The notes under the pieces: generated by a model
Databases searched by the model: none
What the model saw: the letters and a program-made list of their open reading frames with translations, nothing else
Told to the model about the DNA's origin: nothing
Part shown: positions 1 to 64,000 of the stretch, in pieces
How positions within the stretch are numbered: position 1 is the stretch's first letter
How the letters are laid out: the number at the start of each line of letters is the position of its first letter
Made by a program: the position numbers and the translations under genes
Source of the DNA: a virus
Taxonomy: Duplodnaviria; Caudoviricetes
IMG/VR virus record: IMGVR_UViG_3300033463_000070
Coordinates: 1 to 64,000 of that record
Length of the DNA: 64,000 nt
Direction: 5' to 3' (one strand)

Positions 1-1
1 C

Positions 2-3000
2 AATACAGATGAATATATAGTAATAATAAATGATTTAGAAGAACATACATTTTCATTTCAATATAATGGAGATAAAAATCATAAAAAAAGTAATATAGTA
101 TCATTTACACTACAAACACAACCAATGCCAATAACTTTAACTTCTTCGTTAAATAATACAATAGAAAGAGAATATATTAATCAAGAAAATATAATCAAAG
201 GATATATTGATGATGTTTGGAGTATATATACTTCTACATATGACATAAATGGAGATAATATATATTTACCAATAAATATTAAAATATATGATAATGACCC
301 TATTCGAGAAGATGAAACAAATTCATTTGAAAATTATAATTTTAAATTGTTAAAATATAATAGCGAAAATAACAATAATCCAATTAAAGTATCAGTTGAA
401 CCACAACAAAATCAATATTATATTTTTAATGAAAATTTAATTGAATACTATATTAATGTTTGGCATTCTTATTATCAAGTTACACCAACATATGATTATA
501 CAAGTAAACAATCATACACTTTTGTAATTAATTTTTATGATGAAATCAGTGGAGAACCAACTACATATTTTGATAACAAAAATTCTAATATTATATTTAA
601 AAATGATGAAGATGATGTTTTAATAAATACATCATCAATTATTAATAATAGTAATATAACAATACAATACAATAATAATTTATTAGCATCAGAATATTTT
701 TTAGATTGGGAAATTCCTGAATTTATGATATCAAATATTGATATTATTAATATATTACCAAATATTCGAATAGAAAATGATTATATTTACGCAGCTGATG
801 GACCATGTATTCAACTTTTAAATAATCCTAATATCAGAACTACAATGATACGAATTCAAAGGATATATTATAATTATGACACAGACGAAATTTCTATTAT
901 AGAAGATGATGATTTATATTATCCACTCGAAATTGATGAAAATAATTATATTATAATTCCAGATGAATACAAACAGATTGGATTATATTTGCTTCGTATG
1001 GAAAATTATACAACACAAGAGGAATATGAATTAATTTATGAAATTGCTGTTCCATATTCATATTATTCTGAAAAAATATATGATAGACAGGAATTTTATA
1101 TAAAAATTTATGATAAAGAAGATTTTGATATAAATAATATTACAGATTATATTAAAATATTTGAGTATACCCAAGAATTAGAATATCAATGGCAAATTGA
1201 TGAAAATGATAATTTAATAATTATTGCAGATGTATCTCAAAATCCGGATTTTAAAGGTATTAATAAGTTTTGGATTAATATTAATGGATATGAACAAACA
1301 GAAGAATTTCAGTTATTATCTATCGAAGATATTATTACAGAAATAGATGAAGAAACCGGAGAAGAAACAGAAGAAATTATTTATGACGAAGGATATGAAA
1401 TTCTTAATGAAGTTGAATTAGGTATAAATGATATGGATATTGCTTGTTATAAATGGAATGTTAATCATATTGATGTTGCAATAACACATAATGGAAATAC
1501 TACTAATTATTCATTAGATAGTGATGATGAAGATTTCTTATTTACTCATAATTTTGAAAGCACTGGTGATTATAGTATAGCAATAACAGATTACGAAGAG
1601 ACAGTTGTTTTTAATTATACAATAACTGGAAATAATCTAAAAATACAAGATTTTAAATTTAAAGAAAATATACAATCCAATGAAGAACCAACAATGCTAA
1701 ATTGTTTAGGTTTTGGTTTTACTGGACAAGATAAAATTAACGAAGATATAACAATTGTGTTTTATTGTGATGACCCAAGTAATATTTTAACTACAAAAAT
1801 TATTAATGCTCAAGACTCACAATATCATATTTATACTGATATTAAATTTGAAGATTTACCAGAGGGACCACATACAATTTACGCATCATATAGTGGAGGA
1901 GAATATTATAATCCTTTTGTTGTATCAAAAGAAATATATAGACTTGGAATTACTCGAATTATATATGACAAAGAATATAATAGTATTGATATTGGAGAAT
2001 CTATTGAATTATCTTTATTAACATTAGATTCACGAAATAACATAGTTAATGAAGGATATTATATATATAATAATGAAATATATGGATTACATCAAAATAT
2101 AACTATTGCTCCTCAAGTTGTAGATGACCATTATACAGTGGTTATTTATTATAAAGGAGAAGGTGAATATGAAGATGCATCTGTTACTATTAACTATATT
2201 ATTAGAGGAGATATTTATGATTATTATGCAAGTTCTAGAATAGGAGACAATACAAATAATGGAGTATATCCTACTACAGCAGTACAAGATATTGATACAT
2301 TATTTACTATATCCCAACCTGAAGATTTATTGTGTTTAATGGCAGGAGAATATAATAAAAACACAATTAATAGAAGTGCAAATTTATATGGATATCATAA
2401 ACATAATTATCAAGATATAAAATTAACATGTTATAATATCGCTCCAAATGTTACATTAAGATTAAAAAATGTAATGTTAGACACCGGAAATGGTTTTACT
2501 TTTATTGATGGATTATATGAATTTGTAAATTCTTCAAATCAAACAGTAGCACTTAGTACAATTCCGGGAACTTATATAGAAACTCCAGATAAAATAGGTA
2601 CTTATGATATTAATATTCCAAGTGTTGTTAATATTACAGAAGGACAAACAGCAGTTTTAAATGGAATAATAACCAAGAATGATATACCTATTGAAGGAAA
2701 ATTGATTAAAGTATATCAAGGACAAATTGTTATTAAAGCTGGAATGAGTTTGTCTGATGGAAGTTTTAATATCATTTTAGATAATAATGAAACAGTAACA
2801 CTTACTTTAGAAGTTACTGACACTAAAAAAGATGTATTGGTTCGCAAAATTAATGAAATAAATATATTATTAAATGGAAATGAAGAAATACAAAATATAC
2901 AATCTCCAGATGTTATTATTGAAAACAATGAATTAATTGGAGGTGGAACTGGATATATTATTTCACAATGGAGTAATTTATCAAATTGGGAATTGGATTT

Positions 3001-4471
3001 TGATTGTTATACTGTTGATAACGGAGGAAATTCAGTTATTATAGTTAAAAATGGAATGACTGTTAGGGGTCAAAATATTATACAAATTCAACCTAATGGA
3101 AATGTATATGTATATTGGAATGCTAATGGCTCAAGTAAAAGTACAAGTTTTAGTATAGGACAAACAATATCAACTGACTCTGAAAATCCTACTCATTTTC
3201 ATATCGTTAAAATTGATGATAAAACTTTACAATTTAATGTAAATGATAATGATGCATATACATACAGTAATAATATTATAGGTAAATTTGCAAATATAGA
3301 TTGGTGTATTGGAATTGACCATTGGAATAATAATCGTAATAAAATGCGTATAAAAAACATTAATATTAAAGAACCTTTATATGAATCATTTTATACCAAT
3401 AGTAATAAAAAATTTACAATAAATAATAATACATTATTAAATTCAACTGGAAATGATGTACCTATAATAAAACCATTATTTGGTTCTATTCAAGCAGAAA
3501 CAAACAATCATCGTGGATATATATCAGAAGGTTTTAAAAATACTAAATTCTGGGAAATTAATTGTGTAGGAAAATGTAGTGGTAATGATTGTGCAATTAC
3601 TATTTACAATAAAGGAGTAGGATATTATGATTTTGATTGTGCTATTGTTTACAAATCAGGTAGAGTTGATACACTAAGTAAATCTGAAAGAAATAGTGGA
3701 GAAGGAGAAAGTTGTGGAGTAATATCAGATAGTGAATGGACTCCAATAAAAATTAAAAGAATATCTTCAAAAACAATTTGTGTTAAAATCGGAGATGAAC
3801 CAGAAACATATACAATTTGGGATAATTTACCTATTTATGAAGAGTTATGTGTAGGAGTTCAATCTTGGACTTATAATAATATATCACAAGTACGTGAAAT
3901 AAAAGTAGATAATATTTATAGTGAACCTGAGAATATATTATTTGAAGACATCGGAGTTAATATTACTGATTTTAGTCAATACCAAGTTGATAATGGTGTA
4001 ACTTTATCATCAGATAAAAATTACACAATTGCTACATGGAAGAGTGGAACTCAACAAAGAATTCTTATTCCATGTGTGCTTGACACAAATAAAAATTGGG
4101 AAATGAGTTGGCAAGATTTTAGTAATAATGTTACTTGTGTATCTGTATGTAATACTGATGGTGAATACTATCAGAATGAAATATTTGATATTAATCGTAC
4201 TAATAATGTTAGAATGGTTTATTATAATCCTGAAACACAAAGTACAACTGAATTTAGAAGTATTAATAATTATGTGGGTTTAGGACCGGGTTCATGGATT
4301 AAAATAAAATATATTAATAAGATTATGAAGGTGTATGTTAACGGTTATTTCATATATGAAGCTAATTACGATTTTGATGATTATATTCAAATAGCATTTA
4401 ATGTTAGAGATAGAAATGCAACATTACAACGTTGGAGAAATTTAAAAATTATTGAATTACTAGAGGAATAA
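2..4471 (+). CDS. Large acidic adhesin-like/tail-fibre protein, 5'-partial; Ig-like domains plus three C-terminal lectin-like beta-sandwich modules
   Basis: The frame is open from base 2 (NTDEYIVIIND...QTQP) into the listed ATG at 125, so the gene starts upstream of the window. C-terminal modules begin GYIISQWSNLSNWELDF, GYISEGFKNTKFWEINC and ILIPCVLDTNKNWEMSW. Confidence 0.6.
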   Translation, partial: NTDEYIVIINDLEEHTFSFQYNGDKNHKKSNIVSFTLQTQPMPITLTSSLNNTIEREYINQENIIKGYIDDVWSIYTSTYDINGDNIYLPINIKIYDNDPIREDETNSFENYNFKLLKYNSENNNNPIKVSVEPQQNQYYIFNENLIEYYINVWHSYYQVTPTYDYTSKQSYTFVINFYDEISGEPTTYFDNKNSNIIFKNDEDDVLINTSSIINNSNITIQYNNNLLASEYFLDWEIPEFMISNIDIINILPNIRIENDYIYAADGPCIQLLNNPNIRTTMIRIQRIYYNYDTDEISIIEDDDLYYPLEIDENNYIIIPDEYKQIGLYLLRMENYTTQEEYELIYEIAVPYSYYSEKIYDRQEFYIKIYDKEDFDINNITDYIKIFEYTQELEYQWQIDENDNLIIIADVSQNPDFKGINKFWININGYEQTEEFQLLSIEDIITEIDEETGEETEEIIYDEGYEILNEVELGINDMDIACYKWNVNHIDVAITHNGNTTNYSLDSDDEDFLFTHNFESTGDYSIAITDYEETVVFNYTITGNNLKIQDFKFKENIQSNEEPTMLNCLGFGFTGQDKINEDITIVFYCDDPSNILTTKIINAQDSQYHIYTDIKFEDLPEGPHTIYASYSGGEYYNPFVVSKEIYRLGITRIIYDKEYNSIDIGESIELSLLTLDSRNNIVNEGYYIYNNEIYGLHQNITIAPQVVDDHYTVVIYYKGEGEYEDASVTINYIIRGDIYDYYASSRIGDNTNNGVYPTTAVQDIDTLFTISQPEDLLCLMAGEYNKNTINRSANLYGYHKHNYQDIKLTCYNIAPNVTLRLKNVMLDTGNGFTFIDGLYEFVNSSNQTVALSTIPGTYIETPDKIGTYDINIPSVVNITEGQTAVLNGIITKNDIPIEGKLIKVYQGQIVIKAGMSLSDGSFNIILDNNETVTLTLEVTDTKKDVLVRKINEINILLNGNEEIQNIQSPDVIIENNELIGGGTGYIISQWSNLSNWELDFDCYTVDNGGNSVIIVKNGMTVRGQNIIQIQPNGNVYVYWNANGSSKSTSFSIGQTISTDSENPTHFHIVKIDDKTLQFNVNDNDAYTYSNNIIGKFANIDWCIGIDHWNNNRNKMRIKNINIKEPLYESFYTNSNKKFTINNNTLLNSTGNDVPIIKPLFGSIQAETNNHRGYISEGFKNTKFWEINCVGKCSGNDCAITIYNKGVGYYDFDCAIVYKSGRVDTLSKSERNSGEGESCGVISDSEWTPIKIKRISSKTICVKIGDEPETYTIWDNLPIYEELCVGVQSWTYNNISQVREIKVDNIYSEPENILFEDIGVNITDFSQYQVDNGVTLSSDKNYTIATWKSGTQQRILIPCVLDTNKNWEMSWQDFSNNVTCVSVCNTDGEYYQNEIFDINRTNNVRMVYYNPETQSTTEFRSINNYVGLGPGSWIKIKYINKIMKVYVNGYFIYEANYDFDDYIQIAFNVRDRNATLQRWRNLKIIELLEE

Positions 4472-4473
4472 TT

Positions 4474-5151
4474 ATGAGATTCAGTAAAGAAGAAATGAAT
4501 AAAGCAAGTAAAACAATTAGAGCTTATTTGAAAAAGAATAATAAGTATCCTGCTAGTGTTACAATGACCGAAATGGATACTAAAAAAAGCAAGAAATTAA
4601 GTAAGAAACAATATATGGGATTATTTGAAGCAGAAAACGTTTTTAGAATAAAAAAAGGAAGACAACCAAACTATGTTACATTAGTCGGAACAGCTTCAAA
4701 CCCACTTGTAATTGATTACCAAGACTGGTCAATGTCTTGCTGCCCTACTTCCTTAAGTATGTGTAGTCAAATGTTATTTAACTACAAATCAGAAGCACAA
4801 TGCAGAACAGCACTTGGTACAGACAAAAAAGCAGGAACCAGTCCAAGTCAATTAGTATCCGGAGCAAAAAAATTAGGATTTAAAGTAACACCGGTAAAAA
4901 GAACAGCAGCGAACATTAAAGCAGCTTTAGCAAAAAAGAAACCATTAATTATCCATTTAGAAACTAAACCAGCAACATGTTTAGGTTATGCTAAAAATTA
5001 TGGACACTATGTATGTGGATATGCATTAACCAAAGATGGTAAAATTAAAATCGCAGACCCAACTAAAGGTTTAAAAACTTGCTCTATTAGTACAATAGTT
5101 AAAGCAACAAATGGAAGAGATTTAAAATTTTATATAGTTGAATTGGCTTAA
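4474..5151 (+). CDS. Pseudomurein endoisopeptidase, PeiR-like (pseudomurein-binding repeat region + C39-like peptidase)
   Basis: Basic N-terminal PMBR-like segments (KKNNKYPASVTM, KKGRQPNYVTL); papain-fold motifs QDWSMSCCP (Gln, Cys), NYGHY (His) and IADP (Asp). Confidence 0.8.
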   Translation: MRFSKEEMNKASKTIRAYLKKNNKYPASVTMTEMDTKKSKKLSKKQYMGLFEAENVFRIKKGRQPNYVTLVGTASNPLVIDYQDWSMSCCPTSLSMCSQMLFNYKSEAQCRTALGTDKKAGTSPSQLVSGAKKLGFKVTPVKRTAANIKAALAKKKPLIIHLETKPATCLGYAKNYGHYVCGYALTKDGKIKIADPTKGLKTCSISTIVKATNGRDLKFYIVELA

Positions 5152-5155
5152 GAAA

Positions 5156-7126
5156 ATGACTAGAATAGAAACTGAAGTATACAAGCAAGCAGCTGATGAT
5201 TTAATTGGTCTTCGGGTTGTCGTAATAGATAATCAAGAAAGACCAATAAATAATATTATTGTTGTTCAGCCAGAAGATTTAATTAGAATAGAAAATAATT
5301 TAGTTAATCACAATCATGATGAAAGATATGTCAGTATTGAATCAGTTAGTACACGTATTCGTGAAATAGCTGAAGAATTATTTGCAACTGTTGCTAGACA
5401 AGAATATCGTCCACCAACTTTTTATGTTGAAGATGATGGTGATTTTTATGTTGAATATCATGAAGGTGAATTAGTAGTTCATGATGTTATCAATATTGAA
5501 TTAGACAGTAGACATATCACTACTTATAATGGTAATTTTACTATTACAGGTTTGGTAACAAATAATGATGAACCATTATTAAATCGTGATGTATTGCTTT
5601 ATAATTTAAATGATACTTCAGAACATTATTTCGCCAAAACAGATTTACATGGAATAATAACATTCAATTTGTCATTAAATGTGCCAATTAAAAATTATAG
5701 AGTATCAACTTCGGGAACTTTTACGGATGTAGAAATTGTTTATACAAAATATGATATAGAAAATGAAGTAGGTACAATAGCAAATGAGCAAGGAGAAGCT
5801 ACCATATCAGCTGTATTGAAAAATTGGAATAATACAGTTGAAGGTGAAACAATTGAATTGTTATTGAATGATACAGTTATTGATAGTGATACTACTGATG
5901 AAAATGGTGAAGTGAGTTTTGATGTTATTGTTGATGAAACTACATGGTATAAATTAAAATTTACGAAACCAAATAATGAAGAAATTAAGAAAGATTTTGG
6001 AATACAATATCATGCACAAAAAACTTATCATTTTAAATTGGATGGAACAGAATCATATCGTAATATTAATTCTAATGCATTACGGTTTATTGAAGAAGAT
6101 GGCGAAAATGTAATGACAGGATATACTGGATATATTGATGAAATTTCATGGTCAAATAATTATCTGTGGACTTTTGAATGTGATGTAAAAATATCAGGAA
6201 AGGGTTCAGGCATATGGCTTGTGCAAAATGGAGATACAAGTCGTGATAAATTTGATATATATATAGCACAAACAGATAATAATGGTTGTTGTCAAATAAT
6301 ATGTCATCATGGTGGTGGCAGGGTTTTTGCTGTAAATCTTGTTGATGAAAATTCAGAATATATATTATTTAATGAATATAAACATGTTGTTTTTAGAAAA
6401 ACAAGTTATGATACAATTGAAGTAGAAATAGATGGGTATATTGCATTTACACGACAAAGTGTATATCTTGAAGCGATTGCTAACCATTGTCTTGGTATTA
6501 CATATTGGACTGATAATCATGTTACATACATTAAAAATGCTACAATTACTTATTATCCTTTGATAAATCCAGTTTTAAAAAATACATATCATCCACTATT
6601 AGATGGAACAGAGCAATTAACAAGCATATGGACTTGTACTCCAGTTATACATGATAATCAATTAGATAATTTTTGGGATTTTTGTAGCGGTTATCTTACT
6701 GAAGGTTGGTTAAATACTGATTATTGGAAACTAGAATTTGAAATAATTAGAAATACTGATAGCGATAAAGGTTGTGGTTGTCAAATAACAAAAAAAGGAA
6801 TTACATCAAAAGATAGTAATAGATTATTTATTGGAAGCCAAGGAACTTTTACAGTTCATGGAGTCAACGGTAGAGAGCTTGAAGATGGTGCTTATAATTC
6901 ATGCGCTTATAATAGTTTGACTGAGTGGACTAAAATAACTGTAGAAAAAGTAGGACCACGAGCAGTATTAATAACAACAAAAACACCTACATGTGAACAA
7001 ACAAGAAGATTACCTTGGCCATCAATGCCTCAATACGAATATCTTACAATTGGTCCGTATTGCTGGGCTAAATCAGGTTGTAGAATGCGAAACATTTATG
7101 CATATACTTCACTCGAAAACATTTAA
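5156..7126 (+). CDS. Fibre/adhesin protein: MTRIET N-terminal module, Ig-like domains, two lectin-like beta-sandwich modules
   Basis: ATG at 5156 follows the previous stop (the listed 5138 start is an upstream TTG). Modules GYIDEISWSNNYLWTFEC and GYLTEGWLNTDYWKLEFE resemble those of the first ORF. Confidence 0.6.
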   Translation: MTRIETEVYKQAADDLIGLRVVVIDNQERPINNIIVVQPEDLIRIENNLVNHNHDERYVSIESVSTRIREIAEELFATVARQEYRPPTFYVEDDGDFYVEYHEGELVVHDVINIELDSRHITTYNGNFTITGLVTNNDEPLLNRDVLLYNLNDTSEHYFAKTDLHGIITFNLSLNVPIKNYRVSTSGTFTDVEIVYTKYDIENEVGTIANEQGEATISAVLKNWNNTVEGETIELLLNDTVIDSDTTDENGEVSFDVIVDETTWYKLKFTKPNNEEIKKDFGIQYHAQKTYHFKLDGTESYRNINSNALRFIEEDGENVMTGYTGYIDEISWSNNYLWTFECDVKISGKGSGIWLVQNGDTSRDKFDIYIAQTDNNGCCQIICHHGGGRVFAVNLVDENSEYILFNEYKHVVFRKTSYDTIEVEIDGYIAFTRQSVYLEAIANHCLGITYWTDNHVTYIKNATITYYPLINPVLKNTYHPLLDGTEQLTSIWTCTPVIHDNQLDNFWDFCSGYLTEGWLNTDYWKLEFEIIRNTDSDKGCGCQITKKGITSKDSNRLFIGSQGTFTVHGVNGRELEDGAYNSCAYNSLTEWTKITVEKVGPRAVLITTKTPTCEQTRRLPWPSMPQYEYLTIGPYCWAKSGCRMRNIYAYTSLENI

Positions 7127-7145
7127 ATACAATAGAATAAAGACA

Positions 7146-7451
7146 ATGACACGAATAGAAACAAAATTATATAGGCAAGATGCCGATGATTTAGTAGGCG
7201 TAAAAGTAATAGTTTACGATGACAACAACCAAGAAATCGAAAATGTCATCGTAGTCGACGAATATGACTTTAATCGCTTACAAAATAACTTAATTAATCA
7301 CGACCATGACCAAAGATATATTAAACCAGACCAAATAGACCAAGTAATATATCCATTGGCCGAAGAAATAATAAATCAAGTAGTTCAAACTTATTACTTC
7401 CCTACTTTCTTTCTTGAAGACAATGGGGATTTATACATGAAATATAGGTGA
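7146..7451 (+). CDS. Stand-alone paralogue of the ~100-aa N-terminal module of 5156..7126
   Basis: MTRIETKLYRQDADDLVGVKVIVYD...NNLINHDHDQRY...PTFFLEDNGDLY aligns with MTRIETEVYKQAADDLIGLRVVVID...NNLVNHNHDERY...PTFYVEDDGDFY. ATG at 7146. Confidence 0.8.
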   Translation: MTRIETKLYRQDADDLVGVKVIVYDDNNQEIENVIVVDEYDFNRLQNNLINHDHDQRYIKPDQIDQVIYPLAEEIINQVVQTYYFPTFFLEDNGDLYMKYR

Positions 7452-7457
7452 AAAAAA

Positions 7458-8249
7458 ATGACAGCAACATTATTAGGAAATATTAAAGGCCCAAAAGGTG
7501 ATGACGGAAATGGAATAGCAAGTATAACACAATTCTCCACTTCCACAAATAACAGTACAGGTGTAACAACCACCACATATCAAATCACATATACAGAAGC
7601 AGGTAAATCACCAGCTTATTTTGAAGTATTATCAGGAGCAACAGGAGCTCAAGGTATACAAGGTCCAAAAGGAGACGATGGAGAAGGATTCTCAATCGCA
7701 CAAACATACGCAAGCGTATCAGCAATGAATGCAGACGCAGAAAACGTAGACGAAGGACAATTCGTATTAATAGCTTCAGCACAAGGAGCAGAAGATGAAG
7801 ATAACGCAAAACTCTATGTAAAAGGAGAATCAAGTTTTACATTCCTAACTGACCTATCAGGTGCACAAGGTATTCAAGGTGTAGGAGTATCAACTATCAC
7901 AGCCGGAACAACCTCCGGAACAGCAGGAAACGGACAAACAAGAACCTACAACGTCAATTTAACAAACAATACAGTAGGTGGACAAATAACTGTACAAGAT
8001 GGAGTTAAAGGAGATACAGGAAACGGAATATCAGCAATAACGGGACCAGTATCTAACGGATTAGTAGATACATACACTATAACTTACACAAATGGTGGCT
8101 CAGACACATTCACAGTAACTAATGGAGCAACCGGACAAACAGGAGCCACAGGACAAACAGGACAAACAGGACCACAAGGATTAACCCCACAATTAACATT
8201 AGACGAAAACGGAAACTTATACGTCGAATATGTACAAAGTATAAGCTAG
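7458..8249 (+). CDS. Collagen-like (Gly-X-Y) fibre protein
   Basis: GPKGDDG, GATGAQGIQGPKGDDG and GATGQTGATGQTGQTGPQG; a FSIAQTYASVSAMNA...EDEDNAKLYVK...FLTDLSGAQG module of the kind found in phage collagen fibres; C-terminal PQLTLDENGNLYVEY. Confidence 0.8.
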   Translation: MTATLLGNIKGPKGDDGNGIASITQFSTSTNNSTGVTTTTYQITYTEAGKSPAYFEVLSGATGAQGIQGPKGDDGEGFSIAQTYASVSAMNADAENVDEGQFVLIASAQGAEDEDNAKLYVKGESSFTFLTDLSGAQGIQGVGVSTITAGTTSGTAGNGQTRTYNVNLTNNTVGGQITVQDGVKGDTGNGISAITGPVSNGLVDTYTITYTNGGSDTFTVTNGATGQTGATGQTGQTGPQGLTPQLTLDENGNLYVEYVQSIS

Positions 8250-8256
8250 TGATAAA

Positions 8257-8682
8257 ATGGCACTTTATATGCTACAAGAATTAAAAGAAAAAATGCAAGA
8301 ATACTTCTACACAAAAGAAGAAATAAATCAAATTTTATCAGAAATTATTGAAGAACCAATAAATACACAAATTATCCATATAACGGCAACAACAAATCCA
8401 GATGAAATATCCGGAGAATTAACAGATATGGATGATAACCCAATATCAGGAAAAACCATTATAGCACATATATATGACGAAGGAGAAAATGATGAAACCC
8501 AAATAGCTACTACAAATAATTCTGGAATTTTTTCTTTTACAACATTTGATTTATCAGAAATAATGGATACATCACAAAATACTGGAAATCTTTCGAATTT
8601 ATATTGTGATATATCATATGCTGGAGATGGTATATATAATGGTTGTTCTGAACATTGTCAAATGGCTCAGATGTTTTTATAG
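8257..8682 (+). CDS. Small virion protein with Ig-like fold and shared KEKMQEYFY N-terminal module
   Basis: SD-like gtgat before ATG; N-terminus LKEKMQEYFYTKEE is nearly identical to the next ORF; Big-type motif GELTDMDDNPISGKTI...TTNNSG. Confidence 0.55.
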   Translation: MALYMLQELKEKMQEYFYTKEEINQILSEIIEEPINTQIIHITATTNPDEISGELTDMDDNPISGKTIIAHIYDEGENDETQIATTNNSGIFSFTTFDLSEIMDTSQNTGNLSNLYCDISYAGDGIYNGCSEHCQMAQMFL

Positions 8683-8691
8683 GGTGATGAA

Positions 8692-9624
8692 ATGACAGTA
8701 TATTTGTTTACAAAAATGAAAGAAAAAATGCAAGAATACTTTTATCCTAAAGAAGAAACTTATTCTAAAAGCGAAACATATTCTCAAACACAAGCTGATA
8801 ATAAATTTGCATCATATAATCATACTCATGATAAATATTCTCATCCTACAAGTGGAGTTCAAGCGAATACTACTCCAAGTTTAAAAAAAATTGCATATGA
8901 TGATATGGGTCATATTACAGATGTAGATGATATAAATATTAATGAATTAACTATTACAGATGCAGATGTTAATTTAGATAATTATTGTACAAAAGAATAT
9001 ATAGAAAATAATTTTATAACAAAACAAGATATAAATAATGAATTAAATTTTTATAAAAATATATTAAAAATAAATTGTGATTTTAATGATATTATTATTT
9101 TAGATGTTGGTCCACAAGGATATAATATTCCTGATATAGATAAAGGCAAAATTATTGCAAAATATTACGATGAAGATGAATATGTATATGTAAAAGAAGA
9201 TAATACATTATATTATGTAGAAAACCATGATGATTATGGGAATGGAGAATCAAAAATCTTAAATCCTTTTAGTAATGAAAACAATTTTAACAAATTAAAT
9301 AAAGTAGCTCATATAGTTATGGACCCTTATTTAACACAAGATATTAGTAATGATGGAAAAACAATATCTGGATATTTAAAAAGTTATTTGGGATTTGTAT
9401 TACCACATAGAACTCTTTATGTTACAATTATAAATACACATGGTGGAGAAGATTCTCAAGTAAAAAATAAAGCTATCACAACAAATAACGAAGGAAAATA
9501 TGAGTATACATACAATGACCCTGACCAACATCCACAAACTTTTAATAATGTTCATTATTATGAGATTCGATTTGATGGGGATATTGTATATAATCCAACA
9601 ATAATAACAAAACAGGAAGATTAA
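8692..9624 (+). CDS. Fibre-associated protein (KEKMQEYFY module, HTH-D knot, C-terminal Ig-like domain)
   Basis: SD GGGTGA; MKEKMQEYFYPKEETYSKSETYSQTQADNKFASYNHTHD; C-terminal TTNNEGKY...FDGDIVYNP. Confidence 0.55.
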   Translation: MTVYLFTKMKEKMQEYFYPKEETYSKSETYSQTQADNKFASYNHTHDKYSHPTSGVQANTTPSLKKIAYDDMGHITDVDDININELTITDADVNLDNYCTKEYIENNFITKQDINNELNFYKNILKINCDFNDIIILDVGPQGYNIPDIDKGKIIAKYYDEDEYVYVKEDNTLYYVENHDDYGNGESKILNPFSNENNFNKLNKVAHIVMDPYLTQDISNDGKTISGYLKSYLGFVLPHRTLYVTIINTHGGEDSQVKNKAITTNNEGKYEYTYNDPDQHPQTFNNVHYYEIRFDGDIVYNPTIITKQED

Positions 9625-9625
9625 A

Positions 9626-10465
9626 ATGTGCACATCACTACATTACCAAAACTGCATGGGCAGAAACTTTGATTACGAAATTTCTTACAAAGAAGCTTGC
9701 AGAATTCATGACAAAGAAAAATACAAAATTATCGGTATGGTCACCGATATCATACAAGAATATCCACTCTATTACGATGCAATGAATGAATGCGGTTTAT
9801 GTATAGCCGGATTAAACTTTGAAGGCAATGCATACTACAACAAATACAAAAAAGAAAATAAAAACAATATCGCACCATGGGAACTGCCAGTCAAAGTTTT
9901 AGGTAACTGTAGAAATGTTATGGAAGCCAAACAATATCTTGAAGATGTTTGGATTTATGATAAGAATTTTAATGAACAAATGCCTAATTCCTCGCTTCAT
10001 TGGATGATATGTGATAAAAATTTTTGTATCACAGTTGAACCAATGAAAGATGGGCTTAAAATATATAATAATGAAGTTGGTGTTTTAACCAACAATCCTC
10101 CTTTCCCGGCTCAATTAAAAGCATACAGAAGAAGTAAAAAAATCGAATCTTTATATAAAAAACTCTATAAGAAATTACTCAAAAAAGAATATTCAACTCG
10201 GGGAACTGAAACACTTGGCGTGGCAGGCGACTTAACCAGTATGAGCAGGTTTGAAAGAGCCTGTTATTACAAAGACAAAATGATATCAAAAGGCAAGCAA
10301 GCAAGCGAGACATTTCATCTTCTTGATTTGGTGAAGCAACCGTATGGGGCTACACCAGTTGGGGATAAATTTGAATATACTATTTATGAAGTTGTTTATG
10401 ATATGAAGGAAGGAAGCATGCAAGTAAAAAATTATGATAATGAGGTTTATGAGAGGAGGTTGTAG
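9626..10465 (+). CDS. bsh: Choloylglycine hydrolase family Ntn-hydrolase (bile salt hydrolase / penicillin V acylase-like)
   Basis: N-terminal nucleophile Cys2 (MCT), GRNFDY, YPLYYDAMNECGL, GLNF, VGVLTNNPPF, SRFER and KFEYTIY are all CBAH hallmarks. Confidence 0.9.
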   Translation: MCTSLHYQNCMGRNFDYEISYKEACRIHDKEKYKIIGMVTDIIQEYPLYYDAMNECGLCIAGLNFEGNAYYNKYKKENKNNIAPWELPVKVLGNCRNVMEAKQYLEDVWIYDKNFNEQMPNSSLHWMICDKNFCITVEPMKDGLKIYNNEVGVLTNNPPFPAQLKAYRRSKKIESLYKKLYKKLLKKEYSTRGTETLGVAGDLTSMSRFERACYYKDKMISKGKQASETFHLLDLVKQPYGATPVGDKFEYTIYEVVYDMKEGSMQVKNYDNEVYERRL

Positions 10466-11878
10466 ATGGCTCCAACATTATTAGGGAATATTAAAACATT
10501 TATTAATCAATGCTTGCCAGATTATATAATTAATTCATGGTCAAATACAGCGCAAACAGGGAAAGCTCCATCTGAAAATTTAGTGAAAACAGCATTAAAT
10601 AATAAATCAGATGTAGGACATACACATAATTATGCATCCATTAGTGATATAGATGTAGAAATAGAAGCCTATCTTGATGCCATTATAGACGCTCTCGAAG
10701 AAGCCGAAATAATTGGTGGAATTGGAGGAAATAGTATCAATATATCAACACAATGGAGCACTCCTTTAAGTGATAGCAAAGTTCCTTCAGAAAAATTAGT
10801 AAAAGAATTATTAGATACCAAAGCAAATAGCTCATCAATACCAACAAAAACTTCAGATTTAACAAATGACAGTGGATTTTTAACAAGCCATCAAGATATA
10901 AGTGGCAAAGCAGATAAAACAGGATACAATGCAAATAAAAATTTAGTAACAAATAATGATGGTACAATAACTACCGAAAATAAACCAACTATTCCGACAA
11001 AAACCTCAGATTTAACAAACGATAGCGGATTTTTGACAAGTCATCAAGATATAAGTGGCAAATTAAATATTTCTCAAACAAGTTACAAAGGAAAAAATGT
11101 TGTAGTTGATAGTAGTAGTGGAAATATTACTTTTGAAAATAAACCAACTATTCCGACAAAAACTTCAGATTTAACAAATGACAGTGGATATGTAACTTCA
11201 AGTGGTAGTACTGTATCATATTCGCAAACTCAATCATCAGGAACCAATACATATACTATTGGTAAGATTACAATTAATGGAACAGAAACAACATTATATG
11301 GAAAAGATACAAATACTACTTACACAATTCCAAGTGCGTCAACATCAACACCAGCAAAAGATACAGCAAGTGGAACATATGGTAGTGGAACCGCTTATGC
11401 AAGAGCTAATCATGCGCATCCAAAAAGTAGTATATATGCCGAAGCAGAACATAAACATGATACAGGAGATATTAATGGATTGATAAACCTAATTTATCCA
11501 GTTGGTTCTATATACATGAGTGTAATTAGTACTAGTCCAGCTACATTGTTTGGTGGTACTTGGGTACAATTAAAAGATAGATTTTTATTAGGCGCAGGAG
11601 ATACATATAGTAATGGTGGAACTGGTGGGGCAGCAACACATACCTTAACAACAAATGAGATGCCATCACATACACATAATGCTTGGACAAAAGCTTTAGA
11701 TGGCTGGGCTATATGGGGTCAAAAAAATGGAAACATGTTTACTTCATCATCATACACTTGGGAAGGAAGTAATGTTAATGTATCTGATATAAATTCACTT
11801 ACAAATACTGGTAGTGGAGCTGCTCACAATAACATGCCTCCTTATTTAGTTGTTTATATGTGGAAACGAACAGAGTGA
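10466..11878 (+). CDS. Tail fibre with repeats and C-terminal baseplate/collar (gp10-C-like) domain
   Basis: SD GGAGG; three IPTKTSDLTNDSG repeats; C-terminal YPVGSIYMS...LFGGTW...RFLLGAG...GGAATHTLTTNEMPSHTH...HNNMPPYLVVYMWKRT. Confidence 0.8.
   Translation: MAPTLLGNIKTFINQCLPDYIINSWSNTAQTGKAPSENLVKTALNNKSDVGHTHNYASISDIDVEIEAYLDAIIDALEEAEIIGGIGGNSINISTQWSTPLSDSKVPSEKLVKELLDTKANSSSIPTKTSDLTNDSGFLTSHQDISGKADKTGYNANKNLVTNNDGTITTENKPTIPTKTSDLTNDSGFLTSHQDISGKLNISQTSYKGKNVVVDSSSGNITFENKPTIPTKTSDLTNDSGYVTSSGSTVSYSQTQSSGTNTYTIGKITINGTETTLYGKDTNTTYTIPSASTSTPAKDTASGTYGSGTAYARANHAHPKSSIYAEAEHKHDTGDINGLINLIYPVGSIYMSVISTSPATLFGGTWVQLKDRFLLGAGDTYSNGGTGGAATHTLTTNEMPSHTHNAWTKALDGWAIWGQKNGNMFTSSSYTWEGSNVNVSDINSLTNTGSGAAHNNMPPYLVVYMWKRTE
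10838..11190 (+). repeat. Three coding repeats IPTKTSDLTNDSG(FLTSHQDISGK)
   Basis: Copies start at 10838, 10991 and 11150. The first two are ~72-bp near-identical copies with synonymous differences; the third is partial. Confidence 0.9.
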
Positions 11879-11882
11879 TTAA

Positions 11883-13151
11883 ATGACAAAATATACAGAT
11901 AAAGCAACAGAATTTGTACAAACTTTAATAGGAGCTCATGATAGCGAAGAAAGTGATATAACTATTTCAACATCATGGGGAAGTCCTTTAAGTGATGAAA
12001 AAGTTGTATCCGAAAAATTAATAAAAGACACAATTGATACAAAAGCAAACAGTAGTGGATATACTGCGAGTCAAAATTTGGTAACAAATAGCAGTGGGGA
12101 TATCGCTACAGAAAGTAAGCCAATAATACCTCAACCTTCAACCACAGCAACAGATATCAAAATGAATGGAACTCAAAGCGCTGGAGGTTTAAATACTACT
12201 ACATATGCTAAAGCAGACCATGTACATCCAAGTGATACAAATAAACAAGATTTACTTGTTAGTGGAACTAATATTCAAACAATTAACGGACAATCAATAT
12301 TAAGAAGTGGAGATTTATCAATAGGAACAGAGGTTGGAACATTTAGTGATTTAAATGAATTAATAAATCTTTCAACATTAAACAGATATACACTTGTTTT
12401 AGATAAAGATTATAAATATGACTCAACTACTGATTCATCTTTAAGTAGTGGAATTGAAATAACACAAGATATTATTATCATTGGAAATGGACACATAATT
12501 GATGGAAATAACTATGCAAGAGCATTTATAGATACAATTGGTTATACTTGGGAATTAAATGATTTAAAAATACAAAATTGTACAAGTAATAATGATAATA
12601 AATATGGTTATAATGTTGGTGGAGCAATCTATGCAGACCAATATACCCATGTTAACATAAACAACACAACATTCACACAAAACAACGCAGAGGATGGTGG
12701 AGCAATCTTCGCAGATAACTCACAGATAAACATAAACAATACAAACATAAACAACAACAACGCAAACAATGGTCAAGGTGGAGCAATCTGCACATGGAAC
12801 TCACAGATAAACATAAACAATACAAACATAACCCACAACAACGCAACAAATAATGGTGGAGCAATCTTCGCATACGATAACTCACAGATAAACATAACAC
12901 AATCAATAATAAAAAATAATACTGCAACAAATTATGCAAATATTTATTGTAATTCTGCTACAACAGTATATAATTGTGATATTGATAATATTGTTACTAC
13001 TTGTTATAATGTAACAAATTATAATTATATTAATGAAACTAATATTGCTAATAATTTAACAACAACCACAAGTGGAAAAGTATTAGATGCACGACAAGGT
13101 AAAGCATTGGCAGATTTAATAGGTGATGCGATAACATATATAAATCAATGA
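11883..13151 (+). CDS. Fibre/adhesin hybrid: fibre modules plus methanogen adhesin-like beta-helix (GGAI/FxxN) repeats
   Basis: Shares WGSPLSDEKVVSEKLIK and YAKADHVHP modules with the previous ORF; GTFSDLNELIN...LVLDKDY adhesin start motif; four GGAI repeats. Confidence 0.75.
   Translation: MTKYTDKATEFVQTLIGAHDSEESDITISTSWGSPLSDEKVVSEKLIKDTIDTKANSSGYTASQNLVTNSSGDIATESKPIIPQPSTTATDIKMNGTQSAGGLNTTTYAKADHVHPSDTNKQDLLVSGTNIQTINGQSILRSGDLSIGTEVGTFSDLNELINLSTLNRYTLVLDKDYKYDSTTDSSLSSGIEITQDIIIIGNGHIIDGNNYARAFIDTIGYTWELNDLKIQNCTSNNDNKYGYNVGGAIYADQYTHVNINNTTFTQNNAEDGGAIFADNSQININNTNINNNNANNGQGGAICTWNSQININNTNITHNNATNNGGAIFAYDNSQINITQSIIKNNTATNYANIYCNSATTVYNCDIDNIVTTCYNVTNYNYINETNIANNLTTTTSGKVLDARQGKALADLIGDAITYINQ
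12696..12900 (+). repeat. Three ~78-81 bp tandem GGAI-repeat units, AAC/ACA-rich
   Basis: ggtggagcaatc starts at 12696, 12777 and 12855; aactcacagataaacataa recurs in each unit. Confidence 0.9.
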
Positions 13152-13161
13152 GGTAAAATAA

Positions 13162-14349
13162 ATGACAGATGGAACATTCGCAGAATTACAAACATTAATT
13201 AATAATGCAAGTAATGGAGATACTATTACACTTGATAAAAATTATAAAAATAGTGGTTCAGAAACATATATAACAATTAATAAAGATATAACTATTGATG
13301 GAGATGGTTACACCATAGATGCCGATTTAAAGAGTAGAATTTTTTATATAAATGGTGCATATACATTTACAATCCAAAATCTTACATTAACTCAAGGAAA
13401 TTCAGGTTCAAATGATGGTGGTGCTATTTATGTAAATAATTCAAATGCAAATTTAAATATTGATGATTGTATTTTCACAAACAATACTGCTACAAATAAT
13501 GGAGGAGCAATATATATCGGAAATGGTACTGCTACAATAAATGCAGATTTTACTACAAATACAATATCTTCAAGTGGTGATGGTCATAAAGGTGGAGCAA
13601 TTTACATTAATGCGGGTAATGTGACAATTAATGGAAATTTCACAAATAATTCAGGTGCTCGTGCGGGAGCAATCTATACTAATGGTACTACTCAAATATT
13701 AGGTATATTTGAAAATAATAGTGCTACTTATAGAGCGGGTGGAGCAATTTTCGTTGATATAAATAGTAACACAACAATATCTGGAGAGTTTACTAATAAT
13801 TCAACAACAAATAGTAGTGCTCAAGGTGGAGCAATTTATAATTATGGAGGACATCTTACAATATTAGAGAATACTATTTTTATTAATAATGTAGCAGGAC
13901 AACATGGTGGAGCAATCTCTGCAAATACAAATGGAAGTACTGCACCTACGACAACAATATTTGCAAGTACATTTACTACAAATGAAGCGAACAATAATGG
14001 TGGAGCAATTTATAATACTGGAACTTTACAAGTAAGAAATAATATTTTTGATGGAAATGAAGCACAAAATGGTGGAGCAATTTATAATTCAAATCAAAAA
14101 GCAATTATTGGAAATTGTATTTTTACAAATAATACTGCTACAAATCAAGGAGCAATATATAATGGAAAATGTTATCTATGTGTTTTTTCAACACTTTCAG
14201 ATACTTCAAATGCAAGTGTTATTACATTAAATAGTTCACTAGAAACATTGGCACAATTAATAACAACAAATCTTACAATTATGGGAGTAAATGCTTCAGC
14301 AAGCGATGGTTTAGATACATTAGCAGATAAAATACTTAACATATCATGA
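13162..14349 (+). CDS. Adhesin-like protein with polymorphic-membrane-protein (GGAI/FxxN) beta-helix repeats
   Basis: Starts MTDGTFAELQTLINNASNGDTITLDKNY; about ten (G)GAI motifs, each preceded by F(T)xN. Confidence 0.85.
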   Translation: MTDGTFAELQTLINNASNGDTITLDKNYKNSGSETYITINKDITIDGDGYTIDADLKSRIFYINGAYTFTIQNLTLTQGNSGSNDGGAIYVNNSNANLNIDDCIFTNNTATNNGGAIYIGNGTATINADFTTNTISSSGDGHKGGAIYINAGNVTINGNFTNNSGARAGAIYTNGTTQILGIFENNSATYRAGGAIFVDINSNTTISGEFTNNSTTNSSAQGGAIYNYGGHLTILENTIFINNVAGQHGGAISANTNGSTAPTTTIFASTFTTNEANNNGGAIYNTGTLQVRNNIFDGNEAQNGGAIYNSNQKAIIGNCIFTNNTATNQGAIYNGKCYLCVFSTLSDTSNASVITLNSSLETLAQLITTNLTIMGVNASASDGLDTLADKILNIS

Positions 14350-14353
14350 TATT

Positions 14354-15247
14354 ATGACTGATTTATTAAATACTGATTTGCAAACTTTAGGAACAAAAAT
14401 AGCCACAAATCTTACTGCACAAGGAGTATCATCTTCTGCATCCGAAGGACTTACAACGTTAGCAAATAAGATATTAAATGTTGATATAAGTGGCACAATT
14501 ACATTAACAACAAATAAATCAATTTTAAATAATTATGGAAGTGAAAATGCTACTTTAACTGCTACATATTCAAAAGGCGCAGGATATGCACTTGAAATTT
14601 ATAATGCAGATACAAATACAAAACTTGGAAATATGACTGATAATCAAAATGGAACATATTCATATACATATAATTCAACCGGTAATGGAGATATAAATTT
14701 AAAAGCAATAAGAGCAAATGATGAATCAAATAACATTAGTATAGAAGATTGTATGTATTTCAACAGTGGAAACAATACAACTGATTTAACTATTGCCAGT
14801 GGAATTACTGTTACCACTTCAAATGATGGTTTGAAAGTTACTACATCTAAATCTAGTGAACTTTTAGTAAAATTTCCAATTACTTTACAACAAAGTGATA
14901 ATTATATTCTTGAAATGGAAATTGGACACTCAGGGACAATTCAACATTTAGGGGGATTTGTTAATACTTCTGCCACAAGAACGGGATTTTGGTGTGCATT
15001 TGGTACAGATAATACTTACTCAGGTGGAATTAGAAATTCTACCTTTAATGGTAATGCAACTTTTAATGTGGGTGATAAAATGATTTTTAAACATTTAAAT
15101 GGGGTATATAGTGTATATCATAATAATACACAATTATATTCCAAAACAACAACATTCACTTCAAGTTCTTACAAATTTGGTGTTTATACAAACGCAAATA
15201 GAGTGCAATATTTAAAAAATATTAAAGCAAAAAAAATTTCTAGCTAA
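14354..15247 (+). CDS. Fibre/adhesin protein with N-terminal NLT..GV..SAS.GL.TLA.KILN motif, Ig-like and lectin-like domains
   Basis: The N-terminal motif duplicates the C-terminus of the previous ORF; ITLTTNKSILNNYGSENATLTATY; C-terminal ends YLKNIKAKK like the other beta-sandwich modules. Confidence 0.6.
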   Translation: MTDLLNTDLQTLGTKIATNLTAQGVSSSASEGLTTLANKILNVDISGTITLTTNKSILNNYGSENATLTATYSKGAGYALEIYNADTNTKLGNMTDNQNGTYSYTYNSTGNGDINLKAIRANDESNNISIEDCMYFNSGNNTTDLTIASGITVTTSNDGLKVTTSKSSELLVKFPITLQQSDNYILEMEIGHSGTIQHLGGFVNTSATRTGFWCAFGTDNTYSGGIRNSTFNGNATFNVGDKMIFKHLNGVYSVYHNNTQLYSKTTTFTSSSYKFGVYTNANRVQYLKNIKAKKISS

Positions 15248-15256
15248 TAATATTTC

Positions 15257-15343
15257 TTAATTATTTATATAATAAACAATCGATGCAAAACCCAAAACAA
15301 TTATCACCACAATAACTCCAAGCCAAATCATATCATAACTCAT
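15257..15343 (-). CDS. 28-aa single-pass membrane micro-protein MSYDMIWLGVIVVIIVLGFASIVYYINN (absent from the ORF track)
   Basis: Hand-translated: ATG at 15343, TAA at 15259-15257, upstream AAGGAAG SD-like motif; fills the only sizeable gap in the late block. Confidence 0.6.
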   Translation of the reverse strand: MSYDMIWLGVIVVIIVLGFASIVYYINN

Positions 15344-15422
15344 TTTTTTCTTCCTTTCTTATTTTATTATATATTATATACATTAGAATATAAAAGTTTT
15401 TCTATTATAGTGAGGTTGAAAG

Positions 15423-16589
15423 ATGGCAGTTACTACAACATTATCACGATTAAAGAATTATTTTATAGGGTGGCATACAGCTAATTATCGGACCCTGCAT
15501 GAATTTACGGACCAAATAACGGAAGACGAGCCTGATGGAAGCAAGCTCGTAGAGAGTAAAACTATTTTTCAATATATAAATGATATAATTACACCAATAA
15601 AAGACAAAGTAAACGATTTAGATGATAACATAGGAAATCGTTGTATTCCACGACATGGAGAAACATTATGGGAAAATATTTGTAATTTATGGAGCACTAT
15701 AGGAGAATGGGCAAGTCCTGATGACCCTAAGTGGGAATCATTTTGGAATCTTGAACGTACTGATAACTCTGATTGGAATCCTATATGGGAAAATGGAGTT
15801 TTAACGGACGATTGGCCAAAAGGATGGACAGTAAAAGGATGGATACGAAAAATATGGTATGAAATATTAAAAGTACAATCACCAAGAATATCAAATTTAG
15901 AAACCAGAGCATCAAATTTAGAAAATAATTTAGGACATAATAATCAAACCTATATTGTACGGTCATATGGAGATACAGCTAGTGCATCACATTGTATAAT
16001 ATTTTATAGACATGGATGGTTTGTATTTGTTAGGGGTTATATAAGCCCTGATGTTAGAACCAATGCAGATGCTATAAATGCACATGACCAATATTTTATA
16101 CAAGGGAACAGTTCATATTGGGACCCAATAATACCGGCCAGCAGTGTGTATTTAAATTTTAATACTACTTATGGTAGTGCAACATCTGCATATGTTGATT
16201 GGGGAGGAGGACAAGGACAAGACCATCATCATACAGTTAAGATAGACAAAAATACAACAAAAAATACAAGTTCAGTTAGTTCTTATCATAAACATATGGG
16301 TGTTAATAGCATAGAACTAAATGTAGGTACAAAAATGGGTACAGGTAGTAAATTTGCTTTAGTGGCAACCATACATGGTTCTAATGGAGAAGAAATATAC
16401 TTCTCTGGAATGTACCTCGCAAAAAATCGTTACACAAATTATGGTAATCATTGCTATGATAGAGAACGATATAGTTGGAATGATGCAACTTGGTACAAAA
16501 GAAAAAGTTTTAATTCAGATTGGCCCGGAATGGTAGATACAAGAAAACCATTCCCAGCGCACGATTATGATACATGGGAAAGATTATAA
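15423..16589 (+). CDS. Putative virion/fibre protein, Trp- and His-rich
   Basis: SD GAGGTTG; short coiled coil RISNLETRASNLENNLG before a beta-rich C-terminal head; context. Confidence 0.45.
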   Translation: MAVTTTLSRLKNYFIGWHTANYRTLHEFTDQITEDEPDGSKLVESKTIFQYINDIITPIKDKVNDLDDNIGNRCIPRHGETLWENICNLWSTIGEWASPDDPKWESFWNLERTDNSDWNPIWENGVLTDDWPKGWTVKGWIRKIWYEILKVQSPRISNLETRASNLENNLGHNNQTYIVRSYGDTASASHCIIFYRHGWFVFVRGYISPDVRTNADAINAHDQYFIQGNSSYWDPIIPASSVYLNFNTTYGSATSAYVDWGGGQGQDHHHTVKIDKNTTKNTSSVSSYHKHMGVNSIELNVGTKMGTGSKFALVATIHGSNGEEIYFSGMYLAKNRYTNYGNHCYDRERYSWNDATWYKRKSFNSDWPGMVDTRKPFPAHDYDTWERL

Positions 16590-16600
16590 GGTGAGCTAAT

Positions 16601-17797
16601 ATGACAAGACCAATAACAGAAAAAGTTTTAAATTTAAAAGAAGAAATACAAAAATTCATCGAACCTATACATACTTACGTTAATGAAAATACATACTCTA
16701 AAACAGAAGCTGATAATAAATTTGCTCCCAAAAACCATGCTAGCTCAACAACAGACTACGGAACAGCAACCAACCAAGAGTACGGTCATGTCAAAACAAT
16801 AAACAACCTCACACTCGAAACCGACACAAACCCAATATCAAGTTCCGTCCCAACAATAAAAGCCCTACATGATTACTTGCTTGCTCACAAACAAGATTTA
16901 GAAAATGCCATCAAAACCTACTACGGAACACTTAACTCTGACGGAATAATTAACCAATTAATATCAAAATACGACTTCATATCACAACTCAAAAGATACA
17001 GCATAGCAGAAACATACCAAGTACCAAATAACTACGATATCAATGATGTACAAAAAGTAGATAATACAATAATAAATGATAACAATAGTTATAAAGCTGC
17101 CAAGCTACAAGATATAGAAGGAACAGGAACTTATATCACACCGGGACATTATTATATTACTCCAACATCAGGATATTTAACCAACTCACAGTATCAAGCT
17201 TTTCTTGAAGATAATTTAAATGAAGATGATAAAGCACGTTTATTAGAATATTTAAAAGAATTTGGAATTAATTATGGTAGCATTAAAAAACCTTATGCAA
17301 ATGGGTTACTCGATGTTAGAAAAGCAGGTAATGCTATCATCCAAGAATTATATACAACCATAAAAGATGCCGATGAAAAATACGTACTATCAGGAGAAAA
17401 ATATACCAGAAAAGGAATCAAAAATGGAAATACAATAACATGGAAAGAATGGGAAGCATCACATATTCCTTATGGCGACTCCGCAATAACAATAGACTTA
17501 GAAACCGGCATAAATAATATGGTTCTCAAAGAAAATACAGCAGGATATTTAATTGAATGGAATCAAGGACAAGGTGGATTCACATTAACACAAGATGCTG
17601 GAGAACTTCATAACATTGGAGCATTTAGCAATGAACTTAATATTGGAGATAATGTTTATACATTTTCTAATCATTTGGCAGGATTCGAAATCAGAATAGA
17701 AAAGAATGGAATATATCTCGTATCTAACAAACAACTAGGAGCATCAATAGATGCTAAATATTTAAAACAAACTTATTTTGTACCTCGGATAAGATAA
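16601..17797 (+). CDS. Tail-fibre protein
   Basis: SD AGGTGAG; TYSKTEADNKFAPKNHAS...YGTATNQEYGHVK fibre motif; YITPGHYY...LLDVRK...IIQELY...YTRKG...WKEW resembles a pyocin-knob-type repeat. Confidence 0.65.
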   Translation: MTRPITEKVLNLKEEIQKFIEPIHTYVNENTYSKTEADNKFAPKNHASSTTDYGTATNQEYGHVKTINNLTLETDTNPISSSVPTIKALHDYLLAHKQDLENAIKTYYGTLNSDGIINQLISKYDFISQLKRYSIAETYQVPNNYDINDVQKVDNTIINDNNSYKAAKLQDIEGTGTYITPGHYYITPTSGYLTNSQYQAFLEDNLNEDDKARLLEYLKEFGINYGSIKKPYANGLLDVRKAGNAIIQELYTTIKDADEKYVLSGEKYTRKGIKNGNTITWKEWEASHIPYGDSAITIDLETGINNMVLKENTAGYLIEWNQGQGGFTLTQDAGELHNIGAFSNELNIGDNVYTFSNHLAGFEIRIEKNGIYLVSNKQLGASIDAKYLKQTYFVPRIR

Positions 17798-17798
17798 A

Positions 17799-20700
17799 AT
17801 GGTAAAAGTAGATGCTAAACTATCATATCAAGAAAATTGTGACTATTTACCTTCATCAGTATATGGTGAAATAGAAATAGAACCAAAAGAAATTGATATA
17901 GAAACTAAATTAACAATAATTGATTATAACCTTAGAGACACAGAAATAGGTGATAGAGGTAGAGTTAATTTCTCAAAATATATAAATGGAGAATATGATA
18001 GCTACAATAACATGCAAGAGTCAATTAATTTTAGACCATTTTATAATGACATATTATTATTTGAAACATTTACTTATTTCACTTATGAAAATACACAATA
18101 TCCAGTTAAATATAAAGACCTTGATATTTATTTTTTCGAAGAAAATGAAGATAGAACTCAATTAGACCCTAACGACTCAGACCATGCCATAGCGGTTAAT
18201 TTCGAAATAGATGAAAATGGAAAAACTGGAATACGATATCTACCTCATAACAGTGGATATTTTGTTGTTCATTATCATGCCACAACTTATTTTAAAGAAA
18301 AAATTGTAGAACACAAAGTTAATCTTGAACAAATACCAGTAAAAGTTTATATTAAACCAGTTGAAGCACGTGCAAATCAAAGTACAAAAGATTTATTACC
18401 TTTATTTATATCAATGGAACAAGCTGCCGATTTAGCTGCATCAGTGAGAGATATATATGGACAACGACCAAAAGATGGTGTAATTACTTTCTTAAGTTAT
18501 TACGTTCATGATATAAATAACCCAAGAGACGGAGAAGAACGTGTCATTGGAAATCCAATAATGCTCGAAAATGGTGAAACACTTTTATATGAACCAAAAG
18601 GAATATTACTCAACGATAATAAAGAAAGCGAGCAAGAACATCAGTATGAAATTCCACCAATGGGAAATGTGACAGAAGGACCAGACCCAACACAAGATGA
18701 CTGGCAACACCTAGTATACGAAGACCATTCTTATAGTGGCTTTATTTCTTACTCACCTATACAATATCTTTATAATGATGTCGAATGGGACGGATATCAT
18801 GGAGAACAAGGATACAATACAGACGAACAAAAATATCAAAGTGGAACTGAAATTATTTGTGCTGTTTATAATTATGAAAATAAAAGATATGGAGATTCTT
18901 GGAAATATTATACACAATCAAAAGCTTGGGGACATATTAGTGCTTTAATTCCGGGACAGCTAAATATCGCAATTAGAAAAGGAAACGAATCAATAAATGA
19001 TTTACCTCAAATCAGAGAAGATGGATTATATCCATACAGTAGTAATGATACAATGGTGGTTTATATCGTTCCTACTGATAAAAATGGGAATGTGATTGAT
19101 TTATCAATCGACAATAAATACGAATTTTATAATATCACACTTAAAATTATTGGAACACAAACAACAACACATAGCGATACATTTGAATATGATAAATATA
19201 CCTATATTACAATCAAAAATCCTCGAGATAATGAATTAACATATCAAAATGGAATGTTCAAATTTACAATACCTATGAACAAAATTAATGCTTACAATGA
19301 AAATGGAGAATACATCAATGGAAGAAAATTCATTGAAGGAATATATACTATTGAAGCAGCAATGGATATCATAAATGATAATGAAACAGAATCTACCGAA
19401 TATGGATATGATAATGATGATAACAATGATAGATTTAATTTATACAACATGTATCATGGCGTAAACCCACAAAAAAAAGATGATAGATATTATGACCACA
19501 TGGAAAGTGTTCAAGCTTATTTTGATTTGATAATTGAAGAGCCTTTTGATTATAATACTAATATTAACGAAAATGGAGAAGACCCAGAAACTAATGAATT
19601 TAATTATCACGTAGATTGTTATTATAAAGAAGATGACTATGGAGATTTAGTCATCAAAGTATGGGCAAAAAATAATATGGATATCAATTTATTTGCTGGT
19701 AAAAAAATGTATCTTAATATTGATAATGATATTACTTTACAATCAAATATGCAAATTGTTGATAATAAAATTGAAGCTCATTATAAAATGCAAAGTCAGA
19801 GTAGTGATAATAATATTATATCATTACAGAATTTAAGAACCGGAAATCATACTTTTACTGCAACTATTAAAGCAAGTGAAGTCAGTGAATTAGATGATGA
19901 CTTTGTTACAGGAACTGAATCATTTATAATATGTATGGAAGAAATTCCACATATAACTAAAATTGATTATCTTCAAAAAAATTACAAAGGTCATGTTAGA
20001 ATTTATATTACTGTAGATAATGTTTATACTAATACCAATGTTATTACAGAAATTAGAAAAGCAAGCAATAATGCATTAATTAAAACGTTTACAAACACAG
20101 TAAATAAAAACGATTATACTTTCGATTTAGAATTAACAGAATTAAATGCAGGAGATTATACAGTTAAAACTACTTGCGTTAAATCACAAAGATTTGATGA
20201 AGGAGTATTCGATATTGATAAAGCAAATCTATGGGAAATTATAAACACAAGTTCATGCATAACAGGTGGAAATCAAACAATTACTATTGGACTTGGATGC
20301 GATGGAGACATAGATAGTATACAAGAACTTTTATGTCATATAGGTAAAAAAATAACATATAATGTACCATTACGAAGTTTAAATGATGTTATTAAAATAC
20401 AAGCGAGAGATTTTAATTTAGTTCAAGTACAAAATAATGAATTATCATTGGATGCGTATCATCAACAAGATATTCGTTTCTGGGATGGATGTGCAGCAAT
20501 TGCACATGGATGGCAACATGGAACTGAATGGGAAGCATCATTTTATGTATACTCCGGAAACAGAGCAATTGGCTCATCAGGAGCTGTATTTATATCAGAT
20601 GTAATTCCGAACTATGTATACCCAGCATTTGCAAGTAGCGGTGGAGAAAAAAATCCTTATCAAAATCCTGATTGGGTCGCAGCTAATTGCATAGAAATAA

Positions 20701-21722
20701 ATAGTAACGGAAAAATATATTTACATAATGCTGGAGATGCAGATAAGAGAGAAGTAACAGCATATCATCAAGAAAATTTATATGGTGGTATACTTGCTCC
20801 TCATTATTTTAATGATGGAATGCGTGTAGTATTACGATACGGAACACGATTGTTTACCTGTCAAGAATGTGGATATGAAGTAAATAGAGCTTTTGATACA
20901 TGTCCTATGTGCGGAAATAACGATATAACATATGAAAGGGGAAACTTTTATACCATATTACAAGAAACAGGAGCACAATCAGATTACTTTAATTTTACAT
21001 TTGATGGATTTATTTTCAGTAGTAATCTTCATTTAATAGGATGGAATTATGGAGGAATTACGCATGGTAATCATATAATACTTAAAAATATTTCTTTTAT
21101 ACATGAAGAATATCTAGATAATCAAACTGTTCAACTTCTTGGAGATAATACAGCATTGATATCAGGAAGAGATGACATCGTCGATGAAGGTGAATATCAA
21201 TACAGAGCTGTTTACGATGGAGATGAAAATTATAATGATTTACGACCATTTACATATGATATAAAAATAAGGGGAACATCACAAAATGGAACATTAACAA
21301 GAATTGATAATAATACTTTTAAAATTCATCATAAAAACTACAATACTCAACATGTTATAGGATGGCTTTTAGCTAGAAATTTAAATGATGAAATTCGTAT
21401 ACCAATCATAACCAAAATTAATGGAACTTTTACAATTGAAGATATTGATAATTGGGATTCATATACTGAATTTGAATTACATAAAAATCCAAAAGATGAA
21501 GATTTATTAGAAATAATGCAAGAATCTAATACAAATGATGTATACGAAAACTTAATATATTATTATGAAAATTTAACATTTAGAAGAGGTCTGTATCCTC
21601 CTGATTATCATTATGAACCAGCTCAGTTTAATAAATCATTAGCTATTTCTTTGCATAATCAATGGCTTGAAAATGAAGAAAAAGTGTTATTTACTACCTA
21701 TAATTATATAACAATTAGGTGA
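17799..21722 (+). CDS. Giant acidic virion (tail/baseplate) protein with Ig-like domains and one zinc ribbon
   Basis: 1307 aa in the structural block; CQEC-x10-CPMC at ~20859-20912. Confidence 0.45.
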   Translation: MVKVDAKLSYQENCDYLPSSVYGEIEIEPKEIDIETKLTIIDYNLRDTEIGDRGRVNFSKYINGEYDSYNNMQESINFRPFYNDILLFETFTYFTYENTQYPVKYKDLDIYFFEENEDRTQLDPNDSDHAIAVNFEIDENGKTGIRYLPHNSGYFVVHYHATTYFKEKIVEHKVNLEQIPVKVYIKPVEARANQSTKDLLPLFISMEQAADLAASVRDIYGQRPKDGVITFLSYYVHDINNPRDGEERVIGNPIMLENGETLLYEPKGILLNDNKESEQEHQYEIPPMGNVTEGPDPTQDDWQHLVYEDHSYSGFISYSPIQYLYNDVEWDGYHGEQGYNTDEQKYQSGTEIICAVYNYENKRYGDSWKYYTQSKAWGHISALIPGQLNIAIRKGNESINDLPQIREDGLYPYSSNDTMVVYIVPTDKNGNVIDLSIDNKYEFYNITLKIIGTQTTTHSDTFEYDKYTYITIKNPRDNELTYQNGMFKFTIPMNKINAYNENGEYINGRKFIEGIYTIEAAMDIINDNETESTEYGYDNDDNNDRFNLYNMYHGVNPQKKDDRYYDHMESVQAYFDLIIEEPFDYNTNINENGEDPETNEFNYHVDCYYKEDDYGDLVIKVWAKNNMDINLFAGKKMYLNIDNDITLQSNMQIVDNKIEAHYKMQSQSSDNNIISLQNLRTGNHTFTATIKASEVSELDDDFVTGTESFIICMEEIPHITKIDYLQKNYKGHVRIYITVDNVYTNTNVITEIRKASNNALIKTFTNTVNKNDYTFDLELTELNAGDYTVKTTCVKSQRFDEGVFDIDKANLWEIINTSSCITGGNQTITIGLGCDGDIDSIQELLCHIGKKITYNVPLRSLNDVIKIQARDFNLVQVQNNELSLDAYHQQDIRFWDGCAAIAHGWQHGTEWEASFYVYSGNRAIGSSGAVFISDVIPNYVYPAFASSGGEKNPYQNPDWVAANCIEINSNGKIYLHNAGDADKREVTAYHQENLYGGILAPHYFNDGMRVVLRYGTRLFTCQECGYEVNRAFDTCPMCGNNDITYERGNFYTILQETGAQSDYFNFTFDGFIFSSNLHLIGWNYGGITHGNHIILKNISFIHEEYLDNQTVQLLGDNTALISGRDDIVDEGEYQYRAVYDGDENYNDLRPFTYDIKIRGTSQNGTLTRIDNNTFKIHHKNYNTQHVIGWLLARNLNDEIRIPIITKINGTFTIEDIDNWDSYTEFELHKNPKDEDLLEIMQESNTNDVYENLIYYYENLTFRRGLYPPDYHYEPAQFNKSLAISLHNQWLENEEKVLFTTYNYITIR

Positions 21723-21728
21723 TATACA

Positions 21729-24700
21729 ATGGAACTTTCAGAAGTAAAACAACTAACCCATAAAATAATTAAAATTAATATTACAAACAAAAATTATCAT
21801 TCATCATATAGTTATATCACCAGACAAATAGTTTTATCAGATGTTTCTGATGAAGAAGTTGTACGATTTAGTCTAGAAGAAAATTCCAATTTCATCCAAC
21901 ATCAATGTGATGATGAAAATAGAAACATTTTTTATGTAGTAATTCCAAACAAAGTTAATTCAACAATTTCATTATACGCTCATTACTTCCCTGCTGAATT
22001 ATATGAATACGAAGAAGATAAGAATATTTATTGGAGTTTTAATTTTCAAGATTTACTCACAGAAAATCCACTAAATGATAGTGGTCATAAATATCCAATT
22101 ATTGAAACAGATGAAAGCACAGGATATCGAAAAGAAGCAGGGTATAAAGATGGAAGTATACAATTAAAATCTATATTACCAGATAGTATAGATGGATATA
22201 AAAATCCAAATTATAAAAATTTTACAAAAACCAACATTAATGATGATAAAGATATGACTCAACAAGGTTATACTCCTTTATCAAGTCGATATAGAAAACC
22301 ATATAAATACTTTAATGAAGCTCCAAGTCTAAATGGAGACCCATATTGGAGTGCAGAAGAAGCTCATGGAACAATATGTAAAGAAACACCATATTGGGAA
22401 ATAAGAATTAATAGAGATGGTTTAAGTCGCTTAGTTGCAGATACAGTAGATGGAAAATATTATCCTATTTCTGTTCATCTTGGTTATGAATATTTACCAA
22501 CCAGTACACATTATCACCAACATTATTATGGTTTTGAGGGAGAATGTCCAGACCCAAATGATATCTATGTTTTTGAGGGAACAAATATAACAGATGTTAA
22601 TGATGGTTTTGGGTCAAAAAATAATTATCGTATTATTAAAAGAACAGAACCTTTTGATGACACTTATAGTATGTTTGTAGACCATGAATGTATATTACCA
22701 ATTAATTTATTGGAATGTAAACCAGAAGGATATATTACTAAAAATAAATGTTATGATTATTATACCTATACAGCTATAGGTAATGATATTCCGGGACGAG
22801 CTGTTAATTTACAAGCTGGAGAACAATATAGTTTACGATATTTTATTTTTGTACCTAATAAAGTTGATGCTCTTGTTGATGAAATAATGACAGCTGATTG
22901 CTATCTTGCTATCAATGGACAACGAATTGAAGATGAATTTTTGGAATATGACAAGCAAGAAAGAAATCAATGGGTATATCATGAAGTACCATTTATCGCT
23001 CAAGGTGGTGGAGCAGATTGGCTAGAAGTTATCGGACCTCATAGTAATCCAGAAATAGAATTCTTTTTAACTAAAATTGAAATCGAAAAATTTGTTGAAT
23101 ATAGACCAACTTTAACTTACAATGAACATGGATTAAAAGTAGAAGAAGCAACTTTTGATAATACGTGTACAAACGAAAGAAAAGAAGGCTCCAAAGGAGT
23201 ATTAAGAATTCCAGAAGTCAGCGAAGAGAACAAAAAATGGGAAATAAGAACAGCTACTAATGTTTGGGAGCAAAAAACTCAATTACCAAATCCACAAGGA
23301 AAAGTATTCTTCATTTTAGGAGACGATGTTAGTCTTGATTATGACGAACTTACAAGTAATTTATATTATTCTCATTTAGATGATAATGATTATGGAATCA
23401 AATATTATCCATTTTATATTGATGAAGAACCACCAAAAATAAAAATACCAGATAGACTTGGTAATAATATCGATGATTTAATTATAGCAATAACAAAACA
23501 ATATGATTTTGAATCAGAAAATAATCCAGATTATGGAATGTTAGAAATAGATGAATATAATTATATAACAATTCCAGATAAATATCAAAAAACTGGAACA
23601 TATACAGTTCATATTGAAAATTATATTACAGGAGAAGAATACGATTATAATTACAAAGTTAAACCAAAAAGAATCAGAGATGACTTAGAAGGTTTTGAAG
23701 AAGGAGATTTAGGACAAAGTGACGTAAGAGACGAAGATACAAATAATAAGTTATATAATTTATCATATGATATATCCACTGGAGATTTAAATTTTACTTA
23801 CCCAAGAACTGTGCAATTTTTTAAGGCAAGAAATAATCATTTTGAATTATCATTAATTGATAGTTATGATAATATCATTACTCGTGGCAGTACGAGAGTA
23901 GAATTTATTAAAGGACGAACTACTTTTGAAGAAGCATTAGTAGATGCGGGAAAAAGAGATGTTCAAAAAGATGGAAAAGTATATTATAGAAAAATTAATT
24001 TATCAGATTTAGAATTAGATAAAGATGAAAATGGAAATGAAATAGCAACGATATTTCATTTAAGAATTTATTATACAGACCCATGTTACGATGAACCAAT
24101 TATTGATTTCAAAAAAGTATGGGTGGAACCATTAAATCTTGATTTAAGACCTAGTATTAATGGTAACTACAAAAATAGTAGATTCATATCATATACACAA
24201 GATGGTACACCTGTTTATGGAAAAGATTGCGAAGGATACAAACAGTCAGAATATTATGAAGATGATGACGCAAGCAAATCTGATAGTAATGAAGACGAAG
24301 AAGAACAAGTTCAACAACGTCAAACTGAATACCAAAACTTTGAAACACACGCTCCATTAGTTGATGATGATACACACAAAAGTTATTATGGTGGAGTGTG
24401 GGGTAATTATCCTATTTTAGATAAAACACATTTCAAAGGAACAAGAATTGTTCGAGGAGGATATTATATTTATGATGTTGAAGCTGAATTCCCATTAGAT
24501 ATATGTGTAGATGTTGTTAACAAATTCAGTTCAGGTGAACTACAACCAATACCAATTGGACATTATTGTGAGTTATCAATTGATGACAAAGTTATTCAAA
24601 CAACATTAAGTGATGCAGAAGGAAAAGCGCATTTCTATATTGATTTGAATGATGCTCCTTTGCGAAAACACACAATTAAGATAGAATGTTTCGACAGATA

Positions 24701-25832
24701 TTGGGAGCCAATTAAATATATTTACTTTGATTTAATTATCTGTGAAGATACAACTAAAATTAGACCAGCAGTGCCAATAGCATTTAAACACTTCCCATAC
24801 TGTCCGGGATATGTTAAAACCGATGATGAAACACAATGTGAATTTACTTACCTAACTGATGACAATCTTAATTTATATATCCCTCAAGATGATACTTTAT
24901 TGCTTGATTTCGATAATAGTAAAAATCATTTTAACTTCAAATTATCAGTATACAGACACAAACCACAATATAAAAATATAAGTAAATTTACCAATAGAAA
25001 CAGTACACTAATTTATTCAAAAAATATTTATAACGAACAAGATTTGCTTTTATTTATATCAGCTGGATTAAATTTTGATACAGATTGCAAATTAGAAAGA
25101 GATGGAATAGAAGCCCAACACCCAAGTACAACCTCACCATCAGAAACAACACAAATAGCGAACTTGCGAGATAATATTAAATTACATGGAAAAACTCCAT
25201 CTGTAAATATGCTTGCTTACTTTAACGCTAACGAACAAATTATAAGAACAAATCAAGCTACTACAACAATTTCACCAGAAATTATGTGTGATTTAATGTT
25301 ATATGCTCCTATAGTAAATCTAAAAGAACTTAATAATACAACTATAGCAGACTTATTTAATTTCTATCGTAAAAATACATTAGATAATCCAGTAAGATAT
25401 TCTATCGTCACAAGTAGTCTTGACGGAGAAAATAGATATAGAACTCATAAAAGAACATTTACCGTACATTATATGAATAATGTTAGAGCAAATAATTATA
25501 AAATGCAATGGGACGGAAAAAATAATAATGAACCACTCTACACCTTAAATGAAGAAGGAAAATGGATTTTCAAATCAATTGAAATTAAAAAAACAGCAGC
25601 ATACAATCCAAATGATATTCGTTCTATAGATAATGATAATGAATATATAAAAGAAGGAAAAATAGAAGTATATCAAAATGGACAATTATATCATTATCCA
25701 CCTATTGTTTATGATAACGGAGATTATGTGTGTAAAGTTGAAAATATAATCAAAAAAGAAGCCAATGAAAAAATACAATTAAGATATGTATTTAAAGATG
25801 GATACCATTTTATAACAGATAGCGAGGATTAA
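21729..25832 (+). CDS. Giant acidic virion protein (tail/baseplate-associated)
   Basis: 1367 aa, SD AGGTGA; carbohydrate-binding-module-like segment (VNLQAGEQYSLRYFI...NQWVYHEVPF). Confidence 0.4.
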   Translation: MELSEVKQLTHKIIKINITNKNYHSSYSYITRQIVLSDVSDEEVVRFSLEENSNFIQHQCDDENRNIFYVVIPNKVNSTISLYAHYFPAELYEYEEDKNIYWSFNFQDLLTENPLNDSGHKYPIIETDESTGYRKEAGYKDGSIQLKSILPDSIDGYKNPNYKNFTKTNINDDKDMTQQGYTPLSSRYRKPYKYFNEAPSLNGDPYWSAEEAHGTICKETPYWEIRINRDGLSRLVADTVDGKYYPISVHLGYEYLPTSTHYHQHYYGFEGECPDPNDIYVFEGTNITDVNDGFGSKNNYRIIKRTEPFDDTYSMFVDHECILPINLLECKPEGYITKNKCYDYYTYTAIGNDIPGRAVNLQAGEQYSLRYFIFVPNKVDALVDEIMTADCYLAINGQRIEDEFLEYDKQERNQWVYHEVPFIAQGGGADWLEVIGPHSNPEIEFFLTKIEIEKFVEYRPTLTYNEHGLKVEEATFDNTCTNERKEGSKGVLRIPEVSEENKKWEIRTATNVWEQKTQLPNPQGKVFFILGDDVSLDYDELTSNLYYSHLDDNDYGIKYYPFYIDEEPPKIKIPDRLGNNIDDLIIAITKQYDFESENNPDYGMLEIDEYNYITIPDKYQKTGTYTVHIENYITGEEYDYNYKVKPKRIRDDLEGFEEGDLGQSDVRDEDTNNKLYNLSYDISTGDLNFTYPRTVQFFKARNNHFELSLIDSYDNIITRGSTRVEFIKGRTTFEEALVDAGKRDVQKDGKVYYRKINLSDLELDKDENGNEIATIFHLRIYYTDPCYDEPIIDFKKVWVEPLNLDLRPSINGNYKNSRFISYTQDGTPVYGKDCEGYKQSEYYEDDDASKSDSNEDEEEQVQQRQTEYQNFETHAPLVDDDTHKSYYGGVWGNYPILDKTHFKGTRIVRGGYYIYDVEAEFPLDICVDVVNKFSSGELQPIPIGHYCELSIDDKVIQTTLSDAEGKAHFYIDLNDAPLRKHTIKIECFDRYWEPIKYIYFDLIICEDTTKIRPAVPIAFKHFPYCPGYVKTDDETQCEFTYLTDDNLNLYIPQDDTLLLDFDNSKNHFNFKLSVYRHKPQYKNISKFTNRNSTLIYSKNIYNEQDLLLFISAGLNFDTDCKLERDGIEAQHPSTTSPSETTQIANLRDNIKLHGKTPSVNMLAYFNANEQIIRTNQATTTISPEIMCDLMLYAPIVNLKELNNTTIADLFNFYRKNTLDNPVRYSIVTSSLDGENRYRTHKRTFTVHYMNNVRANNYKMQWDGKNNNEPLYTLNEEGKWIFKSIEIKKTAAYNPNDIRSIDNDNEYIKEGKIEVYQNGQLYHYPPIVYDNGDYVCKVENIIKKEANEKIQLRYVFKDGYHFITDSED

Positions 25833-25833
25833 T

Positions 25834-28800
25834 ATGGCAACAAAAAAAGTAACTATATACCCATCAAAAATTACAACTCAAGCAACAAGGTCAACCGAGA
25901 CCAATACTCAAATATTAGAAAATAAAGAAAATTTAAAATCTAGTAACAAATCTTTAGCCTTTTGGGGAGTTAGACATCCAACTTGGAAACCTTCATACTT
26001 GCGTAGATATCCAGACAGTATCACTACTCCAAGTGGTTCATTTAATGACCCAGCTCCATTTACAGCATCAAAATTTAAAATATCTGGAGCAGATAAAAGA
26101 AGTAAAGTTAAAAACATATGGGTTGAATACAAATGGGAACAAATATCATATTCATCTACAACTGCTTATGGAAAATTTGATAAACCTATTATAAAAATTA
26201 AAAAAGGAGATAAGCAATTAGATAGTATATATGGAGCTATTCCAAGTAAAAATAGATATGATAATTGTAAAAGCGGTAGTTGCCAAAATGTAGATTCCGC
26301 CGAACTCGCTAAATTACATACTCACAAATTAACTGGAGTTTCTGAATTAACATTAGATGACCTTTTGAATAATGTTAAAATTATTTTTGACCCAAAAAAA
26401 AATACAGCAAGCAATCATTGCCGTATTGTAATACAATTTTTTAGAATTATTGTAGAATACACGCCATATGTATCTAAAGACAAAAAGAAAGACCCACCGC
26501 AAATTATTGATGAAGAACCAGAGCCACAAATTATTCATCCAAATTATGATATTTCAGTAAAATTAGATAAGAAAAAAGCATTAATTAATGAAGAATATTA
26601 TTGTACATTAAAAGTATGGAATACTGTTCCAAATGCAGAAATATTATCACCGTTACAAGTGCTGCTTGATATACCTGTAAACACAGAAATATCAGTTGTA
26701 GAAATGATTGGTGGGGGAGATATAACTGTTAATAATGGATGCCAATGGTATATCACTGATTTTGAAAATAATATGGCACAGGTAAAATTCATATGTAAAA
26801 CAAATTTACCCGTTCAACAAGGAACATATATAGGGTCATTCTTCTATCCAACTACATCACAACAAGGAAAGTCATCAGATTATATTAAAATTGTAAGTGA
26901 TGATGTTGAATTTAGTTTTTATAAATCAAATACTAAATCATCATTTGTGCAAGGTTCTACTGAAGATAATACGAGTTTCTTTTATGTTACTATGAACGCA
27001 AGCGAACTTCCTACTGGTGCAACAATTGAAATAGATACAGCTGGTTTTATAACGGAAGAAACATGGGGTAAATGGGTTAAAAATACAAATGATTATGATT
27101 TAAATCTTGTACCAAATACAAATGGAATTTGGAAAATTACTAATATTAAAACTCAATATATTAAACTTCCATCTAATTTAATTGACTTAACCTCACAAGG
27201 AGCTGGACAATATACATTATTGGCTACATACAAAAAGAACGAAAAGATATTAACAAGAAAAATATATCTTACTGTTGCAGGTAGAAAATTACAAAAAGAA
27301 TACTTCAAATTAAGACTTGAAGATGGGTCTGATGTACAATATAATGATTTGAGTATAACAGAAGGGGATGACTTAAGTATTCCATTGGAATTTAGTATGG
27401 AAGATATGTATGAAACTTTCGAAAATAATTTGATTATCAACGGTGATACAAAACGATTTTCAACTAAAGAAGCAAGATATGCATCATTCGATTTATACAT
27501 AGAATCAGATGAAGACGAAACATACGAAAACGTTATTGCTTACTTAGATGCTTACGATGAAGAGTATGAATGCGAAGAAATAATTATAGGAGCAGATGCT
27601 AATATAGATTTACACACATCAAACACAGGAAGAACATTTTGTGTTATTCATGAATTAAAAACAAATACGCACAACAAATTAAAATTTATATTACAATCAG
27701 ATGAACCAAGAGAAACAGTTATAAAATTAAAACCATTAAACTATGATGAATATGACACAGGGAAATGGAAACCAATGAATATTACATTCAAAGATATTCC
27801 AGACATACAAATAAAAATAAAAGGTCCATCTGAAATAATTTACCATAACAATAAAGAAGCAGAATTTAAATTACAATATATAATACAAAACAAATCAAAC
27901 ATAAAAGGAGAAGATATCAAATTCCAATTAACAGAACATACTGCTTTTGAAAGAGATATCTATCCATATAAATTTTCAGCACAATATGGAGCATCATTTA
28001 ACACTCCAATATTTAATGATAAAAAACGAACCATATATTTCCCTGAATTAAGTGCAAATGGTCCTGAACATATATTAGAAGTAAGTTATCGAGCAAGAAA
28101 GAAAGGAATTTTTGAATTTGCTATACAAACAGTTGATTATGGAAACACATTAAAAGACGACCAACATTATAATATATATCGACATAAAATGCTAGTTAAC
28201 GTTACAGCAGACTTAGATGTAAAAACATCTGTTAGCAATAAAACTCCATATTTAAATGAAATTATTGATTATACAATTAAAGTTACAAACAGGTCAAAAA
28301 GACAAGAAAATTTAACATTCCAAATAAGAGATATAGGTCATTATGAACGCAATTTACATCGAAAAAATGACTATAACATAATAGAATGGGAAGGTCCGGG
28401 ACAATTTGAAACAAAAGAAGACACAGAACAAGAACAATGGGTTAATAATTATATCGGACTGTGGACATTAACCAATGTTCAACCTGATGAAACTAATACA
28501 CTTGTATTATCATTACAACCAAAAGATACTGGAACACATGTAATTAACACAATAACAACAGATAAAAATGGTAATGTACAAAGTTTTGATGATTATGTTC
28601 AAGTTTATGAGCCAGATAAAAAAATAGATTTAAATGTTTATCAAGCTATAAATCAAACAGAACATGAAAATTGTTGTAATCCTGATATTTTAACTGAAAT
28701 ATGTGATGATGATTTTATCACAATTGGTGATGAAATTTATTATGTTATTGAAGTAATTAATAAAGAAAGAAATGATATTCACCCAGCTGATAGAGTACAT

Positions 28801-31800
28801 GGGTACTTGAAAGAAGGAGCTGTTGTAAAAGTAAAAATAAGATTACCAAAAAGCTTTGAATACACTGGATGTGCCACACAAGATGGTGATGATGGTTTTG
28901 AAATAGATGAAACCGGATTAATTACTTTACATGTTGATGATATAACACAATGTGATTCTAGAAAATTCTGTTTCAAAGTTATACCACAAAAAAAAGGAAA
29001 ATTTGTATCAAACTTTATATTATCAGCAAGAAATACCAAAACAATTAATAAAAAATTAAATTTAATGGTAGATTCTTATTTCGATGAAAGAAAAACTGAA
29101 CATGAAATAACTATTTATAATTTTGAAAAAACAAATAGATATTTTAGATACGAACTCGATGGTGACAATAATTTATTTAAATTCTACAATAAAGGAGATA
29201 AGTCAAAACGTACTGTCGATGTTGAAAAACATAATGCATCTAAATTAGAAGTATACAGAGGAAGTACGCTTAAAGAATTAGTAGATAAAATAAAAGATGA
29301 ATCCAAATATGTTGAGCCAGAACTAATTAGAGTAGGAAGCAATCATTTAGCTACAAAAGGATATGAATTATATCCTAATGGATTTATCAATAGATTTGGG
29401 TTATTAAATTCAGAAGTTTATCATTATACAGGACAACTTCCAACAATAGGTAATTTAGTTGATTATGCTCTACGATGGGACGTTGATAATTGGGACCAAA
29501 AAGTTTGGACTGGAAAAAATTATCAAAATGGAGTATTTAGTTTAACAGTTAATTATAGTAAAATTCCAACTAATTTTAATATTTTGGAATTAACCAAACC
29601 ATTAAATACTTTACAAGTTTTAGTGGATAGAGTAAAACCATTTGGAACAAAAGCAATTTGTTATTTCTCATTTGATGTTAAATTTGAAATTAAAATAGTT
29701 ATGGACGAAATTAAATCAGAATTATTAAATGATTTAAGTTTTAATATCAAACTAGAAGATTTAGGATTAATATCATGGTATAATAGACATGATAATAGTG
29801 TTGCAATTTATTTTGATTTAACTAAATATTATATAGATATTGATGATGACATATTAATATCACTTAGCAGTCAAGATAAAACATTTTGGGATAATAAACA
29901 TATCATAGGAGAAGTTGATGCAGAATATTGTGTAGATGTTTTTAACGAAAGCAGGTCAAGACAATATATCGAAGATGCTTATGATATCGTGGAAAATCTA
30001 CAGGATAAAAGTAATTATATTAAAAATGTAACAATTAGTAAACATAATGTAGACGAAATATCTCCAACTTCTTTATTAGTCACAGATAAAACTACTGTCA
30101 ATAGAATTCATAATGAAGATGTTTTTAATTTTTATTTTGATTATGATATAAATTATGATGAAAAAATTGGTATATTTTTAGATACAGAAGAGGGAGAATT
30201 GTATTGCCAACTAATAAAAAATAAATTAACACACAATCAATTCCAATTAATACATCCAGATGGTAATATTATTAATACCATTAATAAAAAAAATATTACT
30301 AATTTCAAAATACAAGTTCAATGTTTTGAACTTAATAATAAGAATAAAATTATACACTTTTGGTGTGCAATAAATACACTTGACTATGAGTATTTGGGGT
30401 ATTATATATGTAGTAATACATTTGCTCCATCAATATTTTTATTTAATAAAACATCAATTGGAAATACTAATAATCGTATATGTTCATATACATATACATC
30501 ACAAAAAGATGACCCAATTACATTTTCTATTGATGACAATGAACATTATACTTCTCCTAAATATAGTGAAATTTATCAAACTAATAGTAGATATCAATGG
30601 AATAATTTAAATAAAATAGGTAAACAACCAATAAGTTTGAAAACAACATTAGATAGTGAATGTGAAATAAAAACCATTAAGCCACCTAAATTAATGCTTA
30701 GATATGATAAATTTAATCTTGATAGGTCGGATGAAATTATAGATATTTTCTTCGACATTAAAAGTAACAAAGCAATTGAAAATCTTAATTTAGGAGTATT
30801 TAGAGATGGAACTTATTATCTTCCTAAAAAAGGAGTTGTAAAAAAAATCTATATGCCACATCATATTGATAATGTTATTCAGGAGTATAATTCAACAGTT
30901 AGTATTCAGCAACCAAATATTACAATTTGTTCTGAATGTTTAAAAACAAGTTTAGGATATTATAATAAATGTCCTTATTGTTCATCAGAATCAGTTACAC
31001 ATCAAAAAGAAAAACAAGATGTTACAATTTGTTATAATTGTGGATGGGTATCTGATGGATGGAGAACTAATTGTAAACATTGTTTATCTAAAGATATAAT
31101 CAGAACAACTGTAGATTATAATAAAACATATTGTTATAATTGTCGAAGTATGCATGATGATTATTACAGTGCATGTCCTTATTGTTTCTCCACTAATATA
31201 ATACATCTACAAAATGATTCTGATATGTATCGTATATACAATCAAGACATTACAAATATCAAACCTATAGTTATCCAAAGTGATATTGAAGGCAGCATTA
31301 ATGTATGTAATATTACTATTCCATTGAATAAAAATAGTAAGAAATTAGATGAATTAAAAGATTTAACATTAGTGATGAATGTTACTAATAATAATAATGG
31401 AGAATATTATTATTGTGAAACATGTGAAACAACAGGACTAGGTAATCCTGAAAAATGTCCTAATTGTAATGAAAGTAGTCCAAAATATTATCATGCTATT
31501 AATTTATACGATAATTATAATAATAAAAAATCTAATTTAACTATGTTTGTGTATTCAACTGTTAATGGTGAAACTAGTATTTGTGAAGTAACTCCGAACG
31601 GAGGAAATGTTGATGGCACAGTTGATATTGAAATTCCTATTTTAGATTTAGCTAAACGTAATAATCGAGATAGTTTCAATTTAATTATTGATGCAGAAAA
31701 CACAATATATAAAGCAAGCAAGGAAACAATTTATAAAGCTCCAATATCAAATTATGGACAAGAATATCTCGATAAAGCGTTACAAAGTATTTTTATGGAT

Positions 31801-33372
31801 ATGTCTATTAATAATTTTTATTTTAAATCAGAATTTATTGACGAAAACAAATGGGATATTCGAAATATCGAAGGACCAAACAGAAAAGGAATTCGATATT
31901 TAACCGATAAAGATGAAACTAATTATTTATCATTCCATTTTGATATTGACCTTGACAGTGTGGATGGTATTCAATTCTATATGAATGGGTTAAATAAATC
32001 ATTATCATATGCTCGTATGAATATTAAAGTTATCAGTAATAATCAAACCGAAACTATTAAAACTTTTGCTAGAAGTAATCTATTTGAAATCAAGGAAGAA
32101 ATTTATAAAAAACATATGAATACAAAAGATATTACTATTGAACTTAATTTCTATGATGTAGAACTAAATTCAGAAATAATAATAAATGAATGTTTCTTGA
32201 TTGTGCAAAAAGACAATAAAAAGATTCATGTACCACAATTAAATGAACAAACATTATATATTGATAATTATGCAAATAAACATTATAAAATTAGTAGTCA
32301 AAATATGTGGGGACTTAACGACAAATCTCCACAATATTTAAACGGAAAAATGTTAGAAACAGGATTGCTTGCTTGCTTTGAATTTGACAATATTAATGTA
32401 GGAGATATATTTAAAATATATGACATAAACATGCACATGGTCTACAAAAACAAAGAAGGTAATATTATAACTGGTATACTACCTATAACCGAAGATAAAA
32501 TGAATATTCAATTAGTAGACGCTGATGTGGTTAAAAATAATGCAGAGAATTGGGGGTCATTCAGAGGAAATAGTGATGGTTTAAATAATTTAGAATCTGA
32601 AATTATTAACACAACTGATGAAAAATTGTTAGATTCTATCCCTATCTTAAATTCAGTATATCAATCATTCAAACCAGCAACAGAAGACTTTTATAAAGTT
32701 ATATTGCAATACGCTGGTAAAGCTGGATATCCAAATGATAATATCATAGTATCTATATATGATGATTTAAACAATTCACCTGATGTTTGTTTAGCATCAA
32801 AAAGAATTACACTACCAACTGTAATGAAAGATATTGATATTGATTTCCATATCACTGGGTTAAATACAGAAGAACAATATTGGATTATGATTGAAGATGA
32901 TAGTGCTGATGAAAATAATTATCATAAATTCAGACATAATAGTCATAAAGAATTAGGTATGTTATATATACAAAAAGATGGAGTATCAACATTATATGAC
33001 CATATAGCATTAAGTATGGCTATTGGTAATGGATATGATATGAGTGAGTTCTTCGAATATCCTCATACATGTGAATTAGATAATAATAATAAAACTTTCA
33101 AATTATATGATTCATTTTATCGATTCGATGTGCAAACAAGTAGCAATGTTTATTTAAATAATCTTTTGATTAAGAGTGGATATAAACATTTCTGCACACA
33201 AGAAGATATTGAAACAAGAGATGAAGAAGAACCATATGAAGATGAAGTATGGGATGGTCCTACTCAAGAAAGTAGTAGTTCCGAAAGTTTAACTCCTTAT
33301 CCTGATTGTGATGAATTGGATTGTGAGAGTTTAATAGAACCAGAACCGATAGAAGAACCAGAAAGTAGGTAA
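25834..33372 (+). CDS. 2512-aa virion protein with DUF11-like Ig repeats and four double-CxxC zinc ribbons
   Basis: DUF11-like ADLDVKTSVSNKTPYLNEIIDYTIKVTNRS and ITIGDEIYYVIEVIN; CxxC-x9/10-CxxC four times at ~30928-31470. Confidence 0.5.
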   Translation: MATKKVTIYPSKITTQATRSTETNTQILENKENLKSSNKSLAFWGVRHPTWKPSYLRRYPDSITTPSGSFNDPAPFTASKFKISGADKRSKVKNIWVEYKWEQISYSSTTAYGKFDKPIIKIKKGDKQLDSIYGAIPSKNRYDNCKSGSCQNVDSAELAKLHTHKLTGVSELTLDDLLNNVKIIFDPKKNTASNHCRIVIQFFRIIVEYTPYVSKDKKKDPPQIIDEEPEPQIIHPNYDISVKLDKKKALINEEYYCTLKVWNTVPNAEILSPLQVLLDIPVNTEISVVEMIGGGDITVNNGCQWYITDFENNMAQVKFICKTNLPVQQGTYIGSFFYPTTSQQGKSSDYIKIVSDDVEFSFYKSNTKSSFVQGSTEDNTSFFYVTMNASELPTGATIEIDTAGFITEETWGKWVKNTNDYDLNLVPNTNGIWKITNIKTQYIKLPSNLIDLTSQGAGQYTLLATYKKNEKILTRKIYLTVAGRKLQKEYFKLRLEDGSDVQYNDLSITEGDDLSIPLEFSMEDMYETFENNLIINGDTKRFSTKEARYASFDLYIESDEDETYENVIAYLDAYDEEYECEEIIIGADANIDLHTSNTGRTFCVIHELKTNTHNKLKFILQSDEPRETVIKLKPLNYDEYDTGKWKPMNITFKDIPDIQIKIKGPSEIIYHNNKEAEFKLQYIIQNKSNIKGEDIKFQLTEHTAFERDIYPYKFSAQYGASFNTPIFNDKKRTIYFPELSANGPEHILEVSYRARKKGIFEFAIQTVDYGNTLKDDQHYNIYRHKMLVNVTADLDVKTSVSNKTPYLNEIIDYTIKVTNRSKRQENLTFQIRDIGHYERNLHRKNDYNIIEWEGPGQFETKEDTEQEQWVNNYIGLWTLTNVQPDETNTLVLSLQPKDTGTHVINTITTDKNGNVQSFDDYVQVYEPDKKIDLNVYQAINQTEHENCCNPDILTEICDDDFITIGDEIYYVIEVINKERNDIHPADRVHGYLKEGAVVKVKIRLPKSFEYTGCATQDGDDGFEIDETGLITLHVDDITQCDSRKFCFKVIPQKKGKFVSNFILSARNTKTINKKLNLMVDSYFDERKTEHEITIYNFEKTNRYFRYELDGDNNLFKFYNKGDKSKRTVDVEKHNASKLEVYRGSTLKELVDKIKDESKYVEPELIRVGSNHLATKGYELYPNGFINRFGLLNSEVYHYTGQLPTIGNLVDYALRWDVDNWDQKVWTGKNYQNGVFSLTVNYSKIPTNFNILELTKPLNTLQVLVDRVKPFGTKAICYFSFDVKFEIKIVMDEIKSELLNDLSFNIKLEDLGLISWYNRHDNSVAIYFDLTKYYIDIDDDILISLSSQDKTFWDNKHIIGEVDAEYCVDVFNESRSRQYIEDAYDIVENLQDKSNYIKNVTISKHNVDEISPTSLLVTDKTTVNRIHNEDVFNFYFDYDINYDEKIGIFLDTEEGELYCQLIKNKLTHNQFQLIHPDGNIINTINKKNITNFKIQVQCFELNNKNKIIHFWCAINTLDYEYLGYYICSNTFAPSIFLFNKTSIGNTNNRICSYTYTSQKDDPITFSIDDNEHYTSPKYSEIYQTNSRYQWNNLNKIGKQPISLKTTLDSECEIKTIKPPKLMLRYDKFNLDRSDEIIDIFFDIKSNKAIENLNLGVFRDGTYYLPKKGVVKKIYMPHHIDNVIQEYNSTVSIQQPNITICSECLKTSLGYYNKCPYCSSESVTHQKEKQDVTICYNCGWVSDGWRTNCKHCLSKDIIRTTVDYNKTYCYNCRSMHDDYYSACPYCFSTNIIHLQNDSDMYRIYNQDITNIKPIVIQSDIEGSINVCNITIPLNKNSKKLDELKDLTLVMNVTNNNNGEYYYCETCETTGLGNPEKCPNCNESSPKYYHAINLYDNYNNKKSNLTMFVYSTVNGETSICEVTPNGGNVDGTVDIEIPILDLAKRNNRDSFNLIIDAENTIYKASKETIYKAPISNYGQEYLDKALQSIFMDMSINNFYFKSEFIDENKWDIRNIEGPNRKGIRYLTDKDETNYLSFHFDIDLDSVDGIQFYMNGLNKSLSYARMNIKVISNNQTETIKTFARSNLFEIKEEIYKKHMNTKDITIELNFYDVELNSEIIINECFLIVQKDNKKIHVPQLNEQTLYIDNYANKHYKISSQNMWGLNDKSPQYLNGKMLETGLLACFEFDNINVGDIFKIYDINMHMVYKNKEGNIITGILPITEDKMNIQLVDADVVKNNAENWGSFRGNSDGLNNLESEIINTTDEKLLDSIPILNSVYQSFKPATEDFYKVILQYAGKAGYPNDNIIVSIYDDLNNSPDVCLASKRITLPTVMKDIDIDFHITGLNTEEQYWIMIEDDSADENNYHKFRHNSHKELGMLYIQKDGVSTLYDHIALSMAIGNGYDMSEFFEYPHTCELDNNNKTFKLYDSFYRFDVQTSSNVYLNNLLIKSGYKHFCTQEDIETRDEEEPYEDEVWDGPTQESSSSESLTPYPDCDELDCESLIEPEPIEEPESR

Positions 33373-33377
33373 TAAAT

Positions 33378-33539
33378 ATGAAAATAAATACTGAGGCACA
33401 AATAAAACAACATATGATTGAAATTACAAAAAAAGATACTGGAGAAAAAAAGTATCTTTGTAAAATGAATGACGAATGGAAAGAAATTTCAAAAGAGGAT
33501 TATAATAAAATTTTAGGTGATAACAATGGCAAGCAATAA
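33378..33539 (+). CDS. 53-aa hypothetical protein (absent from the ORF track)
   Basis: Hand-translated MKINTEAQIKQHMIEITKKDTGEKKYLCKMNDEWKEISKEDYNKILGDNNGKQ; SD-like AGGT; fills the gap between two genes. Confidence 0.6.
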   Translation: MKINTEAQIKQHMIEITKKDTGEKKYLCKMNDEWKEISKEDYNKILGDNNGKQ

Positions 33540-33951
33540 AATAATTACAGCAGAAGGAAAAACAAAAATGTTAGAATATGTTTTTGCTGGAGACGAAGGT
33601 TTTAATTATCTTGCATTAGGAGTAGGAGGAAGTACTAATGATGCAAGTAATGCATCTAGTACTGGAGATAAAAATGATTTTAACGAATTAAGTGGAAACA
33701 ATTACGAAAGAGTTGCCTTAGTTAAAGAAGGTAATACCGCAGCAGATTCACAATCAATTACTTTATCAGCCACTTTTACAGATAGTAATTATAATCCATC
33801 AAACGGTGGAAATGTAGGTGAAATTGCTATCGTAAATAATGCTACAGCAAATGAAGAATTAGACACATTTTTCGCTTTTGCAGATATACCTGATATATTA
33901 AAATCTGATAACATTAGTTTAAAATACACTATTGTAATTTCAATATTATAA
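33526..33951 (+). CDS. Small baseplate/tail-fibre attachment protein
   Basis: SD AGGTGA then ATG 33526; IITAEGKTKML...YLALGVG...VGEIAIVN...ISLKYTIVI fits the small baseplate proteins that precede tail fibres. Confidence 0.55.
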   Translation: MASNKIITAEGKTKMLEYVFAGDEGFNYLALGVGGSTNDASNASSTGDKNDFNELSGNNYERVALVKEGNTAADSQSITLSATFTDSNYNPSNGGNVGEIAIVNNATANEELDTFFAFADIPDILKSDNISLKYTIVISIL

Positions 33952-33962
33952 GGTGAGAACAA

Positions 33963-36900
33963 ATGCCCTCATATTATAATAGAATAAAAGGGACATTAGA
34001 AGTAGCCAAATTAGCTAGAGCATCAGATATACATTTAATTCAGTCTGGAATTCAAAACGCTATTTCTAATGTTATTATAGATATGTTTGGGCCAAGTTTT
34101 GTATTAGGAGAATCAGAAAACGATTTAAAACTTGTTCCAACTGCTATACATGTAGACCAAATAAATACAAGTTGTGATGAAGACAACCAATGGATTTCTT
34201 TTTACGATAGATATTTCAGACAATCTTTATTTATTGAAAAATCATCTATAGAATCAATCACATTAAATATGATAAATGATTCTAAAATAGAGACTACTAT
34301 TTATGCTGAAATAAGAGATATTAATTATAATTTACTAAAAGAAACAAACGCAAAACTTCATTGTACTGAATCTGATGGATACGAAGAAGTTACATTTCAT
34401 TTTGATTTACATCATTTAGGTGTGGGTAGATACTACTTTGTATTAAAACCTGTAGATATATCTGCCGCTGATTTGGCATTAAACGGTGATGAGGGCACAA
34501 TAGAAGTTATAGAACCAGAAATGTTTTGTGTAAGATATGATAGAGAAGGTAGCTACGAACAAGGACTCGAAGCATCATACAACGGAGTAGATTATTTAGA
34601 TGCTTGCTTACTTGAAGACCAACTCGAATACGAAGACGGAGAAACCTACACAACAACAAACAATAATTTCGACTTATATTTTGAACACACATTCAGCTCA
34701 GGAAACACATATCTAATTAATCCCGGAGCAGCTGTAGTACATGGACAAAAAGTATACGCACGAGATACACATGTCACAATTGCTGGACCATCTCCATTAG
34801 GGGATAGAACTGACTTAGTTGTTTTAACACAAGAAGGATATCTTAACGTTATAAAAGGCAGTGTTTATAATGGAGCAATCAAAAGACCAAGTAGTGATAG
34901 TGGATTAAAAATAGCATACATCACAAGTTACAAAACAGAAAATGCTGATTGGATATGTCCAAGTTGCCAAGTAAGTAATGATGGAAATTCAAGTGAATGT
35001 TATAATTGTGGTTCAACAATAAACACAAAAGTACCATTAATAGAACAAGCTGACGATAATGGTATGACTCGGCAAAGAGACGTTCTTGAACGATTACGTC
35101 GATTAGAAAAAATGATGACATATGAGCAAGAATATAATCGTCCAACAAGAGTTAAATACATTTGTACAAATGACCCAGTTGTTTTCCAAAGCAATGATGA
35201 ATACGATAATACTTATATAGATGCTGATGCCCCATATGGAATGACAACTATTTATAAAGGAGGTCAGAGAGTAGATGTACCTGCCTCATCAGTAAGCAGT
35301 GAAGAATATATGTGGGCACTCAGAGAAGACCCATACGACCATCAAACATTTGCAGCCGTAACTGAAACTGAACGTGGTAAAATATATATATGGGACTTAG
35401 TTAATTATGATACCAAACCAAAAACAGTAGGATATGGAAATTATATTACAGTACGTGTTGAAGGAAGTAATGGACATGGAAAAGCAGGTATTCCAGTTAC
35501 AGTAAAAATTTCAGGAAAAGGCAATACCTTTGAACAAACAATCAACACAAATAAAAATGGAAATATTCGTATTAACCCTTATAAATCATTAAATTGGGCG
35601 GCCGGAACATATAAAATGCAAGCAACTCATAATGGAAAAACCGTATCAGCTACATATACTATTGTTAAAAAAACAAGCAAAAACGGAGATTATGTAGGTA
35701 TGGATTTAAATGTTGTTGATATGGATAGATATGATAAAAATTTATTAACATTAGAAGGAGCATCTGTAGATAAAACTGGACAACAATTAATATCTGCAAC
35801 TATATATTTAGGAACAGTTGCAGGAGGTGTAGGAACATTAATGGACTTTACACCTGTCGATAGGACGAAAGAACATACGGATTATACAAAAAAAGATTTT
35901 AAAAATTTAATTAAAGGATTTAAAACATATAAAATCAAAAGACACGCAGGAAATGTAGATATTATTGTAGGGTCACACACTCCAGAACCAGTTCACACAC
36001 GAGTCGTAGGAGAAAAAGTAATTACCGGAAATGATGCATTTCATTTTGAAAATGCAACTATCGATTTACAAAAAGGTAGTTTCCAAATAGCACAAGTCAA
36101 TGATAAAGATGACGAATATACAACAAATGAATTAATATCAGAAGCTAATCCAAACGAAAAAGCGGAAGCTGTATACACTATATACAATAACATTAAAGAA
36201 ATGAATAGTGAATATCCTGTTTTAGATTTCCATTATCAAGGAGGGTATATACATAGTTTAACTCCTTATATTAAAAAATTTAAAAATATAGAATCATTTA
36301 AAATAATTCTTTTTGAAAATAATTTGACATTTAACCAAACAGAAAATCATAGATTACTATATCAAAAGAAAATTGAAGATGATGAAAATTTCCCAAATGT
36401 ATATGTCAGTCCAGAAGTAGAAATTTCAAGTGCAGCAAAAACAGATAAATCAGGGAATAAAATATTAAATAATTATCATAAATTTATTGTAGACCAACAC
36501 ATTCCACAAGGAAATTATTCATTATTCTTTTATGCCAAAATAGCTGAAGGATACACTGAGGGTGCTATATTTGTCGACGAATATCCAGCTATGAGTGAAT
36601 CTGATAAATATGGAACTGCTACTAAAGTACAAGGAACATGTAATCCAGCCATAATAAGCTTAGAAACTAACAGTGCATCTGGTAATACATGGGATTTACT
36701 TCGTGAAGAAAAAAGTAATCAATACAAAGCTACAGGTATAGTTATTTCCAAACCAATATCTGTAGATAGTAATTATGAAATAAGGTCTGTCAAATTAGAT
36801 TATAATAATAAGATACCTGATGGATGTGATATGACAATTCAAGTATCTAATGATGGAGGAAGAAATTGGGTTACAGCTAAACATAATATAGTAACATTCA

Positions 36901-39272
36901 GTGGATTAGGTAGTATTTTTGAATGGAAAGTAGTTATGAGAGGTAACGGGACAGGAACTCCAATGCTTGAATTTGATTATGATAGAGGTTATGCTCTTAA
37001 AGTCACATTAAATACAATTACAAGTGATTATGTATCATATGAAGATTATGGTAGGTGTTTACCTACTCCGGTTATGGATTTCACAGCTATGACATATAAG
37101 GTATTTGGAGATTCTACTATAACTCAAAAAGACTTCAGTGAATGGGAATGGGCTCGTTTGTTTATGGAAGATGAAGATAGATTAAATAATATTACTATAC
37201 TTATATCAAATGGTAATACTGACGATAACCCTATTTATACTAGTACAAGAATGGATGATTGGAATAGAAATTTATTCTTCCATCAAGCAATTTGTGATTT
37301 AACATTAGATGATTTTGAACATACTTCAATAGATTATAGCAATTATGACCCAACTATAGAGCATGATGAATATAATTTTAGATTTAAATATGATACGGAA
37401 TACGGAGAAACAGTCGGCTCAGGGGTAGCTATAGGTGACTGGAGAAACGCAAAAGCATTTGCTAATTATCCAATAATTGATATGGGTAATTTTGAAAGTG
37501 TTGATAAAAGTAATATCTCATATGTATACAGAGGAAATGCAGGAAATGTATGGACTCAATATTCAGGTACAAAAGCAATTGCGGAACCATATTGGGGAAC
37601 AAGATATTTAGGACCTCAAGATTCAGCAAATAATTCAACCGCAAAATATTACAATTCAGAAGACGATAATACTTATGACAGAAGAGCAATTATAGCAGGA
37701 ATGCTGTTTGAAGATGGACTCACTATTGATGATAAATATCTTGATTTAACTCTTGATATTTTTGTATCCATGGGAAGCACAGAAGGAAGACCAATCGATG
37801 AAAACAACGATGCTATAAAATACGATGAAAAAGGAAAACCTATACACAAAACAGATGACAATGGTGTTGCGTTATACAGTGATGTTGCAAAAATACATCC
37901 ATTATATGAAGAAGAAACCGGTGTAGCATACTTCCCGGGTGGAACATTTGAAATAGTTGTATCACTTAACCCATATGGACTTATGGATAATGATGCAAGT
38001 TATGGACAAAGATATACAATCACTAATAGATTATATAATAATACATATAATAAAATATCTATTCCAGACATCTTTGATGATTTTGTTGGAAGTGACATTT
38101 ATTGTATAGGAATAAGAGCTATAGATAATAATAGTAGTGCCATCGATGGTCAAAGCGTAGGTGGACTAAAACAAGGTGATGTTATCGGAATAGGAGATTT
38201 AAAATTCGGTAGTCATGATAGATTATTATATTGGCCATCTACTAGACGATATGCATGGAAAAAAGGTGCTATGGTAGATGAAGGAAGAATGACAAAACAA
38301 CATTCATATGCCTCAGTACAAGAATATCTAAATGGAATAGGCACAGTAATTTTCCCATTAACAAGAGATTATCCAAGAGATAAAAATGGTAGACATTATC
38401 CTAACCCAAATTTTGAAACTCGTGATATTGAAGAAGCTGTAACAAAACCTTCAGCACGATATAAAGATAGTTATGGTGGAACACAATTTGTGGATGGAGA
38501 ATACAGTGGGCTTGGAACTCCATTAAGATACAGACAAACAGATAATGGAGTCAAAAAAGGTGAATACACTCCTTGTGGAGAATCAAGTAATGCAAATGAT
38601 ATACATATCGCTGGAGACAAAATATTAGATGGAAATAATCACAGTACTGATTTGCAATTCCCACAAATGATATTTACATTCCTTAAGGAACCCGTAGTTG
38701 ATGAACCGTCATTTTATATAGATGTCGATTTTAATTTAGACGCTTATAAATGGGTAAGAATTGAACATTGGATAGAATCTGAACTAATAAACCAAGAACC
38801 ATCAGATAACGAAAAAAATAGATATAATGATGGATTCACCTATTATACTCAAATGCCTGATGGAAAATGGACCAAAACACAAGGACAATTACACGCCGGA
38901 GATATAGTTGTTGAATTTTATGACACAAGAGACCACACAGATAATGGAGTAAAACCGGTTGAAATATTTAATTTACCTGCATGGGGAAGAATACAAACAA
39001 GGTCTAAAGCAACAAATAAAGAAGTTAATGCATGGTTTAAAGTACGTAATGGTGGAAGAATTAAACGTATAGTTATTAAGCGTAAAAACCCAACAGGAGA
39101 TACCAATATATCTTATCCTTTAAGATTACATCTTTACGATATTGGTATGCACAGAGAACAAACTGTACCAGCATTAGGTTCACAATTACAAATGAGAGTT
39201 TATCCAAAAGCAGAAGCAACAGGGGACAACACAAATATCAGAAAATTTGGAGTTGTTTATAGAATAGCATAG
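33963..39272 (+). CDS. Giant baseplate wedge/tail-fibre-like protein with RanBP2-type zinc finger
   Basis: SD AGGTGAG; INPGAAVVHGQKV...DRTDLVVL wedge-type motif; VSNDGGRNW; W-x-C-x2-C-x3-N-x6-C-x2-C at ~34950-35009. Confidence 0.5.
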   Translation: MPSYYNRIKGTLEVAKLARASDIHLIQSGIQNAISNVIIDMFGPSFVLGESENDLKLVPTAIHVDQINTSCDEDNQWISFYDRYFRQSLFIEKSSIESITLNMINDSKIETTIYAEIRDINYNLLKETNAKLHCTESDGYEEVTFHFDLHHLGVGRYYFVLKPVDISAADLALNGDEGTIEVIEPEMFCVRYDREGSYEQGLEASYNGVDYLDACLLEDQLEYEDGETYTTTNNNFDLYFEHTFSSGNTYLINPGAAVVHGQKVYARDTHVTIAGPSPLGDRTDLVVLTQEGYLNVIKGSVYNGAIKRPSSDSGLKIAYITSYKTENADWICPSCQVSNDGNSSECYNCGSTINTKVPLIEQADDNGMTRQRDVLERLRRLEKMMTYEQEYNRPTRVKYICTNDPVVFQSNDEYDNTYIDADAPYGMTTIYKGGQRVDVPASSVSSEEYMWALREDPYDHQTFAAVTETERGKIYIWDLVNYDTKPKTVGYGNYITVRVEGSNGHGKAGIPVTVKISGKGNTFEQTINTNKNGNIRINPYKSLNWAAGTYKMQATHNGKTVSATYTIVKKTSKNGDYVGMDLNVVDMDRYDKNLLTLEGASVDKTGQQLISATIYLGTVAGGVGTLMDFTPVDRTKEHTDYTKKDFKNLIKGFKTYKIKRHAGNVDIIVGSHTPEPVHTRVVGEKVITGNDAFHFENATIDLQKGSFQIAQVNDKDDEYTTNELISEANPNEKAEAVYTIYNNIKEMNSEYPVLDFHYQGGYIHSLTPYIKKFKNIESFKIILFENNLTFNQTENHRLLYQKKIEDDENFPNVYVSPEVEISSAAKTDKSGNKILNNYHKFIVDQHIPQGNYSLFFYAKIAEGYTEGAIFVDEYPAMSESDKYGTATKVQGTCNPAIISLETNSASGNTWDLLREEKSNQYKATGIVISKPISVDSNYEIRSVKLDYNNKIPDGCDMTIQVSNDGGRNWVTAKHNIVTFSGLGSIFEWKVVMRGNGTGTPMLEFDYDRGYALKVTLNTITSDYVSYEDYGRCLPTPVMDFTAMTYKVFGDSTITQKDFSEWEWARLFMEDEDRLNNITILISNGNTDDNPIYTSTRMDDWNRNLFFHQAICDLTLDDFEHTSIDYSNYDPTIEHDEYNFRFKYDTEYGETVGSGVAIGDWRNAKAFANYPIIDMGNFESVDKSNISYVYRGNAGNVWTQYSGTKAIAEPYWGTRYLGPQDSANNSTAKYYNSEDDNTYDRRAIIAGMLFEDGLTIDDKYLDLTLDIFVSMGSTEGRPIDENNDAIKYDEKGKPIHKTDDNGVALYSDVAKIHPLYEEETGVAYFPGGTFEIVVSLNPYGLMDNDASYGQRYTITNRLYNNTYNKISIPDIFDDFVGSDIYCIGIRAIDNNSSAIDGQSVGGLKQGDVIGIGDLKFGSHDRLLYWPSTRRYAWKKGAMVDEGRMTKQHSYASVQEYLNGIGTVIFPLTRDYPRDKNGRHYPNPNFETRDIEEAVTKPSARYKDSYGGTQFVDGEYSGLGTPLRYRQTDNGVKKGEYTPCGESSNANDIHIAGDKILDGNNHSTDLQFPQMIFTFLKEPVVDEPSFYIDVDFNLDAYKWVRIEHWIESELINQEPSDNEKNRYNDGFTYYTQMPDGKWTKTQGQLHAGDIVVEFYDTRDHTDNGVKPVEIFNLPAWGRIQTRSKATNKEVNAWFKVRNGGRIKRIVIKRKNPTGDTNISYPLRLHLYDIGMHREQTVPALGSQLQMRVYPKAEATGDNTNIRKFGVVYRIA

Positions 39273-39280
39273 GTGATATC

Positions 39281-39601
39281 ATGGCAGATTATTTTGAAAC
39301 TCAAACAGCAGCCGAAGTCAATGAAATTGATTTTAAAAGAATCACTCAAGACAATATCAGATTACAAAACCAAATACAAGAACAAGTAATCAATGATATA
39401 AGTAATAAAATAGATAACATCGGAGAGTCCATTGAGGCTCCCGAAATTGACCTTACAGAAGTCACTGATATGCTTGCCGATATTGATACAAATATTATCA
39501 GTGCTCAAAATCAAGATATTATTGACATCGTCCAACAACAACAATCCCAAATTAATTCTATGGAAGAGAAATTGGATATGATATTGAAAAAATTAGAGTG
39601 A
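39281..39601 (+). CDS. Acidic coiled-coil hypothetical protein
   Basis: SD AGGTGA; heptad-like pattern. Confidence 0.5.
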   Translation: MADYFETQTAAEVNEIDFKRITQDNIRLQNQIQEQVINDISNKIDNIGESIEAPEIDLTEVTDMLADIDTNIISAQNQDIIDIVQQQQSQINSMEEKLDMILKKLE

Positions 39602-39605
39602 AACT

Positions 39606-40190
39606 ATGGAAAAAATAATACGTGAAGAAATACACGATATTGCTGACAAAATATATGAGTTACAACAAAAATCAGAAAAACTTACTAATGGTCAGCGATA
39701 TGCAGCTATCAATGAGATAGAAAAAAATATTACTCCACTCCGTATTGACCTTCGTAAATTAGAGCGTGAGTTATACGACCAAAATAATAATAAACGAGAA
39801 ATCATTAAACAAATTGATACAATAGGGAAACAAATAACAGAGCTTGAAGAAATAAAAAGTGATTTAACTGCTCGTATTAATACAGAAAGTGAACATACTA
39901 GACAGGAACTTAATGATAAAATTATTAACTATATGAAAGAAGAGCTCACTCCTCTAAAAAACGCAACATTAGACAATCAAAAAGAAATCGCCGAAATAAA
40001 AAAAAGCATTTATGAATTAAAACTTGATATAACAGAACGAGAAAAAAATAGGGACGTTGAAGAAGCGAAAAAATTCGACCGCTTCAAATGGATAATTACT
40101 GGAGTAGTTGCTGCCTTAGCAGCAATCTCCTCATTATCATTATGGCTTGAACCAAGTATTAGAATATTGGTTCGAATATTGACTAGTTAA
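39606..40190 (+). CDS. Coiled-coil protein with C-terminal transmembrane helix (XhlA/holin-like lysis protein)
   Basis: Long heptad region then RFKWIITGVVAALAAISSLSLWL; last gene of the late block. Confidence 0.5.
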   Translation: MEKIIREEIHDIADKIYELQQKSEKLTNGQRYAAINEIEKNITPLRIDLRKLERELYDQNNNKREIIKQIDTIGKQITELEEIKSDLTARINTESEHTRQELNDKIINYMKEELTPLKNATLDNQKEIAEIKKSIYELKLDITEREKNRDVEEAKKFDRFKWIITGVVAALAAISSLSLWLEPSIRILVRILTS

Positions 40191-40387
40191 TATTTGAGTG
40201 CTAACTCAATATCTTCTTCTTTGACGGTTTTTCTGCCTGCGTGTTTTGCGAAACCGTTTGCTCTTAATGCTACATCTGCAGCCCAGTCTTCAGCACTTGC
40301 TACTAATCTTGTAACTGCTTTATCACTACTTCTTATTGCTCCTACTGATTTTATAATTTTTTTTCCGCTTGCTTTTGGTATAACCAT
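40187..40387 (-). CDS. Archaeal histone (HMf/HMt family)
   Basis: Gap-free alignment to HMfB with P4, I11-I12-K13, G16-A17, R19, S21-D22 and HAGRKTVKEEDIELA; SD GGAGG. Confidence 0.92.
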   Translation of the reverse strand: MVIPKASGKKIIKSVGAIRSSDKAVTRLVASAEDWAADVALRANGFAKHAGRKTVKEEDIELALKY

Positions 40388-40418
40388 ATTTTAAGCCTCC
40401 ATTTTATTTTTTTTGTTT

Positions 40419-40434
40419 ACAAGTTTAAACTTGT
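40419..40434. promoter_or_regulatory. Perfect 16-bp palindrome ACAAGTTTAAACTTGT at the predicted histone transcription start (operator candidate)
   Basis: Seen directly; it begins about 25 nt downstream of the TATA box. Confidence 0.5.
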
Positions 40435-40453
40435 TACTTATATGTTAGTCTAA

Positions 40454-40846
40454 TCAACTATTTAAATCTTTCGCTTTTATCCACATCTTATTTTCCCTAC
40501 ACAACTTCACAAATAATTTATATTCTTCATAAGTCAGATTGTATTTCTTTAAGAAAGGAGGCAGGTCAATAAGCAATGACCTAATCATTCCGGGAAAATC
40601 ATACATAGTTATAGATAAATTTCTAAGTTTTTCTTTATCTACACCTTTGATGGGGAGTTTATGTTTCTTTAATTCATCAATAATTACTTGTTCATAATAT
40701 TCGTTCCCATCAAGTTCATATAAATAAAGTTTTTGTTTTTTCTTCTTACATTCTTTGCAATAATAAGATAATCCATCTGGATTGTTTTTGTTTTTACTAA
40801 AGCAACTCTCATCGAGTACTCTTTTACAACTATTACACTGTTTCAT
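40454..40846 (-). CDS. Zinc-finger protein (CxxC...CxxC module seen at the N-terminus of HNH/endonuclease VII proteins)
   Basis: KQCNSCKRVLDESCFSKNKNNPDGLSYYCKEC; no nuclease motif recognised downstream. Confidence 0.55.
   Translation of the reverse strand: MKQCNSCKRVLDESCFSKNKNNPDGLSYYCKECKKKKQKLYLYELDGNEYYEQVIIDELKKHKLPIKGVDKEKLRNLSITMYDFPGMIRSLLIDLPPFLKKYNLTYEEYKLFVKLCRENKMWIKAKDLNS
40459..40473 (-). promoter_or_regulatory. Archaeal BRE-TATA promoter CGAAA-GA-TTTAAATA (histone)
   Basis: Matches the methanogen consensus; same layout as the promoters at 42144 and 57251. Confidence 0.7.
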
Positions 40847-40869
40847 CAATTACCACAAAAATAAATTAA

Positions 40870-41190
40870 TTATGGGAATTTATATACATCGACTTCTACA
40901 TTTTTGTATCCGTCTTTTTTTAAATCAGCTTTTATTTCATCAATTAATTGCTGGATTTTTTGTTGCTCCGAACTCATTTTTGATTTTTTTATTGTTTTCT
41001 TTTTTTCTTGTTCTTCTGCATCTTTAATTAATTTATTCAAAGCTTCTTCCTTTTTACTTTTATGCTGCAATATCCTTTTGATATAAGCAATTTCATTCTC
41101 AATATGAGATAACCTTTCAATTAAATAATCTTCAGGTTTATCATCACTATACCAATCAATACATTTTCCATCTGTGCAATTGCAATTCAT
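40870..41190 (-). CDS. Hypothetical protein
   Basis: ORF track; tightly packed with neighbours. Confidence 0.5.
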   Translation of the reverse strand: MNCNCTDGKCIDWYSDDKPEDYLIERLSHIENEIAYIKRILQHKSKKEEALNKLIKDAEEQEKKKTIKKSKMSSEQQKIQQLIDEIKADLKKDGYKNVEVDVYKFP

Positions 41191-41192
41191 AT

Positions 41193-41423
41193 TTATTCAC
41201 CAAAATTTTTAAATAATTTTTCATGTTGATTAATGTAATCAACACAATATCTTATATCTTTTATCTTTTCATCATTATCTTCTTCGTTATTTAATACACC
41301 TTGAGCGAAACTAAAAAAGATAGATGTCGCAAGCTTTTGTGAATCAAGTAATTTCAAATTATCTTCCTTAACTAATTCTTTTGTTACTTCTATAAGTATT
41401 GATTCTATTGTTTGTTCATCCAT
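41193..41423 (-). CDS. Hypothetical protein
   Basis: ORF track; SD GTGAGG. Confidence 0.55.
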   Translation of the reverse strand: MDEQTIESILIEVTKELVKEDNLKLLDSQKLATSIFFSFAQGVLNNEEDNDEKIKDIRYCVDYINQHEKLFKNFGE

Positions 41424-41478
41424 ATTTTATCCTCACGTGTATATATTTTTTATTTACAAAAATTTTTTTAAAAAAAAA

Positions 41479-42018
41479 TTAATAATTTTTTACTCTAACT
41501 TGAAAATAAGATTGTGGATGGTCACAAACGGGACATACTTTAGGAGCTTCTTCTCCTTCATATATGTGTCCACAATTTAAGCATTGCCATTTTACTTCCT
41601 CATCACGTGCAAAAACTACATCATATTTTATATTATTTAATAATGTTTGATATCTTTTTTCATGTGCTTTTTCGATTTTAGCTACTTCTGCAAACAAGAA
41701 AGCAATATGTTCAAACCCTTCTTCTTCTGCTTCTTTTGCAAAATTTTTATACATTTCAACCCATTCATAATGTTCTCCAGCGATACCATCTTTTAAATTT
41801 TCAACTGTGTCTGGCATACCATCATGTAGGAGTTTAAACCAAATTTTTGCATGTTCTTTTTCATTATTAGCTGTTTCTGTAAAGAAATTAGCTATTTGTA
41901 CATATCCATCTTTTTTGGCTTGGCTAGCATAATAATCATATTTAGTTCTTGCCTGCGTCTCACCAGCAAATGCAGTTAATAAATTTGCTTCAGTTTTTGT
42001 TCCTTTTAAATCTTTCAT
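41479..42018 (-). CDS. rbr: Rubrerythrin
   Basis: [21 protein letters not shown]; di-iron ligands NEKEH, GEHYE, EKAH; rubredoxin knuckles CLNCGH and CPVCDHP. Confidence 0.95.
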
Positions 42019-42030
42019 ATTGAATACCTC

Positions 42031-42081
42031 GATTTTTTTTTAAAAAAAAATCCCAATCTATGATTAAATAGATTGGGATTT
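42031..42081 (-). terminator. 13-bp-stem hairpin followed on the - strand by a T9 tract; T9A9 palindrome
   Basis: aaatcccaatcta (42048-42060) pairs with tagattgggattt (42069-42081); gaT9A9tc palindrome at 42031-42052. Confidence 0.55.
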
Positions 42082-42143
42082 AGAGGTGAGTTATATGGTT
42101 TATAAAATATTTGAAAACCTAATAGTATATATGACAGTCATCA

Positions 42144-42158
42144 TATATAAAGTTTTCG
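42144..42158 (-). promoter_or_regulatory. Archaeal BRE-TATA promoter CGAAA-AC-TTTATATA upstream of rubrerythrin, overlapped by inverted repeat TATATATGA-N6-TCATATATA
   Basis: Consensus match; the inverted-repeat arms are at 42126-42134 and 42141-42149. Confidence 0.7.
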
Positions 42159-42161
42159 GTT

Positions 42162-42389
42162 TTAATTTTTTACTTTATAAAGTGATGCTCCATAAACACC
42201 ACCACTCATAAATAAAAACCACAACATAAATGCCCACCATTTACCTCCAACTATACCAAGTATCTCTGCAAAAGTCATTCCTGTTATCACTGTACATATA
42301 AATGGTAGTAAAATTAAAAAAATACCAACTAAAAATAATGTTAATATTCCACCTGCTTTTAATATTGTTAAAAAATCGTTATCTATCAT
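42162..42389 (-). CDS. Small membrane protein (about 2 transmembrane helices)
   Basis: Hydrophobic segments GGILTLFLVGIFLILLPFICTVI and WWAFMLWFLFMSGG; SD GGAGG. Confidence 0.65.
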   Translation of the reverse strand: MIDNDFLTILKAGGILTLFLVGIFLILLPFICTVITGMTFAEILGIVGGKWWAFMLWFLFMSGGVYGASLYKVKN

Positions 42390-42400
42390 AATTAAACCTC

Positions 42401-42688
42401 CTATCCAAACATTGCTGTTTCTTCTTCTTCTATTTCTCCCAACTTATTTAAATCTTCCATATCCATTGGAGTAATATCAATTATATATTTTTTATTAATA
42501 AATGCAACACGCTCGGCATTCTCTTCGTCTGGAAGCAAGTAAGTAATAACAAGTATATCATCTGTTTCATTTTGAATGAAACTCCATTGATATACTCCGT
42601 CAGCTAACGCTACGGCTAAACATATACTTGATACTTCAAGTTGAGGTATACCGAGTGTTTTTGCTATCATTTGTGTATAATTTGCCAT
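42401..42688 (-). CDS. Hypothetical protein
   Basis: ORF track; likely start MANYTQ at 42688. Confidence 0.5.
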   Translation of the reverse strand: MANYTQMIAKTLGIPQLEVSSICLAVALADGVYQWSFIQNETDDILVITYLLPDEENAERVAFINKKYIIDITPMDMEDLNKLGEIEEEETAMFG

Positions 42689-42693
42689 AATAA

Positions 42694-44697
42694 TCAATTA
42701 AAAGAATGTCTATATCTATCTTTAAATTCCTGCTTTTTACCAGCGTTATAACCTAAAATAGGGATGTAATAGCCCGTAATTCTGTCGTACTGTCTTATAT
42801 TTTGAGAACCACATATATAACACTCGCTCATGGCGTCATTTAGTGTAAAATTACAATCCTCGCAATAAGAAAAAATTCTAGAGAAAGCCCAGAATAAAGT
42901 ATTTGTTTGGGAAATTTTTTGATTAAGTCTCCAAATTGCTTCGGGGTCAGGATAACTTTCAGACATCCAAATATGTAATATATTACCAGCACCAGTGTAC
43001 TTATGATACTTATCGGCATTTTTAATATGTTCTACGATATTAGCATCAGATAATACTGGAATGTGAGTACTGTTAGTAAGATATAAATTGCCATTTTTAC
43101 CTTGCACTACTGTGTTAGGATATTTTTCTTTATTTATCATGGCAAAACGATGAGCTGTGCTTTCAGCTGGTGAACCAATTACTGACCATCTCCAGCCGTC
43201 TTTTTTATTATATTCTACCTTTTTATTATTCAAAAATTGAACAATAGGTTCGCCAGAATCATATCCCAATATCTTACATGCCTCATACAAACCACAAAAT
43301 CCTAAAGTATATGTACATCTATCTAAATCATACAAAGGTTTTCCAGTTTCTTTGTCTTTCCATAGCAAGAAGTCACTCATGTGATAACTAAATAATATTT
43401 TTTCTGCTTCTTTGCGTCTAAATTTCAATGTTTCATACACAATATCGCAATACTCTTCTAATACATCAAAATATGCTCGTCCTTCATCAATAGCTTTATG
43501 AGCAATCAAAGGCAAATTTAATGTACTATACATAAAATTACCAGTATTAAGACAATCCTTAGCATAATCACCACTATAATTCATAGGTAATCGTGTCCTA
43601 CACCCCATTACTGTTGCCTCTTCATCCATACAATTCACAAAATAAATTGTAGGATTAACAGCACTTAATTCATGAAGCAATTTACAATTACCTTCATATT
43701 TATCGAGGTCTCCCTTACGAATATTAAAAAGTGTATTAGGAAATCGATGATATGCACCTTGTCCATCCTTTTCTTGTAAAACTTCACATACTGCTCTAAA
43801 TATAAGGTCGGCTTCTTCTTGATAATCTCCATAAACTCCATTAGATACTCCTTGCGGTCCTATTGCTGGTTCATTCTTCAGTACATCTGGTATATTTAAA
43901 TCCATACCTATAGAACTAAAAAGAATTTGTCCGCCACGACATACGAGCCCCATATTACAATTAAATATAAAAGATTGTATTGATTGCTTAATATCTTTGT
44001 ATACCATTCCCTTTGCATAAGGAGCTAAAAATACATTAAAATTAGCAAGACCCTGTCCTCCACTAAATACTACTGCTCCTGCCATCATTGCATGTTGTAA
44101 ATGATTAAGTAATACCTCAAGAGTTTTGGCAGGTTTAGCTACACTGCCCATTTTACCTTGACCATCAATTTTTAATCCATTCTTTGCAAAAAATCTTATA
44201 TCATAATTCATACAATTAGGACGAGTATTAAAAAACTCAAGGTCATGATGATGTACATACCCATCAATATGAGCTTGAGCACAATCATTTGGCATAGTAA
44301 GCAAAGCATATTCTTTTGCTATAGCATCATAAGCATATTTAGCTATCATCTCTGGTGAATATCCAATATTAGCATTATCTTTACAGCCATTTTTAAGTAA
44401 ATCCTCAAACTCTGCCACAGACATTCCTAATTTACGAGATTGTTCTTCTGCTTCAAATTCTCTTTCTCGTAATAACCAAGAAGATACTTCGGCACGAATA
44501 GCAGCAGTTGATATTTCTTCCATACCATCTTTTCTTAATTTATATATTTTATTTGCTATTCTTCTTTGAATTTTGTCTGCAAGTTCTTCATTAATTTTTG
44601 TTTCTTTTTGTATTGTCTGGGAAATTATTCTAGGTTTGAATGGTTCGGTTTTTCCATCTGAATGAATAACAATTATCTTTTCTGGCACATATATCAC
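42694..44697 (-). CDS. nrdD: Anaerobic (class III) ribonucleoside-triphosphate reductase with ATP-cone
   Basis: ATP-cone (IHSDGKTEPF..RII.TIQKE), HHHDL, RPNC, GGQG, MGCR, CxxC...CxxC and glycyl-radical motif RITGYY. Confidence 0.95.
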   Translation of the reverse strand: MIYVPEKIIVIHSDGKTEPFKPRIISQTIQKETKINEELADKIQRRIANKIYKLRKDGMEEISTAAIRAEVSSWLLREREFEAEEQSRKLGMSVAEFEDLLKNGCKDNANIGYSPEMIAKYAYDAIAKEYALLTMPNDCAQAHIDGYVHHHDLEFFNTRPNCMNYDIRFFAKNGLKIDGQGKMGSVAKPAKTLEVLLNHLQHAMMAGAVVFSGGQGLANFNVFLAPYAKGMVYKDIKQSIQSFIFNCNMGLVCRGGQILFSSIGMDLNIPDVLKNEPAIGPQGVSNGVYGDYQEEADLIFRAVCEVLQEKDGQGAYHRFPNTLFNIRKGDLDKYEGNCKLLHELSAVNPTIYFVNCMDEEATVMGCRTRLPMNYSGDYAKDCLNTGNFMYSTLNLPLIAHKAIDEGRAYFDVLEEYCDIVYETLKFRRKEAEKILFSYHMSDFLLWKDKETGKPLYDLDRCTYTLGFCGLYEACKILGYDSGEPIVQFLNNKKVEYNKKDGWRWSVIGSPAESTAHRFAMINKEKYPNTVVQGKNGNLYLTNSTHIPVLSDANIVEHIKNADKYHKYTGAGNILHIWMSESYPDPEAIWRLNQKISQTNTLFWAFSRIFSYCEDCNFTLNDAMSECYICGSQNIRQYDRITGYYIPILGYNAGKKQEFKDRYRHSFN

Positions 44698-44732
44698 CTA
44701 TTTTTTTATACCTATATGTATAATTTCTATTA

Positions 44733-44740
44733 TATATAAA
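44733..44740 (-). promoter_or_regulatory. TATA box TTTATATA upstream of nrdD
   Basis: In the 44-bp gap, 36 nt upstream of the ATG; SD AGGTGA follows. Confidence 0.5.
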
Positions 44741-44741
44741 T

Positions 44742-45404
44742 TTATTGATTATTTTTTGTACATAATTCAGTAAACATTTTGTCTAATTCATTCATATCTT
44801 TTTCAGAAATTTTTGAAAATCTTAAAGTTGATAATTTTGATTCAATGTTATCTAAATAAACTTTTAATTTTATCATATAATTTTTATCATCTTCATTTAA
44901 AATAAATGGTTCATCAATTATTTTACACATTGTATCAAATACTTCAATCTCCTGAAGTAAAGATTTAATATTTGCAATACTAACATTATCATTATGTACT
45001 TGTGATATTTTTCTTTTTATCATTGCAATAAATGATATCATTGGTGGGTGTTCTTGTGCGAAAAACAATATATCATTAAAATCTTTATCCATTATAACTG
45101 CATCTGTCAAAAATTTATAATATGATGGTGACCCAAAATAATATGCAAAACCTAATAAAGCTCCTAATTCAATAAACATAAATTCATGTCCATCTATGTT
45201 TTTTGATATGTCTGAGTCAGGTCTTGTTAAAAAAGTTAAGTAATTATGCAAGGAATGAATAAATATCCCGCATACATTACCATCTTTTTCGTAGATACTA
45301 AGTATTCTAATATTGTTTTGTTCTTCAAGTGTTTGTTTTGCTATTTGTAATATTTCATCATCAATTGGTCTATTCGGATTCTTGATAATCTCCGTCATAC
45401 TCAT
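44742..45404 (-). CDS. Degenerate YcgL/NrdC.11-like nucleotidyltransferase homologue lacking the catalytic loop
   Basis: LEEQNNIRILSIYE-KDG-NVCGIFIHSLHNYL...ELGALL...GSP follows the family pattern, but the GS...DSDYD segment is missing. Start uncertain (45398, 45404 or 45416). Confidence 0.4.
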   Translation of the reverse strand: MSMTEIIKNPNRPIDDEILQIAKQTLEEQNNIRILSIYEKDGNVCGIFIHSLHNYLTFLTRPDSDISKNIDGHEFMFIELGALLGFAYYFGSPSYYKFLTDAVIMDKDFNDILFFAQEHPPMISFIAMIKRKISQVHNDNVSIANIKSLLQEIEVFDTMCKIIDEPFILNEDDKNYMIKLKVYLDNIESKLSTLRFSKISEKDMNELDKMFTELCTKNNQ

Positions 45405-45876
45405 TAACAGCACCATCCACTCTAATGTCTACTAACTGTGCGAATCGTTCTCCTTTTGTTATTACAAAATCTACTGGAAGATAGTTCATAATTAAGAAAG
45501 AAAGCGAACCGAAATAGCCATTATCACCAACTGCAGTCATTACATGCGTTCCGCAACGCAATAAAGTTGAACGAGGTCTATAAAATTGTAAAGAATCTTT
45601 GTCTATTTTTATTTTATTTTGTACAGTAGCAATGTAGGGAACATTAGGTCGCAGACTGTAAACATTTTTTATCTGCCCATTAACCGATAATGCGTTCATT
45701 ACTAATTCACTTCTATCTGGAATAACTTTTAATCCATCTATAATTCCATAAAATTTATTATTTCCTACATCAAATTCTTCTATTTTTCCTAAACGCAAAT
45801 CAAGTCCACCGGGCTGAAAACACTCGTCATCAAATTCTAGATATCTTTTTCTTAATATTTTTTCGCCATTAATCAT
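45370..45876 (-). CDS. dut: Trimeric dUTPase, archaeal dCTP-deaminase-like type
   Basis: QPGGLDLRL, PRSTLLR, VGDNGYFG, GERFAQL and C-terminal YDGDYQ; the deaminase Glu after the G-x-x-x-L motif is absent. Confidence 0.8.
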   Translation of the reverse strand: MINGEKILRKRYLEFDDECFQPGGLDLRLGKIEEFDVGNNKFYGIIDGLKVIPDRSELVMNALSVNGQIKNVYSLRPNVPYIATVQNKIKIDKDSLQFYRPRSTLLRCGTHVMTAVGDNGYFGSLSFLIMNYLPVDFVITKGERFAQLVDIRVDGAVNEYDGDYQESE

Positions 45877-46532
45877 TCTTCTTCCTCCGCTACTTTTTTA
45901 AATTCTTTATAAATTTCTTTCGCAAATACAACAGCTGTTCTTTTTAAAGCTAATAAATGCAAATGCTTTCTATTACTTTTTGGATGTTTGTATTGATATT
46001 TACTTTTATAATCTTCATATAATTGACTGTAACGATAATCATCACGTATCAATTTAACAGTACAACGCATAATAGTTTTATTTAATCCTTCACAAAAATC
46101 AATAGGGTCTGTTTTTTTATTGGCTACTTTCTTTCCATTAATATTTCTTTTAACTTTATAATATTTATTACTACTATTTCTTATAACAGGAGCAAGACCC
46201 GCATATGATATGAAATGCTTACGATTTTTAAATCTTTTAATATCTCCTATTTCGACTATTAATTCTGCCGCATCGTATAAATTTATTGATGGAATTTCTT
46301 TCAAAAATCCCATATATTCATTTGAAAAGTATAATATATTTTGTATTTCATCTCGTAATTTTTGCAATGGTTCATCAAATGGTTTAATACTTATATCTTC
46401 AAGTCTTTTTGACCTTGATTCATTTATATTTCCAAGCATTTTTAATCGATGTTTATTACTTCTGGATGCTTGAAAAACAGTTTTATTTGTATTAAATAAT
46501 ATAGTTAAAACTTTTCTTTCGTTTGTATCCAT
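45873..46532 (-). CDS. IS110-Tnp/Nop-domain protein without a RuvC domain (TasA-like)
   Basis: Coiled coil, then FLKEIPSINLYDAAELIVEIGDIKRFKNRKHFISYAGLAP, then YSQLYEDYKSKY..HP...KHLHLLALKRTAVVF; no DEDD RuvC region. Confidence 0.65.
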   Translation of the reverse strand: MDTNERKVLTILFNTNKTVFQASRSNKHRLKMLGNINESRSKRLEDISIKPFDEPLQKLRDEIQNILYFSNEYMGFLKEIPSINLYDAAELIVEIGDIKRFKNRKHFISYAGLAPVIRNSSNKYYKVKRNINGKKVANKKTDPIDFCEGLNKTIMRCTVKLIRDDYRYSQLYEDYKSKYQYKHPKSNRKHLHLLALKRTAVVFAKEIYKEFKKVAEEEE

Positions 46533-46534
46533 AA

Positions 46535-47149
46535 CTATAACCTCAATATATTTTTCTTTGCTTTCTTGCTTAATCGAGGAACTTCATCAAGTTCTTCTTC
46601 AGTTGCATTTAACACAGCACTTGGTGTTCCAAAATGTTTAAGCAATTTTTTAGCTGTTTGTTTTCCCACTCCATCTATACCAATTAATACATTTTCAAAT
46701 GCATTAGATGTTTTGGGTCTAACATTAGGAACTTCAATAGGTTTATCTGCTTTTTCTACTGCATTAATAATAGCAAGAATACATTCAACAAAATGAACAA
46801 AATTTTCAACCCAAAATACTGGAACATGATATCGAATTGTTAATGATGCGATATTTGCATATCGTTGAGTTAATGTTTGTTTGGAATATTTAGAATTTAA
46901 TTTACCATCATTATAACATATTATATATGAATACGGATATTTTTGTTTCATTTTAATTGCTTCTTCTTGTATTCTACGATTGGTGCACGAAGATATAAAA
47001 TCTTGTCTCGTTTTTACTTCAATAGCAATTTTATTATTAATAATAATATCTCCAGTTTCTAATCGCTCAACAGTTACATCAAAATATTGTTCTAACCGTT
47101 TAATTCGACGTGGGTCTTCTCTATCATCAACAGTGATTTTTATCATCAT
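46535..47149 (-). CDS. ERCC4/XPF-Mus81 family structure-specific nuclease with HhH motifs
   Basis: VDDRE, LETGD, IEVKTRQDF and HhH GIDGVGKQTAKKLLKHFG; SD GGAGG. Confidence 0.9.
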   Translation of the reverse strand: MMIKITVDDREDPRRIKRLEQYFDVTVERLETGDIIINNKIAIEVKTRQDFISSCTNRRIQEEAIKMKQKYPYSYIICYNDGKLNSKYSKQTLTQRYANIASLTIRYHVPVFWVENFVHFVECILAIINAVEKADKPIEVPNVRPKTSNAFENVLIGIDGVGKQTAKKLLKHFGTPSAVLNATEEELDEVPRLSKKAKKNILRL

Positions 47150-47158
47150 ATTTTCCTC

Positions 47159-48097
47159 CTATATATATAAATTTTGACCTTTACATTCGTTTGAACAACA
47201 TATACCATTTGCTTTTTGAGTAGGACAGGAAGAAAATAATATATCATCTCTTGAAAAAAGATACTCTAATTGTCCTTCTTCTTCTATACAATGATAGAAT
47301 TTGTTTGATGATAATGATTGTTCTAATATATGTTCTACTTCTTCCTCAGAATAACCATCATCACGTAAATAACATATTAATTCACGACGTTCATGGTATC
47401 CTAAATCAGGAGTAGATAATAAACATTTTACACAAGGAGGAAATTCGGTACTAAAATCAATTTTTCCTATCGTTTCTGCTTTTAATGGTGATATGATTTG
47501 CTTTGTTTCGTCAAAAGGTTGTAGTGATAATCTTGTTTTTCCATGTATATAGTCACAATTATTGTTATTCTTTTTTGCCAATTTACATATATCATTATAT
47601 GATAGTTCAAATAACTGTTCATATGTAATTGGAATACAATACAAACCAGTTTTTAAATTCTTAGTACCTATTATCCTTGATACCCTTCGTAGGTCACCTA
47701 TAACAGCTGGGTCTGACGTAGATTGTGTTCTCTGATGTAAATCTTTGACAAATTTTTTAATTGCTAATTTAGGTTGCTGCAAACTTTCCTCCGGTTTAGT
47801 CATTATAAAAATATGAAAGCCTCGACCACTAAACCGAATAAAGAACAAATAATCCTTGTTATTTAAGTACTCTGCCACCCTGCGTACATCTTCATAGAAC
47901 TTCAAATCTTTATCGTAATCAAAATCCAAAAATACTCTATCTACATAAGCATTTTGAGCATTAGGAATATCTTTATAATCATACACAGATACATACATAT
48001 TTTTTTTACCATTATATATCTGAATAAATTTATTAATCTCTTCTTTGTCTTGAACTGTTATTCTTATTTTTGGGATAAATAATTCTTTAACTAACAT
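47159..48097 (-). CDS. Archaeo-eukaryotic primase: PriS catalytic domain fused to a PriL-like Fe-S C-terminal domain
   Basis: FLDFD (motif I), FSGRGFH (II), DPAVIGD..RVSRIIGT (III); then FPPC...HERR...SC-x8-CC-x3-C. Confidence 0.85.
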   Translation of the reverse strand: MLVKELFIPKIRITVQDKEEINKFIQIYNGKKNMYVSVYDYKDIPNAQNAYVDRVFLDFDYDKDLKFYEDVRRVAEYLNNKDYLFFIRFSGRGFHIFIMTKPEESLQQPKLAIKKFVKDLHQRTQSTSDPAVIGDLRRVSRIIGTKNLKTGLYCIPITYEQLFELSYNDICKLAKKNNNNCDYIHGKTRLSLQPFDETKQIISPLKAETIGKIDFSTEFPPCVKCLLSTPDLGYHERRELICYLRDDGYSEEEVEHILEQSLSSNKFYHCIEEEGQLEYLFSRDDILFSSCPTQKANGICCSNECKGQNLYI

Positions 48098-48494
48098 CTT
48101 CATCAATCTCCAACAAATCTATATTATGTTGGAATTCAGCATCTAACACCATTTCAGCTAATTTAACTGCAAATTGACAACCCGGGTCCATTGATAAACC
48201 CGAATCTGTATCAATTTCGTAATACGGCCATTCTAAACATGCATCAAATCGTGTAGCATATTCATCACATGTTTTTCCGTTAAAATATTTACAATTTATT
48301 GTTTTACAACATTCTCCACATTGCTTACAAAACTCTGGATAGTCTTGTACCATTTCAAAAGTAAAATAATTTTCTGAAGCACGCATTAATACTGTATCAA
48401 TTATATCAGCAATTAAATCATCTTCCAATTGAGGATATTTCATTGTGTATTTGTCTATCATTTTTTTTATAAATTTTAAATGATTAATTGGCAT
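48087..48494 (-). CDS. YkgJ-family (CxxCxxCC) metal-cluster protein
   Basis: FCKQCGECC...C...C..Y.TRFDACLEWP; TAATG coupling with the upstream gene. Confidence 0.8.
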   Translation of the reverse strand: MPINHLKFIKKMIDKYTMKYPQLEDDLIADIIDTVLMRASENYFTFEMVQDYPEFCKQCGECCKTINCKYFNGKTCDEYATRFDACLEWPYYEIDTDSGLSMDPGCQFAVKLAEMVLDAEFQHNIDLLEIDEDVS

Positions 48495-49210
48495 TAGATA
48501 CCCCCCATATCCTTACACATTTCTTGATACCCGCAGTAACTGCAAAGATACTGATGTTCAGGATATAAATTATTTTCTTCAACTTCTTTTCTTATAAAAT
48601 CAAGCAAATTAATAGCCGCCTGTTCATCTTTTTTTGTAACAAAAGAACCTTTTTCTTGTTCTTCACAAAAATTAGTAAACTTCATTCCACCATCTTTAGT
48701 AAAAACTATGCCTGCTGATATAACATTTTTATCTGGATATTTGTAATTAATAAGCATTTTGTAATAAGTCAACTCAAGAAGATATTTTTTAATTGGATTT
48801 GTTTTACTTGTTTTGTAATCAATGATAATTAAGTCACCATCTTCATTTTCTAATACTAAATCAGCTAACCCACTAAAATTATGTTCTGTATCATGAATAT
48901 ATTCTTCACTACTAAACACATGATAAATCTCATTTTTATCAAGAAAAGCTTCTTCAAAAAAATGTGCAAGATGATATAAATGTGTTTTTAAATCAAATTC
49001 TGTATCCATTGATGTATATATATTTAATAATTGTTGGTAAAAATCATCATCCATATTAAATTCTTGAACAAACCTTTCAGCAATTTCATGAACTTCTGTC
49101 CCACGTCGCATATACTCATTCGGTTCTTGCTTTATTTTATCGATATAACTTAACATAAATTCACGTCTGCATTTAAGAAAGGAATTAACTGCGGATTTTG
49201 AAAGCTTCAT
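48494..49210 (-). CDS. PD-(D/E)xK RecB/Cas4-like exonuclease
   Basis: LSKSAVNSFLKC, RGTEVH, GLAD, IIDYKT, C-terminal CSYCGYQEMC. Confidence 0.85.
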   Translation of the reverse strand: MKLSKSAVNSFLKCRREFMLSYIDKIKQEPNEYMRRGTEVHEIAERFVQEFNMDDDFYQQLLNIYTSMDTEFDLKTHLYHLAHFFEEAFLDKNEIYHVFSSEEYIHDTEHNFSGLADLVLENEDGDLIIIDYKTSKTNPIKKYLLELTYYKMLINYKYPDKNVISAGIVFTKDGGMKFTNFCEEQEKGSFVTKKDEQAAINLLDFIRKEVEENNLYPEHQYLCSYCGYQEMCKDMGGI

Positions 49211-49211
49211 T

Positions 49212-49823
49212 TTATTCATCTCCTTTCCAGTGAGCATCTAGTCCAACATAATGAAATCTTCCCGGTTTGATTCCTAATTTGTCTGCTACATATAATTGTA
49301 CTGTCATAAGAGCATACATATTTGATGGAAATGCATATCTTATATCATTTGACCTAAATATAACTGTCATTTCTAGTTGTCTTTGATATATAGAACATTT
49401 TATCATAATTAAGCAAGGAATATCTTCAAGATATGTATCTGTCTGTGGGTCATATGTTATTGCGATAGCTCTACGAGTATTTTCATCTTCTTTAAGTCTA
49501 TCAATCATAACTTGATATTGGTCTACATCAAAATATTCTATTAGTCTATTCCCATATGTATATACAAAATCATGTATATTTCCATCTAATAATTGGTCAG
49601 CATATTTTTGTAAACCCTCATTATTAAAAAAGGTATTTTTTGGTACTTTGACCGCTTTTGCATATCCAAAATCATTAATATGGTCTTCAAAATGTAATGC
49701 TACAAAAGGAATTTGATAAACAATATCTCCTCTTTGGTCAATTACTTTCTTACCTTGTGTCGTTATTATGTAATATAAATAATTAAATGCATCATCTATA
49801 TTATCATAAACTTTATTACTCAA
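49212..49823 (-). CDS. thyA: Thymidylate synthase, archaeal-type ThyA
   Basis: YTYGNRL, TRRA, catalytic IPCL, FRSND and FPSN. Confidence 0.88.
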   Translation of the reverse strand: MSNKVYDNIDDAFNYLYYIITTQGKKVIDQRGDIVYQIPFVALHFEDHINDFGYAKAVKVPKNTFFNNEGLQKYADQLLDGNIHDFVYTYGNRLIEYFDVDQYQVMIDRLKEDENTRRAIAITYDPQTDTYLEDIPCLIMIKCSIYQRQLEMTVIFRSNDIRYAFPSNMYALMTVQLYVADKLGIKPGRFHYVGLDAHWKGDE

Positions 49824-50290
49824 TTTATTGCCTCCTCTATTAATTTATGGATTATATTGATAGTGAACCATTCTTCAAAATAACACCCTCCAATATAATA
49901 TCCGTCATAATATAATCTAAATGGTCTATTTCTATTTTGATTTTTGTGACTTATATAATGTGTCTTTTTACTATCCCAAAATTTATATTTTCCATTATTT
50001 TTTCTTTTAGGATATTGTCCAATTCCCCCTTTAGTGAAATTAAACTTAGGATTATAATACTTTATAAATAATCGTTCATAAGCATCTAATTCGTCCTTAG
50101 AACATTCCACTTCAATTTGAATAGAATATCGTAAAGGGTCTGATTGTAATACCCTATTAATTGGTTGAGTATTTTTAGAGCTTTTAATTAAATGTTGTCT
50201 ATGTCTTTTATATATATCTTTGCTTTGTCCTATGTATACAACTTTAAAGTCATTTTTTATATCTCTGTAACTATAAATTCCGCATGGCAC
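49820..50290 (-). CDS. GIY-YIG homing endonuclease (short)
   Basis: CGIY...YIGQS...R...E..FI...NPKFN..KGG. Confidence 0.85.
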   Translation of the reverse strand: MPCGIYSYRDIKNDFKVVYIGQSKDIYKRHRQHLIKSSKNTQPINRVLQSDPLRYSIQIEVECSKDELDAYERLFIKYYNPKFNFTKGGIGQYPKRKNNGKYKFWDSKKTHYISHKNQNRNRPFRLYYDGYYIGGCYFEEWFTINIIHKLIEEAIN

Positions 50291-50321
50291 TATATCAATC
50301 TTTAAATGTCATTATGGGATA

Positions 50322-52814
50322 TTAAATATATGTTTGTTTAACTGCATTTATAAATGTATCGCTATTTTTACTTGGTTTATATTCTATAAACATTCCTGCC
50401 ACAATTCCCTCTGGCAAAATATTATAACCACTTTTACAAGTGATTTTACTACAAGGACCCTCTGGCTCCATTAACGATAATCTTAAACATTTATTTCCTT
50501 TCTTACTTATAAAGTAAGTTGCTTGCTTTACTAATGCTTTACGAGTATATTTCTTACTTGCTAGCATACTTGTTATTAATTGATATGATGTTCCATTAAT
50601 GTAAGCTTCTTCTGCCATAAATGGGTCATGAACACTATAATCAATCAAGAAATGCATATATAATTTGCCATCATAACAATGACATTTTGTAATAATAACA
50701 TGTCCTGTCTCGAAATAATCACCATACTTTGCTACAATAGCTTCAGAACATGATATACTTTGATTAACATCTTTATTCTGTAAATGAAGAATACTATATC
50801 CTTGTTGATTATCTACGTCAATTATCACACCTTTAACATACATTTCTTCATTATCTTCATCAGTTGCATTAAGTAAAGGAGTTAACATATTATCATAAGG
50901 TGTTTTTACACTATCAATATATTCTTCTCTAATAGAAAATGATATTGCAGAGAATTCTTTGTCTAATATTTCTTTTTTGGTGTATATTCGTTCTTCGTAA
51001 CCTTTTTCTCCTTTCTTTAAGAAATTAAGCAACTCGCCACGCTTATCTATGATGTCCTGCATATCTGTAAGACCAAAATCAAATGCACCTGCACCAATTA
51101 AATTTTCTTTACATCGTTTATTACACTCTCTTGGTGCCATTCTCTGACAAAAGTTATCGAATGATTCAAAATCACCATTAGCTCTTTCTTTTAAGATAGC
51201 TGTGGATACTTTATCAGATATTGTATTAATAATATTAAGACCGATATAAATTTTATTATCTACAATAGTTGTTTCGGCTTCACTTAAATTAATATCTGGT
51301 GAACATAATTCTGCATCACTATCTTTTATCATATTTAGTATCTCTATCCTTTTTTCTTCTTCGCTATTCTTTACATTTTGAAGCATAGCAACAGCAAACT
51401 CTAAAGGATAGTAAGTTTTTAACCAAGCAGATTGATAAGCAAGAACTGCATATCCACATGCATGTGCCCTGTTAAATGAATAATCAGATGATTTTTCAAT
51501 ATTATCCCATAATTTCTTAGCAACTTCTTCATCTACATTATTATCTATACAACCATTAATAAATTTAGGTTTAAATATATCAAATGCTTCTTTTTTCTTT
51601 TTAGAAATTGCTTTACGAAGATTATCTGTTTCAACATCACTCATACCTGCAAGGTCACGAGCAACTGCCATAGCATCTTCTTGGAAAATCATAAGTCCTT
51701 GAGTACTACCTAATGTATCTTTTAATCTTTCATCAAGATATTCAGGCTCTTTACGACCAAATTTATAATCAGCATATAATTTATCCATTCCTGAATTCCT
51801 AGCTCCCGGTCTTATTAATGATACTAGAGCCATTAACTCATTAAAATTCTCAGGCTGTACCATTTTGACTCCAGCTCTTCCCGCAGCTTTTTCTAATTGA
51901 AATAGCCCCATGGGATTTTTACAAATAGATTCGTAAACTTTAGGGTCGTCAAATTCATATGGTAAATTTACATCATCTTTAATAAGATTTAAACAATCAC
52001 GTTGAACATCAAGAACTTTAATACCTAATGTATCGTTTTTTAAAAATCCAAGTGCATTACATTCGCTTCCATTGTTGGATATAATTGGTTTACCACTTAC
52101 ACTTATAACAGAACAATATTTATCCATTATATCATCTAAGATAATCATAGCACCAGCATGAACACCATAGTTTTTAGTTAAACCTGCTAATGGGTCAATA
52201 TAATCTCTTACTTGCGGGTTTTTATCTAAAAATTCCATTATTTTTTTATTATTGTGATAATCATCTTCTTTATTAGATAAAAATGAAGTAACTTTATTAA
52301 CTTGTGCGAAGTCTAAACCTAATCGTGCAGATAAATCTTTAATTAATACTTTTGGTGTAAAATTAACTTTATTTAAAACCTGACCACATCTATCTTCACC
52401 AAAATGTTCTCTAATCAAATTCAATACATCGTCTCTACCATCAGAACTAACATCTGTATCTATATCTGGTAAACTTCTCTGTATCCTTGTTTTATTAAGA
52501 AATCTAGCAAAAGATAAATTATATGGTTTTGGGTCTATCTTTGTGATATTAAGAAAGTAACAAACTACGGAAGCAAGACAACTACCTCTTGCTGGGCCTC
52601 TGAATATATCTGCTTCATCTATTAATGCACATATATATGCTGTATTCAAAAAGAAATCTTCTAAATCAGCTCCAAGAATAACATCAAGTTCTTCTTCAAG
52701 TCTATCATGATACCAAGAATCATCATAGCAACCTTTAACCTTCATACCTTTGATACACATATCTTTAATATATTTTTTATTATCAATAGATTTAGGTTTA
52801 AAATCTCTAATCAT
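50322..52814 (-). CDS. dnaE: Family C DNA polymerase (DnaE) palm/thumb/fingers/OB portion
   Basis: GPARGS, PDIDTD, HAGAM, KNDTLG, FQLE, LIRPG, IFQED, YSFNRAHACGY, WLKTYYP, PDINLS; SD GAGGTGAG. Confidence 0.93.
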   Translation of the reverse strand: MIRDFKPKSIDNKKYIKDMCIKGMKVKGCYDDSWYHDRLEEELDVILGADLEDFFLNTAYICALIDEADIFRGPARGSCLASVVCYFLNITKIDPKPYNLSFARFLNKTRIQRSLPDIDTDVSSDGRDDVLNLIREHFGEDRCGQVLNKVNFTPKVLIKDLSARLGLDFAQVNKVTSFLSNKEDDYHNNKKIMEFLDKNPQVRDYIDPLAGLTKNYGVHAGAMIILDDIMDKYCSVISVSGKPIISNNGSECNALGFLKNDTLGIKVLDVQRDCLNLIKDDVNLPYEFDDPKVYESICKNPMGLFQLEKAAGRAGVKMVQPENFNELMALVSLIRPGARNSGMDKLYADYKFGRKEPEYLDERLKDTLGSTQGLMIFQEDAMAVARDLAGMSDVETDNLRKAISKKKKEAFDIFKPKFINGCIDNNVDEEVAKKLWDNIEKSSDYSFNRAHACGYAVLAYQSAWLKTYYPLEFAVAMLQNVKNSEEEKRIEILNMIKDSDAELCSPDINLSEAETTIVDNKIYIGLNIINTISDKVSTAILKERANGDFESFDNFCQRMAPRECNKRCKENLIGAGAFDFGLTDMQDIIDKRGELLNFLKKGEKGYEERIYTKKEILDKEFSAISFSIREEYIDSVKTPYDNMLTPLLNATDEDNEEMYVKGVIIDVDNQQGYSILHLQNKDVNQSISCSEAIVAKYGDYFETGHVIITKCHCYDGKLYMHFLIDYSVHDPFMAEEAYINGTSYQLITSMLASKKYTRKALVKQATYFISKKGNKCLRLSLMEPEGPCSKITCKSGYNILPEGIVAGMFIEYKPSKNSDTFINAVKQTYI

Positions 52815-52823
52815 TCACTCACC

Positions 52824-53762
52824 TCATACTACTTTCTTAAGAAAAATTTTTTCAAAATCCAAATGCTTATCAAATTTAGGAATCACCCTATCATATTCTG
52901 GCATTTCAAAATAACATTTTTCAGCTATTTTATGAGTATTATCAATACACAATTGTATTATATCATCATCTACTCCTGACATTCTTCCAAATTTATAACA
53001 CAACTCTGTATTACCTAACACATTACTTTCAAGTGTATCTGATATTTCTGATTCAGCTTTTTTCCAATTAATGCTTTGTAATTTTTTTCTTAATATCCTA
53101 CCCGCATCAGTAAGAACATGACTATCAAAAGTATTAATTAACCATTTGCAATCAGTATCTTCATATAATTTTATAAGTTTTTCATTTAATATGTTCTGAG
53201 GATATAATCCTTTGTCATTTTGCCAAGTTGGATGATATTGAAGCTCTATTGCAACATTATCTTTGCCAAATTTATCAAGCAATTTATTAAGAAAGGAATA
53301 AGCTATGTCATCTTGTCCTTTTTCGAAGTTTTGACATATATATGATAATGCACAAGCAGTTGATACAAAAATTCCTTCTGTATTTTCAAATAAAATATCA
53401 TGAGGAAGTAAAGGTTTATAATAAAAATGGTCAGTAACAGATAATCTTTGCATTTTACGAATATTAGTTGCTCCTACATCATTCATAGCCAAACAAACTA
53501 AATGATAACGATTTCTGTCTTGTGGCTTTTCTAAAGTAGGTTTGCAATAAAATTCGTTTCCAAAAATTGGTTTAACATTTGATTGCTTACATTCCTGCTG
53601 TAGAGCATACCAATTAGCTACTGTACCATGGTCAGTAATTGCAATATACTCTTGACCATAATCTTCTACTTGTTTAACTAAATCCGGAATTTTGATGACA
53701 GAATCACCAATACTAGCATCAGTATGTAAATGAAGATTTACGAAATTTTTTGTATTTGTCAT
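52824..53762 (-). CDS. Stand-alone PHP domain of DnaE (probable 3'-5' proofreading exonuclease)
   Basis: HLHTD, GDS, ITDHG, GNEFY, YHL, TAC, IELQ, FDSH; ATG 53762 with SD GGAG. Confidence 0.9.
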   Translation of the reverse strand: MTNTKNFVNLHLHTDASIGDSVIKIPDLVKQVEDYGQEYIAITDHGTVANWYALQQECKQSNVKPIFGNEFYCKPTLEKPQDRNRYHLVCLAMNDVGATNIRKMQRLSVTDHFYYKPLLPHDILFENTEGIFVSTACALSYICQNFEKGQDDIAYSFLNKLLDKFGKDNVAIELQYHPTWQNDKGLYPQNILNEKLIKLYEDTDCKWLINTFDSHVLTDAGRILRKKLQSINWKKAESEISDTLESNVLGNTELCYKFGRMSGVDDDIIQLCIDNTHKIAEKCYFEMPEYDRVIPKFDKHLDFEKIFLKKVV

Positions 53763-54801
53763 ATAAAAATTCTCCTTTTTCAATTTCATTAATCATTTTA
53801 TTATATTTTTGCTTATCTTGAATATCCCAATTATATCCGTCTTTTGTTACTATATCTTTTAATTTAAATAAATCTGTATTTTGTTTTCTGTATATTACCT
53901 GTCCATTTTTCTCAATTATATATTTAAAAGTATATCCTTGTTTAGCATTTGTTTTACAAGTGCTTAAATGTAATACTCCTGTAGGATTAGTTTTTTGTAT
54001 TTTTCCGTATGCCATTAAATTATCTCCCCTTTTTATAAGTTTATCTGTATTTTCATTGTAAAATAATTTTGCCCATGGTAATTTTTTTGCCTCTACTTTT
54101 TTCTTTAATTCGTAAAAATTTTTTGATGTTAAAGAATAATTATCATATTTGTACATCCATATATTTGTTGTGTTATTATAACTGACCCCAAAATATCCTG
54201 ATGTATTTTGAGCGATTTTAAAAAAATCTTTTTCTGAAAAAATATTAAAATCAACATAAGTTTCTTTTTTAATTTTTTCTACTTCATCATTATGAAATAT
54301 TTTCTTCCATAATAATCCCTGTGATTTAACTTTATATTCAAGTATATTTATATTTTTAGATGATATTTTACATCTTCGTTTATTTTTGTAATAAGAATAA
54401 ATCCAACGAAAATTTTGAGTACCATGACAATCTACTTGTTTATATACTCTATAATACCCTGTCTTATTACCTCTATTTTTAGACATTTTTTCACGTGTTT
54501 TTTGTGACAAATGAAAAACATCTCCACCAGATGATAAATTATAATGTTTATCATCTTTATATGTATTATAATATTGTATCCAATATTTTTCTCGTTCATT
54601 TAATATATCTCTATTACATTTTTCAACAATAATTAAATTAAAATTATTTTTTTTATATTTATTAATTGCTCTATCAATATAAGAATTTTCAATACAATCT
54701 GACTTACAATGTTCATTAAATCTCTGTTCTATATTAATTGATTGCCCAATATACATCTGTCCTGTTTTTTTGTTTTTTATCATATAGATGCCACAAGTCA
54801 T
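53719..54801 (-). CDS. GIY-YIG homing endonuclease with three C-terminal AP2-like DNA-binding repeats
   Basis: CGIYMIKNKKTGQMYIGQSINIEQRFNEH...NEREKYWI...YN; repeats KTGYYRV, TSGYFGV, PTGVLHL each ending L...V....L/Y.W. Confidence 0.85.
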   Translation of the reverse strand: MTCGIYMIKNKKTGQMYIGQSINIEQRFNEHCKSDCIENSYIDRAINKYKKNNFNLIIVEKCNRDILNEREKYWIQYYNTYKDDKHYNLSSGGDVFHLSQKTREKMSKNRGNKTGYYRVYKQVDCHGTQNFRWIYSYYKNKRRCKISSKNINILEYKVKSQGLLWKKIFHNDEVEKIKKETYVDFNIFSEKDFFKIAQNTSGYFGVSYNNTTNIWMYKYDNYSLTSKNFYELKKKVEAKKLPWAKLFYNENTDKLIKRGDNLMAYGKIQKTNPTGVLHLSTCKTNAKQGYTFKYIIEKNGQVIYRKQNTDLFKLKDIVTKDGYNWDIQDKQKYNKMINEIEKGEFLYDKYKKFRKSSFTY

Positions 54802-54802
54802 A

Positions 54803-55006
54803 TTAAAACCTCTTGAGGTCATCTATACTAAGACTTAATAAAAAATCAGGTTCGGGGATTTCAATTTTAATAACATTATTACGAATGTTACGATGATGAA
54901 CTACCCCATAATTTCCTTTTGTCTTTGTTACTACTTTATCTTTTGTTTTTTTGTATAAATTTAATATATTTAATCCATCATGATATAATATGTCATAATC
55001 ATTCAT
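54803..55006 (-). CDS. Hypothetical protein
   Basis: ORF track; ATGA coupling with the upstream ATPase. Confidence 0.5.
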   Translation of the reverse strand: MNDYDILYHDGLNILNLYKKTKDKVVTKTKGNYGVVHHRNIRNNVIKIEIPEPDFLLSLSIDDLKRF

Positions 55007-55890
55007 TTTTTATTCCCTTGTTTATTGTTATTTTTGGGAAATATTAAATCAAATAACTCATCATATTGAGTTTCAAGAGTATCTTCAACATTGTTTACTC
55101 TCATAAATATATGTCTTTTGTTTACTAAAAATATATCGCCCCTATCTTTTTGTATAGTTGCAACATAATTATCAATTGAACCTTCTGTTTCACGTGTTAA
55201 TATTATTCTCATTGAACATTCATCAATTAATCTTTGTTTTACTGAAGCAAATTTATCGTCATCTGCTAATTCAGGTATGAAATCAGAGTGTGATATAAAT
55301 ACCACTGGTACATCTAAATCCATATATGCTGATGAAAATTCTCTAAAGAATTTATTTCTTAATTTCCATATTGCTAATTGTGCTCCACTATCTGCGTCCA
55401 AATTTCTTTCTAAACGCATTTTAGCTTCTGCGAATTCAAGCAAGAAAGAAACTCCATCAACTATAACACCTTTAATGTTTATGCCGTTTTCTATTGCCAT
55501 ACGTACTGTTCCGGCTGCTGATGTTACATTATTAACAGTGGCTTCTTCATCTTTAACTGATGCTCCTTTATTGTTAGTTTTGAATTCATTAGGATTATAT
55601 ACTTTAATTTGTCCTTTTTGATAATATTCTTCATAAAAAATTTGAATAATTTCTTTTCCAGAATTATCCACATCTATATAAAAAATTACCTCATCATCTT
55701 TTAAATCACGAGTTAATAAAGATAGTGAAAGTGAAGTTTTAGCTGTACCATTCTCTCCAGATAATAATATTTTTTTATTAACTTTTGCATCTTCTTTTTT
55801 CTTATCTGACTCAAAAATTTCTTTAAAAATAGTTTCAGACAAAGTTTCCTTACTTTTATTAGTTTTTAATGCTTTATTTCCGATTGCCAT
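55003..55890 (-). CDS. RecA-fold ATPase (AAA_24 / Sak4-like annealase)
   Basis: Walker A GENGTAKT, FYIDVDNSG, Walker B VIVDG, VVFISH; SD GAGGTGA. Confidence 0.75.
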   Translation of the reverse strand: MAIGNKALKTNKSKETLSETIFKEIFESDKKKEDAKVNKKILLSGENGTAKTSLSLSLLTRDLKDDEVIFYIDVDNSGKEIIQIFYEEYYQKGQIKVYNPNEFKTNNKGASVKDEEATVNNVTSAAGTVRMAIENGINIKGVIVDGVSFLLEFAEAKMRLERNLDADSGAQLAIWKLRNKFFREFSSAYMDLDVPVVFISHSDFIPELADDDKFASVKQRLIDECSMRIILTRETEGSIDNYVATIQKDRGDIFLVNKRHIFMRVNNVEDTLETQYDELFDLIFPKNNNKQGNKK

Positions 55891-56072
55891 TGTGTCACCT
55901 CTTTAGTTAATTCTAAAAATCGTTTTTCTTTTTTTTCGATTACTGATTTTAATTTAGCTAAAACAAATAAATCAGTAATATTATTATAATCTTCATACAA
56001 CATATTTAATTCCTTATTAAGACTCTCTCCTTGTCGATGAAGCTCCTGTGAGTATAGATTTTCTTCCAACAT
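55866..56072 (-). CDS. Small coiled-coil hypothetical protein
   Basis: Likely start MLEENL at 56072 with GGTGG SD; overlaps its neighbours. Confidence 0.4.
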   Translation of the reverse strand: MLEENLYSQELHRQGESLNKELNMLYEDYNNITDLFVLAKLKSVIEKKEKRFLELTKEVTQWQSEIKH

Positions 56073-56238
56073 AATCATCCACCACATTATTCAATTCATT
56101 TAATATAATTGCTTTTGATATAGGATGTTTTACTAATATAAAATCTTTTTCAAGATTTTGAATTCGAGTACGTACTTCACGAGTACGTATCTCAAATAAT
56201 TTATCAGAATTTTCAAAATCTTTTGGTTGATAAGGCAT
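56017..56238 (-). CDS. Hypothetical protein
   Basis: TAATG coupling at 56238. Confidence 0.5.
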   Translation of the reverse strand: MPYQPKDFENSDKLFEIRTREVRTRIQNLEKDFILVKHPISKAIILNELNNVVDDYVGRKSILTGASSTRRES

Positions 56239-57200
56239 TATAGTTCTACCTCTTCTGATATAGGTAAAAAACCACCTACATGATAATTAATTTCACCATC
56301 TTTTTTCTTATATGCATTAACAAAAAGATATCCATATGCACCATCGTAAATATTCAATCCTGCAAGTTCAGTCGGAGTAAACCAAACATCAGCATCGTCT
56401 TCTCCAATTTCAAAATTGACTACAACATTTTTGGTAGGGTCATCATTAGTTCTAATATCAATACATTCTCCTTCAATTACACCAAAAACATTTCTATCAA
56501 AATTTTTAGATTCTAAATATTGCAACAAATCAGCAGAAGATTCAAAAATGATATCTCCGAAAAATTGTCTAACATAATTTAAATAGACATCAATAGTATC
56601 ATCATCAAATGCATCAGTATCATCTGTTACAATCGCATTATTAAAGTATTGTATTTTACTACCTTTTATAATTTTACTTGCATTTCCCTCTTTTAAAGTA
56701 AATTTAGCTTCTTTACAAATAGGTACTACTTTTTTCATAGCATAACTGCCAATACTAATTTCACGAGGAACTACTTTATCACCATCTTGAAAAATTCCAA
56801 TAGCATTAGCAGTAGCATAATTTTTATCAATTACTTTGCCTTTATTAAATCCTTCAGTGTGAAGATATTCTCCTTCTCCTTTTGCCATACCTTTTTTAAT
56901 TGCTGCTTCTAAACCATGTTCTTTAACAAAATTATTAACTTGATTCCATGCATAGTTATTATAACTGTTAGTTCTGAATCTCATGAGTAAAAAACCATCC
57001 ATTCTGTATCCAGATTGAACCAATCTTTTTAAACTTCCTCTAGTTTTTCTTAAACTTCTTAAAGTTTTTGTAGCATCATCCATATCAGATGGCATTTTCT
57101 CATAAATTTCATTAAAAATGCTATCCATTTCTTCTTGGCTAATACCATGTTCTTCAGCAAATTTTGTGTTTTTTTCTTGTTCACGTTCTATCTTATTCAT
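56238..57200 (-). CDS. Hypothetical protein, possibly an OB-fold ssDNA-binding protein
   Basis: SD GGAGG, ATG 57200; first gene after a strong promoter and upstream of the Sak4-like ATPase; beta-rich C-terminal half. The function is inferred from context only. Confidence 0.3.
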   Translation of the reverse strand: MNKIEREQEKNTKFAEEHGISQEEMDSIFNEIYEKMPSDMDDATKTLRSLRKTRGSLKRLVQSGYRMDGFLLMRFRTNSYNNYAWNQVNNFVKEHGLEAAIKKGMAKGEGEYLHTEGFNKGKVIDKNYATANAIGIFQDGDKVVPREISIGSYAMKKVVPICKEAKFTLKEGNASKIIKGSKIQYFNNAIVTDDTDAFDDDTIDVYLNYVRQFFGDIIFESSADLLQYLESKNFDRNVFGVIEGECIDIRTNDDPTKNVVVNFEIGEDDADVWFTPTELAGLNIYDGAYGYLFVNAYKKKDGEINYHVGGFLPISEEVEL

Positions 57201-57250
57201 TATAATTTCCTCCAAGTTTTTTTAGATATGTTATTATATTAATAATACAC

Positions 57251-57273
57251 TATATAAATGTTTCGTTTATATA
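57251..57273. promoter_or_regulatory. Back-to-back promoters: CGAAA-CA-TTTATATA (-, 57251-57265) and TTTATATA (+, 57266-57273)
   Basis: Located at the strand switch; the + TATA sits ~24 nt before ATG 57297, consistent with a leaderless mRNA. Confidence 0.7.
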
Positions 57274-57296
57274 GGTTAGAAAAAATATGAAAAAAT

Positions 57297-57872
57297 ATGA
57301 ATATGCAAGAAAAATTTTATGCAGATAATTATTGCATATTAGGTGGTTTCTCCAAAAATCGATGGGGATACACCACAAAAGAAGAAAAAGAATTAAAAAA
57401 TAAATTAAAAGAAAAGGGAGAGTATATGTTACCGATTCGGAAAGTAGCGAAAAATCAAATGCCTACTAAAACTGATAATAATATGTTAAGTGCTGTCAGT
57501 TATGCCGTGTCAAGTCTTGATTTAGAAGACCAAGAACGTATCATTGAACTGAGTAAAACTATCCCTGAACCTGAGGATTTAATAGACCAAACTATTGCGA
57601 TTCAACAATATCGTATTAAAATGGGTTTAGAAAATGAATATCAACAAGGTAGATTATTACAATCTACTCAAGAAGCTATTAATAGTATAGTTAATATGAT
57701 TAATGCTAAACAAAATATTTCTGAAGGACAAAATATCAATGTTAATGTCAATAATACTATCACTTCTTTGTTGGATGAACTTGATGATGAAGATGATACA
57801 GTAATTGATATGGATAAAGTTAGCGCACAACAGAAAGAAAGAATGAAAGAAATAAATAATTTGAGGTCTTAA
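57297..57872 (+). CDS. Hypothetical protein, possibly terminase small subunit
   Basis: Helical middle region and C-terminal NINVNVNNTITSLLDEL strand typical of TerS. Weak inference. Confidence 0.25.
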   Translation: MNMQEKFYADNYCILGGFSKNRWGYTTKEEKELKNKLKEKGEYMLPIRKVAKNQMPTKTDNNMLSAVSYAVSSLDLEDQERIIELSKTIPEPEDLIDQTIAIQQYRIKMGLENEYQQGRLLQSTQEAINSIVNMINAKQNISEGQNINVNVNNTITSLLDELDDEDDTVIDMDKVSAQQKERMKEINNLRS

Positions 57873-57873
57873 A

Positions 57874-58128
57874 ATGGAAGAAATGAAACAAGATGTAACT
57901 AAAGATGATTTTATAAATGAAATGGAAACATTTGAAAACAAAACTGCACGTGAAATTTTAGAATTAATGGAAAAAGAAGAATATATGTTACCAGTTGCAG
58001 TTTTAGGATTAATTAGTGTTGTCCGTGCATTGATAGAAAACTTTGGTAATGATGCACTAAGAGATGAAGCAACACACTTTTTAAATTTAAACACAAAAGA
58101 TTTAGACGAAATAAAATCTGAATCATAA
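57874..58128 (+). CDS. Hypothetical protein
   Basis: SD GAGGT; ORF track. Confidence 0.55.
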   Translation: MEEMKQDVTKDDFINEMETFENKTAREILELMEKEEYMLPVAVLGLISVVRALIENFGNDALRDEATHFLNLNTKDLDEIKSES

Positions 58129-58133
58129 TATCA

Positions 58134-58199
58134 TCTCCTTTAAAAAAAATAGCCCACTCCTGAGTATTCAGGGTGGGCTATCTTTTTAAACTAAGGAGA
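58134..58199. terminator. Bidirectional GC-rich hairpin terminator between convergent genes
   Basis: atagcccac-t-cctga-gtat-tcagg-gtgggctat flanked by an A-run and a T-run; outer arms tctcctt/aaggaga. Confidence 0.75.
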
Positions 58200-58201
58200 A
58201 T

Positions 58202-58477
58202 CTATAAAACTGATTTTATAACTTGTTGATATGTTTTGTATTGATTTTGTCCTATTAATTGATGATTAAATATTTTATATTTTCTTATTATAAAATTTTT
58301 ATCTGTTTTTACAATAATATATGCAATATTATTATCTTTATAAAATATTAATTCTTCTTCATTAATTTTTAAATCAGAAAAATCTGAACCTTTGAGCTCT
58401 CTATTAAATACAATCATAATACCATTTTTATTTTTATTTATAAGCCCCGATTGCGTAATCCCAAAATATAAAATCAT
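58202..58477 (-). CDS. Hypothetical protein
   Basis: ORF track; no clear SD. Confidence 0.4.
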   Translation of the reverse strand: MILYFGITQSGLINKNKNGIMIVFNRELKGSDFSDLKINEEELIFYKDNNIAYIIVKTDKNFIIRKYKIFNHQLIGQNQYKTYQQVIKSVL

Positions 58478-58550
58478 AATAACTTATTATTATATCCAAA
58501 TGGATAACGAGGCTTATTATATTATGATTAACAATCTTTAAGAGGAAGAT

Positions 58551-58928
58551 TTATTGCTCATCTTCCTCGATTTCAGCTGTTTCAATTGGAGCATCAATTT
58601 GCTCTTCCTTTTCGTGTTCAACAACAATTTCTTCTACTTGTTTGTTTCCTGTTATGTATCTTGTTCCTGCTGTGATTACTCCATCGGTTATTTGAGGAGC
58701 TGTATAAGCAGTTACGAAAGCAACATAAGGATTTGCGAACAATTCTGGTTGAGCATATCCAAGCCCAATTGCTGCTGCTATACCTATTATAATGGTAGTG
58801 ATAGAACCTAAATTGAACGAAACCTCCCTTCCATTACGATAGAAAGTAGGTAATACAAAACTGCCCTTCATTATAATAAGTCTAAAAACTATTGCGACAA
58901 TTATGACACAATATATTGTTATATCCAT
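58551..58928 (-). CDS. Small multi-pass membrane protein with acidic tail (holin-like candidate)
   Basis: ATG 58928 with SD GGAGG and its own TTTATATA at 58960-58967; 2-3 hydrophobic helices. Confidence 0.55.
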   Translation of the reverse strand: MDITIYCVIIVAIVFRLIIMKGSFVLPTFYRNGREVSFNLGSITTIIIGIAAAIGLGYAQPELFANPYVAFVTAYTAPQITDGVITAGTRYITGNKQVEEIVVEHEKEEQIDAPIETAEIEEDEQ

Positions 58929-58978
58929 TGAGTTTCCTCCAAATGTATTTACGTATTTATATATAAATGTTATCATAT

Positions 58979-59299
58979 TTAAATATTTCGGTTTCTTAGT
59001 TCATTACAATCAAATTGTACTGTAATAATAGTACCCTCAACATCAAGTGATATGAATAACATTCCATCTTTGAATTCAATGTCGGCAACTTCAACACTAA
59101 TTTCATCAGATGACATTCCTTTGGTTAATTGAGGAGGAAATTGTTTAATTAAATCAGGAATAATAATAGATATTATTTCATCATTTAATAATTCAAATTC
59201 CACCCCACTTTTCATTTTAATTACTGGTAATATATCATTTTCTTTATAGTCATCTTTCAAAATGATATAAAAATCATCATTTATAATCTTACTCTCCAA
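58979..59299 (-). CDS. DUF2283-like hypothetical protein
   Basis: TTG start at 59299 with SD GAGGTG; DDFYIIL...GVEFELLNDEIISIII pattern. Confidence 0.35.
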   Translation of the reverse strand: MESKIINDDFYIILKDDYKENDILPVIKMKSGVEFELLNDEIISIIIPDLIKQFPPQLTKGMSSDEISVEVADIEFKDGMLFISLDVEGTIITVQFDCNELRNRNI

Positions 59300-59672
59300 C
59301 TTGTTGCACCTCAATTACATGCGTAAAGTTATCTTCATCCTCTACAGCATTTTCTTTTAAAATCAGACGATATTTTTTACCTATTTCTATTTTATCGTAC
59401 ATTTCTTTTGCTCGTCCGTCTTTATGGTCTAGTATATAATATGTTTTATTTGTATCGAGAGTTATCAGATAATAATCTGATGCATCTCCATTACCAAAAA
59501 ACTTATCAGATACCACACCGGTTTCTGTAGTTATATGTTTACTCGTCACTTCGGTATCTAAAAAAGTAATTCCGAAATAAAGCGAGCAAAAAATAACTAA
59601 AAAAATAATCCAAAAAGCAATACAAAACCTATTATCGTATGCAATTTGTTTAATTTTTTCTTTAAAACTCAT
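59289..59672 (-). CDS. Membrane-anchored protein (N-terminal TM helix, beta-rich ectodomain)
   Basis: FCIAFWIIFLVIFCSLYFGITFL then ETGVVSDK...YYLIT. Confidence 0.6.
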   Translation of the reverse strand: MSFKEKIKQIAYDNRFCIAFWIIFLVIFCSLYFGITFLDTEVTSKHITTETGVVSDKFFGNGDASDYYLITLDTNKTYYILDHKDGRAKEMYDKIEIGKKYRLILKENAVEDEDNFTHVIEVQQVGE

Positions 59673-60315
59673 CTGTCTCACGCTCTATTTTCGCTTGTTC
59701 ACAAGAGTAACATCCATCTACTTCTTGAAAATCAAACTCAATAGAGAATTTTAAATCTTGTAAAAATTTATCATCTAAGAGCTTTATTTCATCATAAATC
59801 TTTTTGATAAATTGATTTTCAATTTTTTCCTCTTTAACAACCTGAGAAAAAACTAAATGATATACTATTTCTATATCATCATTAGGGTAATATTGGTATG
59901 TAACATTTTTAATTGAATTTTTAAAATCTTTTTGAATATTAAAAATTATTTCTGTTATTGAAGTATATTTTTCTGATAATACATTATAATTATCTCTTTG
60001 TTGAATCAATGCTTCAAATAAATCTTGAGTGTGAAACAGCCACAGTATTTTTGCTCCATTCCAGTATTTAAATCTAAATTTATCGTCTCTTATATCAATA
60101 GTTAAAGATGGTAAATCATTTTTTTCATCAATATTTTCGGCTCTAATTTGGTCACTGTACATTACTGTTAAATTAACAAGAAAATTATTTGTATTTAAAT
60201 AATTCATAATCTCTGTTATTTTATCTATACGCTCTTGACAACATAAAAACATACAGATACGTAATTCAATTAAAGTCATATTGGAATTATATTCCTTAAT
60301 AAAATATTCTCCCAT
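59662..60315 (-). CDS. Hypothetical protein
   Basis: ORF track; C-terminal CxxC (CYSC). Confidence 0.5.
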   Translation of the reverse strand: MGEYFIKEYNSNMTLIELRICMFLCCQERIDKITEIMNYLNTNNFLVNLTVMYSDQIRAENIDEKNDLPSLTIDIRDDKFRFKYWNGAKILWLFHTQDLFEALIQQRDNYNVLSEKYTSITEIIFNIQKDFKNSIKNVTYQYYPNDDIEIVYHLVFSQVVKEEKIENQFIKKIYDEIKLLDDKFLQDLKFSIEFDFQEVDGCYSCEQAKIERETDEF

Positions 60316-60446
60316 CATTCTTCCTCTTTTAGATACTCTTGTGCCATTTTAAGGTTGGGATATAATACTTTAATCATATAATCATTAAAATCTTTCATAT
60401 AATGTTCCATAAAGTCTTCCCTTAAACATACGCTTCTATATAACAT
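60315..60446 (-). CDS. 43-aa hypothetical protein (absent from the ORF track)
   Basis: Hand-translated MLYRSVCLREDFMEHYMKDFNDYMIKVLYPNLKMAQEYLKEEE; SD GTGAGG; stop overlaps the next start. Confidence 0.6.
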   Translation of the reverse strand: MLYRSVCLREDFMEHYMKDFNDYMIKVLYPNLKMAQEYLKEEE

Positions 60447-60483
60447 TTACTACCCTCACTGATTATTAATTTTTCTAATATAT

Positions 60484-60789
60484 TTATACTAATATTTTGT
60501 AAAAAAATGATACATGAAAATTATCATCTAAACCTTCAATATATTCATTAATAAAATCTTTATTATCTATATTTTTTTTAATTACACTAGGATGTCTATC
60601 AAAATTTATAATACTATCATAATGCTGATATTGATATTCATTATCTTGTGCTATTTTTTTTAATTTTAAAAAATCTTTTTCATCTAAAATAATATTTTTT
60701 TTATTAAAAATAATATCATGTCTTTCTAAATTTTTTTTTTCATTAGTAAAAACATGATGTTGTAATATCCTACGTAATTTATATTTCAT
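60484..60789 (-). CDS. Hypothetical protein
   Basis: ORF track; ATGA coupling. Confidence 0.5.
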   Translation of the reverse strand: MKYKLRRILQHHVFTNEKKNLERHDIIFNKKNIILDEKDFLKLKKIAQDNEYQYQHYDSIINFDRHPSVIKKNIDNKDFINEYIEGLDDNFHVSFFYKILV

Positions 60790-60926
60790 TTTAACTCCCT
60801 ATTAGATTTTTGCATACAACTTTTAAATCTATTACAATCTGGAGCTGAACACTCTTGGATTGTAATGTCTTTTTCTTTTTTTAAACAATAACATATATCG
60901 TTTTTTAATTTTTCTATTGTATTCAT
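60786..60926 (-). CDS. 46-aa Cys-rich hypothetical protein (absent from the ORF track)
   Basis: Hand-translated MNTIEKLKNDICYCLKKEKDITIQECSAPDCNRFKSCMQKSNRELK; ATGA overlaps at both ends. Confidence 0.65.
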   Translation of the reverse strand: MNTIEKLKNDICYCLKKEKDITIQECSAPDCNRFKSCMQKSNRELK

Positions 60927-61147
60927 TGTATTTCTCCATATTTTGTTATTTTTACTATACTATGATACGGATATTCAATTGATTTTCCAACGTCCATAAA
61001 ACTTATAACATATTCTCCACAATAAATAGAATCTTTATCAAAATCTTCTCCTGCTCCTACACCAAATTGAACACCATCTTGAAATTCAAATGTAATAATA
61101 AGATAACCTTGGATACAATTTTCAATATATTCTCTCCATGATATCAT
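60923..61147 (-). CDS. Hypothetical protein
   Basis: ORF track; TAATG coupling. Confidence 0.55.
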   Translation of the reverse strand: MISWREYIENCIQGYLIITFEFQDGVQFGVGAGEDFDKDSIYCGEYVISFMDVGKSIEYPYHSIVKITKYGEIQ

Positions 61148-61653
61148 TATTCCACCTCATCAAAATATTCAATTAATTGTTTTGCTAATACCATATAATT
61201 TATTTTATTAACATCAAATAAATATATTTTATCATAAGGATTTTTAGGAAAATTTATTTTTCTATTAATTCTATCATCATCAAAATCATTTTTATCAATT
61301 TCTCTTTGTAAATAAATTGTGATGATATTTTCATTTAAAAAATTTTTGTAAATCATTTCATATCCATCTTTATCGATGGTATAAATATTTATTTTATCAT
61401 CAACAAATTGGTCGGCAGTTGCGCAATAAAAAAATCCGGCAATTTCAGTTTTGGCAACTACACCAGCACTTTTTATAGTGTCCTGCATTTTTTCTTTTGA
61501 TAAAAATGTATGACCATATTCGTTTTCTTCACGCATTGGTCTATCTGTGTAGGACAATATTGGATGAAATTGAAATGGAAAACTATCACATAATTGTTTC
61601 ATTAATGTAGTCTTGCCAACACCTGAATCTCCAAACAACAGTAATATTTTCAT
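61147..61653 (-). CDS. gmk: Guanylate kinase-like nucleotide kinase
   Basis: P-loop GDSGVGKTT, SYTDRPMRENE...GHTF, FFYC. Confidence 0.8.
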   Translation of the reverse strand: MKILLLFGDSGVGKTTLMKQLCDSFPFQFHPILSYTDRPMREENEYGHTFLSKEKMQDTIKSAGVVAKTEIAGFFYCATADQFVDDKINIYTIDKDGYEMIYKNFLNENIITIYLQREIDKNDFDDDRINRKINFPKNPYDKIYLFDVNKINYMVLAKQLIEYFDEVE

Positions 61654-62973
61654 TTAATCACCATTATGTTTTTTGTTAATTGCATCCATATGTACAAATA
61701 CATCTTTTGCCACTTTTTTCTTTTCTGGATGTTTGCGTGCAAATATCGACATTAATTCAGATGTTTCTCTTCCCGGATTTTCTAAAACAATAGTTTCACA
61801 AATTTTTTGCATAGATTCAGGAATTGTCACAGCGTTCCATTTTTCAAAAAATAATTTTTCAATTTTTTTCTTTGTTTGTGGATGATTTATTTGTTCTTCT
61901 GTGCAATGTTCTCTAAGATTTTCTATTACATAATTATAATAATGTTTATCATCTTTTTCATATAATTCTTTAATTTGTGACCCATATTCATCAAAATACT
62001 TATAAATTTCTTTTCTAATATATTTTGAGCTAACTTGGTCACTTTGTCGATGCTTTTCTTCAATATCTTTTGGTTTTATTTTAGTATAAAAATCATGACA
62101 TTCATCATTTTGACCAAAAGCAACAACTCCTTCAATAAATAATCTCTTATGCTTTTTATAATAATCATCATTTATCATTTGTAATAAGACTTTAATTGTA
62201 TTAAAACAATTATCTATATTTTCAAAAGACTTAGGAAATTTTGCAGTAAATCTATTATAAAAATATTTTTGATAATATTTTTGTAACAACCAGTTATCCG
62301 GATTTATCAATAGCATAAATTTATCATCATTCTTGATGATTTTAAATAAATTTTTGGGTCTTTCTATACCATAACTATATCTATCTAATCTACGAGAACC
62401 AATCCACCCTCTGCCATAATCATTATCATAATAAATACCTAATAATACCATTTTTAGATATGTATCATAATAATAAATTTCATGTTGATTACGAATACCG
62501 TATAGTTCAACAGCAACAGATGTATTTTCTCCATTACCTTCGAAAATATCTTCAATTGGTTCTAAATCAAGAATTTTCATCATTGATAAAAAGACTTTGT
62601 CTGCTATTGGCATATTTCTTGTTTTTGGGACTATTTCAATAATCCCACCATAATGATTTTGCAATCCATAAAAGACAATATTTGTACCATCTATTTTTTC
62701 ATATAAATAGATGCATTCTTGATATTCATCTATTTCATAAGTATAATATTTATTATTAGGTTCAGGATAATGAATTTTAGGGAATCCTTGAACAAATTGA
62801 CCAGTTTTTTTGCCATTAACTTCTGTTATATACAAGGAACCAAGAAAGTAATTATGTTTTTTACAGATATATCCTTTAATATGGTTTTTTTGAGGAGTGT
62901 CTGTTTCAAATGCCATCAAATGTTTTGGATTCATTCCATTAAAATATCGTTCGCAAATTCCCTTTTTATTCAT
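61654..62973 (-). CDS. ATP-dependent RNA ligase (Rnl-type)
   Basis: GFPKI, motif I EKIDGTN, KTRN, motif III VELYG, motif IV IEGVV, motif V TKIK. Confidence 0.8.
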   Translation of the reverse strand: MNKKGICERYFNGMNPKHLMAFETDTPQKNHIKGYICKKHNYFLGSLYITEVNGKKTGQFVQGFPKIHYPEPNNKYYTYEIDEYQECIYLYEKIDGTNIVFYGLQNHYGGIIEIVPKTRNMPIADKVFLSMMKILDLEPIEDIFEGNGENTSVAVELYGIRNQHEIYYYDTYLKMVLLGIYYDNDYGRGWIGSRRLDRYSYGIERPKNLFKIIKNDDKFMLLINPDNWLLQKYYQKYFYNRFTAKFPKSFENIDNCFNTIKVLLQMINDDYYKKHKRLFIEGVVAFGQNDECHDFYTKIKPKDIEEKHRQSDQVSSKYIRKEIYKYFDEYGSQIKELYEKDDKHYYNYVIENLREHCTEEQINHPQTKKKIEKLFFEKWNAVTIPESMQKICETIVLENPGRETSELMSIFARKHPEKKKVAKDVFVHMDAINKKHNGD

Positions 62974-63282
62974 TTATTCACCATCATTTTCCATCTTTTT
63001 AGCAAATTCTTCATATTCTTTTTTTAAATCTCCAACTCTCATATTGTCAACGTCTTTTTTGTCTAAAATCTGATGATAATATCTTAAAGTAAGAAGATTA
63101 CCCACAACAGTAGCAATCATATCCTCATACTCTTCATCAGTGGAATGTAAAAACTTATCTATATTATCCTTATATTCTTTTTCCCCTACCTCAATCATAG
63201 TCATTAATTCAGGAACTAACATATTTTCTACTTCTTCGATGATTTCTCTTTCATCATCATTCAACTCGTCCATATTTAACAT
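62974..63282 (-). CDS. Acidic hypothetical protein
   Basis: ORF track. Confidence 0.5.
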   Translation of the reverse strand: MLNMDELNDDEREIIEEVENMLVPELMTMIEVGEKEYKDNIDKFLHSTDEEYEDMIATVVGNLLTLRYYHQILDKKDVDNMRVGDLKKEYEEFAKKMENDGE

Positions 63283-63291
63283 AAAGACCCT

Positions 63292-63525
63292 CTATTTAAT
63301 TATAATTTCACCATCATTTAATGATTTACAAATTCCTTCAATTTTAGCTTGAATTTCTTGCCTATTTTCTTCATCAAACTTCATTTCAACAATATCATTA
63401 TGTCGTTTTTTATCAACAATTATTAATCTTTGTCCTCTAATGGTAATTTCGTATCTACAATTATCAGCCAAAAAATCATTCATTGCTTTATCAATATTTA
63501 ATATTAATTTCTCTTCATATGCCAT
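63292..63525 (-). CDS. Hypothetical protein
   Basis: SD AGGTGA; ORF track. Confidence 0.55.
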   Translation of the reverse strand: MAYEEKLILNIDKAMNDFLADNCRYEITIRGQRLIIVDKKRHNDIVEMKFDEENRQEIQAKIEGICKSLNDGEIIIK

Positions 63526-63533
63526 ATTATCAC

Positions 63534-63995
63534 CTAATCTTGAATTTCATCGGTCGGATTTTCAACTACTGGTTGTTCTGTTATTTGTTCTTCCTCTGTG
63601 ATAACTGGTACTAATTGTATAATAACAGCAGACAGATTTTCAGCATTTACTACTTGGGTAGCATTTTCATATCCTTCTTTTGATACAAGAACTTCATAAT
63701 AATCTTGTTGTTGTAAGCCCGAAAGCATACATTCTCCAGTATTACCGGTAATTCCAGTTACATCTCCTATAGTTACTGTAGCTCCCTCAATAGTAAAAGG
63801 CTCTCCTTCTATTAAACATACTACATTCACCCAAGCAGTTATTGATTCCACTTCATCTTCCACTGGAACTTTTACAATCTCTACATATTTAGATATATCC
63901 TGTTTTCTAAGCCATTGTAAAAATTCAGGAATAGTATAATCATAAATAGTAGGCTTTTTTTCAAACAATCCTTTTCTCATATGTCGTTTCATCAT
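63534..63995 (-). CDS. Protein with carboxypeptidase-regulatory/PEGA-like Ig domain
   Basis: IEGATVTIG...TGNTGEC.LSGL....YEVLVSKEGY. Confidence 0.6.
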   Translation of the reverse strand: MMKRHMRKGLFEKKPTIYDYTIPEFLQWLRKQDISKYVEIVKVPVEDEVESITAWVNVVCLIEGEPFTIEGATVTIGDVTGITGNTGECMLSGLQQQDYYEVLVSKEGYENATQVVNAENLSAVIIQLVPVITEEEQITEQPVVENPTDEIQD

Positions 63996-64000
63996 TAATA

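Follow-up and report, generated by a model that had tools for sequence, protein, structure and literature searches.

A compact bile salt hydrolase-type amidase gene carried in the tail-fibre region of a putative methanogen virus

Bile salt hydrolases (BSHs) control the first step of bile-acid metabolism in the gut and have been treated as a purely cellular trait. The enzymes of Enterococcus faecalis (EfBSH; PDB 4wl3) and Lactobacillus salivarius (5hke, 8blt), classified as EC 3.5.1.24, have an alpha-beta-beta-alpha N-terminal-nucleophile (Ntn) fold and a Met-Cys start, and the canonical active site comprises Cys2, Arg18, Asp21, Asn81/82, Asn175 and Arg228. The residue at the Asn81 position separates BSHs (Asn) from penicillin V acylases (PVAs), where it is aromatic (Tyr, Trp or Phe), and it contributes to the oxyanion hole through its backbone NH (PMC8066178). 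The selectivity loop of BSHs reads S-R-X or G-X-G; the S-R-X loop, with its Arg-Glu salt bridge, extends into the active site of the adjacent subunit and is the mark of glycine-preferring BSHs (PMC10066039). Activity is retained in natural BSHs that lack the loop region or the assembly motif (PMC10066039, PMC8066178), and Gram-negative enzymes without the assembly motif are still tetrameric (PMC8066178). In PaPVA, BtBSH and the dimeric acyl-homoserine-lactone (AHL) acylase SlCGH1, the tetramerisation elements are trimmed yet the enzymes are active, and such trimming may bring a change of oligomeric state or substrate. Among methanogens, BSH is regarded as a gut-adaptation trait of mammal-associated Methanobrevibacter (PMC8727293; PMC13135261). 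With a bile-acid mixture, about twice as much of the M. smithii virus MSTV1 was released, which shows that bile matters to Methanobrevibacter viruses, and genome maps of MSTV1-like Methanobrevibacter viruses (Usuviridae) carry an 'NTN-hydrolase' label in the legend of Fig. 1c, where it is not discussed (PMC11375127). As for viral BSHs, a 2026 preprint sought phage-encoded homologues in infant viromes and detected none (PMC13692616), and our literature searches turned up none described for archaeal viruses.

The DNA analysed here (the window) covers the initial 64 kb of a virus record in IMG/VR that is 84.7 kb long and has a CheckV completeness estimate of 58%. Within it, a reading of the sequence alone had proposed a virus-encoded BSH homologue, and this identification was borne out.

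9626 to 10465, plus strand: compact choloylglycine hydrolase-family (BSH-type) Cys N-terminal-nucleophile amidase, 279 aa; supported by Pfam, PDB and AlphaFold2 results and by conserved residues

The open reading frame of 279 codons begins with Met-Cys, and neither a signal peptide nor a propeptide was found in the protein. It matched the Pfam profile CBAH (PF02275) at E 3.2e-54 with 185.1 bits, well above the curated gathering threshold of 20.4 bits, with residues 2-273 covering profile positions 1-296 of 316. The best PDB match was 4wl3 (E 3.6e-55), followed by 5hke. The AlphaFold2 model, built with 80 homologues, reached a mean pLDDT of 94.9 and a pTM of 0.92, and in Foldseek it gave TM-scores of 0.85-0.90 to BSH structures; all of the top PDB matches were BSHs or PVAs (TM 0.82-0.90). 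Profile, catalytic residues and fold all place the protein in the choloylglycine hydrolase family (PF02275 CBAH; MEROPS C59). It does not look like a PVA, considering that residue 64 is Asn and not aromatic and that the NCBIfam PenVAmd model scored 129.5 bits against a cut-off of 600. Against the NCBIfam BSH equivalog (bile_salt_hydro, NF038245) the protein scored 248.3 bits, under the cut-off of 350, because of its deletions. The motifs GRNFDYEISY, EYPLYYDA and KFEYTIY, said earlier to resemble gut-methanogen BSH, are all present in the translated frame; the resemblance itself holds only in part, since the protein is 41-45% identical to Methanobrevibacter BSHs, but BSHs of Clostridia and Enterococcus are just as close.

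Every residue of the canonical active site has a counterpart in the window protein, which is 41-45% identical to canonical BSHs: C2, R13 and D16 (in GRNFD), N64 (in GLNF), N156/N157 (in LTNN) and R208 (in SRF), so the catalytic set that had been read as intact was found in full. C2, R13, D16, N156 and R208 were invariant in alignments of 26, 80 and 92 sequences. The selectivity loop, of the S-R-G type found in canonical BSHs, reads T191-R192-G193, a conservative Ser-to-Thr change, and its partner is E18; R192 and E18 match the R208-E21 salt bridge of S-R-X, glycine-preferring BSHs (PMC10066039), and R192 and E250 align with R207 and E269 of EfBSH, which are mutant positions in 6a8q and 6a8t. 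In pocket loops 1 and 2 the protein is almost identical to EfBSH.

Although the core is conserved, canonical BSHs exceed the window protein by about 45 residues. Three residues are absent from the first hairpin, and the deletion noticed just after EISY is real, amounting to 13-14 residues after EISYKE, where canonical enzymes have a beta-hairpin following loop 1. The C-terminal tail lacks about 28 residues. A lysine-rich helix (residues 160-184) takes the place of the segment of about 30 residues ahead of the S-R-G loop (160-190); in the window's subclade this helix, at 165-185, is amphipathic with a charge of +7 and stands in place of the assembly segment. The elements with which canonical enzymes build their tetramer, the assembly motif and the C-terminal tail, are thus absent or replaced. 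The missing parts are peripheral and the oligomer contacts should change, as had been suggested from the shortened sequence; our prediction would be a loop-swapped dimer.

To place this architecture among its relatives, we searched 5.8 billion proteins, and 38 clusters of relatives of 253-302 residues (44-99% identity) ranked above the canonical 324-residue BSHs (41-44%). In a scan of 1.84 billion representative proteins, 1,701 family members were found at E 0.001 or better, and just some ten clusters at 50% identity had the compact architecture. A rooted maximum-likelihood tree united 42 compact sequences in one clade, with an SH-aLRT support of 100 and a stem of 1.41 substitutions per site. 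In proteins of this clade (about 280 aa) the beta-hairpin, the C-terminal tail and the assembly segment of canonical enzymes are all missing; the lysine-rich segment varies or is lost within the clade. All 42, which are 41-99% identical, keep C2, R13, D16, E18, N156, N157, the [S/T]RG loop, R208 and E250. When they were compared with 42 canonical BSHs, 56 sites were identical in both groups and only nine were swapped between them, mostly conservatively.

The compact clade is nested inside the BSH radiation, and its sister is L085, a full-length Methanobrevibacter protein (SH-aLRT 89). Through L085, the chromosomal BSHs of Methanobrevibacter (about 325 aa, 41-46% identity) are the nearest cellular canonical relatives in the tree, although their architecture is full-length. 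In the free tree, built along the lines of the phylogeny that had been suggested, the main Methanobrevibacter BSH clade grouped with Enterococcus and Lactobacillales, apart from the compact clade. In an approximately unbiased (AU) test on a reduced set of 39 rows drawn down from the full 92, uniting the compact clade with all Methanobrevibacter BSHs was not rejected (p 0.70), and the likelihood was above that of the free quick search. It is plausible, from these sequences, that the compact clade derived from the BSH of the host lineage. The amidase gene is not a recent host copy but a member of a well-separated compact clade.

Our preferred reading, to which we give about an even chance, is that the gene encodes a cytoplasmic, late-expressed BSH-type amidase that serves the fitness of the host. 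Removal of Met1 would expose the Cys2 nucleophile, and Arg13, Asp16, Asn156 and Arg208 together with the backbone NH of Asn64 would complete the catalytic machinery. The likeliest substrates would be conjugated bile acids, hydrolysed or possibly re-amidated, because the pocket loops, like the [S/T]-R-G loop and its Glu partner, are of the glycine-preferring BSH type. The enzyme would be a cut-down version in which peripheral elements of oligomerisation are missing. Transcribed and translated together with the late fibre genes, it would act inside the infected cell, where a slow-growing methanogen may be kept working under bile until the virions are finished. Catalytic activity, a bile-acid substrate, an intracellular site and a fitness role are what we infer here, and several results count against a BSH reading. 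The equivalog score lies below its cut-off, and cellular members of the clade bear a less specific name in NCBI, one being merely 'linear amide C-N hydrolase [uncultured Methanobrevibacter sp.]' (WP_295722815.1, 280 aa). The long stem would fit a change of function, and two of the three subclades carry Ala at position 64.

The main rival, which we consider unlikely though still a serious candidate, follows from these points. It holds that the substrate has shifted and that the enzyme works as an amidase on a different lipid-like N-acyl amide, such as N-acyl amino acids, AHL-type signals or microbially conjugated bile acids, by which the virus would alter signalling or envelope lipids instead of deconjugating classical bile salts. 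The long stem and altered architecture of the compact clade would suit such a change, as would the low equivalog score and the replacement of Asn64 by Ala in 26 of the 42 clade members. There is also a precedent in compact or dimeric choloylglycine hydrolases that act as AHL acylases with Ser at the Asn64 position, e.g., SlCGH1 (bioRxiv 10.1101/788646). PaPVA, BtBSH and SlCGH1 are distant in sequence from the window protein, have Trp or Ser at the Asn81 position, and are bacterial and cellular. The window's own subclade keeps Asn64 (GLNF), the BSH state. The near-identity of loops 1 and 2 to EfBSH, the invariance of the selectivity-loop Arg and its Glu partner, and the small number of group-specific swaps likewise argue against a shifted substrate. 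Should the substrate nevertheless prove to be shifted, the compact clade would represent an unexplored specificity in a medically important family.

Three further genes of the window give context for the host and for the fitness reading.

4474 to 5151, plus strand: PeiR-type pseudomurein endolysin (Peptidase_C39); Pfam C39, E 6.7e-11
40187 to 40387, minus strand: archaeal histone-fold gene; Pfam PF00808, E 4.2e-10
41479 to 42018, minus strand: rubrerythrin, a host-type stress-tolerance gene; Pfam PF02915, E 9e-25

The minus-strand half of the window combines replication genes (NrdD, a split DnaE, nucleases) with the archaeal histone and the rubrerythrin. Syntenic homologues of 48 of the 62 window ORFs are present in G003, a 152-kb IMG/VR genome rated 100% complete, and the window virus is estimated to have a genome of roughly 150 kb. 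Over its full length, the PeiR protein shares 54.6% identity with 'endolysin PeiR' of the Methanobrevibacter gottschalkii virus vir075, its sole match among 50,697 phage records, and the best phage match of DnaE was Methanobacterium virus PhiF1. When 20 kb of the DNA was used as a query, matches were found in 158 of 201 Methanobacteriaceae genomes, many of them in the PeiR and fibre/adhesin genes; no CRISPR-spacer-like exact match was seen among the matches listed. As a control, we applied the same query to a low-GC bacterial family (201 genomes); of the 19 matches that reached E 1e-8, 18 fell inside the amidase gene. The resemblance of the amidase gene to Methanobacteriaceae at the nucleotide level was therefore rejected as a pointer to the host, since the bacterial control matches the same conserved stretch equally; the host-specific signal is confined to the fibre and PeiR regions. 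The PeiR endolysin, the archaeal histone and the fibre modules common to Methanobacteriaceae genomes support the methanogen host that had been presumed and point to a pseudomurein-walled methanogen, most likely Methanobrevibacter. The MSTV1-like viruses would share this host genus, and the 'NTN-hydrolase' label is a published mention of an Ntn-hydrolase gene in such viruses, for which we found no link to the compact clade.

The plus-strand half of the window is a late module, which includes the PeiR gene and in which the amidase gene lies among the following features.

7458 to 8249, plus strand: tail fibre protein; phrog_4440 tail fibre, E 4e-15
8692 to 9624, plus strand: upstream neighbour, 310 aa; no Pfam or PHROG match, short modules common to fibre genes
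9614 to 9619, plus strand: Shine-Dalgarno-like AGGAAG ahead of the amidase ATG; read from sequence
10451 to 10459, plus strand: Shine-Dalgarno-like GAGAGGAGG within the 3' end of the amidase gene, for the gene starting at 10466; read from sequence
10466 to 11878, plus strand: downstream neighbour, tail/baseplate protein with a Gp10_C domain; PF21939, E 1.6e-23, and PHROG tail families
11883 to 14349, plus strand: two fibre/adhesin genes, one with Phage_fiber_rpt, the other with Chlam_PMP repeats and a beta-helix; Pfam matches

The gene packing is as tight as had been described. The stop codon of the upstream gene (TAA, 9622-9624) is followed by one base and then by the ATG at 9626, the amidase stop (TAG, 10463-10465) abuts the ATG at 10466, and a Shine-Dalgarno-like motif accompanies both starts. 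The location between two fibre genes, as first read, stands on the downstream side with the Gp10_C tail protein; the immediate upstream gene has no family match and only shares modules with fibre genes. That upstream gene has nucleotide matches at 8.95-9.11 kb to Methanobacteriaceae genomes and a weak similarity to a gene of the contig L002. The fibre/adhesin genes at 11883-14349 have many nucleotide matches in Methanobacteriaceae genomes and none in the bacterial control family, and giant structural genes follow the PMP/beta-helix protein. Judging from its position in this virus, the amidase gene is probably co-expressed late with the tail-fibre module, in agreement with the sequence-only reading.

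We examined nine viral contexts of the compact gene, and a tail-module position was found in two of them, namely the window and L002/L003, a 151-kb contig. The L002/L003 amidase is 59% identical to that of the window and is likewise followed by Gp10_C; it has been kept at the same site, although the neighbouring genes diverged as much as the amidase did. In the other seven contexts the gene lies in accessory regions of small ORFs: L004/L005 (136 kb), L006, L007 (a 46-kb virus, 82% complete), L008 (55 kb, 94% complete), L043 in the syntenic complete genome G003, and two more contigs of about 150 kb. The G003 copy is located at 109.9-110.7 kb, and no copy lies in the corresponding, syntenic part of the window's record, at about 65-82 kb. 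Related viruses therefore carry the gene in different places, as alleles that belong to separate subclades. With viral genes flanking it in the window, and homologues in G003, G004, G005, L002, L004 and L006, the gene has the profile of a viral auxiliary gene. It was found in at least three kinds of methanogen-associated virus contigs, with near-identical copies from other metagenomes, so that a recent neutral host insertion absent from relatives does not describe it.

The compact form is not restricted to viruses, and we rejected the idea of a virus-only clade. Of 201 Methanobacteriaceae genomes, 78 have a member of the family, and four of these have solely the compact form (280-281 aa) on the chromosome. 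Their surroundings are ordinary cellular genes, in one case those of an ABC transporter, in another CobQ, thiolase and HMG-CoA synthase. The chromosomal compact forms, of which WP_295722815.1 is an example, have the same deletions and invariant residues as the window protein and belong to the same clade, but they are 46-51% identical to it, have Ala at position 64, sit in cellular neighbourhoods and fall into another subclade. Since the cellular copies are nested among viral ones in the tree, one being sister to that of the L007 virus with a support of 96, the sequences indicate that the compact gene has been exchanged between virus and Methanobrevibacter host. Relatives of the gene, and canonical Methanobrevibacter homologues, also come from rumen-derived MAGs (RUG names).

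The rumen is relevant to the BSH and fitness reading. Conjugated bile acids are scarce there, and the source metagenomes of the relatives are presumably rumen samples, an origin that we count against the preferred reading; the rumen-derived MAGs lend further weight to a shifted substrate. A fibre-module position is likewise something that an intracellular fitness gene does not need, and it brings in the second rival, a virion- or tail-associated enzyme. Carried on the fibre or baseplate, it would cleave an amide of the methanogen envelope at adsorption or entry, or bile acids around the particle. We regard this as improbable, and the same applies to a compact BSH that was recruited to the fibre or baseplate, or that acts at the particle, and reads or remodels a bile-acid signal or cleaves an envelope amide at adsorption. 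What speaks for a tail enzyme is the tight packing between genes of the fibre module, the order of amidase and Gp10_C shared with the 59%-identical relative, and the lysine-rich amphipathic helix at 165-185, which could serve as a docking element. This helix, however, is the segment that varies or is deleted within the clade, and the protein has no fibre-like extensions and no PHROG family match of any sort. A search for longer relatives found no fused forms, which is weak evidence. None of fusion, conserved fibre linkage and a structural family, the features expected of a tail enzyme or depolymerase, was found, linkage being limited to two of nine contexts. The accessory-region position in the other seven, the syntenic 152-kb relative among them, speaks against a general virion role, and the virion-borne role first proposed is weakened to a position peculiar to the lineage of the window and L002/L003. 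The suggestion of a repurposed wall amidase fares no better, because the pocket loops and selectivity residues are those of a genuine BSH; moreover, wall cleavage is already supplied by the PeiR endolysin of the same virus. If the protein were particle-borne after all, an archaeal virus would have an Ntn amidase on its virion, infection would be tied to the bile cue of the animal host, and there would be a mechanistic link to bile-acid-stimulated release of Methanobrevibacter viruses.

It is least probable that the gene is passenger DNA, a horizontally acquired moron in a recombination-prone fibre region that brings the virus no benefit: its GC3 of 0.318 against a window median of 0.164 (rank 3 of 62 ORFs), an outlier that we also count against the preferred reading, the differing gene positions among related viruses and the mosaic fibre region would fit, but the gene is intact, its functional residues are invariant across sequences of 41-99% identity, it recurs in at least three virus groups and, as near-identical copies, in other metagenomes, and its site is kept in a relative whose neighbouring genes diverged equally.

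We also compared the window protein with viral sequence collections. There was no match in PHROGs, and BFVD returned only remote folds (TM 0.55 or less, identity 14% or less). A tblastn search of the 50,697 phage records, which include the usuvirus vir075, gave no match in a methanogen virus, and vir075 is without such a gene. Fifteen records of the GenBank phage collection had a match, all of them to genes of canonical length. We did not accept canonical matches in phage collections as true viral BSHs, the one examined (MT835525.1) being a mislabelled bacterial chromosome, nor those in IMG/VR, most of which sit at the ends of prophages called in isolate genomes. What appears to be new to the literature is the compact architecture and the fact that methanogen viruses carry it repeatedly, whereas the family and its chemistry are established.

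Viruses of Methanobrevibacter, the dominant methanogens of gut and rumen, recurrently carry a BSH-type gene, in a streamlined version of about 280 residues that also passes between them and host chromosomes. Were the enzyme to act on bile acids, archaeal viruses would add to the bile tolerance of their hosts and possibly to the bile-acid pool, and they would be vehicles that spread a gut-adaptation trait among methanogens. The compact enzyme would then also define a minimal BSH core of use in enzymology. The rubrerythrin encoded by the same virus fits a host-fitness pattern, as does the view of BSH as a gut-adaptation trait in mammal-associated methanogens, and in L007 a rubrerythrin gene, whose product is 45% identical to that of the window, adjoins the amidase gene. 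In L004 and L006, an ADP-ribosylglycohydrolase gene is found near it.

In the fibre and adhesin genes of the window, stretches of 40-270 nt (within 12400-14200, 7600-7900 and 8950-9110) matched many Methanobacteriaceae genomes at 65-93% identity, and the low-GC bacterial family used as a control did not contain those stretches found in Methanobacteriaceae genomes. They look like modules exchanged with host adhesin-like proteins or with resident proviruses. The fibre module is headed by the following gene, which in Methanobrevibacter gottschalkii virus vir075 is instead located at the genome end.

4474-5151, + strand, pseudomurein endolysin of the PeiR type (Peptidase_C39), sharing 54.6% identity with the PeiR annotated in vir075

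The gene for the compact amidase, a choloylglycine-hydrolase-family protein encoded at 9626-10465 in this module, has a GC3 of 0.318, the highest among the long genes of the window (median 0.164, z 2.4). The ortholog that occupies this site in the viral locus L002 is unremarkable, with a GC3 of 0.141. Recent replacement of the window allele by recombination is one candidate cause of the high value. Beyond the window, positions 65000-82000 of the virus record from which the window is taken are syntenic with the amidase locus (107-118 kb) of G003, a complete relative virus genome, and yet the two share nearly no genes; this accessory region is made up of small ORFs that form a hypervariable array.

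Stress-type genes were located as follows in the window and in three viral loci with relatives of the compact amidase.

Window 41479-42018, - strand, rubrerythrin, with a role in oxidative-stress protection
L007 5280-5798, rubrerythrin in a 46-kb virus, 45% identical to the window copy
L004 2403-3410, ADP-ribosylglycohydrolase
L006 4454-5515, ADP-ribosylglycohydrolase

In L007 the rubrerythrin gene is the second one upstream of the compact amidase, and the two rubrerythrins suggest that methanogen viruses carry a small set of stress-tolerance genes. The ADP-ribosylglycohydrolase gene lies within a few kb of the compact amidase in two separate virus contigs, one of which (L004) also encodes a histone-fold protein with a C-terminal extension of 130 aa.

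A conserved gene of ~200 aa comes after the chromosomal copy of the compact amidase in three genomes of the Methanobrevibacter family.

L145 8749-9360, ~200-aa gene
L147 6596-7198, ~200-aa gene
L148 8648-9220, ~200-aa gene

The N-terminus of its product (MMFKKI...) resembles a signal peptide, none of the three copies had a Pfam match, and the gene may be a functional partner of the chromosomal amidase. By contents, the BSH stretch of GenBank MT835525.1 ('UNVERIFIED: Bacteriophage sp.') was rejected as phage DNA, since the 19 kb surrounding the BSH gene carry PcrA/UvrD, a P-type ATPase, aminotransferases and GalT and are bacterial chromosomal DNA. In the full-length sister of the compact clade, from Methanobrevibacter MAG79 (L085, match 6001-6885), the TNNP motif has Ala in place of its second Asn, and the GC content of the locus is only 20.6%.

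Follow-up and report, generated by a model that had tools for sequence, protein, structure and literature searches.

A domesticated, array-less TasA-type protein encoded beside an XPF/ERCC4 nuclease in the replication module of PhiF1-like archaeal viruses

We found that a large virus infecting gut methane-producing archaea encodes a functional, conserved and nuclease-free protein that consists of a coiled coil and a Nop domain, the architecture of TasA, and that its gene belongs, in single copy, to the fixed core of the DnaE-type replication/recombination module in PhiF1-like viruses of Methanobacteriales. From the Tas-like fold and tree position, the synteny, the selection acting on the gene and the absence of an array, we therefore conclude that this is a domesticated, array-less TasA-type protein and not an insertion sequence. 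We tentatively favour a role for it alongside the XPF nuclease encoded immediately upstream.

The gene and its place in the replication module

The window, by which we mean the whole stretch of 64,000 nucleotides that was analysed, belongs to an 84.7-kb record that is only 58% complete. The record is densely coding, with approximately 2.7 kb of intergenic DNA, and apparent 'gaps' of 973 nt and 3 kb turned out to be open reading frames, either small or very long. The TasA-like gene (45873..46532, minus strand) codes for 219 amino acids. Immediately upstream is the gene for a 204-residue XPF/ERCC4 nuclease of the short archaeal type with a C-terminal HhH2 region (46535..47149, minus strand), and the junction between the two (46530..46544, minus strand) is made up of a GAGG at 46541-46544, the TAG stop codon at 46535-46537, a 2-nt spacer and the ATG at 46530-46532. 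The GAGG sits within the final ERCC4 codons, which is where the original prediction had located the Shine-Dalgarno sequence. At the other end the TGA stop overlaps the ATG of a dCTP deaminase/dUTPase-like gene (168 residues; 45370..45876, minus strand; PF22769, 1e-16; PF00692, 1.1e-07) in an ATGA at 45873..45876 (minus strand), so that non-coding flanks are absent (junctions of 2 nt and -4 nt). The overlap that had been described is therefore present in the record, but adjacency to dUTPase is not conserved among relatives, where gaps of up to 1.3 kb are seen. The upstream remainder of the module (47159..52814, minus strand) contains, from Pfam and PHROG matches, primase-like, Cys-rich orf135, PD-(D/E)XK exonuclease, thymidylate-synthase-like, GIY-YIG and DnaE polymerase genes, in an order that is repeated in 12 related loci including that of PhiF1. 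What had earlier been called a 'Cas4-like' nuclease is the ordinary PD-(D/E)XK exonuclease of this module.

Homologues of the TasA-like protein number 108 and are 218-237 residues long, with length kept down to 30% identity and 28 columns of the family alignment invariant. Values of dN/dS for the gene were 0.08-0.5, indicating purifying selection. The record has one copy, as does each of three further genomes of 96% completeness or more, and the position of the gene is likewise fixed down to 30% identity. The coupling to ERCC4 was borne out when neighbourhoods were compared: ERCC4 lies upstream in 12/12 related loci, including PhiF1 (ORF54/ORF53), despite insertions elsewhere in the module. 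The junction is 5-8 nt in all eight close relatives (8/8), and four distant relatives have a small HTH gene between the two genes; PhiF1 is one of these, the HTH gene being an unannotated ORF there. PhiF1 itself is a cultured Methanobacterium virus (MK994522, 74 kb, complete), the host Methanothermobacter is also cultured, and its module runs DnaE, PD-(D/E)XK, ORF55, ERCC4 (ORF54), ORF53 and NrdD. ORF53 (QGH71209, 'transposase 20 superfamily-like protein') occupies the same module and is related at the level of an orthologue; it differs in being very divergent, was found only by a broader profile (E 8e-7), and has the HTH ORF between it and ERCC4. A search of IMG/VR with P0128 and P0154, both basal relatives, found no related loci, and neither PhiF1 nor related accessions were found in the text portion of the supplement to the Science TIGR-Tas paper.

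Fold and kinship with Tas and IS110 proteins

The sole Pfam match of the 219-residue protein was to PF02371 (Transposase_20; E 3.1e-12, residues 77-135, above the cut-off). Neither PF01548 (RuvC-like DEDD) nor HNH gave a match, in line with the predicted lack of both nuclease domains, whereas true IS110 controls matched PF01548 as well as PF02371. PF01798 (Nop) and the N-terminal fibrillarin-binding domain also gave no Pfam match. The AlphaFold2 model (pLDDT 92.1, pTM 0.84) contains the coiled coil and Tnp/Nop core that the original prediction had proposed. Helices 3-32 and 38-68 form an antiparallel coiled-coil hairpin (codons 3-68; 46329..46526, minus strand), which corresponds to the dimerisation element of Tas, Nop5 and IS110 proteins and aligns with the coiled coils of TasR, TasH and ISCro4 in fold searches and of array-linked Tas proteins in hhalign. 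The protein begins just two residues ahead of this coiled coil and thus has no N-terminal nuclease domain, as in TasA. When the model was compared with known structures, the best match was TasR (9mty_B; VIA Z 20.1, rmsd 2.3 over 188 residues, 20% identity), followed by TasH (16.4), the IS110 protein ISCro4 (15.7) and, as distant fold matches only, Nop5 (8.4 for 1nt2_B and 7.3 for 3icx). Foldseek also returned 9mty as the best match (E 2.4e-7).

Codons 115-147 (46092..46190, minus strand; model strands 115-118, 124-126 and 134-137, pLDDT 75-85) form a basic insertion, a beta-hairpin located where Tas proteins have the 'wedge loop', with a K+R fraction of 0.26 compared with 0.18 for the whole protein. 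Distant relatives and sister subclades vary in this region, lack it or have a Zn-ribbon there. Its start coincides with the position equivalent to the IS110 serine nucleophile, a residue that follows GLxP and is near-invariant in our IS110 comparison set; in the family, serine occupies this column in 2/43 homologues and is absent from 41/43, with an extra serine present as an insertion in 1/43.

The C-terminal helices (codons 170-219; 45876..46025, minus strand; model helices 166-182 and 188-218) carry a Tas-like HP..Y..(H/R)..A.KK..F motif, and hhalign pairs this stretch of the family with the 'HP..Y..H..A.RK..K.F' terminal helix of Tas proteins. The Y..HP....H.H..A signature noted originally was upheld in part: Y172, P184, A195, K197 and F203 are invariant or nearly so in 43 homologues, as is K198 (near-invariant), but Y186 (S in the query protein), H190 (R in 38/43) and H192 (E in 14/43) are not conserved. 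The signature does not mark an RNA-processing loop. The extended 27-residue C-terminal loop of dual-repeat Tas proteins, with its Y/H processing dyad, is absent; the loop between the last two helices is approximately 5 residues in the model, hhalign places a 17-residue gap here relative to dual-repeat Tas, and the short CTD5 loop is similar to that of stem-loop-type Tas proteins.

Profile comparisons pointed in two directions. When the PDB was searched with the family profile, TasR 9MTY was the only match (E 5e-4), and hhalign of the family against array-linked Tas proteins gave E 2.5e-11 over 192 columns that cover the coiled coil and the C-terminal motif. The core of the query's own subclade was nearer to IS110 than to Tas by profile-profile score (E 1.3e-19 for IS110), and its HMM scores were also higher for IS110; the family core motif SYAGLAP resembles IS110 SYAGLVP. 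For distant syntenic members the Tas HMM outscored the IS110 HMM (91 vs 40 bits for P0121 and 38 vs 13 for PhiF1 ORF53), and in a tree of 45 rows obtained by quick search array-linked Tas proteins are the sister group of the methanogen-virus clade, with IS110 set apart (SH-aLRT 85-94). On balance we place the family on the Tas side of the superfamily that Tas, IS110 and Nop5 proteins make up, though the subclade core of the query scores nearer IS110.

TIGR-Tas systems include nuclease-less TasA proteins (Faure et al., 2025, PMC12045711; Xu et al., 2026, bioRxiv 10.64898/2026.09.09.750476), and it is these that the present protein resembles most in layout: both are solo coiled-coil and Nop proteins without an N-terminal nuclease, both are viral, and both have the Tas-like C-terminal helix motif. 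They differ in that our family has no TIGR array in four genomes, is encoded by a core replication-module gene and not at an array-flanked accessory locus, has a replaced G-x-G hairpin motif and has a subclade core nearer IS110. A known case of an operonic partner for a TasA-type protein is TasParB (PMC12045711; bioRxiv 10.64898/2026.09.09.750476); the partner gene here is XPF/ERCC4. TasR of a Thermoproteota archaeon (9MTY), the best structural match, has an N-terminal RuvC domain and a dual-repeat TIGR array, whereas in the virus a separate XPF gene takes the upstream position. The array-less compact TasR branch (Xu et al., 2026) is also of the Tas family, found in dense viral genomes with neither space for an array nor sign of one, but by its description it has RuvC and lacks the coiled coil, the reverse of what is seen here. 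The IS110 recombinases (IS621, 8WT6/8WT9; ISCro4, 9T56) share PF02371, SYAGL(A/V)P and the coiled coil with the family, which however lacks DEDD/RuvC, the conserved serine and a bridge-RNA-bearing non-coding end, is not mobile and is single-copy.

The XPF neighbour as a candidate partner

The neighbouring nuclease matched Pfam ERCC4 (6.8e-15), HHH_5 (1.8e-10) and also HHH_2, and aligned full-length with Aeropyrum pernix XPF (2bhn/2bgw, E 4.6e-10). The GD...E-x-K...D residues are aligned, with EVK in place of ERK, and to judge from sequence the enzyme looks catalytically intact.

The account that we consider the best available, although we would put it a little below an even chance, is that the TasA-like protein serves as a non-catalytic nucleic-acid-recognition partner of XPF on viral replication or recombination intermediates. 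The protein would dimerise via the coiled coil and provide recognition for the co-translated nuclease, with the Nop domain and two basic elements, the terminal helix and the wedge insertion, as the parts that bind nucleic acid. The ERCC4 and TasA-like pair could then be seen as a two-gene counterpart of the nuclease, coiled coil and Nop order of TasR and TasH. Since the entire replication module is syntenic, being neighbours does little by itself to establish such a partnership. The methanogen viruses Drs3, vir249 and vir080 have ERCC4 without a Tas-like gene, and hence XPF does not need the Tas-like protein. No fused ERCC4-Tas or longer forms were found in the homologue search, which is itself weak evidence.

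The search for guide RNA and the alternative readings

Four genomes were scanned for guides: the 84.7-kb record, PhiF1 (74 kb) and two 100%-complete relatives of 145 and 152 kb (G001 and G002). We used TRF, periodicity scans at 16-21 and 28-60, chains of box C-N9-box D, and TIGRFinder-like and all-motif stem-loop scans. As a positive control the dual-repeat scan detected the arrays in L058, L083, L110 and L113. No TIGR array of the dual-repeat or stem-loop kind was found above shuffles in the four genomes, the stem-loop scan being one without a positive control. The reported absence of a TIGR or bridge-RNA array from the window thus holds and extends to the rest of the record: TRF gave only short AT-rich or coding repeats in the 64-kb window and the remaining 20 kb, and no bridge-RNA-bearing non-coding end was seen at the TasA-like gene. 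Box C/D motif pairs were not enriched over shuffles in any of the four genomes, Rfam gave no match in the record, and no archaeal box C/D sRNA pattern was found there, box C/D genes being absent from PhiF1 and the two other relatives as well. There was no excess RNA structure in the gene or its wedge region (z -0.26 and -0.01), and conserved intergenic DNA shared with relatives was limited to short promoter-like matches. Two candidate arrays were rejected. The 45-nt repeats near the Tas-like gene of G002 are coding, specifying YYQDNKEKIKE repeat proteins, and those at 3.6-6.8 kb of PhiF1 are perfect iteron-like GTATTACTGAGG repeats without variable spacers, which stand among repeated promoter/small-ORF units.

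These results bear on the rather unlikely reading that the protein is a canonical RNA-guided TasA repressor, which would use undetected tigRNAs to silence host or competitor genes or to time viral ones, independently of XPF. TasA proteins repress transcription under RNA guidance, and tigRNAs of the stem-loop kind can occupy flexible or intragenic positions (bioRxiv 10.64898/2026.09.09.750476); 20,096 tas loci are known but only 6,685 arrays have been found, and the present family conserves a basic terminal helix like that of Tas proteins. Guides might be hidden in scattered or intragenic single stem-loops, which the stem-loop scan without positive control would have had to detect, in unusual box C/D motifs, or in the missing 42% or so of the record. 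Against this, both 100%-complete relatives and the complete PhiF1 genome are array-less too, coding is dense, neither box C/D pairs nor excess structure in the gene were found, and the replication-module position is fixed over deep divergence, unlike known array-flanked tas loci.

A Tas descendant that has given up RNA altogether, and acts as a guide-free DNA-binding or bending factor with a structural or regulatory role in replication, recombination or packaging unrelated to XPF, would fit the lack of a guide in four genomes, and to this reading too we attach only modest probability. In this family INLYDA takes the place of the HhH-like G-I-G motif seen in IS110 and Tas proteins, sister subclades do without the wedge region or have a Zn-ribbon in its stead, and TasR bends DNA by approximately 180 degrees (PMC12045711). 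However, the basic motif (A195, K197, K198, F203) is retained in the C-terminal helix, which in Tas structures is in contact with box C/D RNA, and a factor unconnected with XPF would not be expected from the strict adjacency to ERCC4 despite insertions elsewhere in the module.

If the protein is RNA-guided, it would be by a few non-arrayed, non-canonical or host-supplied RNAs and not by an array. The latest survey leaves open an alternative guide source for array-less Tas lineages (Xu et al., 2026, bioRxiv 10.64898/2026.09.09.750476). We regard it as doubtful, more so than the two preceding readings, that a TasA-like dimer carrying a non-arrayed or host guide, such as a box C/D-like sRNA of the host or a transcript made from the viral genome as it replicates, positions XPF/ERCC4 on specific DNA sites during replication or recombination as a split RNA-guided nuclease.

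It is very unlikely that the protein, which resembles Nop5 but lacks the N-terminal domain for fibrillarin binding, takes over the box C/D sRNPs of the host by binding host C/D sRNAs or forming heterodimers with host Nop5, with host sRNAs re-used as guides or rRNA/tRNA methylation blocked as the outcome. The archaeal host does have box C/D sRNPs, no virus-encoded guide came up in the Rfam and C/D-pattern scans, and the fold is common to Nop5 (Z 8.4 and 7.3), but Tas and IS110 proteins are far nearer (Z 16-20), PF01798 is not matched, and RNA binding by Tas proteins needs no L7Ae.

Finally, that the gene is a functionless, decaying or truncated IS110 transposase fragment, for which the database name of its relatives ('IS110 family transposase'), the similarity of SYAGLAP to SYAGLVP and the hhalign score against IS110 might speak, is refuted by the length kept in upwards of 100 homologues, even at 30% identity, the fixed syntenic slot in single copy, the dN/dS of 0.08-0.5, the full fold at pLDDT 92, the lack of non-coding ends and the absence of the serine from 41/43 homologues.

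TIGR-Tas systems were described only in 2025, and their natural targets, the origin of their guides and the role of TasA are still open. The family reported here is a clean, deep and array-less TasA-type lineage, whose gene belongs to the core of a replication module, locked to an XPF nuclease gene, and is not an accessory locus. Its members are systematically mis-annotated as 'IS110 family transposase' where viral contigs have been binned into bacterial MAGs, and recognising the family sets this right. Were the split nuclease to prove true, XPF would be the third nuclease type for Tas effectors after RuvC and HNH, and the guide source would be the first that is independent of an array. The orthologue in the cultured pair of PhiF1 and Methanothermobacter makes RIP-seq and biochemistry feasible.

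The Tas-like protein and its neighbours

The three minus-strand open reading frames of the original prediction were all recovered by ORF calling in the window, which spans the opening 64 kb of the IMG/VR virus record (84,699 bp, GC ~28%, CheckV completeness 58%): ERCC4 at 46535-47149 (204 aa), the Tas-like gene at 45873-46532 (219 aa) and dUTPase at 45370-45876 (168 aa). Pfam assigned ERCC4 and helix-hairpin-helix domains to the first and a dCTP-deaminase/dUTPase domain to the last, and the 219-aa protein matched PF02371 (Transposase_20, IS110 C-terminal domain) alone, E 3.1e-12, in keeping with the predicted absence of RuvC and HNH; PHROGs was consistent with all three calls. The Shine-Dalgarno sequence and stop/start overlap that had been proposed could also be read, as GAGG in the final ERCC4 codons followed by TAG, 2 nt and ATG, and as ATGA where the Tas-like stop overlaps the dUTPase start. 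Over its full length the ERCC4 protein is related to the short XPF of Aeropyrum pernix (nuclease plus HhH2), with which its metal-binding/catalytic motif aligns, EVK replacing ERK.

An AlphaFold2 model of the Tas-like protein built from 43 homologues (alignment A1; pLDDT 92.1, pTM 0.84) opens with an antiparallel hairpin of helices (residues 3-68), continues through a helical domain that is followed by a basic beta-hairpin insertion or wedge (residues 115-147; K+R fraction 0.26), and closes with two long C-terminal helices. Against ~48,000 PDB representatives it aligned best with TasR (9mty_B; Z 20.1, rmsd 2.3 over 188 residues; structure from Faure et al., 2025, PMC12045711), followed by TasH (21kl_A, Z 16.4), the IS110 recombinase ISCro4 (9t56_A, Z 15.7) and Nop5 (1nt2_B, Z 8.4), the remaining matches covering the coiled coil only. 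Foldseek gave the same ranking, and among all PDB sequences the family profile matched only TasR 9MTY (E 5e-4), so that the anticipated coiled coil and Nop/Tnp core are borne out. Elements of Tas dimerisation and guide/target contact are present as the coiled coil, the basic wedge and a basic terminal helix in which A195, K197, K198 and F203 are (near-)invariant. Three basal relatives (P0121, P0128 and P0154; columns 125-190 of alignment A4) carry a Zn-ribbon-like Cys-rich insertion (CxxC...CxC) at the wedge position and one subclade of ~190-aa proteins (P0112-P0129) is missing the wedge altogether, making this the most plastic part of the family.

An array-linked Tas set was assembled from IMG/VR loci with five CCA-N9-TG units in a row, of which those with an adjacent ORF matching the A1 profile were kept (L113, L058, L083 and L110). 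A1 aligned with these Tas proteins over 192 columns (E 2.5e-11), including the coiled coil and the C-terminal HP..Y..H..A.RK..K.F helix, but with ten true IS110 transposases over 113 columns of the core only (E 1.3e-19). We conclude that the query subclade has an IS110-like core (SYAGLAP) with Tas-like architecture and C-terminus. The C-terminal signature noted originally thus stands as a helix, but at the Y/H dyad positions Tyr is replaced by Ser in the 219-aa protein and the His positions are variable in A1. Dual-repeat Tas proteins have a long loop with the Y/H RNA-processing dyad; by the model and the A1 columns it is absent here, the loop being ~5 residues. In distant members of the syntenic family a Tas HMM clearly outscored an IS110 HMM (P0121, 91 versus 40 bits; P0111, 64 versus 30; ORF53 of the cultured Methanobacterium virus PhiF1, 38 versus 13). 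A quick-search maximum-likelihood tree (45 rows, 222 columns, IS110 outgroup, stem-loop-class Tas left out) placed the methanogen-virus clade as sister to array-linked Tas, both apart from IS110, with moderate support (SH-aLRT 85-94). The serine nucleophile hardly varies across the IS110 set; in A1 the equivalent column is Ser in only two of the 43 sequences.

Conservation in a viral replication module

It had been proposed that the gene is not a mobile IS, and its conservation agrees. We found 108 homologues, each 218-237 aa long with PF02371 as its sole Pfam domain, on contigs of up to 154 kb, and the gene occurs once in the record and once in each of three further genomes at least 96% complete. 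In 12 of 12 related loci the module order is DnaE (split into PHP and polymerase), PD-(D/E)XK exonuclease, Cys-rich ORF, primase-like, ERCC4, Tas-like, (dUTPase) and NrdD. Homologues are publicly named 'IS110 family transposase', 'transposase' or 'hypothetical protein'. dN/dS was 0.08 in the closest informative pair and 0.13-0.5 in others, where dS is saturated. Taken together, these results let a decaying IS110 remnant be dismissed almost entirely.

In all eight closer loci (50-66% identity) 5-8 nt separate the end of ERCC4 from the Tas-like start. Insertions of 0.6-1.3 kb in these loci part primase from ERCC4 and the Tas-like gene from dUTPase. In the four distant loci (~30% identity, including PhiF1) one small gene separates ERCC4 from Tas-like (L012:5628-5848, unannotated at 53108-53323 of the PhiF1 record; L007:5740-6000; L010:5752-6000; L011:5723-6004); none lies there in the clade of the window. 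We rejected it as an RNA gene, as it encodes a conserved HTH protein of 73-93 aa with weak HTH_23/HTH_28-like matches and the motif G.TL.EIA...GR(K/P)(K/R)G. The neighbourhood check suggested originally therefore gave ERCC4 ahead of Tas-like throughout, directly or across this gene.

Elsewhere in the module, a 135-aa Cys-rich protein (48087-48494, minus strand; CKQCGECCK...C...C; best Pfam match sub-threshold, E 0.013) is encoded directly between the exonuclease and primase-like genes in eight close loci, and also in distant L011, where neither of those genes gave a match. A GIY-YIG homing-endonuclease-like gene (49820-50290, minus strand) interrupts the module between DnaE and the thymidylate-synthase-like gene; in relatives, DNA methylases or other inserts sit at different points of the module.

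In the phage database every relative of the ERCC4 protein comes from a virus of Methanobacteriales, which, with a histone gene in related locus L004, supports a methanogen-virus assignment. The one match among 185,579 species genomes lay on a 147-kb contig, itself a viral genome, that had been placed in a 'Clostridia' MAG. Near-complete genomes of the lineage (139-147 kb contigs) occur in Clostridia, Bacilli and Paceibacterota MAGs (L165, JAGAIU010000011.1; P0057; P0110), probably as a binning artefact, and such mis-binned genomes distort host and taxon statistics.

Search for a guide RNA

Published TIGR-array rules were re-implemented and run on the 84.7-kb record and on the complete genomes of PhiF1 (74 kb) and two relatives, G001 (152 kb) and G002 (145 kb, with terminal repeats), both 100% complete. 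These four densely coding genomes yielded neither dual-repeat chains nor periodic arrays, which extends the lack of an array reported for the window to the rest of the record and to three complete genomes; the chain scan recovered 7-14-unit arrays in all four control loci (L113, L058, L083 and L110). Stem-loop units, scanned without a positive control, were as frequent as in shuffled sequence. Rfam gave no match in the window or in 64001-83999 (the record except its last 700 bases), and folding of the Tas-like gene revealed no RNA structure above expectation. Across the four genomes box C/box D pairs were not enriched and the archaeal C/D sRNA pattern had no match. The protein might hijack host C/D sRNPs, but Nop5 is a far more distant structural match than Tas and IS110 proteins, and we consider this very improbable.

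Two repeat regions were rejected as arrays. A 45-nt periodicity over ~1.9 kb of G002 (60.05-62.5 kb; L028:50-2497) is coding: three tandem paralogous genes adjoining NrdD encode proteins with CxxC...C at the N-terminus, numerous 15-aa YYQDNKEKIKE repeats and, at the C-terminus, a conserved domain containing HH...N that may be HNH-like. In PhiF1 (3.6-6.8 kb; L014:3600-6800) the repeats are perfect, iteron-like GTATTACTGAGG units with periods of 37, 32 and 34 nt. Between them lie four or more promoter-like blocks (CGAAACATTTATATA...) of nearly identical sequence, and a small acidic ORF comes after each block; this could be an origin or early regulatory region. Long coding tandem repeats at 10844-11196 and 12654-12932, in the fibre/adhesin gene block of the window, have periods of 159 and 81 nt and recall the adhesin-like proteins of methanogens; those with the 81-nt period encode GGAI-type repeats.

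Proposed relation to the XPF nuclease

It is well supported that the 219-aa protein is a domesticated, nuclease-free, array-less Tas-family member of TasA architecture. We do not class the family among TIGR-Tas systems, since our searches failed to turn up the array that defines them. The PhiF1 gene itself was known before as a transposase-like annotation ('transposase 20 superfamily-like protein', ORF53); in the literature searched, which does not include the unpublished TIGRSafari catalogue, we found no description of its Tas-type identity, array-less state or fixed XPF coupling.

An ordinary TasA repressor whose guides went undetected is one explanation. TasA proteins are RNA-guided repressors, and an alternative guide source for array-less Tas branches has been left open (Xu et al., 2026, bioRxiv 10.64898/2026.09.09.750476). 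Set beside the scans of four genomes, we regard this as unlikely. We are equally doubtful of a guide-free DNA-binding factor with no relation to XPF. The Tas-like gene was not found in Drs3, vir249 and vir080, three ERCC4-bearing phage-database relatives, indicating that XPF is independent of the Tas-like gene and that the latter is restricted to the DnaE-module lineage; within that lineage the gene order is fixed. The nuclease-coiled coil-Nop domain order of TasR and TasH is mirrored here by the gene order, ERCC4 then Tas-like, and TasA is known to share an operon with a different partner, TasParB. We lean, tentatively, towards a Tas-like protein that would be the non-catalytic nucleic-acid-recognition partner of the XPF nuclease, the pair being at work in viral replication or recombination.

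Follow-up and report, generated by a model that had tools for sequence, protein, structure and literature searches.

A DnaE-type DNA polymerase encoded by two adjacent genes, with a separate PHP subunit, in a probable virus of gut methanogens

The virus described here encodes its family-C (DnaE-type) polymerase III alpha in two adjacent genes, the PHP (polymerase and histidinol phosphatase) proofreader being apart from the polymerase. The stretch that was read, called the window below, comprises positions 1-64,000 of record IMGVR_UViG_3300033463_000070, which is 58% complete and most likely derives from a large tailed virus whose host is a gut methane-producing archaeon. The break between PHP and the polymerase core is real and old, and it is not unique to this genome, being common to the cultured virus PhiF1 and to many metagenomic relatives. 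The explanation that we favour as a whole, to which we give a probability of about 0.8, comprises a methanogen virus, a two-gene DnaE, a PHP that would act in trans, an ancestral split and a re-fusion of the OB module.

Organization of the polymerase genes

Family-C polymerases are regarded as a hallmark of bacteria, and their PHP-Pol3-(HhH)2 core has been described as universal in one polypeptide (PMC3919608, PMC12926913). Here and in 17 related loci the PHP is provided instead by a separate upstream gene. In the window this gene (52824..53789, minus strand) encodes 321 aa from its first ATG and ends in ...KKVV-TGA. The start at 53762, given in the initial annotation, corresponds to Met10 and to a product of 312 aa; it fits the relatives better and is likely to be the true start. 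The PHP ORF matches the Pfam PHP profile over positions 2-164 of 164 (4e-31) and aligns to residues 5-186 of Thermus aquaticus DnaE. All nine canonical metal ligands had been described as kept, and indeed H20, H22, D29, H54, E79, H96, C146, D222 and H224 are invariant in the 13 sequences aligned, down to 34% identity, the first seven of them aligning to the PHP domain of T. aquaticus DnaE. The pattern HHDHEH[C/H]DH is used in PMC12926913 as the criterion for an active PHP domain, and the ORF carries this active-type signature.

The polymerase subunit gene (50322..52814, minus strand) encodes 830 aa, with palm and thumb at residues ~16-264, fingers at 287-426, (HhH)2 at 502-579 and a C-terminal module at 591-830. 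The Pfam matches are DNA_pol3_alpha (1.6e-48, profile 3-260 of 260), which begins with profile position 3 at residue 16, DNA_pol3_finger (1.7e-36) and HHH_6 (7e-20). The catalytic residues D117 and D119 (PDIDTD) and D261 (LKNDTLG), which we take to be the palm aspartates D401, D403 and D555 of E. coli, are invariant in 13 sequences down to ~35% identity.

By Pfam, the domain set across both ORFs is complete, with nothing missing and nothing duplicated, and the summed length of ~1140 aa is normal for a DnaE. The two ORFs are as first described, and the placing of the break at the PHP-palm linker was also right. Complete, non-overlapping domain sets stand on either side of it. Of the linker-like motifs that had been noted on both sides, IPKF is present near the PHP C-terminus and conserved (P304 and F306 are invariant), the ORF stopping ~15 residues past it, but IRDF at the polymerase N-terminus, although present, is not conserved (relatives have QxTF). 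With no change at the nine PHP ligands or the three palm aspartates in such divergent sequences, both genes look functional. This DnaE is the sole recognisable DNA polymerase in the parts of the genome examined.

Bacterial DnaE1 (T. aquaticus, 2HPI; Mycobacterium tuberculosis, 5LEW) has the same order of PHP, palm/thumb, fingers, (HhH)2 and OB, and shares with the window the HHDHEH[C/H]DH ligand pattern and the three palm aspartates. It is, in contrast, one polypeptide, with beta-clamp motifs both inside the chain and at the C-terminus and a C-terminal domain that binds tau, whereas in the window the PHP is separate, a QL[SD]LF-type motif is lacking and a second OB-like barrel stands in place of the C-terminal domain.

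Host of the virus

The initial annotation had taken the element for an archaeal virus, and this is probably correct. The gene order is collinear with ORF51-61 of PhiF1, including thyA (methanogen-type), a PD-(D/E)XK nuclease, a PriL-like protein, an ERCC4 nuclease, a Transposase_20-like protein and NrdD; an AAA_24 ATPase is shared as well. An archaeal histone gene is found at 40187..40387 (minus strand, 66 aa; Pfam CBFD_NFYB_HMF, 4e-10), with homologues in four related virus genomes; its look-alikes in the Atlas are archaeal, mostly Methanobacteriota, and a control search gave matches only in archaea. A pseudomurein endoisopeptidase (Peptidase_C71 + PMBR) is encoded on a 147-kb contig (G001:C64) that is collinear with the window's genome over ~65 kb; the enzyme was not found in the record itself (58% complete) or in six other related genomes. 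An archaeal host is supported, for this particular virus indirectly, by the PhiF1 synteny, the histone genes and the endoisopeptidase of the collinear relative, and it is most likely a pseudomurein-walled gut methanogen, Methanobrevibacter being favoured.

The element might alternatively be a phage of a low-GC Firmicute, in which case DnaE would be unremarkable and the archaeal-looking genes would have been imported. Related contigs have indeed been binned as 'Clostridia bacterium' and 'Bacilli bacterium' MAGs, the nearest named cellular relatives of the viral bile salt hydrolase are Lactococcus, Enterococcus and Lactiplantibacillus (41-44% identity), DnaE is itself of bacterial or phage origin, and the failure to find an endoisopeptidase in the record would also agree with such a host. 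We nevertheless consider it unlikely. The virus with which the replication module is collinear, PhiF1, was isolated on Methanothermobacter; histones are encoded in the window's genome and in four relatives, and the lysin on the collinear contig is specific for pseudomurein. Moreover, the MAG of the 147-kb contig lacks PCNA and has its dnaN and dnaB on contigs other than this one, as a viral contig binned by mistake would lead one to expect, and two different class labels for close relatives suggest binning noise.

Association of the two products

In the E. coli Pol III core, alpha and a separately encoded epsilon proofreader assemble non-covalently. The same logic would hold for the virus, with polymerase and 3'-5' proofreader as separate products, although its trans proofreader would be PHP itself and not a DnaQ-type DEDDh exonuclease, while E. 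coli alpha keeps an inactive PHP in cis. From the conserved ligands and a structural model, we propose that PHP and polymerase reassemble non-covalently into the usual DnaE architecture, and that the PHP subunit would serve as a 3'-5' proofreading exonuclease in trans. The two products probably associate: the model of the complex gave an ipSAE of 0.88 (best control 0.00), a pass that may stem from nothing more than resemblance to DnaE structures already solved, the mark being one that 58/80 solved complexes and 2/110 mismatched pairs reach. At least 97% of contacts are common to the model runs, the partner pLDDT is 90, and the conserved PHP tail (F306, residues 299-321) lies against polymerase residues 50-67.

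That PHP is instead an independent phosphoesterase or repair nuclease, unbound to a polymerase which works without an intrinsic proofreader, seems improbable to us. Stand-alone PHP proteins exist in bacteria, and the fusion of the PhiF1 PHP to a uracil-DNA glycosylase suggests a repair-type role. Against this, the PHP gene is always directly 5' of the polymerase gene, or has nothing but a mobile homing endonuclease gene between the two, and the conserved C-terminal tail (IPKF and beyond) makes the polymerase contact in the model. In solved DnaEs, moreover, PHP is structurally integrated with palm and thumb.

The junction between the genes

The PHP stop TGA (52824-52826) is separated from the polymerase ATG (52812-52814) by the 9-nt spacer GGTGAGTGA (52815..52823, minus strand). 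The junction reads GTA GTA TGA GGT GAG TGA ATG, so that the ORFs share a frame with two in-frame TGA codons, the second one in the spacer. An SD-like sequence, GAGGTGAG, lies at 52818-52825 and overlaps the PHP stop, which bears out the earlier claim that the polymerase ORF has its own SD; its distance to the ATG is short (~4 nt), and sites of the GGTGA/GAGGT type are found 5' of many genes in the window. Since the gap is of 9 nt only and the SD-like site overlaps the end of the PHP gene, translation of the polymerase is probably coupled to that of PHP.

The relatives have different junctions. In the closest one (L103, from another sample, core identity 97%) a TAA stop and an 11-nt spacer separate genes in different frames, while relatives L005 and L006 have TAG and TAA stops and other spacers.

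These junctions bear on whether the two ORFs nevertheless yield one joined polypeptide, by TGA read-through or recoding, frameshifting, intron splicing or split-intein trans-splicing. The in-frame TGA codons would allow it, inteins and homing endonucleases are common in the gene family (inteins occur in PhiF1 ORF57 and in P0082), and 'fractured genes' with split inteins and a homing endonuclease are known (PMC2677866). We regard it as very improbable all the same. TGA is a normal stop, ending 13 of the 50 tiled genes of the window, and close relatives have TAA or TAG with ORFs out of frame. The 9-nt spacer is too small for an intron, and Rfam finds none in the window or in the insert of relative L007. 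The ORF ends leave no space for split-intein halves of ~100 and 35 residues, and neither ORF has a Hint/intein match in Pfam.

As to the possibility that the break is an error of sequencing or assembly, or that a single DnaE gene has recently acquired a nonsense mutation, to which two same-frame ORFs 9 nt apart with two TGA codons could point, it is effectively refuted by the same break in at least 17 independent loci, a cultured virus among them, with TAA, TAG or TGA stops and differing spacers and frames, by the own start and SD site of the polymerase gene and by catalytic residues invariant over deep divergence on both sides; the initial annotation was right to reject an error, and the TAA, 11-nt spacer and out-of-frame ORFs of the 97% relative exclude assembly error and read-through alike.

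Distribution and age of the split

All 17 nearest loci, PhiF1 included, are split at the same PHP-palm boundary, while in 66/66 more distant viral loci PHP is joined to the start of the palm. In a maximum-likelihood tree the split rows form one side of a branch with an SH-aLRT of 99, nested among fused phage DnaEs. On these sequence comparisons, the split is an ancestral character of the clade that includes PhiF1. The separate PHP gene is kept across deep divergence (~30% identity), and cores without PHP account for over 100 protein clusters, the contigs that bear them reaching 158 kb.

The initial annotation considered a DnaE unexpected in an archaeal virus. It is not unprecedented, as the GenBank record of Methanobacterium virus PhiF1 (MK994522; host Methanothermobacter thermautotrophicus) contains two neighbouring ORFs annotated as 'DNA polymerase III DnaE superfamily'. 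Like the window, PhiF1 has PHP and core in neighbouring genes, and the break falls at the same position of the alignment, ORF58 being UDG+PHP and ORF57 the intein-bearing core, and its core and PHP are ~30% identical to those of the window. It differs in the family-4 uracil-DNA glycosylase on the PHP N-terminus and the intein-like insert in the core, in that its two ORFs overlap in different frames, and in being a 74 kb, thermophilic virus of higher GC. Our literature search found no paper discussing the PhiF1 polymerase.

Homing endonucleases around the locus

Free-standing genes for GIY-YIG homing endonucleases flank the pair. One of them (53719..54822, minus strand, 367 aa; Pfam 2e-11) adjoins the PHP gene upstream and overlaps its 5' end; the 97% relative has a different GIY-YIG gene, of 174 aa, upstream of PHP. 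The other (49820..50290, minus strand, 156 aa; Pfam 2e-8) lies directly downstream of the polymerase gene and is absent at the same site in the 97% relative, where thyA comes directly after the polymerase gene. No homing endonuclease is found between the two halves in the window, where the spacer has only 9 nt. In relative L007 a gene for a 221-aa GIY-YIG+NUMOD3 protein fills the gap between PHP and core exactly, and this is the sole sampled relative with a homing endonuclease in the gap.

We consider it probable that the break arose or was fixed via free-standing homing endonuclease genes, which are still mobile in and around the locus; the case for their role in the origin of the split is circumstantial. 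The split genes of T4-like phages and the 'fractured genes' likewise have an essential replication gene in adjacent pieces, with a homing endonuclease at or beside the break. The window differs from 'fractured genes' (PMC2677866) in that it is without intein halves, so that no protein splicing is expected, and in that the endonucleases flank the pieces and do not separate them. In the split-intein DnaE of cyanobacteria the break is elsewhere in the protein and the halves are ligated by trans-splicing.

The C-terminal OB module

Residues 591-830 of the polymerase (50325..51044, minus strand) are modelled as a helical linker with two OB-fold barrels after it. The AlphaFold model of this module, with a pLDDT of 85, contains two OB-like barrels, as expected of the C-terminal OB domain of a DnaE, and Foldseek matches it to two-OB SSBs and HIN domains; the L007 orthologue has a weak Pfam OB match. 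In most close relatives the module is a separate third gene of ~240 aa, and Met591 stands at the position of their start codon. That the two-gene form sits in a mostly three-gene clade had escaped the initial annotation.

This three-gene clade consists of gut and rumen viruses of ~140-158 kb (e.g. IMGVR_UViG_3300028833_000074, 3300045988_170622, JAGAIU010000011.1) which belong to the same clade as the window and have the same module. They have 62-73% core identity to it and the break between PHP and core and the GGTG-type ribosome-binding sites in common. Some of them carry a small ORF or ~1.7 kb in between, whereas in the window core and OB module are one ORF of 830 aa. In the tree the two-gene rows fall inside the three-gene clade at two places, the window together with P0003 at one and P0012 at the other, which takes a minimum of three changes. 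The Met that once began the third gene is retained in each fused form, and P0012 still has the old core tail as well. Because of this nesting and of the kept Met, we find it most likely that the OB module was split off in the window's sub-lineage and was then fused back here.

Replication neighbourhood

Further genes with a possible role in replication were identified near the polymerase. One (56238..57215, minus strand) encodes an RPA-like ssDNA-binding protein of 325 aa with tandem OB folds; it has no Pfam or PHROG match, but its AlphaFold model (pLDDT 87) is matched by Foldseek to Teb1 AB, RPA70 DBD-A/B and HIN domains, and the gene keeps its place upstream of PHP across the whole gut branch of the split viruses. 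A RecA-fold ATPase (AAA_24/KaiC-like; 55003..55890, minus strand, 295 aa), ORF60 in PhiF1, is conserved beside the PHP gene.

Of the archaeal-type primase with which the polymerase had been said to be paired, only a weak PriL-like domain match is seen. It belongs to a 315-aa protein encoded at 47159..48106 (minus strand), whose PhiF1 counterpart is ORF55; PriL is the large subunit of primase. With an E value of 0.0019 the Pfam DNA_primase_lrg match misses the cut-off; the PhiF1 counterpart gives 0.005, and the L007 orthologue passes with 4.8e-6. The protein also has a PHROG 'primase' match of 1e-13. No catalytic PriS was identified.

The window has no beta-clamp or DnaB, as previously observed, and at Pfam sensitivity neither was found in four related virus genomes that are 95-100% complete by CheckV. 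A pattern scan gave no beta-clamp motif (QL[SD]LF-like) in the polymerase, and only ~15 residues, with no clamp-binding motif, separate its conserved helix KRGELLNFL from the OB region. Outside the window, the last part of the record does encode a helicase candidate, which is SF3/D5-like and carries DUF5906. One may speculate about a hybrid replisome, in which a family-C polymerase dismantled into separately encoded PHP, core and, in most relatives, tandem-OB subunits would work without a beta clamp but with partners of archaeal or eukaryotic style, namely the RPA-like SSB, the PriL-like primase subunit and the SF3 helicase. The free termini left by the splits would allow it either to dock on host PCNA or to be processive without a clamp by means of its own OB module; at present we think this rather doubtful. 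If true, it would be a natural C-family replicase in an archaeal cell with a trans-acting PHP proofreader.

Significance

The window's own value is limited, the layout being already visible in the GenBank record of PhiF1 and in many relatives. The clade consists of abundant gut and rumen viruses, apparently of methanogens, with DnaE as the only recognisable polymerase in the parts examined. It would offer a natural system for PHP proofreading in trans, in which exonuclease and polymerase can be separately purified and mutated, and a bacterial replicase working in an archaeal cell, which raises the question of its clamp. The locus may also keep a record of homing endonucleases breaking genes at domain boundaries, and of the reversal. 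For methane biology, these genes would help to establish with which proteins a major group of methanogen viruses replicates its DNA.

The DnaE gene pair

Two genes that adjoin on the minus strand of the window together encode a family-C DNA polymerase III alpha subunit. The upstream gene (52824-53789, 321 aa) encodes the PHP domain, with a match to Pfam PF02811 (4e-31) that spans positions 2-164 of the 164 in the profile. The downstream gene (50322-52814, 830 aa) encodes the DnaE polymerase, in which Pfam recognized DNA_pol3_alpha (1.6e-48, profile positions 3-260 of 260), DNA_pol3_finger (1.7e-36) and HHH_6 (7e-20). By Pfam the DnaE domain set is complete across both ORFs, with no part absent or doubled, and the two lengths sum to about 1140 aa, which is the ordinary size of a DnaE. 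The start proposed for the PHP gene in the initial annotation (53762) corresponds to Met10 of the longest ORF and is the better match to relatives. The two-gene DnaE which that annotation described is confirmed, and its interpretation is partly supported.

The genes lie in one frame with two TGA codons between them (...GTA GTA TGA GGT GAG TGA ATG...), and GAGGTGAG at 52818-52825 overlaps the PHP stop codon. This double in-frame TGA junction is a new point specific to the window. When TGA was read as sense in a trial translation, PHP and polymerase fused, and two large structural genes fused as well. An alternative genetic code was nevertheless rejected, since among the 50 tightly tiled genes of the window 13 have TGA as their stop, often in ATGA overlaps, and the junction stops of relatives are TAA or TAG. 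The structural genes (17799-21722 and 21729-25832, plus strand; 1307 and 1367 aa) share a frame, like PHP and polymerase, and only TGA and two codons separate them; their orthologues in the related contig G001:C64 (JAGAIU010000011.1) are likewise separate genes.

The initial annotation had also argued that the split is not a sequencing error, and this proved correct. L103, an independent assembly from another sample (SRR22404427) whose polymerase core is 97% identical to that of the window, has the junction GTA GTA TAA GAGGTGAGTAA ATG, in which the stop is TAA and an 11-nt spacer places the PHP and polymerase ORFs in different frames. Relatives of about 69% identity have TAG (L005) or TAA (L006) as the stop, and in both cases there is a separate ribosome-binding site. 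In a protein search, cores that lack PHP and are about 599 aa long made up more than 100 clusters, and the contigs that bear them reach 158 kb. No intron was found by Rfam, in which the single weak snoRNA-like match is taken as chance, and the window has no tRNA genes. A split intein was rejected as the ORFs leave no space for intein halves. For practical purposes these findings rule out sequencing error, read-through and splicing.

Catalytic residues and predicted association of the two products

All nine PHP metal ligands (H20, H22, D29, H54, E79, H96, C146, D222 and H224) had been described as intact, and none of them varies across 13 sequences with identities as low as 34%. The first seven align with the PHP domain of T. 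aquaticus DnaE, and the pattern in the window is HHDHEH[C/H]DH, by which PMC12926913 classes PHP domains as active. There is likewise no variation at the palm aspartates D117, D119 and D261.

The PHP protein and core residues 1-590, each with a 13-row alignment, were modelled as a complex. The model reached an ipSAE of 0.88 (best control 0.00), a mark that is attained by 58 of 80 solved complexes and by 2 of 110 mismatched pairs; at least 97% of contacts were common to the runs, and the partner had a pLDDT of 90. The conserved tail of PHP (F306 and residues 299-321) packs on polymerase residues 50-67 in the modelled complex. The score supports binding between PHP and polymerase, yet since DnaE structures have already been solved the pass may merely reflect likeness to them.

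Distribution of the PHP|palm split among viral DnaEs

With the PHP profile 80 further viral loci were retrieved, and 83 were classified in total. The 17 nearest (the window, L007, L011-L025 and the cultured Methanobacterium virus PhiF1, MK994522), whose PHP identity ranges from 69% down to 29%, are all broken at the PHP|palm boundary, whereas PHP is still joined to the start of the palm in all 66 more distant loci, a few of which are interrupted elsewhere, near core residue 110. In PhiF1, ORF58 combines a family-4 UDG with PHP and ORF57 encodes the core with a Hint-like insert; both ORFs are already named DnaE-superfamily proteins in its GenBank annotation. Our literature search retrieved no paper linking DnaE to archaeal viruses, although a 2023 methanogen-virus compendium may discuss them.

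A maximum-likelihood analysis of 42 sequences (quick search, LG+G4) with a bacterial DnaE as root placed the split rows together on one side of a branch supported by an SH-aLRT of 99, and they nest within phage DnaEs that are fused. Left out of this tree were loci with the gene broken elsewhere (L027, L037, L040, L046, L047, L062, L073 and L079), near-duplicates of the 1114-aa group (L050-L088, except L056, L072, L074 and L078, which were kept, and the three loci already listed as broken) and other exact or near duplicates (L020, L021, L035 and L090).

Host

The window comes from an IMG/VR fragment of 84.7 kb that has a GC content of about 29% and is 58% complete. The initial annotation had treated it as an archaeal virus, and we put the probability of an archaeal host at about 0.9. 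Collinearity with PhiF1, histone genes, a Peptidase_C71 + PMBR protein, and the RPA-like SSB together with a PriL-like protein, both present and counted toward an archaeal host, point to a pseudomurein-walled methanogen. The replication module is collinear with PhiF1 ORF51-61, including a gene for a Transposase_20 (IS110-family C-terminal) domain protein (45873-46532, minus strand; ORF53 in PhiF1) placed directly after the ERCC4 nuclease gene in both. Because it holds the same position in PhiF1, this gene is taken as a conserved component of the replication module rather than an insertion sequence. An archaeal histone of 66 aa is encoded at 40187-40387 on the minus strand (CBFD_NFYB_HMF, 4e-10); homologues occur in four related virus genomes, two of them with two copies, and a control search matched archaea only. 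Near this gene, at 41479-42018 on the same strand, lies a gene for a 179-aa protein that appears rubrerythrin-like by eye (ferritin-like EX2H motifs and a C-terminal CxxC...CxxC) and is 61% identical to its G001:C64 counterpart.

G001:C64 (146,781 bp), which is collinear with the genome of the window over about 65 kb, carries a histone gene, the split DnaE and a Peptidase_C71 + PMBR pseudomurein endoisopeptidase, and looks like a complete virus genome of the split clade. It counts against a methanogen host that no such endoisopeptidase was found in the 58%-complete record of the window itself, and also that this contig was deposited in a 'Clostridia bacterium' MAG from water deer caecum and that another relative, P0109, is labelled 'Bacilli bacterium'. 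The MAG has dnaN and dnaB on contigs other than G001:C64 and no PCNA, as expected of a mis-binned viral contig, and the placement of G001:C64 there is probably a binning artefact.

Among the tail-fibre genes, at 9626-10465 on the plus strand, is a homologue of choloylglycine (bile salt) hydrolase (CBAH, 3e-54). It is one of a set of viral proteins, about 280 aa long and encoded on contigs of 100-150 kb, that form their own group; the closest named cellular enzymes are from Firmicutes (41-44% identity). It was rejected as a host marker as it gave no host signal.

Other replication proteins

The reported lack of a beta clamp and DnaB in the window was borne out and extends to relatives: at Pfam sensitivity, neither PCNA, beta clamp, MCM nor DnaB was found in four genomes of related viruses, all complete or almost so. 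A motif scan of the polymerase gave neither a beta-clamp motif nor a canonical PIP box. The PIP-like KRGELLNFL was rejected because it is the structural helix, conserved in all DnaEs, that comes after (HhH)2.

The gene at 56238-57215 (minus strand), whose 325-aa product has no Pfam or PHROG match, was considered as a hidden clamp. This was rejected on its predicted fold (pLDDT 87), which consists of tandem OB domains like those of RPA70 DBD-A/B, Teb1 and HIN domains, and the product is probably a viral single-stranded-DNA-binding protein of the RPA type. Throughout the gut branch of the split clade its gene is retained upstream of PHP.

It had been suggested that clamp or helicase genes be sought in the rest of the genome. 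The only helicase candidate seen is an SF3 (D5/NS1-like) protein with DUF5906, at the end of the record beyond the window (G000 82050-84699; L003 18050-19999) and in G001:C64 (144389-146626). Its N-terminal 440 residues, which lack any domain match, could hold a primase.

A second break and its likely reversal

Most close relatives have three genes, for PHP (about 310 aa), the core (about 599 aa) and a third ORF (about 240 aa) that corresponds to residues 591-830 of the window polymerase. The AlphaFold model of this module (pLDDT 85) predicts a helical linker and, after it, two OB-like barrels, with Foldseek matches to two-OB SSBs and HIN domains.

A tree built on the core alone, with 28 sequences, has two-gene loci on its deeper branches (L016-L022) and a crown of 23 rows with three genes, inside which two exceptions are nested, the window with P0003, and P0012. 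By parsimony on this tree the core|OB history needs at least three changes, one split and two re-fusions. Both fused forms retain a Met exactly at the start of the third gene of relatives (...GAFDFGLTD-MQDIIDKR... in the window), and P0012 also retains the former core tail. Parsimony and these relics suggest that the 830-aa gene is likely a secondary re-fusion of core and OB module, which would be a second point new to the window.

Between core and OB module some three-gene relatives (L012, IMGVR_UViG_3300045988_170622, 7207-7391; L014, L015 and L023) carry either one more small ORF or inserted genes that occupy about 1.7 kb, so this break is an insertion site too.

Homing endonucleases around the locus

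The gene pair is flanked by two GIY-YIG homing endonuclease genes recognized by Pfam on the minus strand, upstream at 53719-54822 and downstream at 49820-50290. In L103 the upstream one is replaced by a different, shorter gene of 174 aa (L103 1533-2057) and the downstream one is absent. This turnover between relatives with 97% identical cores is a further new point specific to the window. In L007, located on G001:C64, a GIY-YIG + NUMOD3 gene exactly fills the gap between PHP and core and overlaps both neighbours. In T4-like phages, genes are split by homing endonucleases of the free-standing type. The pattern at this locus fits such gene splitting, which makes homing endonucleases the most likely candidates for the agents of the breaks in these viral DnaE genes.
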